From a virus, in IMG/VR virus record IMGVR_UViG_3300013101_002049, positions 64,001 through 128,000 of that record: a stretch of 64,000 nucleotides of DNA, one strand, 5' to 3'. Shown piece after piece: positions 1 through 64,000 of the stretch. The position numbers were made by a program, and so were the translations under genes. Below the pieces are notes generated by a model. That model searched no databases and was not told the origin of the DNA. It worked only from the letters and a program-made list of their open reading frames with translations. Position 1 is the stretch's first letter. Each line of letters starts with the position of its first letter.

Positions 1-1682
1 AACACGGTATGACTCTCGTAGATGATGATGGTGATTATTCTAATACAGATTGGGGGTCGTTATATAGTTACCATGAAGATGTAAGTACACCATATACTAA
101 AAGTATTTCAATTGTGGTAGATCCAGCTGGTATAGTTGTTAATGATGATGTTGTAACGTTAACAGTGGTTGTTAGAGATCAATATGGTATTGGATTATTA
201 GGTAAAACTGTTACTTTTTCAGATGATGATTCTTATGGTACGTTTGATCCTATAGGTGGTACAGCAGTAACCAATGCAAGTGGAATTGCTGAAATTAATT
301 ATGATCTTAATAAGCCTGGTGGAGATGTGCCTGGTTTTTCATCAAGCCATGATATTAGGATAGATATAAAAACAGACGGATCTTCTTCATTTACTGGTAG
401 TTCATGGGTATGGGATGGTATGAATTTGTTATGTCATCGCAAGTTTACAATAGCAGCTGATGATTTTATTGAACAAAAACAGACTTTGAGTGGTGATTAT
501 CCTGTAGAAGGAGATGATTTATATACACAAATGTATATGACTCAAATATCTGAAATGGAGAATGATTTTTATTTAAAAGCAAAAAGTAAATTTCAGTTTC
601 CAGGTGGTGATTGGGGTTCTGGAGGAGCGCCATCAAATCAAACAACTTCTGTAAAACAATTGGAAGAGTTTGGAAGTGATATGAATTTTGACCAGATAGA
701 TAAAGAAATTGATTCCGAAGTTTATTTGGATCAAGATAAAGAACAAGATAATGAATTACAAGTTAGTCAAACATATGTTAGTCGTCATGTTTTAACTGGG
801 CATTATGATAGTACTGATATAGATCAATTTAGGTTTATTGAAGATGCTATACCGGCTTTTTGGTCAGAAAAAAATTCTGTAAGTACAAATATTTGGATCA
901 GGCTCAGACCTTTTGCGTATAGTTTAAATCAAAGTACGTTAATTTTTAAAGTCAGAGAAATTTCATATGTAGGTGATACACATTGGCAAGATGTTACATC
1001 TTCCTGTGCAGTTAGTACGTTTGATGCTGGCGGCGGTCTTCTTGGTTTAGATATTACATATGATCCGCCAACGGATTTTCATCACAACGGAATTGTGTAT
1101 GTCGATATTGTAGTTTATGATACAGCATCGACTCCAAATATAATCGTTACTGACTATTGGTTTAAAATTATTCAAGATTATAAAGCTCCTTATATCGAAA
1201 ATGAGTATCCTTCTCGTGGTGAGGAGGATGTTGTTCGAAATACAAATATTTCGTTTGATATAAAGGATGCGGGGGTAGGTGTAGATATAAGTACATTAGA
1301 ATTTTATGTCAATAACAGAAAGAAAACACCTGTTATTTCGAATATTTCTGGTGGTTATCACGTTGAATATAACCCACCAAATGATTTCTTTTATGGTCAA
1401 ACTGCTGAAATAACAGTTAAAGTGAAAGATGCCTCGGATTATGAAAATGCATTACATGATATGTGGAGATTTTACATTGAAGAGAGCACTGGCCCTTGGA
1501 TAGACCCTGATAGTTTTTATCCGGATAATTGTACTAAAGGGGTGTCCAGAAAATGGTCCGAAATATCATTTAATGTGTATGGAATCAATGACACGGGGGT
1601 GGATAGAGACAGTATTGTAGTGCATATTGGCGGTAAGGAAAGGGGTGTAACCATAACCCCTATTATATACCGCATAAGTTAA
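1..1682 (+). CDS. Putative virion structural protein with Ig-like domains (probably 5'-truncated)
   Basis: The frame is open to the window edge upstream of ATG 9. Ig-like signatures: LTVVVRDQYG..GKTVTF..TNASGIA and DYKAPYIENEYP..NTNISFDIKDAGVGVD. Confidence 0.6.
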   Translation, partial: HGMTLVDDDGDYSNTDWGSLYSYHEDVSTPYTKSISIVVDPAGIVVNDDVVTLTVVVRDQYGIGLLGKTVTFSDDDSYGTFDPIGGTAVTNASGIAEINYDLNKPGGDVPGFSSSHDIRIDIKTDGSSSFTGSSWVWDGMNLLCHRKFTIAADDFIEQKQTLSGDYPVEGDDLYTQMYMTQISEMENDFYLKAKSKFQFPGGDWGSGGAPSNQTTSVKQLEEFGSDMNFDQIDKEIDSEVYLDQDKEQDNELQVSQTYVSRHVLTGHYDSTDIDQFRFIEDAIPAFWSEKNSVSTNIWIRLRPFAYSLNQSTLIFKVREISYVGDTHWQDVTSSCAVSTFDAGGGLLGLDITYDPPTDFHHNGIVYVDIVVYDTASTPNIIVTDYWFKIIQDYKAPYIENEYPSRGEEDVVRNTNISFDIKDAGVGVDISTLEFYVNNRKKTPVISNISGGYHVEYNPPNDFFYGQTAEITVKVKDASDYENALHDMWRFYIEESTGPWIDPDSFYPDNCTKGVSRKWSEISFNVYGINDTGVDRDSIVVHIGGKERGVTITPIIYRIS

Positions 1683-1717
1683 TCTAACCAACTTATATAT
1701 AGAGGATTACATCCAAA

Positions 1718-2338
1718 ATGACTATATTAATTGATAATTTTTCGGTGGGAGTTGAAGAATGGTTACCTGTTGCAGATTTAGTATCTTTTTCGGTGGATGT
1801 GGTAGACTTATCTTCTACAATAAGTACATCTGGAACATATTTTTTGCACGACGGCATGATTGTGTCCACAGTTTTATCTGGAATACCGAATGGTTATAGA
1901 GCTTATTATTACCCAACTAGTGTTGCGTCTAGCGGCACGATAACTTTAACAATCCATGCGGAAAACACAAATTCGGGTATTTTGGAACATAATTATTATT
2001 TATTGTATGGTTATCATGTTGAATTTAATGAGCTTATAGATTGGGGACCGAAGTCCACCGTAGTAACATCTGTTCAGGCATCAAATTTGGCTTTTTGTCC
2101 TAATACAGAGGGAGAAGCGGCGTATTTTGAAACTCGTGATTTAGAATCCTATGATTTAAGGGCTTCAATATCTGCTATTGATAGTGTAGATTTGGGAGCT
2201 TCTATTTATCCTCAAAATAAATTTTTCTTTTATGGAAGAACTTATACGATAACCGTTTCTGGAATAAAGGACTTTGGGGGAAACGAATTAGATCCTGTTG
2301 TTTTTAGTTTTACTATAGAGAATCCAAACGATACATAA
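1718..2338 (+). CDS. Putative structural protein with a C-terminal Ig-like (Big_5-like) segment and two DLxAsI repeats
   Basis: 206 aa ORF with GRTYTITVSGIKDFGGNELDPVVFSFT and DLRASISAIDSVDLGASIYP. Confidence 0.55.
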   Translation: MTILIDNFSVGVEEWLPVADLVSFSVDVVDLSSTISTSGTYFLHDGMIVSTVLSGIPNGYRAYYYPTSVASSGTITLTIHAENTNSGILEHNYYLLYGYHVEFNELIDWGPKSTVVTSVQASNLAFCPNTEGEAAYFETRDLESYDLRASISAIDSVDLGASIYPQNKFFFYGRTYTITVSGIKDFGGNELDPVVFSFTIENPNDT

Positions 2339-2393
2339 AGAGATTTATCAAAATGTTGTTAGGAATAAATATAATTATAGGGAGGTATAAATT

Positions 2394-3962
2394 ATGGCTG
2401 CTGTGACAAGGTGGGTTGCCTATGATGTGAGTGCAGAAGGTGCTATTGGTGATGGGGATAATGGATGTAAGGGAACGCAGGGTTATTCTATAGCAACTGC
2501 AAGTGTTGGTGATACATTTAATATAGGTCCCACAACTAATAGGTTACATCTTAGTATTGGTGGTGATTCTGCTCCGTATATTACTTTATATTCTGGATCT
2601 AATCTGGATGCAAGGTTTGTAGCAAGAGACATCACTGAAAAATTAAGAGCTTTAGGTAAAGGCACTGAAGATTATGATAAAGCCATTTGTAAATGGGAAA
2701 ATGATGGTACGAATGGAAATCGTTTTGCGATTTATCCTGGTGAATTAGGTGTTGGGTCTCAGGTTGTGGTAGCAACTAGTGGTACTAATTCAGCACACGC
2801 AGTGCTTGGTTGGACTACAAAAAGCGAGGCTGGTGGATCTGCTACTTCTAACACGTTTAATGGCACGGCATCAATTTCTGGAACTTATTATGGTTTAGTT
2901 TCAGAAGTATATAAAATTGTAATTAGTGATGATAATGATGCTACTCGTGGTATAGGTTCAGCAAGTAAAGGCGGCGGAAATACATATGCTGGGACTATGT
3001 CCACTGGTGGTGTGTTTAATAATAATTCTGATATTGAATATGTTATAAGTATAGATGTTACCAATGGAACAACTATGGGCGCAGGAACTGGTAATGTTCC
3101 AACAATGGGCTGGACATCAACTGGAAGTGCTGATGACTCAAGTGTTAATACAGAGTTATTATATCCAGATTATTGGTATAAAGTAGGTAGTAAAGGATTA
3201 ATGGTTAAATTTACTGATGCAGTTTTTAATACTGCAAGTCCTGCTTGGACCATCCAGTGTTATAAACCAGATGGCGCTGGTGGGGGGGCTTCATCTCCAG
3301 TAGGAACAGCTCAATATGTATATAGTTCTGATAGAGGTGATATGAGTAGTTCTCCGACTACCACTATTTCAGGTAGTTATACTGTATTAGGTTCTCGTGG
3401 TGTGTCAATTAAATTTAATCCAACTGGTGGTGGTGATGATCTTGCTGCTGGTGATGAATTTTATGTAATTTGTGCTGGACCAGATAATGCCGCACCTGCG
3501 TATCCAAATGTAACATCAATAAATTATGGAAATGTTACGGTTTCTACTGAGAGCGCTGTTAAATGTGTTATGTTTGAAATTGAATCTGGTGCTGTTCAGA
3601 TGAGTACTGTAAAATTTGGTTTACAAAGTCATGGTACATTTTCTCATCATAACGAAGGTAATTCTGATACCTATTTTAGATTTGGTACCGTTGGTATGGG
3701 AAATGAAGCTGGTACAGGCGACACTGATGGTATTGAATGGTATCCTAATATAGCAGCTACGGATATTGATGGTGATACTCCGCCTAGTTATTTATATGCT
3801 ACTGAAGATAATTTGTCTGTTGTGTCAACAGCTGATGCTAGTGAATCTATTGGTAATTATGGTTTGGTTGCTGATCCTGTATGGTTAAATATAAGATTAG
3901 GCGCTGCAGAAACTGGTGCCAATTCTACTATTAACTATAGGTGCTATTTCGACTATAGTTAG
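2394..3962 (+). CDS. Gly/Thr/Ser-rich putative virion structural protein
   Basis: 522 aa ORF with a GGAGG RBS, beta-rich composition and structural-block context. Confidence 0.55.
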   Translation: MAAVTRWVAYDVSAEGAIGDGDNGCKGTQGYSIATASVGDTFNIGPTTNRLHLSIGGDSAPYITLYSGSNLDARFVARDITEKLRALGKGTEDYDKAICKWENDGTNGNRFAIYPGELGVGSQVVVATSGTNSAHAVLGWTTKSEAGGSATSNTFNGTASISGTYYGLVSEVYKIVISDDNDATRGIGSASKGGGNTYAGTMSTGGVFNNNSDIEYVISIDVTNGTTMGAGTGNVPTMGWTSTGSADDSSVNTELLYPDYWYKVGSKGLMVKFTDAVFNTASPAWTIQCYKPDGAGGGASSPVGTAQYVYSSDRGDMSSSPTTTISGSYTVLGSRGVSIKFNPTGGGDDLAAGDEFYVICAGPDNAAPAYPNVTSINYGNVTVSTESAVKCVMFEIESGAVQMSTVKFGLQSHGTFSHHNEGNSDTYFRFGTVGMGNEAGTGDTDGIEWYPNIAATDIDGDTPPSYLYATEDNLSVVSTADASESIGNYGLVADPVWLNIRLGAAETGANSTINYRCYFDYS

Positions 3963-4018
3963 AGTAAAATTAAATAGTTATACAGATATAGCATATTGTT
4001 ATTTATTCCATTTTTATT

Positions 4019-4050
4019 CTAGCAAAATCCATAAAATATCCTATAATATA
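4019..4050 (+). promoter_or_regulatory. Putative phage promoter CTAGCA-N17-TATAAT
   Basis: CTAGCA at 4019-4024 and TATAAT at 4042-4047, followed by AGGAGG. The same arrangement occurs at 32508 and 59439. Confidence 0.7.
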
Positions 4051-4063
4051 TATAGGAGGCTTT

Positions 4064-5992
4064 ATGAATACTAATAGCAATATGATAAAAACTAAAAAAA
4101 TTTGTCCAGTATGTGGTAAGGTTGTAAATAATCTGAATCAACATATTAGTATGATGTCCAAATCATGTAAAGCGCATGACGCTTATCAGTATGGCAGACT
4201 GGAGAGTTGTTTTAATAGTGAGTCCTCTTTATCTGAGATTTCTACTTTGTTAGGCATAGAAAGACATAGTCTAACCAAATTGTTTAAATTATATTTTGGC
4301 AATAATAAAACTGTAGGTAGGAATGAATTTAATAGAAGAAATAGTATATCTAATAAAAAAAGTGGTAAGTCTAATACACGTACTAAAACTTCAATATCAT
4401 ATGAAACGATCAAGAAATCTTTTGAGGTTGAGGGGTATAAACTATTATCTACTGAGTATATAAATAATCGCCAAAAATTAAAATATGTGTGTAAAAATGG
4501 GCATAGAGGTGAAATTAATTGGACTAAATGGCGAATTGGACAGCGTTGCGCTAAATGCTCAAAATATAGAAATAGATATAATATTAATTATATTAAAAAG
4601 TCTTTCGAATCTGAAGGGTATCTGCTTTTGTCGGATACTTATATAGATTCTGAAACACCTCTTGATTTTATCTGTCCAAATGGGCATAAGCATGCTATAT
4701 CATGGTCTGCTTGGAATAATCAGCATCAAAGGTGTGCTATATGTGCTGGGGTGTCCAGGACTAGTTATGAACAAATTAAAAGCTCTTTTGAAAAAGAGGG
4801 ATATGAATTATTAACAAAAGTTTATATAAATAATCGTCAAAAATTAGATTTTATATGTCCTAATAGTCATAAGTGCTCTATTACGTGGAGCGCTTGGTCG
4901 AAGGGAGGTCGTTGTAAAATTTGTAGTGGATTATATATCGATGAAGATGTAGTTATAAAAGATGTAACATCAAATGGATATATATTAATAGGAAAGTATA
5001 CTAATTCTCACATACCTATGCATTTAATTTGCCCAAATGGCCATGATTATTATGTGTCATGGCACAACTGGAGTTCTAAAGGGTATAGATGTCCCAGATG
5101 CACGAATGTAGGCACATCTTATCAGGAAACAGATTTATTATCTTGTATTAAATCAATTTATGATGGTGAAATAATAGATAGATCAAAAACTATAATATCT
5201 CCATATGAATTAGATATAGTAATTCCAGATAAAAAAATAGCCATAGAATACTGCGGTCTGTATTGGCATTCAGAATTATCTGGAAAAGATCGTAAGTACC
5301 ACCTAAGTAAGTTAGAACTTTGTAATGAAAAAGGTTATAGATTGATAACTATTTTTGAAGACGAATGGTTATCAAACAAAGATTTAGTAATTTCAAGACT
5401 TAAAAACATTTTATCTTTGGACAATGAAAGAATATATGCTCGTCAATGCACTGTTAAGGAAATCACTGTTACTGAAGCTAAAAAGTTTTGTAATGAAAAC
5501 CACCTTCAAGGTTATAATGGATCAAATATAAAATTAGGTTTATTTTATAATGATGAGTTGGTTTCGGTTATGACATTTTCTAAGCCTTCAATTTCTAAAG
5601 GGGGTAAGAATAGAAATCGAAATATATGGGAATTGCAGAGGTTTTGTTCTAAAAGAGGTATAACTGTTGTAGGAGGAGCTTCGAAGCTTTTAAAATATTT
5701 TGAAAGAACTTATGATTGGATTCAAATATTTTCTTATGCGGACCGCCGTTGGTCGAATGGGAATTTATATGAAAAATTAGGGTTTGATTTTGATAAGTAT
5801 ACTGTGTTAAATTACTGGTATTTTAAATCAAATAAGTTAGAAAGAATTCATAGGTTTGCTTTAAGAAAACAACCCTATGAATCTAAAAATAAAACTGAGT
5901 GGGAATTACGACAAGATGAGGGTTATAATAGAATATGGGATTGTGGTAATATCAAATATATAAAATATAAGAACAATATTAAGGACAAGTGA
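4064..5992 (+). CDS. Hef-like putative homing endonuclease: four zinc-ribbon repeats, a Vsr/PD-(D/E)XK-like nuclease and a Mom/GNAT-like C-terminal domain
   Basis: Four ~60-aa repeats (GY.L...Y......L...C.N.H....W..W....RC..C), then ELDIVIPDKKIAIEYCGLYWH, then ELQRFC..GGASKLL..SYADRRWSNGNLYEKLGF. Confidence 0.7.
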   Translation: MNTNSNMIKTKKICPVCGKVVNNLNQHISMMSKSCKAHDAYQYGRLESCFNSESSLSEISTLLGIERHSLTKLFKLYFGNNKTVGRNEFNRRNSISNKKSGKSNTRTKTSISYETIKKSFEVEGYKLLSTEYINNRQKLKYVCKNGHRGEINWTKWRIGQRCAKCSKYRNRYNINYIKKSFESEGYLLLSDTYIDSETPLDFICPNGHKHAISWSAWNNQHQRCAICAGVSRTSYEQIKSSFEKEGYELLTKVYINNRQKLDFICPNSHKCSITWSAWSKGGRCKICSGLYIDEDVVIKDVTSNGYILIGKYTNSHIPMHLICPNGHDYYVSWHNWSSKGYRCPRCTNVGTSYQETDLLSCIKSIYDGEIIDRSKTIISPYELDIVIPDKKIAIEYCGLYWHSELSGKDRKYHLSKLELCNEKGYRLITIFEDEWLSNKDLVISRLKNILSLDNERIYARQCTVKEITVTEAKKFCNENHLQGYNGSNIKLGLFYNDELVSVMTFSKPSISKGGKNRNRNIWELQRFCSKRGITVVGGASKLLKYFERTYDWIQIFSYADRRWSNGNLYEKLGFDFDKYTVLNYWYFKSNKLERIHRFALRKQPYESKNKTEWELRQDEGYNRIWDCGNIKYIKYKNNIKDK

Positions 5993-6163
5993 ATTATTTA
6001 GGTTAAGAATATAGGACGGGATGGTCTCTACAATAGTGTGGTTGTAAGATAATAGTTTTAAGGGAAATGGAGTAAAAAATGAATAATTGTATAAAATTTT
6101 ATAAAGAGTACAGTGGTCTATATTTTTATATGGATTGTTGTGCTCTTTTTTAATGGTGGCAGT

Positions 6164-7063
6164 ATGCAAAGAGGTAAAAGAAGTATTCAATTAGATAAAA
6201 ATAAAAATAGTATAATTAATATGTATAATAATGGGTTAACTCAACAGGATATAGCTGATAAATTTGGTGTACATCAAGGTACTATAGGAAGACGTTTAAT
6301 TAAATGGGGAATCACTAGTGGCAGAAATTTGGATAATGATATTATTAAAGAGATGTATGTGAAAGATTGTTATACTTGTAGAGAGATAGCGGAAAGATTT
6401 AGGGTAAGTGTTTCGTGTATAAATAATAGATTACATACTATGAGTATATATCGTAAATGTATAAATAGAGATTTTGTGCGTACTGCACTTAGAGTGGATA
6501 TATCTAAAAATGTTTTAAAAGATTTATATTTCAATAAAAAGTTAACTATGAATAATATAGCTGAGAAGTTTAATTGTAGTAGATCTTCTATATACAGAAG
6601 GATGATGGAATATGGATTGAGACCACGGAATAAAGTAGAAGCCGCTAATAGGGGCATTAATCATCATAATTATAATAAACATATGTCTAAAAAGTCGAAA
6701 GACAAATTGATTAAGTAGTTATCTAAAATTGATCGTCCTATTAAAACTTATGGTAAAGGGAATGGATCTTATTATATAACACCCAATCAGGGTAAGCGAT
6801 GGATGAGGTCTGGATGGGAAATTAAAGTTGCTGACTATTTGACTAATAACAATTATGACTGGTATTATGAACATAAATGGTTAAAAATAGGCGATGAATA
6901 TTACATCCCTGATTTTTATTTACCTACGGAGAATAAGTATATAGAAGTTAAGGGATGGAAGACTGATAAGACTATGTACAAATATAATAAAGCGAAGGCT
7001 ATGTACAATATAGAATTGTGGGATTATCACAAATTAATTGAGCTTGGTATACCAACCAGGTAA
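6164..7063 (+). pseudogene. HTH-repeat plus PD-(D/E)XK (TnsA-like) putative homing endonuclease split by one in-frame TAG (6716-6718)
   Basis: ORFs 6113-6718 and 6803-7063 share a frame, and the 28 codons between them are open (LSKIDRPIKTYGKGNGSYYITPNQGKRW). Three HTH repeats precede RSGWE..YIPDFYL..IEVKG. Confidence 0.7.
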
Positions 7064-7079
7064 TTTATAGGAGATAAGT

Positions 7080-7397
7080 ATGAAAGAATTTATCGGATGG
7101 GAAGTACAATTAAAAGACGGTACTATTATACGAGAAGGGTCTATGGAGTGGAAGGAAGTGCCAAAGAGGGCGATAGTTAGACTTTCATTGTATCATTATA
7201 ATGGACGTAGATGGGATTTAACTGGTAAGGAGGCGTATGGTATAAAGACAACTGCTTCTATGGTTCCTGGAATTCAAGAGAGTTTTCGGATTGAACGTAG
7301 GACCATTTATTACTATGAAGGTGCGTCAAAGGTTTGTTATCATGTAGATGAAACAACTGGCCGATTTGATATGGAGGTCATTGATAATAGTGAGTAA
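7080..7397 (+). CDS. Hypothetical protein
   Basis: 105 aa ORF with an AGGAG RBS. Confidence 0.6.
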   Translation: MKEFIGWEVQLKDGTIIREGSMEWKEVPKRAIVRLSLYHYNGRRWDLTGKEAYGIKTTASMVPGIQESFRIERRTIYYYEGASKVCYHVDETTGRFDMEVIDNSE

Positions 7398-10300
7398 GAA
7401 TAAATGTCAATATTGGGTTAATGAGCCTATTGTATGTGAATATTGGGATGAGGTAAATCAGGTTTGTATTTATGCACCTCAGAGTGCTTCTGACGCAGAT
7501 GCGGCTAGTAGGGCACCTTATTGTAATCGGATAGGTACAGATGCATCTTGTGACCAATATACAGGAGATGGTTCTAAACAATATAGGTGTATTTTACCAG
7601 ACCCAAATAGACATGTAGGACAAAGAGATGTTCCTGGTGGTGGTAAATGGACTCTGGATCAGATTAATGGATATAATGATGGTCAGTGTGATGGTAATGG
7701 TACTGATGCTACTTGTTCTGGTTACTCACCTTATCACATGGGTTTTTCATCTATACAGCCGGATAAATATCCTTATGCAGCTGATTTAGAACAATTTGCT
7801 ACAGTTCCTTCTGGATTGGTTTTTAGACTACCTCTTTATTATGATGTTTCTTATATAAGGGCTCAGTTGGGTAGATGCTTTTGGTGGCGGGAGGAAGCCC
7901 AAGAATTCTCAATTGATAGTAATACCGGTAGAATAAACAATGTACCTACACAATGTTTGAATAGAAATGATGAAAAAATACAGGAATATTGGAATGATCA
8001 TAGTTATGATAAAGATTTAGGTATGTGGAAAGCCCCGTGTAATGGTGCCAAACCAGAATGTCCAGGATATACTGGGGTTTGTTGGGAATATTGTGTTGAT
8101 CCTAAAATGAGCCAAGGTGACAAGGTTTTGGCGGAGCAGATTTTGGAGCTGCGATATTATCTTTTTAAGGAAAATTGGGATCTTGATAAATATAAAGATT
8201 CGTTTGCTGAACCAGATATTCAAGCATGGGCGGGTAAAATACATCAAGCGTTAAGTACTGTCAATCCTTTTCAGGTTAATTGGATTATAGATGCATGGCG
8301 TGTTTATTTACCAGATTTTGATTATTTTCATACTGAAAGAGAAAAGCTGCCTTTAACCGCTGGTACCGCTTCAAATAATTATGAAGGTGAATATCCTGAT
8401 TTAGTTAAAGAACTTAAATCAATACCTTTAAAACCAATTATACGAAACAAGTTTGAAACGTTAGAATTTCCCGATGGAGAATATAATGTTTTTGAATCTT
8501 CCGATATAAATCACGAAGACGTAGTAATTTTAGGTGACACATTTTGGTATAATAGTGTTGTTTATGCTATAAATTTGTCTGATCCAGAATTGTCCTTTTT
8601 GCCTAAAGATGAGTTATTACGATATGGTAGTTTATTCGAAATGGAGCAGGCTTGGAGTGATACTACTGGTAAATTTGATGAATTTTATGATGAATTATCT
8701 AATGATTTAGATTTTGTATTAAAAGCTTTTCCTGAAAAAGCCCCTACGTCTTTAGTGGATTCACATTTAAATATGTTTTATATTGGCTCAAAAACTTTTT
8801 GGGGTGATAATGACATATTTGTGTTTGATAAAGGTAGTGGAACGTGGGAATATGATCATATTCATTTTAAAAAATTATTTGTTGGCGGGGTAATAGGTCA
8901 AACGTCTTTTAAAATAGAAGGTGAAGGAACTGCTGATTATTTACCATCATATCAAGATGATTTTGTAGCTTACACTAATAGAAATGGTGAGATAACTTTT
9001 AGTTTCTTTCCTATGGTGTCAGCTTGGTTTGGTGAATCTTGTGATATGGCCTATTTATATAACGATGCTGTGCGTGAACGTTTACCAGCTAATAATCTTA
9101 TTATGCCATTATCAAAGACATATGTGGTTGGCTATAAATTATACAAAATTTTATTTGGTCAGGAAATGGAATTATCTATAACTGATGGAAGTTTAAGAGT
9201 ACTGGGTAATGCAGGTTATATACTTGTAATTATACCAGATACATACAAAGATTTATCAAACGCGGTGCGCCCATGGGAAATAGATGGGAAAATGTATTTA
9301 TATTATGCTGAAGATGATAGAATAGAGATGGAAGTGTATGAAAAGGGCACCGATCGTTTAGAAGTAAATCAATTTATAATAAAACCTAAAAATATAAATG
9401 AATTTAAACAAATATGTAATAATACTTATTTATATATAAATAAATTATATACATATGAAAAGCATAGTTTTGGTGAAGTTCCGGAAAGATCTCATTATGG
9501 TTCAGAAGTTGTGCCTGATTCTTATGTAACGGTTAGTGGTAGTGATCCAGATTCCGTTATTTATCGAGATGATATTATGGAATTAGAAAATGATGAATAT
9601 AATTATACATTGAGTAAATTTGGTTATGATCCATTGATTATGTCGGTCGTATTAAAAGGACGAACTGGTAGAACACGCGGTCAGATTAAAACAAAATTAT
9701 TGACTTGGGTTAGACAACCTTATTGTCGTGATGTTGAAATTTTTTACTCATGGTCAGCTTCTTATAGGAAATATACTTTATTACCTGAGTATAATTGTTA
9801 TGGTAAGCCAGGTGCGGAGTATGAGGTAGACGAAAATGATGCGCCTGTTTCTATAAATAATGGATATGTACCTCCTTGTGGTGATCACGATTTGAGTTTT
9901 TTTTCTGAGACCGGTCCCATGTGGTATCCATATAATGAATGTGATAATTATGCACGATATAATATAGTAGGTAATCTTACTGAATTTGATATTCGCATAA
10001 TGGAACCTTTTTGGGAAGGTGTTGATCCGCCCCATGGTAAATGGGATATACGTATGTTAGGTCCGGCCGATCATTTTGGTTATACTTGTGATTCGCATGC
10101 TCATTTATGGAATTGTTTGTGTGATTGGTCTTTTTGTAATGAGGACAAATTAGGTGAAAATAGATTTTCCGGATATGGTTATTACCGCTGTGGTCTTGAT
10201 TTTTTAGCTAAAGAAAGAGCTTTAAGAAATGACGGATCTTTGCCTAAATTCGGTAATGTATACCGGGATTTTCTCAGAAGTTATAGATCTATGGATAATA

Positions 10301-12777
10301 TAGATTATTATGTTGTGAACGAAGCGTCGTCTTCATTTGTACGTAAGAATAAATGGGTTCCAGCTAATGAGTTTTATACAGTGGCAGATATTGGTGCTAC
10401 AACACAGGATTATCCCTATTTGTTATATTGTAGTAGTGATTATTATGATGATGGTTCTTTTTTTATAAATCCATTTGGTTTATATTTGGTAGATGATGAT
10501 TTAGAAAATATTCCAATAGACGAAAAAATAAAAGTAGATGGATCTACAAATTTACCAGTACGTTATAGATTTGATGATGTGTTTAGAACACATAGTTCTT
10601 TAGCTGGTTTATATTACCCATATCCTAAAAATCCTTATCAAGCTATGGTAGGTAGTATATTAGTTGATATAATAACTTGGTATACATATAATGATTACCC
10701 AGATGGTGATAGTACTAAATCTATTCAATGGGCATGGCAGGAAATTTGGAAAGATATTGATAGATATCGTGTTGTGTATGACAATAGTTTATCCGTTACT
10801 TATTTAGGAAGTCATCCAATTTTAGATGAGGAAGATTCTTATTTTGATGAGTATATAGATTCTAATTATGAAGATATCAGCGGGGATATTAAAGGGCGCC
10901 ATTTATTTTTAAATGTGGAGTATCCAGAATATAAATATGATTTTAAATTAGGTGAACACAGATTAGTTTGTGATGAGGGTGATTCAACAATTAATATTTT
11001 AGCCCCTATAAAAGAGGAATCAGGGGTATTTACTGGTAATTATTGGCAGATACAATTAAATAATGGTCCGGTTAGATGTTTTGATGCAAGTGGCGATTGG
11101 GTAAATACAGTTAGTGGGTGTAATAAAGATTTATATGATACTTGTACCATGTCCCCATGGGTGACTGATATAACATTGTTCGATACTGGATATAATAGCA
11201 CAATACCTTCTTCAGATCGTACTATTCAAACTTATGATAGTATTGGTGACCCTGTTTATGAATATTATCAAAGAGGTTTAAATATAGCGATTGATGATAC
11301 AAAACTTGATTTAGTACCTTCAAAAATGGTAGTTTTAAATGAAGATAAGTATTTAGTTAGTTGTGATGTAGCTCCAAACTGTTTAGATAGTGGTTCTAAA
11401 ATTCCTTGGTCTGATATAATTCCAGGTGATTGGTATCCTAATACTACTGGTAACTACTATTATGCTAAATATTGTTGCGGTAATACAGATTCGGGTGATG
11501 GAGTTAACATTGATTTTAAATTTCAGGATAGTAATGGGGAGGAACAACAGCGTGTAATTTCTGGTGTTCTTATTGAATTTAAATATGGATCTATAGAGAC
11601 AGAAGGAAGAACTCCACCTATAGAAGGTGCAGATTACTTTGGTAGTCTTTATCATTTACCAGGTTTAAAAATGTATAGTTCGTCTAATGGTTCAAATTGG
11701 ACGGAAGTGTATAGTTTGGACGCTATGTATTTAGCTACTAAATATGATGTTTATGAAAATAAAACTGGATTTTATAATTTAGGAGTAAATGCTCGGGATT
11801 ATCTCAATGGTTATTCTTATTTTAGAATATCCTTTAGAATATCACCTACTAATACCGAAGTTGAAAGTCGAAAAGGTCTTTCTAAATATTACGATATAAT
11901 CAGTACAACTAATATTGTTGGAATTAATGGAATAAAGCTTTATTTTGGAGATTTAGTGGATGCGGTTGAGGACATCGTCACTTATGAACGAAAATATAAT
12001 ATATCTTATGGTGAGCATGGTGATTTTCCACCTCATGGATATGAATCGACAGGATCTTTATTATATCCTACTCCAACTGATAAATCTACAGTATATCAAT
12101 ACGACACTATTGGTGGTGTAGTTGGTATGCCAGGTAGTAGTGGGGAAGTTAATTCTATGAACAAAGTTCGTGGTAGAATAATGCAAGAATGTGTAGCTGA
12201 TAAATCTCGATTAGATATTAGTGGTGGTGGAAGCAATGCTTGGTTATACAAAGCTGAAGCTGAGCAGAAAAAAATTCATGATGAAATAGCTATAAATAAG
12301 GGCAACACAGCTTTTACTTTAACGTCAGTTACGCCACCAGGTTTAGAAGATTTTTTGAATGAGATGGAATTATCGTTTCCGACGTGGTCTTGTTCTTTTA
12401 CTAACACGTTAGTCAGGCCACTTAGTCCTATATTGGAACGCGGATTATATAGTCCATGTGGGCATAGTTTTGATAGAGACATGGAGAATGCTCATTTGGA
12501 ATATAATTGCGGTAAGCACGGTACTCCATTTCACAGATCTACTGAAGTAGTGTATGATTATGTATTTAGGCATTATTGTAGTGATTATGAACAGGAAATG
12601 GTTGATGTATTGGTAGCTTATTATAGAGGTATTGGTAATTTGTTAATTAATCCATTTGTGTTTATCCAAGCTGATGCTGCTAGAGCTAGTCGATTTAGTT
12701 CACATTATAGAACTTATAGAGCTCAGGGCGGTGATGTGGTTTTGAGTTTTCCTCCAATAGTGGATCCAATAAATTAG
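7390..12777 (+). CDS. Very large putative virion protein with a Cys-rich N-terminus
   Basis: ORF track gives 7348-12777. The in-frame GTG at 7390 follows GGAGG and is the likelier start. About 1795 aa, acidic and aromatic. Confidence 0.6.
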   Translation: MSKNKCQYWVNEPIVCEYWDEVNQVCIYAPQSASDADAASRAPYCNRIGTDASCDQYTGDGSKQYRCILPDPNRHVGQRDVPGGGKWTLDQINGYNDGQCDGNGTDATCSGYSPYHMGFSSIQPDKYPYAADLEQFATVPSGLVFRLPLYYDVSYIRAQLGRCFWWREEAQEFSIDSNTGRINNVPTQCLNRNDEKIQEYWNDHSYDKDLGMWKAPCNGAKPECPGYTGVCWEYCVDPKMSQGDKVLAEQILELRYYLFKENWDLDKYKDSFAEPDIQAWAGKIHQALSTVNPFQVNWIIDAWRVYLPDFDYFHTEREKLPLTAGTASNNYEGEYPDLVKELKSIPLKPIIRNKFETLEFPDGEYNVFESSDINHEDVVILGDTFWYNSVVYAINLSDPELSFLPKDELLRYGSLFEMEQAWSDTTGKFDEFYDELSNDLDFVLKAFPEKAPTSLVDSHLNMFYIGSKTFWGDNDIFVFDKGSGTWEYDHIHFKKLFVGGVIGQTSFKIEGEGTADYLPSYQDDFVAYTNRNGEITFSFFPMVSAWFGESCDMAYLYNDAVRERLPANNLIMPLSKTYVVGYKLYKILFGQEMELSITDGSLRVLGNAGYILVIIPDTYKDLSNAVRPWEIDGKMYLYYAEDDRIEMEVYEKGTDRLEVNQFIIKPKNINEFKQICNNTYLYINKLYTYEKHSFGEVPERSHYGSEVVPDSYVTVSGSDPDSVIYRDDIMELENDEYNYTLSKFGYDPLIMSVVLKGRTGRTRGQIKTKLLTWVRQPYCRDVEIFYSWSASYRKYTLLPEYNCYGKPGAEYEVDENDAPVSINNGYVPPCGDHDLSFFSETGPMWYPYNECDNYARYNIVGNLTEFDIRIMEPFWEGVDPPHGKWDIRMLGPADHFGYTCDSHAHLWNCLCDWSFCNEDKLGENRFSGYGYYRCGLDFLAKERALRNDGSLPKFGNVYRDFLRSYRSMDNIDYYVVNEASSSFVRKNKWVPANEFYTVADIGATTQDYPYLLYCSSDYYDDGSFFINPFGLYLVDDDLENIPIDEKIKVDGSTNLPVRYRFDDVFRTHSSLAGLYYPYPKNPYQAMVGSILVDIITWYTYNDYPDGDSTKSIQWAWQEIWKDIDRYRVVYDNSLSVTYLGSHPILDEEDSYFDEYIDSNYEDISGDIKGRHLFLNVEYPEYKYDFKLGEHRLVCDEGDSTINILAPIKEESGVFTGNYWQIQLNNGPVRCFDASGDWVNTVSGCNKDLYDTCTMSPWVTDITLFDTGYNSTIPSSDRTIQTYDSIGDPVYEYYQRGLNIAIDDTKLDLVPSKMVVLNEDKYLVSCDVAPNCLDSGSKIPWSDIIPGDWYPNTTGNYYYAKYCCGNTDSGDGVNIDFKFQDSNGEEQQRVISGVLIEFKYGSIETEGRTPPIEGADYFGSLYHLPGLKMYSSSNGSNWTEVYSLDAMYLATKYDVYENKTGFYNLGVNARDYLNGYSYFRISFRISPTNTEVESRKGLSKYYDIISTTNIVGINGIKLYFGDLVDAVEDIVTYERKYNISYGEHGDFPPHGYESTGSLLYPTPTDKSTVYQYDTIGGVVGMPGSSGEVNSMNKVRGRIMQECVADKSRLDISGGGSNAWLYKAEAEQKKIHDEIAINKGNTAFTLTSVTPPGLEDFLNEMELSFPTWSCSFTNTLVRPLSPILERGLYSPCGHSFDRDMENAHLEYNCGKHGTPFHRSTEVVYDYVFRHYCSDYEQEMVDVLVAYYRGIGNLLINPFVFIQADAARASRFSSHYRTYRAQGGDVVLSFPPIVDPIN

Positions 12778-12785
12778 GAGTAATT

Positions 12786-13178
12786 ATGTTTACTATTAAG
12801 TGTGATAAATGTTCTGGTAATTTGGTAATGGATATGCGTTCTACTATGAACAACTATATAAAGGATGATTGGAAGTACGAAATAGATATTGATACTGGAA
12901 AATTGATTGAAGATTCTATTCAGAAATATTTGATTTATACTTGCAAAAAGTGTGGAACAAACTATAAGTTTACCTATAAAGAATGGGAAAAACGTTATAG
13001 AAAAGAATTAGCGACACAGATTATGGAAATTAAAAAGATGAAAGTATTTAGAACATTGAATCCAGCTGCTATAAAAGAAGAAAATGGAATAGAATTTTGT
13101 GGTCAATGTAGTGGGTATGCTGGAGACGGATATTGTTTAGTGGATATTATTAAACAGTGTTCTATAAGGAAATCATAA
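12786..13178 (+). CDS. Cys-rich (zinc-binding) hypothetical protein
   Basis: CDKC, CKKC and CGQC..C..C motifs; AGGAG RBS. Confidence 0.6.
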   Translation: MFTIKCDKCSGNLVMDMRSTMNNYIKDDWKYEIDIDTGKLIEDSIQKYLIYTCKKCGTNYKFTYKEWEKRYRKELATQIMEIKKMKVFRTLNPAAIKEENGIEFCGQCSGYAGDGYCLVDIIKQCSIRKS

Positions 13179-16100
13179 ATGTCATATAATTTTTTAAGAG
13201 ATTCCAGATATATAAGAAATTCATTTCTATGTATGTATGATACATTGGACGGGTATTCGTCTGATTTTCATGAAAATGGTGACGTAGATGGTTGGGATCT
13301 GTATAATAATATATATTTATATGGATGTTGGAATGGTGTTTTATTTGGAACATCTTATGATAGAGATTGTTATATAGGTCGTTCCGCTAATTTATTACCT
13401 ATCGAGGCTGAATATTATTATGTAGTTAAAATAATGATGAAAGTTACTAATAATAATTCTGACAAAGCTGTGCAAGGTCTTACAACTGGTAGAATTAGAT
13501 GGACTCGTTTGGGTGATAGTAGTTGGGATTCGAATAAACAAATGGATTTTGATATTACAGCGGACGATAAATGGCATTTATATACTATTAATATGGGGCC
13601 GGCTCAGTGGTGGCAAGGCGATATTAGTAATTTGAGAATTTATCCTTTTCTTGATGGTTGGTCTGGTGATGAATTTGCCATTAAATATGTTAAAATTAGT
13701 TCGCAAAATAAGTATGCTTGTACTAATACACAATGTCCTTATTATTTAAGTTATGAACACCCCTGTCCTGGTGGCGGTAGTAGGGGTAGTTGTGAGTCTG
13801 GTTTACAAAATACTACATATACAACTATATCTGGAGTAAACGATAAGTTTTCTATAAATATAGACGGCTATGGAGAAGAAACATTTGATTTAGGTACTAA
13901 TGAAAATGTTACTCCAATAGAGATGGCAAAAATTCTCGCAAATAATATAGCTTCTCTTAATGTAGGAGGTTATTCATATGTTGAAGTTGATTATTCTGAA
14001 AATGATAAATTAAAAATATATTCTGGAACAGTAGGATCAGACAGTTCAGTGATGGTTGTGGATTCATCCGCCGCCAGAGCTCTTGGTTTTTTCGATAATG
14101 AAGGTAATGATATTTCAACTACTGAAATAGGCACTGATCCGGCTGATGGGTTTGATTATGCGTCATCACGTATGCTGACTGCATTGGAAATTAATAAGTT
14201 GATTGATGGGCGTACTAATTCGTTTGCATACATTCATAATCCACAACAATATAATATTGAAGGTGGTCGTAGAGATTTTAATGAAATTGGAACTTCTCGA
14301 TTGCTGTCTGGGGTTACTTCTGGTGAATATTATCAGTCATTAAATAATACAGGACGAACTTTAATAGATTTATCTCATCCAATAAATAATAATGGGTGGC
14401 TTAAAGCTATTTATATGTATGGAAAAATAACGTCGTTGGCTAAGATAAAGATATTAAGACCTAAAAAAGACGGTACATTTACTGTAGTTTATTCATTGGA
14501 TATGCCCACAGAAGATGCTACTAAGCTTTATACTACTAGACCTATTAATTATCGGGTTGATTGTGATATATTAGTTACTAAGGGTGATGTTATTGGGATT
14601 TATAATGCTGATTTATATGTTGGTGTTACGTTAAATGGCCGCCCGGATGCTGTGTTTCAGCAGTTAGCTGGTGATGTTGTGGTTGGTGATGCGATAGATG
14701 CTGGTGAAGTTTATTCATTTGGTGTTGCTGGATTCGCTATATATGCTCGTGGAGATAGATGGCAAGATAATATAGTTTTAGATATTGATTTAGGTGATAG
14801 AATTAATATTGAAGAAATGAACATTTATGGTAGAGAAGAATCTGATGAATTTGAATTTAATATAGCATCTTGTTTAGATTTAAGTTGGGATGTTGATTTA
14901 TATAATGAAACACATTACCATTCAGGTGTTAGATGGACTGATGGTACTACTTGGACTGAAACTCATTTGAATGTTGGTTATGGGCATAGTTGTTTAAATG
15001 ATTGTGTTAGAACGGCTGATAATGGTAGGCAAGGTGATACGTTTACATCTGGACCTAATGGCATGGAAACTTACGGCCATCATGCATATTTTTATGTTGA
15101 TGGTGACGCTGAGTGGTTGTATTCATTCAGTTGTACTGGTAAAACTGAATATTGTTGGCCGTATGTACCTGGATCAGCATATGGTACTACACGTACGGCT
15201 GGTGTAGGAGGTTTTACACGGGACCCTATTTCATTTACGTTGATGTTTCCTTATAATTTTACAACTAAAATTCATAAAAGTATAGTTTATTTTAAAGAAC
15301 GTAATAATTTTCGTAGTATTGAGTTATCTTATTATCTTGGGCCTTATCAATCTACTGGTAATGCATACAAAGACTCACGATTTATGAGGGTGCCTGATTA
15401 TACTTCGGTAAAATTAGATGGGCTGGAATATTTACCTGATTCGGATGATATGTCAAATGATTATATTTTTAATAACCCAACCAATGAAGATATACAATTT
15501 GCTCGAGCTAATAGATATGATCCAATTAATTGGCGTGAATATAGGGCTGCTTTGATTACTGATTGGACTATTTTAGAACATAATTTCGATCCGGTAGGAT
15601 GTGCTGGTTTTAGAATTTACACTAATAATCATAATAGTACAAAGATTATGGAAATGGAGTTGTATAGTAAAGTTGAAACTGACCCGTCGTTATTAGATAA
15701 TGTGTCATTGTCATTTTCTGATTATGGAGAAATATGGATTGATGTATCATTTGAAGAAATAAATGATAGTAAAATTTCTGGATTTATGGGTGGTGCGCCT
15801 AGGTATATGCGTTTGGAATTTTCATCTGCTACTACATTTGAATTAAATGAAATTGAATGTTTGGTTGGTGATCAAGTTAAATTAGAAGATTGTAAAGATA
15901 TTATTGATTTAAACCATGCGCCAAATAAAAGAATAGGTGATTCAACTCCGATAGTGTTAGAGAATGTTTATGATAAAGCTTTTGATTTAAGTGTTGATAT
16001 ACCAAGGGAAACTAGTGAAAGCGAAGATATTATTTTTTGGAGCAAATTAAATTCGCAAACAGATGTTGAAGATCCACAAATTGGTCCTGGTTGTAAATTG

Positions 16101-19100
16101 TATAAAAATGATGATTATGATATTCGAAATGACAATAAGCAGTGTGCTATAAATGTACCTGCATATGGGTTAAAAAATATAATTGATAATAAAAATTCTT
16201 ATGTTTATGAAAATGCTGGGGATTGGAGATTTCATGAAGTTTTATCAAGCGGAGTTTCATTGGATTATTCTAATAGTGAAATTGATTTTAGAGAAACGTT
16301 GGTTACTTTTCCTGCCGTATCTAGTAAATATTGGAAAATAGTGCATAGTGATTCGGGTCTTTTATTAAGTAATATTACTCCATATTTTGACGATACTGAT
16401 AGAGACGTAGGTGAAGTTTATGCATGGAGCACTAATGATAATTTGTCACAGAATTATACTTTAACGCATCGAGATGGGCTTGATATAGAAGGAAGTCCAT
16501 TACGAAATGATGTAACTGGAGAAGCACTTGATTTGATTTGGAGTATTGTTCCTTCAGGCACTATAATTATGGATAATATGGGTGCTGTGGTTGATAATTA
16601 TACTGGTAGTAGTAGTCCTTATATAATTAGTACATTTGATTCTATGACAGATTTTACATTTTTTATTGATTTTATAATGTATAGAGCATCAGATAATAGG
16701 ATGGCAATTACACAAGTTGATTTTTTAGATAGCGGTGATAATCGAGTAATACGATGGGAAATTTATGATTATTGGGTAGGTAGTCAGCAAACAGCTCATA
16801 GATTATATGATAAATCAACACCATTATGGGGTGATCATGTATATGTAACGATTAATAATACAGCCACAGATTTTAATGGTTTATACATAGAGCGGCAAGG
16901 TAGTAATTTAATTTATAAATTGAATGGAGTAGAATATTATAATGGGTCTTTTTCTGCTGATGCTGTGGCTAAGATGAAAATTGTATTGGCAAGATCGCCA
17001 AGTTATACTCCACCAGATAAACATGGTGTGTATTTTTCATCTCAAGAAACTATGGGTTTTAGTTTGGATAGTAGTGAGGCGTTAAATAAAATACGATTTA
17101 GACATTTAAATGGTAATTTTCCGTCATCAGCAGAAATTTGGGTTAGCCCCGATAATGGTAATAACTATATTAAATGGAGTAATTTGACATTAGAGGAATC
17201 AAATCAGACGTTTTATCAGTATTTTGCTATTGATTTAGAAAAACGACATGATCTTGCGATATTAAGAAACTATGGCGAAGCATCAAATAAACTTTGGTTA
17301 AGTGTAGATGACTCTAATGTAACATATTCAAATACAGAAACCAGTGATGTTGAAAGTGTAGTATGGGACAATACGGATTATGATGATACACGATGGATTA
17401 GAATAGCATTATTGTGTGGTGATGGTGTTAGAAGATGGTTAAGAAAAGTAGGTATATATCCCGATATTACTACTGCATATTGTATAGGTGGTGGATATAA
17501 TTGTGAATGGTATTCTTTGGGTAATATTTTATCGGATTATTATAACCCGATAAATGTAGCTTATGGCGCTGTTGTAACTGGAACTAATAATTACTTTAGA
17601 GATTTTTATCCTGATAATGCAGTGGATGGTATTAGTACCGATTATAGATCGCAGGCATGCTGGGGCTTTGATGATAGTGATGGTGATCCTTATTTAGAAA
17701 TTGATTTTGGCCAATTGTATGATATAAATAAGATTGTATTATATCATGGGTATAGTCCTGATGATGATGATTATATGAACGTGGATTACAATTTTAAAGT
17801 ATCTACCACAGTCAGCGGTGATGATTTTACTACCGTGTTTTCGATAACGAGTAATTCTGATTTTACTAGAACTCATTATTTTACACCGGTTTCGGCACGT
17901 AGAGCACGATTAACAATAACAGATTATGATCATGGCAGATTATTTATTGTTGATCCGATTACAAATGAATACGAAGTATTTCTCGGTAGTTTTTTACGAG
18001 AGATTGGGGTATATACATATACTGATGTTGGATATATAAATAGTGAAAACTGGCCGATAGTTTGTATGAATTTATTAGATCAATTTCAGATAGTGAATCA
18101 TGAATTGATTAATAAAGATCCGTCAGATACAGATACAGATTGGGATAATGATGAAATTTATTTTAAATATTCGGATAATATATTTAATGATCCAGAAAAG
18201 GTTTCGTTTACTAGGGCGGGTAGTGAAGTAGAGATTTATTCTACAAGTGATAGTTCTGGAGATGCGGCGACCACCTTTGAATATATTTTTGATGAAAATG
18301 TATATTTTGATGCTGGAAGTTATAATGTAGAATGGCAGTCATATTATAATCAGTCAGATGCTGAAATTAGTTTAACTTTAGAAGGTCCTGATTTAGCTGA
18401 ATTGTATGCTGAGACAATAAGTACAACTTGGGCAGATGAATCGGGTGTAATTGAAGTGCCTATGGATGGATTTTATACTGTTAAAGTAGTTCAACACGAA
18501 AATTCTGAGAATCATTGGGGTGGTAGAAATGTGTATATATACAGAATGGCTGGTTTGACTAAATGGGTATCAGTTAAACGAGACACCGCAGAAAATTATT
18601 CTTGGGACGATGATTCAGCCAAATATGGAGCTGATTATTTGACGTTAATAAAGATATTTGGTGATACAAAATATATACCTACGGAATATGGTTGGTGGTG
18701 GCAATCTACTTTGAGTGAAATCAGTAATGATAGTTTGTTAGTAAAGACCGGAGCTAGGTCTTTGAAAATATCTTATCCCACATCATCGGGTATTGATACA
18801 GTTCAATTTTTTGAAGGCGATGATTTTGGTCAGGATGTTTATTTTTCTGCAAAAGATATGTTACATTTTTGGTTGTATATTGATGACGTGTCTGAATTAG
18901 ATACAGCTACTGGTGATATTACATTTGGAATAATAAATGATGCTGATCCGGCTTATTATATTTGGTATATTGAAAATTTAAGTTTGAATACAGGTTGGAA
19001 TAGTTTAAAGTTAAAGTTTGAAGATGCTGAATATACTTATCCGGTACCGAGTCAGTCTGATTATATATTTGGGTATTTGAATGCTGGTTTGGATTTTCGT

Positions 19101-20006
19101 ACTAATAATAGAAACTTTAGTTCTTTTAGAATTAGATATAAAGGGTCAGGTAATCCATTTACTATGTATATTGATGATTTACAAATTAAGCGTAATACTT
19201 TTGATGATGATGTTAAATTTAATAAAGGTTTGTGTTTAACTGGTTATGATTATTTAGATATACCATTATCTGGAGTTACATTAGAACGCGGTGCGATTGA
19301 GTTTTGGGTTAAATTCTATACTGATACTTATGGAATTGATATATTTGGTGATATGAATTCAAGGTCGTTATTTACTATGGTGAATAATAATAATGATGTA
19401 ATATCGTTGGGCATAAGATCTGGTTATTGGTTTGCACCAAATGCTGGTCATGTTAGAAAAGCTTTGAATTTATTTGAAGTAAATAATAATTTGTTACCAC
19501 CAGAATATGTTTTTTCTATCGGTGATACAGCACATATAGCTTTGGTTTGGAGTAATGATGGTGAATATTTAGATAACGGCGACACCATAAGAATGTATAT
19601 TAATGGCGAGTTAGCTGTAAGAAATAATATAGCATGGAATGTTGAAGATACTAAGGCACTTTCAATAAGATTGGGTGGTGCAAATACGCAGTTAGCTTTA
19701 AACAGTGATTCTTATGGTAGTGCAGTATTTGATAATGTTAAAATTTATAATTATTGTAAAACAAGTTTTACTCCTAATGAAGAAGGTATTGCTAAAGATA
19801 AGGTATATACCCCTAATGAGTTTATACAAATATCGAAAGATGATGTTAATTTTTATGGTTTAGGTTCAGATCAATTACCATTGGTATTTTCACAAGTACC
19901 CGCTGGAGCTTCTAGAACTATTTATTTAAGAACAAATAAAAATGAAAATTTTGGGCGGGGTAAAACGACCGCTAATTTAATAGTTGAATGGTTAACAACG
20001 GTGTAA
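13179..20006 (+). CDS. Giant putative tail or fibre protein with discoidin (F5/8 type C)-like and LamG-like domains
   Basis: 2275 aa. Discoidin-like PDNAVDG..PYLEIDFGQLYDINKIVLY..FTPVSARRARLTI and LamG-like GAIEFWVK..HIALVW..MYING..FDNVKIYN. Confidence 0.65.
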   Translation: MSYNFLRDSRYIRNSFLCMYDTLDGYSSDFHENGDVDGWDLYNNIYLYGCWNGVLFGTSYDRDCYIGRSANLLPIEAEYYYVVKIMMKVTNNNSDKAVQGLTTGRIRWTRLGDSSWDSNKQMDFDITADDKWHLYTINMGPAQWWQGDISNLRIYPFLDGWSGDEFAIKYVKISSQNKYACTNTQCPYYLSYEHPCPGGGSRGSCESGLQNTTYTTISGVNDKFSINIDGYGEETFDLGTNENVTPIEMAKILANNIASLNVGGYSYVEVDYSENDKLKIYSGTVGSDSSVMVVDSSAARALGFFDNEGNDISTTEIGTDPADGFDYASSRMLTALEINKLIDGRTNSFAYIHNPQQYNIEGGRRDFNEIGTSRLLSGVTSGEYYQSLNNTGRTLIDLSHPINNNGWLKAIYMYGKITSLAKIKILRPKKDGTFTVVYSLDMPTEDATKLYTTRPINYRVDCDILVTKGDVIGIYNADLYVGVTLNGRPDAVFQQLAGDVVVGDAIDAGEVYSFGVAGFAIYARGDRWQDNIVLDIDLGDRINIEEMNIYGREESDEFEFNIASCLDLSWDVDLYNETHYHSGVRWTDGTTWTETHLNVGYGHSCLNDCVRTADNGRQGDTFTSGPNGMETYGHHAYFYVDGDAEWLYSFSCTGKTEYCWPYVPGSAYGTTRTAGVGGFTRDPISFTLMFPYNFTTKIHKSIVYFKERNNFRSIELSYYLGPYQSTGNAYKDSRFMRVPDYTSVKLDGLEYLPDSDDMSNDYIFNNPTNEDIQFARANRYDPINWREYRAALITDWTILEHNFDPVGCAGFRIYTNNHNSTKIMEMELYSKVETDPSLLDNVSLSFSDYGEIWIDVSFEEINDSKISGFMGGAPRYMRLEFSSATTFELNEIECLVGDQVKLEDCKDIIDLNHAPNKRIGDSTPIVLENVYDKAFDLSVDIPRETSESEDIIFWSKLNSQTDVEDPQIGPGCKLYKNDDYDIRNDNKQCAINVPAYGLKNIIDNKNSYVYENAGDWRFHEVLSSGVSLDYSNSEIDFRETLVTFPAVSSKYWKIVHSDSGLLLSNITPYFDDTDRDVGEVYAWSTNDNLSQNYTLTHRDGLDIEGSPLRNDVTGEALDLIWSIVPSGTIIMDNMGAVVDNYTGSSSPYIISTFDSMTDFTFFIDFIMYRASDNRMAITQVDFLDSGDNRVIRWEIYDYWVGSQQTAHRLYDKSTPLWGDHVYVTINNTATDFNGLYIERQGSNLIYKLNGVEYYNGSFSADAVAKMKIVLARSPSYTPPDKHGVYFSSQETMGFSLDSSEALNKIRFRHLNGNFPSSAEIWVSPDNGNNYIKWSNLTLEESNQTFYQYFAIDLEKRHDLAILRNYGEASNKLWLSVDDSNVTYSNTETSDVESVVWDNTDYDDTRWIRIALLCGDGVRRWLRKVGIYPDITTAYCIGGGYNCEWYSLGNILSDYYNPINVAYGAVVTGTNNYFRDFYPDNAVDGISTDYRSQACWGFDDSDGDPYLEIDFGQLYDINKIVLYHGYSPDDDDYMNVDYNFKVSTTVSGDDFTTVFSITSNSDFTRTHYFTPVSARRARLTITDYDHGRLFIVDPITNEYEVFLGSFLREIGVYTYTDVGYINSENWPIVCMNLLDQFQIVNHELINKDPSDTDTDWDNDEIYFKYSDNIFNDPEKVSFTRAGSEVEIYSTSDSSGDAATTFEYIFDENVYFDAGSYNVEWQSYYNQSDAEISLTLEGPDLAELYAETISTTWADESGVIEVPMDGFYTVKVVQHENSENHWGGRNVYIYRMAGLTKWVSVKRDTAENYSWDDDSAKYGADYLTLIKIFGDTKYIPTEYGWWWQSTLSEISNDSLLVKTGARSLKISYPTSSGIDTVQFFEGDDFGQDVYFSAKDMLHFWLYIDDVSELDTATGDITFGIINDADPAYYIWYIENLSLNTGWNSLKLKFEDAEYTYPVPSQSDYIFGYLNAGLDFRTNNRNFSSFRIRYKGSGNPFTMYIDDLQIKRNTFDDDVKFNKGLCLTGYDYLDIPLSGVTLERGAIEFWVKFYTDTYGIDIFGDMNSRSLFTMVNNNNDVISLGIRSGYWFAPNAGHVRKALNLFEVNNNLLPPEYVFSIGDTAHIALVWSNDGEYLDNGDTIRMYINGELAVRNNIAWNVEDTKALSIRLGGANTQLALNSDSYGSAVFDNVKIYNYCKTSFTPNEEGIAKDKVYTPNEFIQISKDDVNFYGLGSDQLPLVFSQVPAGASRTIYLRTNKNENFGRGKTTANLIVEWLTTV

Positions 20007-20018
20007 AGGGGATAGATT

Positions 20019-30464: not shown

Positions 30465-32495
30465 ATGGCATATGAAAAACCACCTATAAATAGAGTACCT
30501 TTTAGGTTTAGTTCAACTGGCTATTCAGCTCCAGATTTTAGTAATGAGCCATTTCAGTTCGGACTTAGACCTTCTCAGCAACAAACTGCTGATATGCGAG
30601 CTATGCTTGAGGTGTTTGGTAAATATTGCACCTCGACGTATACTTATGTTAAAGAAAGAAAAACATATGTTGTAGGTTACAGCGCTCACGGAGTACAAAT
30701 TTTAAAAGGTAAAACGATTTATGGTGGTATACGAGATCTTTGTGCATCGTTAGTAAGAACACCCCCATATTCAGATTTACCAGCATATATTTTTGTGGCC
30801 TATAATTTTCTTGATTTAAATGGTTATATAAAAGCTACTATACAAGCCTACGCTGATTTGGTGGCTGAAGTTTATGGCGTACCTCCGTCGGATTTACCAG
30901 CTTTTATACATGGTTTTGATACTAGAAATATCCCTGCTACTATTTATGGATGGGCTATAAAAGACCTACCGGCTTATATTGGTACTCATCCGCCAAGTGA
31001 TTTGGCGGCTATTTTAAATGTAATTGAAATAAGGAATTTGTCAGCGTCAATTACAGGTGAATGGTGGCACGGACAAGCTGATTTAGGGGCAGAATTTTAT
31101 CGTATATGGGATCGTAAATATAAAGATTTACAGGCAATTTTACATGGTTGGCAAGAAGTTAATTTACCAGCTTATATTACTGCGGTTTATTTTAAAGATA
31201 TTAATGCTCGAATTCAGAGTAGTACAATAGTTGATTTGTTAGCTTATTTAAGCGCAGTCGCGCCAGTAGATTTGTCCGCTTTAATACATGGATTCGATAC
31301 AAGAGATTTACCAGCTTATCTTACTGGTCAGTATGGTCCATATGATATACAAGCTTATTTGACCACTATACCTCCAAGAGATTTGAATGCGCGTATTAGA
31401 GGTTTTAAAGGAATAGAAGTTTCGTTTGATTTACAAGGTATAGTCGGTGGTTGGGGTATCGGTGATTTGTCAGCGTATATTAATTCTATTAACTCAGTAG
31501 ATTTGTCGGCGTATTTAAATCCTACAGGAAAGTCATCAGATATCGGTGCTTCAATTATACCTAATACCATTTTAATGAAACGAGCTATTCAGATCCCATT
31601 ATTGGAACATAAAGATTTGAATGCATTAGTTAATTTTATGTGTTTTGGGTCAGGATATAAAGATTTATCAGCTTATGTTTATACACTTTATAAGTTAGAT
31701 TTACCTGCTAATATTATAGGGTGGTATGGTAATACTTCTGATAATATTAAAGATTTAGGCGCTTATATAAATGCGGAAGATTATACCGTTCAAGATAAGT
31801 TTAATTTAAGATATGTTCCAGAGATAGATAAGTATTCAAGATTAAAATTAAAATTTGGTGTACATGATAAGTACACAACTTGGGATACATTTAGAATATT
31901 ATATGAAACTTATTATGCTAAAAATTTACCTGCCTCTATAACAGGTGTGTTAACAAGCAGTGATTTAGGTGCCAGTTTAACAGCGGTTTTTGATTGGAAT
32001 TACAGCGAATTGTCGGAATATGTTAAACCTAAAACACACGAAGTGTTTATTAATATGGACAGATTCGAAGATCAATGGCGACGTTTCGTAGAATTAATGT
32101 TTGATAGAACTGGAACCACTCCATTTGAATATTTTTATGTAAGTGGTACTCAGCGTGTATATAAAATTGATAGAACTCGTAAATGGACAATTTGGGTGGA
32201 TGGGTATAGTCGGACAGAAAATAGTTTGGTTGAACGGGTTAATGTTCGACGTAAATATATATTTAATATGTCGCAATACAATACCGTTGATGAGGCTATA
32301 AGAGAATTAATGGAACGAGCGGCTCATCCAAGACGGGTGGATTTACCTGCGACTATAAATGCATTTTTTGAACCCCATTCAGATTTAACAGCATCTATTG
32401 TTTCTATCGAGAAATACACTTGGGTTAAACATTTGACCGCTGAATTGAACGTAATTGAATATAAAGATTTGACCGCTGAAATAATTGGTAATTAA
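30465..32495 (+). CDS. DLxAxI-repeat putative fibre or stalk protein
   Basis: Roughly 30 repeats of 12-13 aa (DLPAYI, DLSAYI, DLGASL and variants); N-terminal YEKPP..FRF and YSAP..FQF. Confidence 0.6.
   Translation: MAYEKPPINRVPFRFSSTGYSAPDFSNEPFQFGLRPSQQQTADMRAMLEVFGKYCTSTYTYVKERKTYVVGYSAHGVQILKGKTIYGGIRDLCASLVRTPPYSDLPAYIFVAYNFLDLNGYIKATIQAYADLVAEVYGVPPSDLPAFIHGFDTRNIPATIYGWAIKDLPAYIGTHPPSDLAAILNVIEIRNLSASITGEWWHGQADLGAEFYRIWDRKYKDLQAILHGWQEVNLPAYITAVYFKDINARIQSSTIVDLLAYLSAVAPVDLSALIHGFDTRDLPAYLTGQYGPYDIQAYLTTIPPRDLNARIRGFKGIEVSFDLQGIVGGWGIGDLSAYINSINSVDLSAYLNPTGKSSDIGASIIPNTILMKRAIQIPLLEHKDLNALVNFMCFGSGYKDLSAYVYTLYKLDLPANIIGWYGNTSDNIKDLGAYINAEDYTVQDKFNLRYVPEIDKYSRLKLKFGVHDKYTTWDTFRILYETYYAKNLPASITGVLTSSDLGASLTAVFDWNYSELSEYVKPKTHEVFINMDRFEDQWRRFVELMFDRTGTTPFEYFYVSGTQRVYKIDRTRKWTIWVDGYSRTENSLVERVNVRRKYIFNMSQYNTVDEAIRELMERAAHPRRVDLPATINAFFEPHSDLTASIVSIEKYTWVKHLTAELNVIEYKDLTAEIIGN
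32431..32480 (+). repeat. 14-bp direct repeat ATTTGACCGCTGAA with a 36-bp period
   Basis: Copies at 32431-32444 and 32467-32480 encode the last two 12-aa repeat units. Confidence 0.8.
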
Positions 32496-32507
32496 GTCAT
32501 TTTTTGT

Positions 32508-32539
32508 CTAGCAAAATACGAATTTTATTCTATAATATA
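32508..32539 (+). promoter_or_regulatory. Putative phage promoter CTAGCA-N17-TATAAT
   Basis: CTAGCA at 32508-32513 and TATAAT at 32531-32536, upstream of thyA at the structural/replication boundary. Confidence 0.7.
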
Positions 32540-32572
32540 GTTGAATCTCAATGATACAGGAGATAAAACTAT

Positions 32573-33226
32573 ATGAAATTAGAGTTTATTGAGGCAACAA
32601 CTATTCCAGATAGTTGGTTTCAATCTGTTTATAAAATATTGGATTCTGGTAGAATTTATATAATAGATAGAGGCAGTTATGAAGGTCAACAGCGGTTAGA
32701 ATTCGATCATATTACTATTCGTATAAAATACCCCAATTCAAGACCCCTTCTTCCAGAATGTCCCCCTGGATGTGGTGTACCTAATCCTGCATCCAATGAT
32801 TATCTTGAGGAATATCTTCCTTATTTATTCACATCTTATAAACCAGCTAATACAATTTACACTTATGGTTCTTATCTTGAAAAACAAATAGAAAAAGTTA
32901 TAGAAATATTTTCTAAAGGCTATCATGGTACCAATCAGGCTTGTATGACTGTTGGTGATACTGATTCTATTTTTCAATCTGATCCAGCTTGTTTGAAGAT
33001 AATAGACTGTAGGGTTATAGACGATAAGTTAAATTTTATAATTTATTTTAGATCCAATGATTTATGGAATGGGTACCCAGTTAATATAGCTTCTTTACAG
33101 TTATTAAAGGAATATATTGCTGAGGCATCCGGATTGGAAGATGGTGAAATAATATATAATAGTAAAGGTCTTCATTTATATAATCATGTGTGGGATATTG
33201 CTAAAGTAGTGGTGAATCATGAATAG
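32573..33226 (+). CDS. thyA: Thymidylate synthase (short ThyA-family type)
   Basis: Catalytic PAC, FRSND, PVNIASL (Asn, dUMP-specifying) and GLHLY. Confidence 0.85.
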   Translation: MKLEFIEATTIPDSWFQSVYKILDSGRIYIIDRGSYEGQQRLEFDHITIRIKYPNSRPLLPECPPGCGVPNPASNDYLEEYLPYLFTSYKPANTIYTYGSYLEKQIEKVIEIFSKGYHGTNQACMTVGDTDSIFQSDPACLKIIDCRVIDDKLNFIIYFRSNDLWNGYPVNIASLQLLKEYIAEASGLEDGEIIYNSKGLHLYNHVWDIAKVVVNHE

Positions 33227-33307
33227 TGGTAGTGTAAATATATCTATAGTAAATTTGATAAATTTTGGAAATTCCTATAATAATGGTTGTATATTAGGAG
33301 TTAAAAA

Positions 33308-33592
33308 ATGGTTGGTGAAGAAGAACTTGATAAATTATATAAAGATTGCGTAGAAACTTGGGGGGTTGAGGCCCAGTTGAGACAAGCGCAAGAGGAATGT
33401 GCTGAATTAATTATCGCTGTAAACCATTTTTTTAGAAATAGAAAAAGTGGTTTGGATGAGATAATTGAGGAATCTGCTGATGTTTTTTTAATGGTTAATC
33501 AAGTTATGGAAATAGTAGGTAGGGATAAGGTTATGGAAGTCGTATCTTATAAAGCAGGTAGGACTAACAGATTGTTAAAAGGAGATAGTTAG
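33308..33592 (+). CDS. MazG-like nucleotide pyrophosphohydrolase
   Basis: QAQEECAELI...IIEESADV (EExxE..ExxD). Confidence 0.75.
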   Translation: MVGEEELDKLYKDCVETWGVEAQLRQAQEECAELIIAVNHFFRNRKSGLDEIIEESADVFLMVNQVMEIVGRDKVMEVVSYKAGRTNRLLKGDS

Positions 33593-33593
33593 T

Positions 33594-34724
33594 ATGGAAT
33601 TTACAATACCAGTTGAGACATTACAGAATGTTGTAAGCAGAATGTCTCATATAATTAAATTGACTTCTGATGATGTAACTAGTATGATGTCAATCGAAGT
33701 CTATGATGATAGAGTTAAGTTTTGTGGTACAGGTGGCGCAGTGCATGTAGTTATGACTGCAAGAGATTGTGAAATTACAGATAAAGGTAAAATTTTATTA
33801 CAGTTACGTGACGTTAGTAATTATGTAGGGAAATTTGTACCACTCAGCGATGGTTTTGGAACAGAAAGTTTTAAAATTATAGCGGATGACAGGGAGGGGT
33901 TTATCAAAACAAAAACACATTTTGTATCTGGAAAACCTTCCTATAGGAAGCTAAAATTTAAGACATTTAATACTGGATTACTACCAGCAATTAAAGATTT
34001 TGATGATGCTCAGTTAATCGTAAATAGTGATATTTTATTGGAAGGTCTTAGTAAAATTGTTCATTGTGTTGATCCAGGAGAAATACGTGAAGCTCTTGCG
34101 GGGGTATATATCGCAATAGATCAAGACAAAATAGTCTTTGCTGGTACAAATGGCATCAAATTAGCCGAAGCAAGATTAAATATTGTTGCAGATATAAAAC
34201 AAGCTCAATATGTTTTAAAGTTCTCTATGGCTAATGCGATGAAGCAGTTGTTAGACCATAATTCACAGGTATTTATGAAGTTCGAAGGTAAAGATGTTTA
34301 CATTAAGTGTAATGATGTGTATATTTCTGGTGGTTTAGTTTTGAATGAACCATATCCGGATTACAAATCTACATTAAAATCATACGAAAAGATTATATCA
34401 ATACCACGATATGATTTGGTTGATAGTGTATCAGCTTCTATCGGTGTTTTAGATCCTGAAGATAATAATCGTTTAACGATAAGATTTGAAGGTAATAAAA
34501 TGATGTTGAAGAACGATAGGGTAGAAGCTGTTCATGAATTTGATTATCAATTTGAGCATGATTTAGATGTGGATATAAATGGGTCTTATTTGTTGTCTAT
34601 GATTACTAATTTCATAGGTGAAAATTTAGAAATATGTTTTATTGATAACAACAAACCAATTATTTTTAGGTCTAAAGATAATCCTGATCATACCGCTTTG
34701 TTGATGTTATTAAGGAGACGTTAA
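33594..34724 (+). CDS. dnaN: DNA polymerase III beta-type sliding clamp
   Basis: 376 aa. MEFTI start; REALAGVYI..FAGTNGIKLA; YPDYK; INGSYLL; KPIIF..LLMLLR C-terminus. Confidence 0.85.
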   Translation: MEFTIPVETLQNVVSRMSHIIKLTSDDVTSMMSIEVYDDRVKFCGTGGAVHVVMTARDCEITDKGKILLQLRDVSNYVGKFVPLSDGFGTESFKIIADDREGFIKTKTHFVSGKPSYRKLKFKTFNTGLLPAIKDFDDAQLIVNSDILLEGLSKIVHCVDPGEIREALAGVYIAIDQDKIVFAGTNGIKLAEARLNIVADIKQAQYVLKFSMANAMKQLLDHNSQVFMKFEGKDVYIKCNDVYISGGLVLNEPYPDYKSTLKSYEKIISIPRYDLVDSVSASIGVLDPEDNNRLTIRFEGNKMMLKNDRVEAVHEFDYQFEHDLDVDINGSYLLSMITNFIGENLEICFIDNNKPIIFRSKDNPDHTALLMLLRRR

Positions 34725-35290
34725 TGATTGAAGATCAAACTAATTTATTTTCCGATGGGAAATCTATTGAAGAGGCTCGCATTGATGCTGCTAAAGATAT
34801 ATTGCTTGCGGCAGGATATCGTATAATTGATCCTATAATGATTAATGATCAGATAACAACACAAAAATGTTTGAGGGATTATTTTTATATGCGTTTGGAT
34901 TCTAAATATCCAAATAGACGTTTATTACGCCAGCCTAATATAAAATATGATATGCAGATGATTAGTCGATTTGTTAAATCTCAAATGGACGGTGCTAGTG
35001 AGAAACGTGCAATACAGGAATGTGTTAGAATTATTGATGCATTATTTAATTATGAGGAAGAATTTAATTTTAAATATCCTATATCTGATATAGGCATTTT
35101 AGGTCAAGGTAAATTGGCGTGGATTACAGAAAAAGCTCTTATAATTCTTGATAAAAAACGTCATGAGAAAATTGAAAAAGAAATGTATAAAAAAGCCGAT
35201 GAAATAGAAAATGCTTGTGATGTTGATGTGGAAGAAAGAATACGTAGTTTAGACGCTTTGTTAGAAAATATGGGGGCTAATAATGGTTAA
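34724..35290 (+). CDS. Hypothetical protein with an N-terminal clamp-binding-like motif (QTNLF)
   Basis: 188 aa ORF overlapping the dnaN stop codon (TAATG). Confidence 0.6.
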   Translation: MIEDQTNLFSDGKSIEEARIDAAKDILLAAGYRIIDPIMINDQITTQKCLRDYFYMRLDSKYPNRRLLRQPNIKYDMQMISRFVKSQMDGASEKRAIQECVRIIDALFNYEEEFNFKYPISDIGILGQGKLAWITEKALIILDKKRHEKIEKEMYKKADEIENACDVDVEERIRSLDALLENMGANNG

Positions 35291-36329
35291 AAAGAAAGAA
35301 AAGGATAAGGAAAAGCCTAAAAAAATGGTTAATTTGTTACAACTTGCTGAAAAAACCATTGAAAAAAAGTATGGTAAGGGCATAATTAGCAGTTTAGGTG
35401 AGCATGAGGACTTAATTATAGATGCTATTTCAACCGGTTGTTTATCATTGGATGCGGCTTTAGGCATTGGGGGGTTTGCTCGAGGTCGTTTGTATGAGGT
35501 GTTTGGTCCTCATAGTAGTGGTAAATCTACCTTAGCACTTAGTGTTATTATGCAAGCATTATTAAGATCTTTGGTAGTAGTGTATATAGATGCTGAACAT
35601 GCTCTTGATCCTAAATTGGTAAGAAATATGGGAAAACAAGTCGGGGTGGATGCAGACCAGATCAAACTAGTGCAAGCATATACTGGTGACGATAATTTAC
35701 AAATTGCGGAAGAGTTAATGAAAACTGGCGAAGTAGATATTGTTGTTGTTGATAGTGTATCGGCACTTTTACCAAAAGGCATGGCTGAGGGTGAGATTGG
35801 TGATAATTATATTGGCCAATTAGCAAGGTTGATGAGTAAAGCTTGTAATAAACTTACACCGGTAGCTAATCGCACTAATACTCTTTTAATTTTTATTAAT
35901 CAGATTAGACATGATATTGGTAAATGGGGTGATAGTCGAGTACCTACAGGTGGAGAGGCATTGGCTTTTTATGCAACTGGACGTATACGTGTTGAAGGTG
36001 GTGAAAGTAAATCCACACGTATTTTGAATGATGATGGTGTGGTAATCGGTCATGAAAGTAATTTTTTAGTGATAAAAAACAAACTTGCTGCTCCTTGGAG
36101 AACAGCTAAAATAAATTTGATTTATGGACAGGGGTATGATTTTGCAGCTGAAGTAGTAAATTTATCTATTGATTTTGGTCTTATAGAACAATCTGGTGCG
36201 TGGTTTGAGGCTGATGGTTATCGTATACAAGGTAAGAAGAATTTGGTTGATTTATTTAGGGAAAAACCTGAATTGTATACTGATTATCGTAGTAAATGCA
36301 TGGCTATGGTGGGGCTAAAAGATGAGTAA
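35283..36329 (+). CDS. recA: RecA recombinase
   Basis: ISTGCLSLDAALGIGG, GPHSSGKST, IDAEHALDP, VVVDSVSAL, ARLMS, FINQIR, GGEALAFYA, KNKLAAP. Confidence 0.97.
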   Translation: MVKKKEKDKEKPKKMVNLLQLAEKTIEKKYGKGIISSLGEHEDLIIDAISTGCLSLDAALGIGGFARGRLYEVFGPHSSGKSTLALSVIMQALLRSLVVVYIDAEHALDPKLVRNMGKQVGVDADQIKLVQAYTGDDNLQIAEELMKTGEVDIVVVDSVSALLPKGMAEGEIGDNYIGQLARLMSKACNKLTPVANRTNTLLIFINQIRHDIGKWGDSRVPTGGEALAFYATGRIRVEGGESKSTRILNDDGVVIGHESNFLVIKNKLAAPWRTAKINLIYGQGYDFAAEVVNLSIDFGLIEQSGAWFEADGYRIQGKKNLVDLFREKPELYTDYRSKCMAMVGLKDE

Positions 36330-36666
36330 GCAATCCAATGACATTTACGATTTGTTAGTTAAAACATTTCCATATAGTATAGTGAAAAAGGAATATTATA
36401 TTAAATACAAAGGGCAAAAATTGTTTTTTGATTTTTATGTCAAGGACTTTAATTTATTGTTTGAAGTTCAAGGTCGGCAGCATAGTGAATATGTAAGTCA
36501 TTTTCACGGCAATCGTCAGGGATTTCTGGAAACTAAACGGCGTGATAATCTCAAAATTCAGTATTGTCAAGAAAATGATTTGGATTTAATAACGATTAAC
36601 TATGATGAAGAAATAATTACATCAGATGAATTGATTGAAAAGATAAATAGTATATTGAGTCGATAG
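36322..36666 (+). CDS. Vsr/DUF559-like endonuclease
   Basis: LFFDFYV..LFEVQGRQH..RDNLKIQYC. Confidence 0.7.
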   Translation: MSKQSNDIYDLLVKTFPYSIVKKEYYIKYKGQKLFFDFYVKDFNLLFEVQGRQHSEYVSHFHGNRQGFLETKRRDNLKIQYCQENDLDLITINYDEEIITSDELIEKINSILSR

Positions 36667-36679
36667 AGGTAATATTTTT

Positions 36680-36937
36680 ATGGTAGATATAATAATTAAA
36701 GATCAGAAAGATGATATATTAGATAAAGATTGCCCTGATTTTGTTTCGTTGGAAGATGGAACAATAATAGGTGATAAGAAATATTGTAATCTTTCATTTC
36801 AATGTAAACAAATTGGTTTTTACTCTGAGTATTGTGAATTTTTTGATGAAGAAGGTAATGTGGTACTTAAAGATTATCTATGTACTGGTAAAAGGTTGAA
36901 GCCAGGGGAAGCCACTAAAGATGAGGAAGCCAGATAA
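36680..36937 (+). CDS. Small Cys-containing hypothetical protein
   Basis: 85 aa ORF with a GAGG RBS, translationally coupled to the next gene. Confidence 0.55.
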   Translation: MVDIIIKDQKDDILDKDCPDFVSLEDGTIIGDKKYCNLSFQCKQIGFYSEYCEFFDEEGNVVLKDYLCTGKRLKPGEATKDEEAR

Positions 36938-37407
36938 TGAATATGCCTGATTATTTAAAGCGACGTTCAGAAGAACTTTTACTTGACAAGATGCCAAGGA
37001 ATGGACATATTATGGATGAAATATTTCAATTTGATGTAAGGAATTTGGAATCAACCACTTCGCTTAAAATAAGTCAGTTTGTTATTGGTTTATCTCAGTT
37101 TTTGATTTACTTTGGCTCACAGATTAACCAAACTAAAGTAGCATTGATGCGGAAACGTAATGTAATTGATTCATATATAGATAAATCTGATATAAAGGCT
37201 AGAACTAAAGCTGAAAAGCGCTGTAAGGTTATTGATTCTAATCCAGAATTACAGCAGATTGAATTGGGTATAGAATTAGCCGAACAAGAGTTAGCATTGG
37301 TTGAAAATAGAGAGAAGTATTTAATAGAATTAATTAATAGTTTTAAACGTGAACTGACTCGTCGCGAAAATGAATTAAAATTAATTAGAACTGAGAGAAG
37401 ATCATAA
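36937..37407 (+). CDS. Helical hypothetical protein, possibly a UvsY-like recombination mediator
   Basis: 156 aa with a coiled-coil pattern, lying between recA and dnaB. Function is inferred from size and context only. Confidence 0.45.
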   Translation: MNMPDYLKRRSEELLLDKMPRNGHIMDEIFQFDVRNLESTTSLKISQFVIGLSQFLIYFGSQINQTKVALMRKRNVIDSYIDKSDIKARTKAEKRCKVIDSNPELQQIELGIELAEQELALVENREKYLIELINSFKRELTRRENELKLIRTERRS

Positions 37408-38861
37408 TGAGTGAGGGTATCAAAAATTTATTTTGCCGTGCTATATATGAACGTGCAGTTTTAGCGTATTGTTTTAGATCAGCCGATAATTATTATACAA
37501 TTACGTCTATAGTTTCTGGTGATGATTTTCTTAGTCCTGAGCATAAACTTATTTTCACTATTTTAGGAACATTAATCAAGCGCGGCGTATCATCATTCGA
37601 TAGTACTTTGGTAATTAATGAGGCTAAAACTGATGGTGTTTTAAAGCAAGTTGGTGGATATGAGTATGTAGATGCTGTTATAGGTACAGATGTAAGTGAT
37701 GGTAATTTAGAATATTATGTTAAAAAATTACTTGATGCAAGCACGAAATACAAACTTTATAATCGCTTAAAAAAGCACTGCCGTACTTTAGAAGATAAAG
37801 CACAAGACGAAGATATCACTTCTGATAATTTGATGAATTTGGCTGAGTCAGATATTATGGATTTGTCGATGCAATCAAAGTTTGTTAAAGAACCCAAAAA
37901 TTTATCTGATGGTTTGGAAGAATATATTGAAGAGCGACGTAATAATCCGATTGAATATTGTGGTATTAGTAGTGGTTTTCCGATAGTTGATAAGCGCATA
38001 GATGGATTAGTTCCTGGAACATTACATGTTATTTGTGCTCGACCAAAAGAAGGTAAGAGTACGTTTTTATCTTGTGTAAGTTCCTATGTAGCTTATAATT
38101 TGCGTAAGCCGGTATTATACGTGGATACTGAAATGCCTTTTGAACAATGGCGAGATAGAATAGTTTCAATGCTTTCTGGTGTTCCTGAAAGACGTGTAAA
38201 ACATGGTGGATATAACGATGATGAATATGAACGTATATCAAAAGCATTAACTCTCATCAAAGGTAGTAAATTGTTCCATGAATTTATGCCTGGTTATGAT
38301 GTTGATAAATTAATATCAGTTTATAAAAAGTATAAGTATAAAGAAGATATTGGTTTAGCAGTCTTTGATTACATTAAAGCACCTTCTGGATCAGATTTTC
38401 AGAATAAGAAGGAGTATCAAATCATCGGCGATGTAACCACTGCATTGAAAGATTTGTCAGGTGAATTAGATATACCAGTATTGGCTGCTAATCAGATTAA
38501 TCGACAAGAAGATATTGCTGATAGTGATAGAGTATTGAGATATGCAGATGTTATAGCTTTTTTTCGAAGACGTACTGCTGAAGAGTTAAAGGATATTGAA
38601 GATAAATACGCGCCATTTCATAATGATTACGGTACGTATAAGTTGTGGATAAAAGAAAGTCGTAGGGGTGGTCATACACCACCCGACGGTATTGGGTTTT
38701 CATTTAAAAAACGAATGTTATTGGTGCATGAATCTAAGCGACAACTGATAGATTACGATAGTTCTGAATATAATGAAAAAGAGGAAGTTGAAGATGAACA
38801 CAGTACTCCAGATGCAACCGACAGCACAGTGGAGAAAGCCGATGGAAAGTCGTATTTCTAA
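37407..38861 (+). CDS. dnaB: Replicative DnaB-like helicase
   Basis: ERAVLA..DFLSPEHKLIF, GISSGFPIVDKRIDGL, ARPKEGKS, DTEM, VFDYI, LKDLSGELDIPVLAANQINR. Confidence 0.93.
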   Translation: MSEGIKNLFCRAIYERAVLAYCFRSADNYYTITSIVSGDDFLSPEHKLIFTILGTLIKRGVSSFDSTLVINEAKTDGVLKQVGGYEYVDAVIGTDVSDGNLEYYVKKLLDASTKYKLYNRLKKHCRTLEDKAQDEDITSDNLMNLAESDIMDLSMQSKFVKEPKNLSDGLEEYIEERRNNPIEYCGISSGFPIVDKRIDGLVPGTLHVICARPKEGKSTFLSCVSSYVAYNLRKPVLYVDTEMPFEQWRDRIVSMLSGVPERRVKHGGYNDDEYERISKALTLIKGSKLFHEFMPGYDVDKLISVYKKYKYKEDIGLAVFDYIKAPSGSDFQNKKEYQIIGDVTTALKDLSGELDIPVLAANQINRQEDIADSDRVLRYADVIAFFRRRTAEELKDIEDKYAPFHNDYGTYKLWIKESRRGGHTPPDGIGFSFKKRMLLVHESKRQLIDYDSSEYNEKEEVEDEHSTPDATDSTVEKADGKSYF

Positions 38862-39864
38862 AGAGGAGTTTAATTATAGATTAACACGGTTACAGGAAGC
38901 CGTAGATGCTGAACAGTTGTTGCGTTTATTGGGTTTTCAAATAACTCGTGTAACTGAAAGAGAAGTACGTGCCCCATGTGCTGTTCATGGTGGTGATAAT
39001 AAAACGGCGTTTAGAATGAATAAAGATACTAAAAGATGGGTGTGTTTTTCTCATCAATGCCACGAAGATATTGGATTCGGTGTAATCGATTTAGTAAAAC
39101 ATATGCTAAATATGAATTTTGCTGAAGCGGTCAAATATTTAGAAAGTATTACTGGTATAGATATTCATGATGAATCTGACTATGTTGAATATCAACGACA
39201 AAAAGAACGACAGGAAGTTATACATCAAGCTGATAATCGTAAAATACCACTAGCATTAATTGATGAGTCGTTTTTAAATAGTTTCGGGAAGTTTAGATCT
39301 GATTATTTTGAACACGAAGAAAATGGTGGTTTTTCAAAAGAATTATTAGATCTATTTGAAATAGGTGGTGGTTACGTTGATAAATTTGGATTTCAACGAG
39401 ATGTTATACCAATACACGATGTTAATGGTAGATTATTAGCATACAGTGCTCGAGATATTACTGGAAAAGCGGATTATGATTATAAGTATTTACTAACTGA
39501 AGGATTTGACAAAGATAAAGTTTTATATAATCTGTTTCGAGCAAAAGATTATATGACAGAATCTCGTATTATTATTGTTGTTGAAGGGTTTAAATCTGTT
39601 TGGAATTTACATCGATCAGGATATAAAAATGTTGTTGCGTGTATGGGTAGTACTATTACATCTGGACAACAGAATTTATTATATAAACATGCTTTTAAAG
39701 TAATAACTTTATTTGATGGGGATGAAGCAGGCATCAAAGGTACTCTTAGGGCTTTGAATGATATGAAAGGTAAGATAGATATAATACCACTATTTATACC
39801 ATATGCTGAAAAAGATCCAGGAGATCTTACTATAAACGAACTACATGGTATTTTAAGGAGATAG
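38797..39864 (+). CDS. dnaG: DNA primase (zinc finger plus TOPRIM); start uncertain (38773, 38797 or 38842)
   Basis: CAVHGGDN..WVCFSHQC, KYL, LYNL, IVVEGFKSV, LFDGDEAG, KDPGD. Confidence 0.9.
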   Translation, partial: NTVLQMQPTAQWRKPMESRISKEEFNYRLTRLQEAVDAEQLLRLLGFQITRVTEREVRAPCAVHGGDNKTAFRMNKDTKRWVCFSHQCHEDIGFGVIDLVKHMLNMNFAEAVKYLESITGIDIHDESDYVEYQRQKERQEVIHQADNRKIPLALIDESFLNSFGKFRSDYFEHEENGGFSKELLDLFEIGGGYVDKFGFQRDVIPIHDVNGRLLAYSARDITGKADYDYKYLLTEGFDKDKVLYNLFRAKDYMTESRIIIVVEGFKSVWNLHRSGYKNVVACMGSTITSGQQNLLYKHAFKVITLFDGDEAGIKGTLRALNDMKGKIDIIPLFIPYAEKDPGDLTINELHGILRR

Positions 39865-39866
39865 CG

Positions 39867-40226
39867 ATGAAAGATTCTTTTAAAAAGGTGATTGGCACAC
39901 CTACTATGATGATGTTACCAGCAAGAAATTATACATTTAAAGTTTTTGAAGAAGATTATAGTATAATTTTACCGAGAAAAGGTAAATACAAAGATTTTGA
40001 TGATGAGTTATTTAGTGAAGAAGATGGTGAATTCAATATAATGGATCATATAAGTGAAGAAACTGGTCATGTATTGTTTATGCCGTCATTATCAAAAGTT
40101 TTGTTTGCTACTGCACAGTATCCAGATTTAGAAGAAGATCAAGCTTTTGTGCCTGTTGCGTTAATTATTCGTAACGAAGAGGTAGAAATTTTAGGTAATG
40201 TAATTCAGATGATAAAGGAGAATTAA
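39867..40226 (+). CDS. Hypothetical protein
   Basis: 119 aa ORF with an AGGAG RBS. Confidence 0.6.
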   Translation: MKDSFKKVIGTPTMMMLPARNYTFKVFEEDYSIILPRKGKYKDFDDELFSEEDGEFNIMDHISEETGHVLFMPSLSKVLFATAQYPDLEEDQAFVPVALIIRNEEVEILGNVIQMIKEN

Positions 40227-40227
40227 T

Positions 40228-40617
40228 ATGACAGAGTTGATTAGTGATCGAAAATGTCCGTCTTGTGGTAATAATACTGGAGTGGTAATGCATTTTGAAG
40301 AAATTCCTTGTACTTGTGGTAGGTCAGTAAAAATGGAATATATAGTATGTGAATGTGGATATTCTTGGCGATCTGCTGATGATAAGTTCCTTGATGGCTG
40401 TATAATTAATGTAGAAAATGTGGAAGAATTGATTAATGAAGTAGAGGAATTTTTCGAAGATCAAGGCGTGTTTAATAATATGCAACAAGGTGGAAGTATG
40501 GAAGAGCTAATTCATAGATGTTTAAGATGCGGCGAAGTAGTCGTTCAAGTAAATCCTACAACATTTGAATGCCCTATATGCGGATTTTCTTGGGAAATGG
40601 GTGAGTTTAATGAATAA
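40228..40617 (+). CDS. Multi-zinc-ribbon hypothetical protein
   Basis: CPSC, CTC, CECGYSW, CLRC and CPICGFSW motifs. Confidence 0.65.
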   Translation: MTELISDRKCPSCGNNTGVVMHFEEIPCTCGRSVKMEYIVCECGYSWRSADDKFLDGCIINVENVEELINEVEEFFEDQGVFNNMQQGGSMEELIHRCLRCGEVVVQVNPTTFECPICGFSWEMGEFNE

Positions 40618-41101
40618 TATATTATCGTTTGATGTTTCTTCGGTAAAAACTGGGTGGTCTTTTATAAAAGAAGGCAAATTAAAAGAGTTTGGTTTGATTG
40701 TGCCACCGAAGAGTTTTGCTATTCAGGAAAAGTTATATTGGTTTAAGAACGAAGTTAAGGCATTATTTAAAATTTATTTTCCTGAATATGTAGTTATAGA
40801 AGAGACATATTTGAAAAATGTTAAAACTTTAAAAACATTAATGCAATTTATAGGGGTAATAAATTTGGAGTGCTTTTGTGAATTAGGAGAAGAGCCCACG
40901 TTTGTTAGTCCCCAAACTGTTCGTAGTTATTATGAGTTAAAAACTAAAGAAGAAGTATTTGATTACGTTAAAAACAAATACAAGGTTAAATTAAAAAATT
41001 ATACATTTGAAACGGGAAATGATATAACTGATTCAATTTTACAAGGTTTATATATAAATCAGGTGTTATTGGAAGTTCAAGAAGGAGATCAATATGAGTG
41101 A
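40610..41101 (+). CDS. ruvC: RuvC-like Holliday junction resolvase
   Basis: ILSFDVSSVKTGW, VVIEE and DITDS. The ATG at 40610 is in frame with the ORF track. Confidence 0.8.
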   Translation: MNNILSFDVSSVKTGWSFIKEGKLKEFGLIVPPKSFAIQEKLYWFKNEVKALFKIYFPEYVVIEETYLKNVKTLKTLMQFIGVINLECFCELGEEPTFVSPQTVRSYYELKTKEEVFDYVKNKYKVKLKNYTFETGNDITDSILQGLYINQVLLEVQEGDQYE

Positions 41102-42233
41102 AAATAAACAAATTTTTATGTCAGCAACACGTATGTCCACTTATCTGACTTGTAAGTGGAAATATTGGTGTGGTTATGTATTACACTTGCCTCGAAAGGA
41201 TAATGTTTCGTTTAAGTTAGGTATAGCGGTACATGAGTCTTTAGCTAAGGCAGGTGAGATTTGGAAGAAGAAAGAACAATTCACTGCGAGTGATATTAGA
41301 CGTATCAAAGATGAGTATAGGAAGATAGCTGCTCGAGAAGGTATCCAGAATATGTCAATTTATGATGATGGGTTAGAAATGGTTTTAAATCGGGTTGACT
41401 CATTTGACGCGGGTACTATAATAACTGTTGAGGATAGATTTAAAGTAACTACACCAGATGGAGTTATTATTATTGGTGCTATGGATAAAGTTTTAGAGTT
41501 AAATGACGAAAGTTTGTTGGTTGTGGATTATAAAACCTCTAAATACTTTTTGACTCCAGATGAGTTGAAAGCTGATATTCAGTTGTCTATTTATGATTTG
41601 GTGGCAAGTCTTAAATTTCCTGATTATAAGCGTATTATTTTGTCTTTGGATTATCTAAGAGGTGAACCAGTTTATACTTATAGAACTGTTAAAGAACGTA
41701 AAACATTTGCTAAATATTTATTGGCTGTTCATAATGAGATGCTAAAATTGGAAGAGAAGGACGCGAAACCTACCATCAATGATATGTGTAATTGGTGTGA
41801 TTTTAAGGATAGTTGCTCTGCTTATAAGGATTCAGTTGTAAAAAAAAGCATTTTCAAAAAAAATCTAAACGAGTACGACAACGACGAACTGGTAGCCGAG
41901 TATCTCGACGTAAAAAATAAAGCTCGCATCTTGTATGAATATGAAAAGCAACTAAAGACCCATATTATGCAGAAGATAAATGAAGAAGAAAGTGATTTAA
42001 TTGGTAGTGGAAAACTAATGTATATTAAGCAAAATGGTAAAGTAACGTATGATCCTGCTACTATTTCTAAGCATGTACCAAAAGCAGATTTTCTTAAAAT
42101 GGTAACAGTAGGAAAGAAATTTGTGGATGAGTATTTAAGAGCTCATCCTGAAGTAAGACCGTTGGTTATGGAAACAGCGAGGAAAAATTTTACATTACCA
42201 TTTTTGGCTTATCGAACACTGAAAAAGAAATAG
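41094..42233 (+). CDS. PD-(D/E)XK RecB/Cas4-like exonuclease
   Basis: SATRMSTYLTCKWKY, G.AVH, GAMDKV..VVDYKT, QLSIY, CNWCDFKDSC. Confidence 0.85.
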   Translation: MSENKQIFMSATRMSTYLTCKWKYWCGYVLHLPRKDNVSFKLGIAVHESLAKAGEIWKKKEQFTASDIRRIKDEYRKIAAREGIQNMSIYDDGLEMVLNRVDSFDAGTIITVEDRFKVTTPDGVIIIGAMDKVLELNDESLLVVDYKTSKYFLTPDELKADIQLSIYDLVASLKFPDYKRIILSLDYLRGEPVYTYRTVKERKTFAKYLLAVHNEMLKLEEKDAKPTINDMCNWCDFKDSCSAYKDSVVKKSIFKKNLNEYDNDELVAEYLDVKNKARILYEYEKQLKTHIMQKINEEESDLIGSGKLMYIKQNGKVTYDPATISKHVPKADFLKMVTVGKKFVDEYLRAHPEVRPLVMETARKNFTLPFLAYRTLKKK

Positions 42234-42243
42234 GAGGAGTATT

Positions 42244-44691
42244 ATGGATAAGGGAAAGAAAATTAGAGTTTTTGCGTATTGTGATTCACCAACTTGTGCT
42301 ACAGGATTTGGTACAGTTTCAAGGAATATATTCGAAGGTTTGTATAACACAGGTCGTTACGATATTGATGTGTTTGGAATTAATTATTGGGGTGATCCTC
42401 ATAATTTTCCGTATCGCATTTGGCCAGCAGGTACAAATAAAGATAGAGACCCTTATGGTAGGCAAAAAGCAGTAAGTATGATACCTCGTATGCAATTTGA
42501 TCTATTATTTTTGTTACAGGATTCATTTATTATGGATTTTTTGCCCGTTTTGTTGCCTCATATGAAGGAAAATAGCTCTAAATCTTTTAGATCAATACTA
42601 TATTTTCCGGTGGATTCTGTTTTGAAAGAGAAGTGGGGTAAAAATATTTCGGATGCTGACACTATCGTTGCTTATTCTGAATTTGGAAAGCAAGAAGCTT
42701 TGAAAGTTATGCCTAATCATGAGGATATGAAAGTTATACCGCATGGTGTTAATACTCGTGAATTTTATCCACTACCTAAGCATGAAGTTGAAGCTTTTCG
42801 TAAAGAATATTTTAAGTCAGAAGCAGATAAATTTATTATTACAAATCTTAATCGTAATCAACAACGTAAGGATGTTCCAAGAACTATTCAAGCTTTTAAA
42901 GAGTTTAGAAAACAAGTTCCTGAATCTATTTTGTATCTTCATATGGCTATGCAAGATCAGGGATGGGATTTACCTGAGATATGTAGACAGATTGGACTGG
43001 ATATTACTAAGGATGTTATTTTTCCGCAGAATTTTGGGCCTAATCAAGGTTATCCTCGTGAAATTGTTAATGCATTATATAATTCAAGTGACGTCATTGT
43101 AAGTACAACGCTTGGCGAAGGTTTTGGCCTTTGTTTAAGCCCCGATACTAATGTTTATACATCTAATGGTATTAAGACGATGGACGAATTAACAATAAAT
43201 GACGCTGTATTATCGTCTAATGGTGAATATAATAATATCGAAGCTATATTATCTAGGGACTACAACGATTATTTGTATGAAATAACTACTTGGTTAAGTA
43301 ATATACCTATAAAAGCATCGTCAGATCACGGTTTCCTAGTATACAATGATGAGTTTGTTTGGAAGAAAGCTTCACAATTAAAAATAGGTGATAAATTGCT
43401 TTTTCCGTGTAATTATGCGTATAAAAATGAGAATACTACTATTGATGTGCTAGATACTATTTATACATTTTTGAATAAAAGGCAAAAGGATAATATTGTA
43501 GTTAAAAATGGCCAGGTTCGTATACAATCGAATTTTAAACAAGAAGAAAATTTTATACCGAAATATATAAATATTGATAAAGATTTTTGTAAATTGATGG
43601 GTTTGTATTTGGCAGAAGGGTCTTTAAGTTCTGTTAAGATGGATTCTGTAACATTTTCTTTTAATAAAAATGAAAAGGAGTCTATCGAGTTTGTTATCGC
43701 TAAAATGAAAGACGTTTTTGGGCTAGATTTTTATGAACTCAAAGATAAACAGTTGAATTATAATGGATATTCTATAAGATTTTATTCTTCCGTAGTTGCA
43801 TATTTATTTTATGCATTATGTGGCAAAGGTGCTAGAACAAAGAAAATTTCAACTATATTATTAAATTTAGATAAGCCAATGTTAATTAAATTAGTAGAAG
43901 GTGTGTATATTGGTGATGGTAGTTATAGCGAGTCTCAATATGAAATATCTTTCTCTACAACTTCTAGAGATATAGCTTATAATTTACGTTTGATTTTGTC
44001 ACGTCTTGGTATATTATCATCTGTACGTACTTCTAGAGTAGAATATAAAGTGAATGTTAGTGGTGTGTCGCGAGAAAATTTGCAAAAACTATTTGGTATG
44101 AATGTTGTTAAGGTTGATAGAACAAGAGCAAATGAGCGGGCTTCTATAAGTGATGAGTATTTAATATTACCGGTAAAGAATATTGATAAAGTACATTATA
44201 AAGGAAAACTTATAGATATTCAAGTAGCAAATACTAATGATTTTGTTGCTGAAAATGTTATTGTTCATAATTCGTGGATTGAAGCCATGGCTACTAAAGT
44301 ACCAATTGTTATGCCAAATAATACAGCTATGTCGGAATTTATTACTGAGGACAGGGGGTATCTTGTTAATAGCGGCAGCAATCCAAGTTTATGGACAGTA
44401 ATTCCACATGATAATGAAGTTATGCGTCCATTAGTAGATGTTGATGATATGGTGAAAACTCTAGTTCATATTTATAATAATAGAGATGAAGCACGTACTA
44501 AAGCTGAAAATGCTTATAAATGGATTGTTAATGAGATGGATTGGCAGCGGGGTATTGTACCGCGATGGGTTGATGTTTTTGACGAAGCTTATGAATTGAT
44601 TCAGAGAGAGGATAAAGAGCATAGTGAGGATGTAGAAGCACTTGTTGACCAATTAGGTAAGAAAAAAATTATTGAGTCGGAGGAATTATAA
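42244..44691 (+). CDS. GT-B (GT4-like) glycosyltransferase containing an intein
   Basis: TGFGTV, IPHGV and NRNQQRKD motifs. GEGFGL|SWIEAMA (E-x7-E) is restored after splicing, giving a 435 aa extein. Confidence 0.9.
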   Translation: MDKGKKIRVFAYCDSPTCATGFGTVSRNIFEGLYNTGRYDIDVFGINYWGDPHNFPYRIWPAGTNKDRDPYGRQKAVSMIPRMQFDLLFLLQDSFIMDFLPVLLPHMKENSSKSFRSILYFPVDSVLKEKWGKNISDADTIVAYSEFGKQEALKVMPNHEDMKVIPHGVNTREFYPLPKHEVEAFRKEYFKSEADKFIITNLNRNQQRKDVPRTIQAFKEFRKQVPESILYLHMAMQDQGWDLPEICRQIGLDITKDVIFPQNFGPNQGYPREIVNALYNSSDVIVSTTLGEGFGLCLSPDTNVYTSNGIKTMDELTINDAVLSSNGEYNNIEAILSRDYNDYLYEITTWLSNIPIKASSDHGFLVYNDEFVWKKASQLKIGDKLLFPCNYAYKNENTTIDVLDTIYTFLNKRQKDNIVVKNGQVRIQSNFKQEENFIPKYINIDKDFCKLMGLYLAEGSLSSVKMDSVTFSFNKNEKESIEFVIAKMKDVFGLDFYELKDKQLNYNGYSIRFYSSVVAYLFYALCGKGARTKKISTILLNLDKPMLIKLVEGVYIGDGSYSESQYEISFSTTSRDIAYNLRLILSRLGILSSVRTSRVEYKVNVSGVSRENLQKLFGMNVVKVDRTRANERASISDEYLILPVKNIDKVHYKGKLIDIQVANTNDFVAENVIVHNSWIEAMATKVPIVMPNNTAMSEFITEDRGYLVNSGSNPSLWTVIPHDNEVMRPLVDVDDMVKTLVHIYNNRDEARTKAENAYKWIVNEMDWQRGIVPRWVDVFDEAYELIQREDKEHSEDVEALVDQLGKKKIIESEEL
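43132..44271 (+). mobile_element. Intein (380 aa) with a LAGLIDADG homing endonuclease
   Basis: Starts CLSPDT, has block B ASSDHGF and LAGLIDADG-like LMGLYLAEGS and EGVYIGDGS, and ends VIVHN followed by Ser. Confidence 0.93.
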
Positions 44692-45810
44692 ATGGAGATA
44701 CGGGGTATTAAATATGTAGGCCCTATATTTGATGTGTCTGGTTATGGGCAAGCAGCTAGAGGGTATGCTTTGTCATTACATAAATTGGGAATTCCTTTGA
44801 CTATTGATTCTGTATCTTTTGAAGAGGGGTTGGCTGATTTTGGAGAAACTAGTCGTATTTTAGCTCCTCTTGTAGATAAAAATATAGATTATAATATAGT
44901 AATTATCCATCTAACTGCTAATTTATTTTGTTCTAAGGCTGAACCTGGTAAAATGAATATAGGTTATTTTGTGTGGGAAACCGATAAAGTTCATGAGGAA
45001 TGGGTGGAAGAGGCCAATAAAAGTGTAAGTTTTGTGATGACTGCTTCTCAATGGGGAGCAGATATATTTAGAAAATCTGGTATAACTGTGCCGGTGGCTG
45101 CTATTCCTCATGGGATTGATGCTGATGAATTTGTTGATGTTGACCCATATACTGTTGCTGGTGTAAAACAGAATGCTTATAAATTTTATGGAATATTTCA
45201 ATTTACTGAACGTAAGCACCCGATGGCATTAATTAAATCATATTGGAGTGCTTTTCAAAATAATGAAAATGTAGCTCTTATTTTGAAAACGTATCGTAAT
45301 GGATTTGCGGATAGTGAAAAAGAGGCTATACGAGCAACAATAAAAAGATTAAAAAAAGTAACTAATATGCCTATATACCCACCTATATATTTAATATCTG
45401 AACGTTTGGATAGATCTGAACTATTAGGACTTCATAAAACATGTGATTGTTTGGTTCATTTGGATCGTGGGGAAGGTTTTGGTTTGGTGCCTTTTGAAGC
45501 TGGTGTATGCGGCAATCCTATATTAATTACTGGATGGGGCGGTGCACTAGAATATGCTAAGGAAGATAATAGTTATTTAGTTAATTATACTCTTACGCCA
45601 GTATTTGGCATGCCTTGGTCACCATGGTATTCTGGAAATCAGTTATGGGCTGAACCGGATTGTGGCCACGCGATTGAATTACTGCGTGAAATTTATAATA
45701 ATCAGGGTGAAGCACGTATCCGTGGTGAGAAACTGAAACAATATATTATTGATAATTTTAGTTGGGAAAATGTTGGTAGTAAAATAATAGAAACAATAAA
45801 GTCTTTGTAG
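44692..45810 (+). CDS. GT4-like glycosyltransferase
   Basis: SGYGQAAR, WETD, IPHG, ERK, RGEGFGLVPFEA. Confidence 0.88.
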   Translation: MEIRGIKYVGPIFDVSGYGQAARGYALSLHKLGIPLTIDSVSFEEGLADFGETSRILAPLVDKNIDYNIVIIHLTANLFCSKAEPGKMNIGYFVWETDKVHEEWVEEANKSVSFVMTASQWGADIFRKSGITVPVAAIPHGIDADEFVDVDPYTVAGVKQNAYKFYGIFQFTERKHPMALIKSYWSAFQNNENVALILKTYRNGFADSEKEAIRATIKRLKKVTNMPIYPPIYLISERLDRSELLGLHKTCDCLVHLDRGEGFGLVPFEAGVCGNPILITGWGGALEYAKEDNSYLVNYTLTPVFGMPWSPWYSGNQLWAEPDCGHAIELLREIYNNQGEARIRGEKLKQYIIDNFSWENVGSKIIETIKSL

Positions 45811-45820
45811 GAGATTAGAA

Positions 45821-46738
45821 ATGAATGTAATAATGAGACCAGTTTGGAATAGACCTGAGATGCTTTATTTATCAATGGAAGCTGAGCTGGAAGCTCGTAA
45901 GCACCATGAGTTTTCGAATGATTTACTAACAGTTTTTGTTTTGGATCATGGGTATAATGAAAAAGTATTAGAAATAGTTGAGAGTTATCCTGAGCCAAAA
46001 AAAATTATTAAAAGACAAAAGCGCTTAGGCTTAACCGTTAATATACTTGAAGGTATGAAAGAATCATTTACACATGCTGATGATTACATTATTTATATAG
46101 AAGATGATATGGTGGTGCACAAGACTTATTTTCAGTTTTTGGATGTACTTATGAATTTAGTAAAACCAGAAGAATATTCTGTGATTATAGGTCATAGTAA
46201 AGGTATTCAGAACAAAGGCCGCAAAAATTTTGATCCTCCTAATGTGGATTTAAATGTGGTGGTGAAAGACCATGTGTATGCAGCTTTCGCTAGTTTGATA
46301 AGAAAAGAATTTTTTAATAATTATATTTTACCTTGTATTGGACCGACGTATTATAAAAATTTTGGTACGAGAGATAAATTTGTCACTGCTTTGGGAACTA
46401 AATATCAACAAGATAAGCGATTTAAATATAAAGGTAAATCTATGCATGCTCATAATGAGCAAGCTGGTTTAATTAATCGTTTGGTTGATGTAGCATTAAT
46501 TGAAGAAGGTAAATGTACTTTAAGACCTGTTGCTACAAGAACTATACATATAGGAGTGTATGGAAAAAATCGACCTGGCAATATACCTGGGAAAGATTTT
46601 AACGAACGGCTATCATTACTTAGACATGCGGTAGAAAACAATAAGTTGTATGATTTAACTAGATCTAAACAATATGATGACTATGAAGGATTTTCGCCGA
46701 GATTAGATGAATGGGATGGGACTTTATATGTCAAATAG
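45821..46738 (+). CDS. GT-A fold glycosyltransferase
   Basis: PVWNRPEML, GLTVNILEG, IIYIEDD, HIG. Confidence 0.7.
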   Translation: MNVIMRPVWNRPEMLYLSMEAELEARKHHEFSNDLLTVFVLDHGYNEKVLEIVESYPEPKKIIKRQKRLGLTVNILEGMKESFTHADDYIIYIEDDMVVHKTYFQFLDVLMNLVKPEEYSVIIGHSKGIQNKGRKNFDPPNVDLNVVVKDHVYAAFASLIRKEFFNNYILPCIGPTYYKNFGTRDKFVTALGTKYQQDKRFKYKGKSMHAHNEQAGLINRLVDVALIEEGKCTLRPVATRTIHIGVYGKNRPGNIPGKDFNERLSLLRHAVENNKLYDLTRSKQYDDYEGFSPRLDEWDGTLYVK

Positions 46739-47600
46739 AATACTTTTTTGTACTGGTGAAGGCGTTGGAAATGTTATTCAAACTATACCTGTACTTCGTA
46801 CTTTAAGAGAATCACTAGGGGTTAAAATAGATTTTTGGTATGTTTATGGTACTTTTCAATTGCCTAAGATAATTCCATATGTTGATAAATGGATAGTTGG
46901 CAATCAGATTCGAAACATGGATATGAATAGATATGTTGGCGCTGTATCTACTAAATGGACAAGGAAGCATATTAAAAATTTACCTATTCCTATTCTAAAT
47001 AAGATTTCTGATTTAAGTATGGTAAGATCAGAAGTCGATTGTTATATGGATATTGCACGAAGTTTAAAAGTAAACGATGAGGATTTATTATGGTGGGGTA
47101 AATGTAATTATAATAGATCTGACGAATTTTATGATGTAGTGATACATAACGGTTATAATTTTAAAGGATCTTCTGATTGGAAGTTAAAAAGTTATCCAAG
47201 ATATAAAGAAGTGGTGAAATTATTATCTGGAGATGTATCTTTATGTTCAGTGGGCAGTAAAGGTGAACATATTAAAGGTACGATAGATAAAACCGGTTTG
47301 AATATTCTAGATAGTTTAGGCATAATTAAAAATGCTAAAGTATTTTTGGGTAATGATAGCGGATTATATCATTGTGCGAATGCATTAGATGTGCCAAATT
47401 TAGTGATATTTACTTATACGTCTACAGAAAAAAATTATGACAAAAGATTTCATAGAAAAGCTAAAATAATATGCAGGAAAGATTTAGAATGTAGATGGTG
47501 CCAATGTGAACCAAGATTTAAAACCTGTAAGACAAGAGAATGTAGAAATATAGAACCTAAATTGATAGTAGATGTTGTATTGGAGAAATTAAATGGATAA
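46728..47600 (+). CDS. GT9 (heptosyltransferase-like) glycosyltransferase
   Basis: GVGNVIQTIP and FLGNDSGLYHCANALDVP, with a C-terminal Cys cluster. The ATG at 46728 is the likelier start. Confidence 0.8.
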   Translation: MSNRILFCTGEGVGNVIQTIPVLRTLRESLGVKIDFWYVYGTFQLPKIIPYVDKWIVGNQIRNMDMNRYVGAVSTKWTRKHIKNLPIPILNKISDLSMVRSEVDCYMDIARSLKVNDEDLLWWGKCNYNRSDEFYDVVIHNGYNFKGSSDWKLKSYPRYKEVVKLLSGDVSLCSVGSKGEHIKGTIDKTGLNILDSLGIIKNAKVFLGNDSGLYHCANALDVPNLVIFTYTSTEKNYDKRFHRKAKIICRKDLECRWCQCEPRFKTCKTRECRNIEPKLIVDVVLEKLNG

Positions 47601-48273
47601 ATGTTTGGGTTTTGGTGGACTTGGTGATTGTTTTATAGTAGGATTAAAATTGATGGAATATCCTAATGAATATGTATATGTGCATATAGATAATTCTAAA
47701 TCAAGATTAACATCTTCTATGTATTTAATGGAACATTTAGGTATACCTGCTATTGGGAAGGTAGTAAAAAATATTAAACGGTGGTGGTATACAAACCATA
47801 ATCAATTTGATAAATGTTTTAATGTGTTTGCTAATGGGTATATTGATATACCAAAAAGGGATTACCATTGGGAACCTTGTAGAGATGAAGGATATAAAAA
47901 TCCATATAGAAAAGAATTAAAAACGAAAACAGATTTTATAGCAGTACAAATTAATTCTGGTGGGCAGAGAAGTTATAAATATAAGCCAATAATTGAATAT
48001 GTTTATGCAAATTATGATAGAAATAAAATACTATGGTTTGGCACTGATACAGAATTTCATGCTGAATATGGAACAAATTATTGTGGGAAAATAGATTTTA
48101 TTTCAGCGTTAGAAAAAATATCTGAATGTAAATATTTTGTTGGTTTTAATAGTGTGTTACTTTATTGGTCATTGTGGAATAAATTAGATTGTTTTTTATT
48201 TACAGATCATCAAGGTAAAGAGGATTTACGAATACATAAAGAGTGGAAAAAACATTTGGAGTTTGATATATGA
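47593..48273 (+). CDS. Divergent GT9-like glycosyltransferase
   Basis: GGLGDC and NYCGKIDF...YFVGFNS. Confidence 0.5.
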   Translation: MDKCLGFGGLGDCFIVGLKLMEYPNEYVYVHIDNSKSRLTSSMYLMEHLGIPAIGKVVKNIKRWWYTNHNQFDKCFNVFANGYIDIPKRDYHWEPCRDEGYKNPYRKELKTKTDFIAVQINSGGQRSYKYKPIIEYVYANYDRNKILWFGTDTEFHAEYGTNYCGKIDFISALEKISECKYFVGFNSVLLYWSLWNKLDCFLFTDHQGKEDLRIHKEWKKHLEFDI

Positions 48274-48905
48274 AAATTCTTATAATAGGCTTTCAACGAG
48301 GTGGTACTACATTACTTAGGCGATTGATGCATAATCATCCGGATGTACAATGTATGATTCATGAGAAGCGCATTTTAAATCGTAAAGATAATGGGGAATC
48401 GTTATTAAATGATTTAGACATAGATAAAACTGGAAATTGGGGTGAGAAAGTACCGTGGAATTCTTCAGATGGATCTGAAATAATAATTTATGGTAAGAAA
48501 TGGTTAGAAGAATTCGGGGATGAAGCCAGGATAGTTCATATAGTAAGACATCCGGTTGATAGTGGGTTGTCAAATCAAAGACTTGGTTGGATGCAACTAA
48601 ACAGAGCTGTGGATAATGCTCAAAAATCTATACCTTTAGTAATAAACGCTTTTAAAAATGATAATAGATATTTGGCTATTGCTTTTGAAGATTTAGTTAC
48701 TAATCCAGAAAAAGTATTGAAAAAAATATTTAAGTTTTGCGTACTTAATGATGACGGGGCTTCCAGAGATATAAGTAATTTAAAAAAGAAAGATTTAAGA
48801 TACTATGATGGTATAAAAGCTAGTAAAGCATATGAATATAAAAAGGTAGATAATTTGAATTGTAAAATACCTGATTATAGTAAAATACTGGAGTTAATAA
48901 AATGA
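48270..48905 (+). CDS. Sulfotransferase family protein
   Basis: PAPS-binding loop IIGFQRGGTTLL..HPDV, WGEK.P, IVRHP.D, FEDLVTNP. Confidence 0.85.
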   Translation: MKILIIGFQRGGTTLLRRLMHNHPDVQCMIHEKRILNRKDNGESLLNDLDIDKTGNWGEKVPWNSSDGSEIIIYGKKWLEEFGDEARIVHIVRHPVDSGLSNQRLGWMQLNRAVDNAQKSIPLVINAFKNDNRYLAIAFEDLVTNPEKVLKKIFKFCVLNDDGASRDISNLKKKDLRYYDGIKASKAYEYKKVDNLNCKIPDYSKILELIK

Positions 48906-49879
48906 AGTATTTAATGTTGCGTGGCCAGGTACCAATTGATCGTGATCCAAAAGAGATAGTATTTGAATATTTAGAAGACATTGATGATGTTTGGACACAA
49001 TTATTTTATGCTATATTAGATAAGGATGATGAAGGTGAATTATGGTATTGGGGTGGTACACGAGAAAAAAAATTTACAGCGAATTTTGTAGAGCGCTGGG
49101 TACCAAATTATGACCAATACAAGACGAGTTTTATTCCTGATGTAATATTTTGTCGTGGGGGATTTCCAGAATATCATGTAGTTCTTCGAAGATTTCCTAA
49201 CTCTATAAAGATTTATTATGGGGCTGGTAGAAGATTTTTACCCCAACCCGGTTTTTATGATTATGATATCATTTTGCAAGATTCACCAGAACAAGTACTG
49301 GAATGTCGAGAAAAATTTCCTAAAGCATTGACTACATTATTTATTAAGCCAGCGGCTGATAATATATTTTATCCGATGCCTCATATTAAAAAAGAATATG
49401 ATATTTGTTTTCCTGCTAATGCGGCTCAAACTTTTAAAGGTCATAAATTTGTGTATGACACTGTGCCAAGTGATATGACATTGTTAAATCTTGGTAATCG
49501 AAATGATAGATATAAGTACCCAGCCAATGTTACTTCTTATAGAGTGTTAAGACCCAAAATGGCTGAAAATATAGCTAAATGTAAAGTGGGTATAGTAGCA
49601 GTTCAAAGTGAAATAGATTCATGCCCTAGAGTAATTCCAGAAATGTTAGCATGCGGCATTCCTATTGTCGCACTTGATAGAGTCCGGTTTTGGCGAGATA
49701 AATATATAGTCACTAGTGTTACTGGTGAATTAACTACGTTGAATAAATTCTGGATAAAAGTAAGATTTGTACTTGATAATTTAGAAGAGTATGTACCGAG
49801 AAAATATTATGAAAATAATTTATCACTTGACTATGCTGCTAGATTTATAAAGGAGAAGATAAATGAAGTTAGCATTTAA
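48902..49879 (+). CDS. GT-B glycosyltransferase
   Basis: KGH and DSCPRVIPEMLACGIPIV. Confidence 0.75.
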   Translation: MKYLMLRGQVPIDRDPKEIVFEYLEDIDDVWTQLFYAILDKDDEGELWYWGGTREKKFTANFVERWVPNYDQYKTSFIPDVIFCRGGFPEYHVVLRRFPNSIKIYYGAGRRFLPQPGFYDYDIILQDSPEQVLECREKFPKALTTLFIKPAADNIFYPMPHIKKEYDICFPANAAQTFKGHKFVYDTVPSDMTLLNLGNRNDRYKYPANVTSYRVLRPKMAENIAKCKVGIVAVQSEIDSCPRVIPEMLACGIPIVALDRVRFWRDKYIVTSVTGELTTLNKFWIKVRFVLDNLEEYVPRKYYENNLSLDYAARFIKEKINEVSI

Positions 49880-50813
49880 CGGATTAAATAGCGGATTAGG
49901 TAATAATGGTGGATCAAGAACAATTATTAAATGTTGTGAAGTTTTAAATAGTTTGGGACATAGTTGTGATATAATTGCTAATGTAGATAATTTTTCATGG
50001 TTTGATCATAAACCAGTTATAAATTATTTACCAACCAATTTGGATGCCATTATTTCAATAGCTGCTGTAGATGTACCACTTACTTTAAGAATAGCAGTCC
50101 CAGTTAAAGCTTGGTATATTAGAGGACATGAATCATGGGCTAATCCAGAGCATCTTTTGGTGGATTATTATAAAAATGAAAATATTTTGAATGTAGTAAA
50201 TTCAAATGGACTTAAACAATTATTGTCTACGTGGGGCGCTGATTCCTATGTCATTTATCAAGGCATTGATTTTGATTGGTGGGAAGATAGAAAGTTACGT
50301 AAGGATGGTATAATACGTATAGGATGTTTATACGGATCAAAACTTACTAAACGTTGGCAAGATTTTGTTAAACTTCATAGCATACTTGGTGATGAAAAAT
50401 ATGAATACGTATCTATTGGAGACGTTAAACCTAAATCGAATTTTATAAAAAAATCATGGGCTAATATAAATCATGATGAACTTTGTAATGTTTATAGTTC
50501 TTGTGATATATGGTTTGCACCTACTGAACTAGAAGGTCTTCATAATGTTCCTATTGAGGCTGCTCTATGTGGATGTTTGATAGTGTGTGGTGATGAGCCT
50601 ATGAATGGGATGATATATGATTATGCTTTTCCTAATAATACCGCAATGGTTTATGACAGGAAAGACATTAAGCATGCTGCTGAACTTATTAAAAATCCTA
50701 ATTGGGAATTAATTGGTAGAATGCAAAAACATATTAAAGAAAATATAGGATCACGCGAGACTAATATAAAGAAACTTGTGAAGTTATTGGAGATGACTGA
50801 TGAAACTATATAA
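49863..50813 (+). CDS. GT4-like glycosyltransferase
   Basis: NGGSRTI and VYSSCDIW..EGLHNVPIEAALCGC. Confidence 0.8.
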   Translation: MKLAFNGLNSGLGNNGGSRTIIKCCEVLNSLGHSCDIIANVDNFSWFDHKPVINYLPTNLDAIISIAAVDVPLTLRIAVPVKAWYIRGHESWANPEHLLVDYYKNENILNVVNSNGLKQLLSTWGADSYVIYQGIDFDWWEDRKLRKDGIIRIGCLYGSKLTKRWQDFVKLHSILGDEKYEYVSIGDVKPKSNFIKKSWANINHDELCNVYSSCDIWFAPTELEGLHNVPIEAALCGCLIVCGDEPMNGMIYDYAFPNNTAMVYDRKDIKHAAELIKNPNWELIGRMQKHIKENIGSRETNIKKLVKLLEMTDETI

Positions 50814-59496: not shown

Positions 59497-61482
59497 ATGA
59501 TAAAGAAGAGAAGGAAAGGTGATTTAAATGTTGCATATCGACCTTACCGCATTGATGAGGTATTTGGTCATGATCGTATAAAAAATATGATCTCGGGATA
59601 TTTAGAAAATGCTACATTACCACATGCCTCATTGTTTACTGGACCAGCAGGTTGTGTGGATTGCGATACTGAATTTTTTACTGGTTATGGTTGGAAAAAG
59701 ATTTCCGAATACACTGATGGTGATTTAGTAATGCAGTATGATACTGCTACTAAGATAGCATCGTTAGTTAAACCGTTTAGGTATATAAAGAAGCCAGTAG
59801 ATAAATTATTTCATTTTAAAACTAAATATGGATTGGATCAGTGTTTAAGTAAAGATCATAGGGTATTATATTCATTACGAAAAAGTGGTTTACATACTGA
59901 TAGTTTTGAGTCAATAATAAACACACACAATACTAATAAGTATGGTTTTAATGGTAAATTTTTAACATCGTTTAATTTAGATGCATCTGCTGGTATTGAT
60001 ATGTGTTCCGCGGATTTACGTGTAATGGTTATGATAATTGCTGATGCAACTATTGACCCTAATAGAACAAAGTGTTGTCTTAATTTAAAAAAGAAAAGAA
60101 AAATAGAACGTGCTCATAAATTATTAAACGAGGCAGGTATTGAATATTCTACATTAACCCAGGGTGATTATACACGATTTTATTTTATACCTCCAATTAG
60201 AACTAAGGAATTTGATAGTTACTTTTATGGTTGTAATGCCAATCAATTAGAGACTATATCATCTGAGGTGGTTTTGTGGGATGGTGATCAAAATAATATT
60301 TTCTTTACAACATCTAAACAAAGTGCAGATTTTATACAATATGCATTTACTGCTTCTGGTTATAGAGCTTCGATAAATATTGATGATAGGCGAATAAATA
60401 ATAGGTCTATTACTTACAGGGTTATCAGATCTACTAGTACTGTTTGCGGATTTAGTACTGTGGCCGATAGAAAGACTGTTATTTCTGAATATACACCAAT
60501 AGATGGTTATCAATATTGTTTTACAGTTCCATCATCTTATTTAGTACTTAGAAGAAATAATTGCATATTTATAACTGGTAATTGTGGTAAAACGACTTTT
60601 GCTAGGATAGTTGCTTTAGGTTTGAATTGTGAAACAGGTGTTACATCTAATCCATGTTGTGAATGTTCTACATGTAAAAGTATTATAGCATTGAATAGTC
60701 TTTCAGTATTAGAGTTAGATGGTGCAAGAACAGGAAATGTTGATACTGTCAAACGTGTATTAAATGATTTACCCGCGGCTCCCTTTGGTAATGATAGAGT
60801 GCGGGTATTAATTCTTGATGAGGCGCATAAACTTAGTGACGCCGCAGAGGATTCCCTCCTAAAGTTTTTAGAAGACACACCTGCTCATGTGTATATTATA
60901 TTATGTACCAATGAGCCTCAAAAACTTAAAGAAGCCATTCGACAGCGTTGTAAAATGATTCAATTTAGTAGATTGGAGCGCAAACCTATATATGAGTTAT
61001 TAGAACAAGTTGCGCAGTTTGAAGGTATGAATTATAACTCAAAAATTCTTAATAAAATTACTGAGGAATGCGAAGGGACACCGCGTATAGCGTTGTCTTT
61101 TTTACAGCAGATTAATGCTGAAGGTAGTTGGACGAATGAAGCGGTTGGTTTTATTTTAAGTGCTGGCCTCGAAGCAGATCAACAAGAAGTTATAGATATG
61201 TGTAGATTGTTAGTTAAGAATCATGGCCAATGGCAACCAGTTCAAAATATTTTTTTGAAGTTGGTTAAAAAAATTCCAGTAGAAACTATGCGTATAGCGG
61301 CTACTGGATTTTTATCTGGATGTTTTAAGAGATCGACTTCCATTGAAGATGCAACTCGTTACGCTAAATGTGTAGAGTTAGTTGGGCAGTTATATTATGG
61401 ACCTAAGCCCGAGCATATGTTATTGATGAAATTGTTTCGGAGTTATAATATTATACATTCGGGGAAGGATATATGGACATAA
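59497..61482 (+). CDS. dnaX: DnaX (gamma-like) clamp-loader subunit containing an intein
   Basis: YRP...EVFGH, Walker A GPAG|CGKTT, Zn motif LNC..PCCECSTC, DEAH, LLKFLE, QRC; 351 aa extein. Confidence 0.92.
   Translation: MIKKRRKGDLNVAYRPYRIDEVFGHDRIKNMISGYLENATLPHASLFTGPAGCVDCDTEFFTGYGWKKISEYTDGDLVMQYDTATKIASLVKPFRYIKKPVDKLFHFKTKYGLDQCLSKDHRVLYSLRKSGLHTDSFESIINTHNTNKYGFNGKFLTSFNLDASAGIDMCSADLRVMVMIIADATIDPNRTKCCLNLKKKRKIERAHKLLNEAGIEYSTLTQGDYTRFYFIPPIRTKEFDSYFYGCNANQLETISSEVVLWDGDQNNIFFTTSKQSADFIQYAFTASGYRASINIDDRRINNRSITYRVIRSTSTVCGFSTVADRKTVISEYTPIDGYQYCFTVPSSYLVLRRNNCIFITGNCGKTTFARIVALGLNCETGVTSNPCCECSTCKSIIALNSLSVLELDGARTGNVDTVKRVLNDLPAAPFGNDRVRVLILDEAHKLSDAAEDSLLKFLEDTPAHVYIILCTNEPQKLKEAIRQRCKMIQFSRLERKPIYELLEQVAQFEGMNYNSKILNKITEECEGTPRIALSFLQQINAEGSWTNEAVGFILSAGLEADQQEVIDMCRLLVKNHGQWQPVQNIFLKLVKKIPVETMRIAATGFLSGCFKRSTSIEDATRYAKCVELVGQLYYGPKPEHMLLMKLFRSYNIIHSGKDIWT
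59653..60582 (+). mobile_element. Intein (310 aa) in the DnaX Walker A motif, with a degenerate LAGLIDADG-like region
   Basis: Starts CVDCDTEF, has block B LSKDHRV and YCFTVPS, and ends FITGN followed by Cys. Confidence 0.9.
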
Positions 61483-63302
61483 GTTATGATAATGGATTGC
61501 CGGACCTTCCGCCACCAAATTATCAATACATTACAAATACTGAAGAAGCTTTAAAAGTATTACCTGAAATTGAAAGGTACGATTTGATTGAAGTGGATAC
61601 AGAGACAACTGCTTTGGATCCATTTATGGCGAAAATAGTACTAATTCAAATAGGCGTGCTTGGTAAATCTTACGTGTTTGATGTTCGTGATGGTAATGTT
61701 CGTGCGGAAGTTTTGAAATCGTTATTAGAAGGCGATGGTTCTTTAAAACTTTTACAAAATGCTGCTTATGATTTTGAGGTACTAAAAACTAATTTTGATA
61801 TCGAGTTAAATCGTATTTATGATACAATGTTAGTTGAACAGTTGTTGTATTTAGGATTACATCAGAAAGCAAGTTTGGACCATTTAGTTGGTAAATATTT
61901 ACATATGAAGATGCCTAAAGATATTGCAACTTCGTTTGTTAATTATCATCAAAAATATCAAGAATACCAACTTAGATACGCGGCGAATGATGTTTCAGTT
62001 TTGCGTGACATTTATAACATGCAGATGCCTAAGTTACGTCAAGATGGTTTGATGCGAGTTGCTAAATTAGAATTTGATTTTATTAAACCATTAGCAGAAA
62101 TGGAATTAAATGGAATGTTGTTAGATGTTCCTCAATGGCGTAATATTCTTAATGATATGGTTGTTGAAAGAGATAGATTACGTATTCAGTTAGGAAGTGT
62201 ATTTGAAGATACTATTGATCAGACTACGTTATTTGGTGTATCATTGATGAATTTAGATAGTCCTGCACAGGTTATTAAAGGGCTACAAAAAGTAGGTGTT
62301 TATGTTGATAGTACGGATGTTAAGGAGTTAAATAAACATAAGAAAAATCCAGTTGTAAAATTGTTATTGGAATATCGTAAATATGAAAAGTTCATCACTA
62401 CATATGGTGAGCCGATGATTGATCGTATTCATCCAAAGACTGGTAGATTACATACCAAATTTAAGCAGATGGTTGACACTGGTAGAATGAGTTCTTCAAA
62501 TCCTAATTTACAAAATATTCCAAAAGAGCAGAAATATAGGTCTTGTTTTATCGCTCGACCAGGGTATAAGATTATTACGTGTGATATGAGCGCCGCGGAA
62601 CTTCGTATCATTGCTAATTTGTCACGTGATCCATTATGGGTTAAGATATTTAACGAAGGTGGTGATTTACATACTGTTTCTGCTGCTGGTATTTATGGAA
62701 TATCTGAAGATGAAGTAATGGCTGATAAAAAACTGGATGATGAAGATCCAAATAAAAAGAATTATAGATCTAATTCCAAACCTATTTCTTTTGGTTTGGC
62801 TTATGGACTTTCAGAACATGGATTGTCTTTACGTCTTGGTATTTCTAAAGATGAAGCTAAAAAGATGATTTTGAATTATTTTAAAAAATATCCTTTAGTT
62901 CATAAATTTTTGGAAGAATCTGGTCGTAATGCTGTGTTGAATAGATTTTCTGCATCTATTAGTGGGCGCAGACGGTATTATACTTTACCTGACCCCACTG
63001 ATCCAGATTTTAAGAAAATTCGTGGTGCTATTGAAAGGCAAGGTAAAAATATGCCAATTCAAGCGGCAAATGCTGATACAATAAAACAAGCCATGATTCA
63101 TGTTACTGAAAGAATTAAACCGTATGATGCTCGTTTGTTATTAACGGTGCATGATGAAGTTATAGTTGAAGCTCGAGAGGATCAAGTAGAAGAAGTTAAA
63201 CCTATTGTAGAACAATCTGTTAAAGACGGGTTTGATGATTTTTTCGAGTTAGTTAAAATGAAAGCTGGCGCTGATGTAGCTAATCATTGGGTGAAAGGGT
63301 AG
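61473..63302 (+). CDS. polA: Family A DNA polymerase (3'-5' exonuclease plus polymerase; no 5'-3' nuclease domain)
   Basis: DTETT, QNAAYD, YAAND; TGRMSSSNPNLQNIP; motif A DMSAAELR, motif B R..SKPISFGLAYG, motif C VHDE. Confidence 0.95.
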   Translation: MDISYDNGLPDLPPPNYQYITNTEEALKVLPEIERYDLIEVDTETTALDPFMAKIVLIQIGVLGKSYVFDVRDGNVRAEVLKSLLEGDGSLKLLQNAAYDFEVLKTNFDIELNRIYDTMLVEQLLYLGLHQKASLDHLVGKYLHMKMPKDIATSFVNYHQKYQEYQLRYAANDVSVLRDIYNMQMPKLRQDGLMRVAKLEFDFIKPLAEMELNGMLLDVPQWRNILNDMVVERDRLRIQLGSVFEDTIDQTTLFGVSLMNLDSPAQVIKGLQKVGVYVDSTDVKELNKHKKNPVVKLLLEYRKYEKFITTYGEPMIDRIHPKTGRLHTKFKQMVDTGRMSSSNPNLQNIPKEQKYRSCFIARPGYKIITCDMSAAELRIIANLSRDPLWVKIFNEGGDLHTVSAAGIYGISEDEVMADKKLDDEDPNKKNYRSNSKPISFGLAYGLSEHGLSLRLGISKDEAKKMILNYFKKYPLVHKFLEESGRNAVLNRFSASISGRRRYYTLPDPTDPDFKKIRGAIERQGKNMPIQAANADTIKQAMIHVTERIKPYDARLLLTVHDEVIVEAREDQVEEVKPIVEQSVKDGFDDFFELVKMKAGADVANHWVKG

Positions 63303-63305
63303 AAT

Positions 63306-63734
63306 ATGGAAATTAAAATTCACAGGTTAGATGATAATGCAATTGTGCCTACATATGGTTCTGATGGTGCAGCATGTTTAGATCTTTATTCAGTAGATGT
63401 AGTTATTATAAGACCAGGTGATGTTCGTTATATACGAAGCGGATGGTCGTTTAGTATACCTGAAGGATATGAAGTTCAGATTTATCCTCGGAGTGGTATA
63501 GCTTGTAAAAAGCAGTTGATTGTTTTAAATTCTCCTTGTATTATTGATAGTGATTATCGTGGAGAAGTTTATACATATATGAAAAATATCAGTAATGAAT
63601 CTTTTATGTTTCGTCAGGGAGATAGATACGCCCAAATGGCTATTAAACGAAGCATTCCCGTAGAGTTTGATGTTGTTGATGAATTAGATGAAACAGAACG
63701 CGGTGAAGGCGGATTCGGATCGACTGGTACTTAA
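63306..63734 (+). CDS. dut: Trimeric dUTPase
   Basis: AACLDL, PRSG, IDSDYRGE, GDRYAQ, RGEGGFGSTG. Confidence 0.95.
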   Translation: MEIKIHRLDDNAIVPTYGSDGAACLDLYSVDVVIIRPGDVRYIRSGWSFSIPEGYEVQIYPRSGIACKKQLIVLNSPCIIDSDYRGEVYTYMKNISNESFMFRQGDRYAQMAIKRSIPVEFDVVDELDETERGEGGFGSTGT

Positions 63735-63747
63735 TAGGGGGAAAGAT

Positions 63748-64000
63748 ATGGGTAAGTTATCTGAAAACGGAAAAAAAGTGGCAGAAGATAGATATTTTAT
63801 GGATGATGAAGATTGGGATGGTTGTGCTAGTCGTGTTGGTACAGTTGTAGCTGGCGCCGAAAATTCTAATTCATTGAAATATTCTGACAAATTTAGTGAA
63901 ATGATTTATAATATGGATTTTTTACCCGGTGGAAGAATATTACGTAATGCTGGTCGTCCGAGGGGATCTATGTTTAATTGTTATCACTTACCGATAGGAG
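63748..64000 (+). CDS. nrdJ: Ribonucleotide reductase large subunit, probably class II (3'-truncated)
   Basis: Not in the ORF track. Translation gives MGKLSENGKKVAEDRY..RV..FLPGGRILRNAGRPRGSMFNCYHLPIG. Confidence 0.8.
   Translation, partial: MGKLSENGKKVAEDRYFMDDEDWDGCASRVGTVVAGAENSNSLKYSDKFSEMIYNMDFLPGGRILRNAGRPRGSMFNCYHLPIG

What the first reader, a model, noticed from the sequence alone, without database searches (positions are those of the whole stretch)
62220..62234. Beta-clamp-binding-type motif QTTLF in the thumb of a family A polymerase, with a phage-encoded clamp and loader
Seen: EDTIDQTTLFGVSLMNLDSPAQV, with QTTLF just before the conserved thumb N-x-x-S-x-x-Q motif. dnaX overlaps polA, and dnaN, dnaB and dnaG are also in the window. 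Known: QxxLF resembles the QL[S/D]LF beta-clamp-binding consensus, and T7 DNA polymerase carries its thioredoxin-binding processivity insert in this part of the thumb. Inference: a hybrid replisome in which a Pol I-type enzyme gains processivity from a DnaN ring loaded by DnaX, a role normally played by family C polymerases.
Basis: partly seen in the sequence, partly recalled or inferred. Interest (0 to 1): 0.7.

Follow-up and report, generated by a model that had tools for sequence, protein, structure and literature searches.

The report
Clamp-docking peptide on phage PolA thumb
A large uncultivated phage's Pol I-type DNA polymerase carries a strictly conserved sliding-clamp docking peptide (QTTLFGV) on the flexible thumb-tip loop where phage T7 polymerase binds thioredoxin; since the phage also encodes its own bacterial-type clamp and loader but no other polymerase, it probably replicates with a polymerase/clamp pairing that has been proposed from gene content but never mapped or tested at the bench.

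Summary
QTTLF is residues 250-254 of a 609-aa PolA (3'-5' exonuclease plus polymerase), 10 residues before N-L-D-S-P-A-Q. It lies in an ~11-residue insertion between thumb helices H and H1. T7 gp5 carries its thioredoxin-binding domain at this site.

It is not chance. Q250 and F254 are invariant and T252, L253, G255, V256 and S257 are ≥90% conserved in 64 homologues, while the flanks vary. In 126 representatives (≤50% mutual identity), 59 have Q..[LM]F at this site, against 0.0017 expected. Canonical QLSLF and QLDLF recur there. E. coli Pol III alpha's internal clamp motif reads QADMFGV.

In near-complete relatives PolA is the only polymerase found. Each has one short DnaX next to polA and a DnaN that keeps the core peptide-pocket residues. 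A conserved gene after dnaN starts with MIEDQTNLF and may be a second clamp client.

Some complete phages have the motif but no detectable clamp, so they may use the host clamp.

No binding was tested. PolA+beta+gamma replicases were proposed in 2011. I found no paper that maps a thumb-loop motif. This scan has reported the same feature on other genomes.

The parts
62220..62234 (+). QTTLF, PolA residues 250-254: core of the putative beta-clamp-binding motif
   Evidence: Q250 and F254 are invariant and L253 is 92% conserved in 64 homologues.
62214..62261 (+). Thumb-tip loop, PolA residues 248-263, between helix H (219-247) and helix H1 (264-273). It holds the extended conserved motif Q-x-T-L-F-G-V-S-L (250-258).
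   Evidence: AF2 model: non-helical, pLDDT 63-74 against 91 overall. Mean entropy is 0.59 bits for 250-258 against 2.36 for 238-249. In the alignment T7 gp5's large insertion falls at this site.
61473..63302 (+). polA: family A DNA polymerase with a 3'-5' exonuclease domain and no 5'-3' exonuclease domain, 609 aa
   Evidence: Pfam, PDB sequence search, fold search. Exo motif residues D42, E44, Y169, D173 and pol motif residues D371, R432, K436, F440, Y444, H560, D561, E562 are invariant, and exo residue D100 is at least 90% conserved.
59497..61482 (+). dnaX: clamp-loader ATPase (gamma-like). It overlaps the polA start by 10 nt. The extein is 351 aa.
   Evidence: PF13177 2.6e-25. It is the only DnaX-type match in the record and in four near-complete relatives, and it lies next to polA where coordinates were compared (window; G010).
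59653..60582 (+). 310-aa intein inside the DnaX Walker A motif (GPAG | C...GN | CGKT)
   Evidence: Sequence. Relatives have intein-free DnaX of 358-369 aa.
33594..34724 (+). dnaN: phage-encoded beta sliding clamp, 376 aa
   Evidence: Three beta-clamp Pfam domains; phrog_947 processivity factor 8e-27; PDB beta clamps to 4e-12. The equivalents of E. coli pocket positions R152, T172, G174, L177, P242, N320 and V360 are kept.
34724..35290 (+). ORF188: conserved gene directly after dnaN, function unknown, possible second clamp client
   Evidence: A homologue lies next to dnaN in 24 of 24 DnaN-positive relatives. No informative fold match.
34736..34750 (+). QTNLF, ORF188 residues 5-9: N-terminal clamp-binding-like motif in a disordered tail
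   Evidence: One of only 3 Q..[LM]F in the record. F9 is at least 90% conserved and the consensus is M..DQ.D.F..GK in 33 homologues. pLDDT is 47 for residues 1-10. The motif fades in more distant homologues.
37407..38861 (+). dnaB replicative helicase
   Evidence: PF03796 and PF00772
38773..39864 (+). dnaG primase
   Evidence: Toprim, DNAG_N and CHC2 zinc-finger domains

Best explanation
PolA is this phage's replicative polymerase. It gains processivity by docking onto the phage's own DnaN ring through a short linear motif, Q250-T-T-L-F-G-V-S-L258. The motif sits on a flexible ~11-residue loop inserted at the thumb tip between helices H and H1. DnaX, after its intein splices out, loads the clamp at primed sites made by DnaG behind DnaB. 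PolA on the primer end then puts L253 and F254 into the hydrophobic subsite of the clamp's peptide pocket, and Q250 into the polar subsite near the conserved Asn (E. coli N320 equivalent). This tethers the thumb, which already lies over the exiting duplex, to the ring. It is a clamp-based answer to the problem that T7 gp5 solves at the same loop with thioredoxin. Shown here: the motif, its position, its conservation, its recurrence as canonical QLSLF/QLDLF in distant PolAs, the gene content, and the absence of other polymerases in near-complete relatives. Inferred: binding, which clamp is bound, loader composition, and any gain in processivity.
For: (1) Position. The AF2 model (pLDDT 91) has helix 219-247, a loop 248-263 at pLDDT 63-74, and helix 264-273. 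Against Klenow the loop is an insertion before FNLSS. T7 gp5's ~80-residue insertion aligns to the same gap before FNPSS. The literature says the TBD precedes helix H1 (PMC10201439).
(2) Conservation. Q250 and F254 are invariant and T252, L253, G255, V256 and S257 are at least 90% conserved in 64 homologues of 50-90% identity. Entropy is 0.59 bits against 2.36 in the preceding flank.
(3) Site-specific enrichment. 108 of 111 close homologues and 59 of 126 representatives have Q..[LM]F within 20 residues before NxxSxxQ. The background is 0.0017-0.0034 per window.
(4) Match to the known consensus. QLSLF, QLDLF, QMSLF and QVDLF occur at the same site in distant PolAs. E. coli DnaE's internal motif reads 920-QADMFGV-926, against QTTLFGV here.
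(5) Gene content. DnaN was found in 24 of 35 close-clade viral records, including every one at least 60% complete. One short DnaX was found in each of the four near-complete relatives checked. No PF07733 or PF00136 match was found in G010, G020, G025, G027 and G035, and no PF07733 match in the window's own record.
(6) The phage clamps keep the core pocket positions, including the Asn that hydrogen-bonds the motif's Gln in the Mtb clamp-peptide crystal structure.
(7) The only other conserved Q..LF in the record is the disordered N-terminus of the gene fused head-to-tail to dnaN.
(8) Geometry. In the Mtb PolI-clamp cryo-EM structure the thumb touches the clamp.
Against: The conserved stretch runs beyond a classical pentapeptide (G-V-S-L, then N-L-D-S-P), which could reflect a structural role. 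The 9-residue window ranks only 57th of 601 for conservation in the protein. Motif-bearing PolAs occur in 95-100% complete phages with no detectable DnaN or DnaX (G039, G040), so either the host clamp is used there or the loop does something else. Phage clamp pocket positions overall are not clearly more conserved than the rest of the protein (entropy 1.6 against 1.78). No delta or delta-prime was found. The window's own record is only ~57% complete.
Confidence: 0.7

Rival explanations
1. The conserved loop is an intrinsic thumb element, for example a small hairpin that packs on the thumb or grips the duplex. It has no clamp role. DnaN and DnaX then serve something else, such as capturing host Pol III, repair, recombination or late transcription.
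For: Conservation extends past the pentapeptide (G255, V256, S257, L258). DSSP shows two bridge residues in the loop. DLFG-type loops occur in complete phages without a detectable clamp or loader. Clamps are used for transcription by T4 and by Mu (PMC12867686, listed).
Against: The loop has the lowest confidence of the polymerase domain although it is nearly invariant, which is typical of a docking peptide. Cellular Pol I enzymes and some phage PolAs do without it. The variants converge on the clamp consensus QL[SD]LF rather than on an arbitrary hydrophobic pattern. No other polymerase is present to use the clamp in near-complete relatives.
Confidence: 0.17
2. The motif is a true clamp-binding motif, but its partner is the host's beta clamp. 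The phage DnaN would have a separate client, such as ORF188 or another factor.
For: Distant PolAs from phages without their own clamp carry canonical QLSLF at the same site (L059-L061, L066). G035 has DnaN but no DnaX, which shows that host and phage parts can be mixed.
Against: In the clade with its own divergent clamp the motif is fixed as Q-x-T-L-F-G-V-S-L, not as canonical QLSLF, as expected for adaptation to a private clamp. Every close relative that is at least 60% complete carries dnaN; dnaX was found in the four near-complete ones checked.
Confidence: 0.1
3. The match to Qxx[LM]F is a chance resemblance in an unconstrained linker.
For: A pentapeptide of this looseness is expected by chance in roughly one protein in ten of this length (own estimate from residue frequencies).
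Against: Q and F are invariant across 64 homologues while the flanks vary. Enrichment at this site is about 275-fold in diverse representatives. Only 3 occurrences exist in 50,158 residues of the record.
Confidence: 0.02

Closest known systems
T7 gp5 DNA polymerase with its thioredoxin-binding domain
   Same: It is a family A replicative phage polymerase. Its processivity element is inserted in the same thumb loop, between helix H and helix H1, just before the F-N-x-S-S motif.
   Different: T7 has a ~76-80-residue folded insertion that recruits host thioredoxin. Here an ~11-residue loop carries a linear Qxx[LM]F peptide, and the presumed partner is a DnaN ring that needs a loader.
PolA + polIII-beta + polIII-gamma replicases predicted for phages Ma-LMM01 and RSL1 (Kazlauskas & Venclovas 2011, PMC3201878)
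   Same: A large phage with a family A polymerase, a bacterial-type clamp and one clamp-loader ATPase. The authors suggested the clamp serves PolA, and they asked what completes the loader.
   Different: That proposal rested on gene content alone and mapped no docking motif. The Ma-LMM01 and RSL1 PolAs are very distant from this one (E 2.8e-5 and 6.6e-13), and a simple pattern scan found no thumb motif in them.
Internal clamp-binding motif of E. coli Pol III alpha (920-QADMFGV-926) and the QL[SD]LF / Qxx[LM]F consensus
   Same: The pattern is the same, Q-x-x-[LM]-F-G-V, and the motif is internal rather than terminal in a replicative polymerase.
   Different: It sits in a family C polymerase, in a different domain context, not in a thumb loop of a family A enzyme.
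Mycobacterium tuberculosis Pol I clamp-binding motif 457-QLSLLDD-463 (Sharma & Nair 2026, bioRxiv 10.64898/2026.09.19.751633)
   Same: A family A polymerase that binds DnaN through a QLSL-type peptide. In that structure the thumb also makes a second, dynamic contact with the clamp.
   Different: The motif lies between the vestigial exonuclease and polymerase domains, not in the thumb loop. It is reported as confined to Mycobacteriales, in a repair and Okazaki-processing enzyme rather than a sole replicase.

Membership tests
Bacterial beta-clamp-binding motif (Qxx[LM]F / QL[SD]LF) | The sequence fits the consensus: Q at position 1 and a hydrophobic pair at positions 4-5 | tested here: met
   QTTLF. 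Relatives read QLSLF, QLDLF, QATMF and QNVMF at the same site. Compare E. coli DnaE QADMFGV.
Bacterial beta-clamp-binding motif (Qxx[LM]F / QL[SD]LF) | The motif is conserved among orthologues more than its surroundings | tested here: met
   Q250 and F254 are invariant. Entropy is 0.59 bits against 2.36 in the flank. Enrichment at the site is about 275-fold.
Bacterial beta-clamp-binding motif (Qxx[LM]F / QL[SD]LF) | It lies in an exposed, flexible segment that can reach the clamp pocket | tested here: inconclusive
   It is a non-helical loop with pLDDT 63-74 at the thumb tip.
Bacterial beta-clamp-binding motif (Qxx[LM]F / QL[SD]LF) | A cognate clamp with an intact peptide pocket is available | tested here: met
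   A phage DnaN is present. The equivalents of R152, T172, G174, L177, P242, N320 and V360 are kept across 14 phage clamps.
Bacterial beta-clamp-binding motif (Qxx[LM]F / QL[SD]LF) | Physical binding to the clamp that is lost when the hydrophobic pair is mutated | not testable with these tools
   This needs a bench assay or multimer modelling.
Family A DNA polymerase with proofreading (Pol I large-fragment type) | Exo I-III and Pol A, B, C motifs plus the Klenow-like fold | tested here: met
   Pfam, Klenow 1e-64, Z 35-38 over ~550 residues. All of the catalytic residues are conserved across the 64 homologues, nearly all invariant.
T7-like PolA with thioredoxin-binding domain | A folded insertion of at least 50 residues at the thumb tip before helix H1 | tested here: not met
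   The insertion here is ~11 residues, although at the same site.
Bacterial Pol III holoenzyme-type replicase | A family C polymerase (DnaE or PolC) as the clamp's client | tested here: not met
   No PF07733 match in the 150-kb record or in four relatives that are 86-100% complete. The window's own genome is only ~57% complete.
Bacterial Pol III holoenzyme-type replicase | A beta clamp and a DnaX ATPase | tested here: met
Bacterial Pol III holoenzyme-type replicase | Delta and delta-prime loader subunits | tested here: not met
   PF06144 and PF13177 match only the dnaX gene itself. Divergent subunits cannot be excluded.
Mycobacteriales-type Pol I clamp-binding motif | A QLSLLDD motif between the exonuclease and polymerase domains | tested here: not met
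   The motif here is in the thumb loop of the polymerase domain.

The most novel reading that the evidence does not exclude
The thumb-tip Qxx[LM]F loop is a general, previously unmapped processivity device of a very large and diverse clade of phage family A polymerases. Giant phages pair it with a private DnaN, a short DnaX and a conserved dnaN-linked partner (ORF188, a new clamp-associated protein). Smaller phages with the canonical QLSLF version and no clamp gene use it to hijack the host's beta clamp. Evolution would then have solved PolA processivity at one thumb loop in two independent ways: thioredoxin in T7 and the sliding clamp here.
Probability: 0.4. Interest if true: 0.78.

Novelty: new variant of a known kind. 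Interest (0 to 1): 0.62.

Why it matters
Bacterial sliding clamps are textbook partners of family C, B and Y polymerases. Whether and how Pol I-type enzymes use them has been disputed for E. coli and was only recently resolved for mycobacteria, at a different site. A conserved docking peptide at the thumb tip gives a concrete, mutable handle (LF to AA) for testing the long-standing proposal that giant phages run a PolA-clamp-gamma replicase. It also explains how a Pol I-type enzyme could copy a genome estimated at about 260 kb. It suggests that many phage PolAs depend on a clamp, phage or host, which matters for phage-host specificity and for clamp-targeting inhibitors. Finally, it offers compact processivity modules for engineered polymerases, as the T7 thioredoxin-binding domain did.

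Tried and rejected
- **Genome context of distant homologues.** IMG/VR loci were used instead.
- **Ma-LMM01 and RSL1.** Their PolAs are too divergent for a reliable thumb alignment, and a pattern scan found no Q..LF there. This says little. PF02768 also fails to detect the published Ma-LMM01 clamp, so 'no DnaN' in G039-G042 is weak negative evidence.
- **Cultured relatives.** All INPHARED PolA matches are at or below 33% identity. Bacillus phage Mgbh1 lacks the insertion. Pseudanabaena phage PA-SR01 has KKDLFG without Q and no PF02768 match. Four other fetched PolAs (Clo-PEP-1, LP-013, IAS virus, MD-2021a) were not analysed because the script stopped.
- **ORF188 function.** Fold searches gave nothing above noise (best Z 5.9; BFVD E ≥ 0.03). 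A T4 gp62-like or delta-like role stays speculation. Its N-terminal motif is clear only in the nearer relatives.
- **Covariation.** No pattern was visible by eye between motif variants and clamp C-termini.
- **Pocket conservation.** As a whole the pocket is not clearly above the protein average.
- **Accessibility and complex modelling.** Neither was possible with the tools.
- **Literature.** Six full-text searches found no description of a thumb-loop clamp motif in phage PolAs. Absence from this library does not prove that it is unpublished.
Full report
**Observation.** The window is bases 64001-128000 of a 150,128-bp IMG/VR virus record that CheckV rates about 57% complete. GC content is 34%. 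The ORF at 61473-63302 (+) encodes a 609-aa protein, and nucleotides 62220-62234 read QTTLF (residues 250-254).

The protein is a family A polymerase with a 3'-5' exonuclease domain and no 5'-3' exonuclease domain:
- PF01612 4.9e-25 and PF00476 2.4e-81.
- Klenow fragment 1e-64.
- The AlphaFold2 model (mean pLDDT 91, pTM 0.89) superposes on Pol I large fragments at Z 35-38 over about 550 residues.
- Among 64 homologues, exonuclease residues D42, E44, Y169 and D173 and polymerase residues D371, R432, K436, F440, Y444, H560, D561 and E562 are invariant, and D100 is at least 90% conserved.

- dnaX lies at 59497-61482 and overlaps polA by 10 nt.
- dnaN is at 33594-34724, recA at 35283-36329, dnaB at 37407-38861 and dnaG at 38773-39864.

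**Where the motif sits.** In the model, helix 219-247 is followed by a non-helical stretch, 248-263. Its confidence is the lowest in the polymerase domain (block means 74 and 63). Helix 264-273 follows.
- Against Klenow, N-L-D-S-P-A-Q corresponds to F-N-L-S-S-T-K-Q. Klenow has only 'EE' where this protein has EDTIDQTTLFGVSL, so the loop is an insertion of about 11 residues.
- I aligned T7 gp5, taken from the T7 genome record. Its ~80-residue insertion falls in the same gap and ends at V-V-F-N-P-S-S-R-D-H.
- Czernecki et al. 2023 state that the T7 thioredoxin-binding domain sits on the thumb tip and precedes helix H1 (PMC10201439).

**More than chance.** I estimate that a pattern as loose as Qxx[LM]F would occur by chance in about one protein in ten of this length. 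Its conservation is what decides the matter.
- Among the 120 closest database homologues (49-97% identity), a pattern scan found Q-x-x-[LM]-F exactly 10 residues before the N of NxxSxxQ in 108 of 111 with a recognisable anchor.
- In a 64-sequence alignment, Q250 and F254 are invariant. T252, L253, G255, V256 and S257 are at least 90% conserved, while residues 238-249 vary freely. Mean entropy is 0.59 bits against 2.36, and the protein mean is 1.26.
- An exhaustive HMMER search of 1.84 billion cluster representatives returned 150 PolAs of 33-74% identity to the query (all but one at 59% or below), each no more than 50% identical to the others. Of 126 with an anchor, 59 carry strict Q..[LM]F within 20 residues upstream. 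The expectation elsewhere in the same proteins is 0.0017 per window.
- The consensus there is Q-x-[TS]-[LM]-F-[GDE]. Textbook clamp motifs appear at this site: QLSLF (P0138, P0154, P0231), QLDLF (P0159), QMSLF and QVDLF. They also appear in viral contigs: QLSLF in L034-L038, L055, L059-L061 and L066.
- The internal clamp-binding motif of E. coli Pol III alpha, read from the MG1655 genome, is 920-QADMFGV-926. The phage loop is QTTLFGV.

**Gene content of relatives.** Eighty related viral loci were fetched.
- In the close clade (PolA at least 44% identical, all with the motif), a Pfam beta-clamp model found DnaN in 17 records. A profile built from the phage clamps found 7 more. That makes 24 of 35, including every record at least 60% complete (G009, G010, G019, G020, G025, G027, G036).
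- Those without a match are fragments (4-54% complete).
- In G010 (100%), G020 (86%), G025 (87%), G027 (89%) and the more distant G035 (100%, terminal repeats) there is no family C polymerase and no family B polymerase.
- The window's own record has no family C match either.
- The four near-complete close relatives and the window's own record each have exactly one DnaX-type gene of 358-369 aa (351-aa extein here). It lies next to polA in the window and in G010, where coordinates were compared.
- The delta model matches only that same gene.
- PolA is thus the only recognisable polymerase available to use the clamp. The loader is a single short gamma-like ATPase with unknown partners.

**The clamp.**
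- The window's DnaN matches solved beta clamps (best 4e-12) and PHROG 'processivity factor' (8e-27).
- I aligned 14 phage clamps with E. coli beta, read from the MG1655 record. They keep the hydrophobic subsite and key polar positions of the peptide pocket: R152 (R in 11 of 14), T172, G174 (G or A), L177, P242 (invariant), N320 (N in 12 of 14) and V360 (L or Y).
- H175, R176, R246, V247, S346 and M362-P363 vary.
- In the Mtb clamp-peptide crystal structure, the motif's Gln hydrogen-bonds the Asn equivalent to N320. Taken as a whole the pocket is not clearly more conserved than the rest of the protein (1.6 against 1.78 bits).

**A second candidate client.**
- Scanning all + strand ORFs of the 150-kb record (50,158 residues) for Q..[LM]F gave only three hits. 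They are PolA; a QKKLF inside a 7,531-aa ORF, which is probably chance; and the N-terminus MIEDQTNLFS of a 188-aa ORF (34724-35290). That ORF's start overlaps the dnaN stop.
- Its 33 database homologues share M-x-x-D-Q-x-D-x-F-x-x-G-K, with F9 at least 90% conserved.
- Its first ten residues are predicted to be disordered (pLDDT 47).
- A homologue lies directly downstream of dnaN in 24 of 24 DnaN-positive relatives and in none of three distant phages.
- The N-terminal motif is clear in the nearer relatives (QLDMF, QRDLF, QGALF). It is degenerate or absent in distant ones.
- Fold searches gave no informative match, so its function is open. It may be a clamp-associated factor, possibly a loader accessory.

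**What does not fit neatly.**
- PolAs with the loop motif also occur in phages with no detectable DnaN or DnaX. G039 is 95% complete and reads TQGNLFG. G040 is 100% complete and reads DRDLFG. G041 reads QLSLF and G042 reads QTNMF.
- G035 has DnaN but no DnaX.
- Either these phages borrow the host clamp and loader, or the loop has another role. Clamp detection is also imperfect, because PF02768 misses the published Ma-LMM01 clamp.
- Conservation extends beyond the pentapeptide, and exposure was not computed.

**Mechanism proposed (inferred).** DnaB and DnaG prime the template. Spliced DnaX loads DnaN. PolA binds the primer end, and its thumb-tip loop inserts L253/F254 and Q250 into the clamp pocket. 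This tethers the thumb to the ring over the exiting duplex. The Mtb PolI-clamp cryo-EM structure shows that a family A thumb can touch the clamp. I put this at about 0.7. A purely structural loop gets about 0.17, host-clamp rather than phage-clamp docking about 0.1, and chance about 0.02.

**Comparison with what is known.**
- Kazlauskas and Venclovas (2011) proposed from gene content that PolA works with polIII-beta and polIII-gamma homologues in Ma-LMM01 and RSL1. They asked what completes the loader, and they mapped no motif. Their 2016 survey adds nothing on this point.
- The 2023 reclassification of family A polymerases discusses thumb insertions and processivity but not clamps.
- A 2026 preprint maps a QLSLLDD motif in M. 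tuberculosis Pol I between the exonuclease and polymerase domains. That is a different site and a different biological role.
- Six full-text searches found no description of a thumb-loop clamp motif in phage PolAs.
- I therefore class it as a new variant of known kinds: clamp-binding motifs, T7-style thumb-tip processivity inserts, and the predicted PolA-clamp replicase.

**Earlier notes of this scan.** The same kind of feature has been reported on several other genomes. Those notes agree with what I found, and all claims here were tested independently on this window.

Noticed in passing
window 59653-60582 (within dnaX 59497-61482): A 310-aa intein splits the DnaX Walker A motif (GPAG | C...ITGN | CGKT). 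The extein is 351 aa, like the intein-free 358-369-aa DnaX of relatives. Clamp loading would depend on protein splicing.
   Followed up: partly
window 42244-44691: An 815-aa GT4-type glycosyltransferase interrupted by an intein with a LAGLIDADG homing endonuclease (Intein_splicing 1.7e-16, LAGLIDADG_3 1.5e-9). This is an unusual host gene for an intein. Many PolA homologues of this clade also carry inteins (lengths ~1040 aa).
   Followed up: no
window 42244-58853: A sugar and glycosylation cluster of about 16 kb sits inside the replication module. It holds several GT1, GT2 and GT9 glycosyltransferases, a sulfotransferase, hexapeptide acyltransferases, a methyltransferase, UDP-GlcNAc 2-epimerase, a PIG-L deacetylase, a GFO/IDH/MocA oxidoreductase, a PfkB kinase and a cytidylyltransferase-cupin fusion. 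It may make a nucleotide-sugar for DNA or virion glycosylation.
   Followed up: no
window 4064-5992: A 642-aa protein with Mom-family (2.1e-8), CapR and REase_MTES_1575 domains. It is a candidate DNA-modification enzyme.
   Followed up: no
window 34724-35290: ORF188 is always directly downstream of dnaN in 24 of 24 related records. It has a disordered N-terminal DQxDLF-type motif in the nearer relatives, a conserved C-terminal LDALLxKMEANNG tail and no fold match. It is an uncharacterised partner of phage beta clamps.
   Followed up: partly
window 13179-20006, 26386-30453; record G000:C1:28607-51202 (upstream of the window): Giant ORFs of 2,275 aa (F5/8 type C and laminin-G domains) and 1,355 aa (five laminin-G_3 repeats), and a 7,531-aa ORF just upstream of the window. 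They are presumably fibre or adhesin proteins.
   Followed up: no
window 36322-36666: A free-standing HNH or homing endonuclease gene between recA and dnaB (phrog_559 5.8e-19).
   Followed up: no
P0003 (97% PolA homologue) and P0304 (ORF188 homologue): Public records label these contigs as Asgard archaeal MAGs (Candidatus Asgardarchaeum californiense; Hodarchaeales). With a fully bacterial-type replisome (DnaB, DnaG, DnaN, DnaX, RecA), this looks like phage contigs mis-binned from sediment metagenomes. The host is unknown.
   Followed up: no
L053 / G035 (80,224 bp, terminal repeats, 100% complete): A much smaller complete phage has a PolA with NQMDLF at the thumb loop and a cellular-like DnaN (PF02768 2e-13). 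It has no DnaX, which suggests a phage clamp loaded by the host loader.
   Followed up: partly
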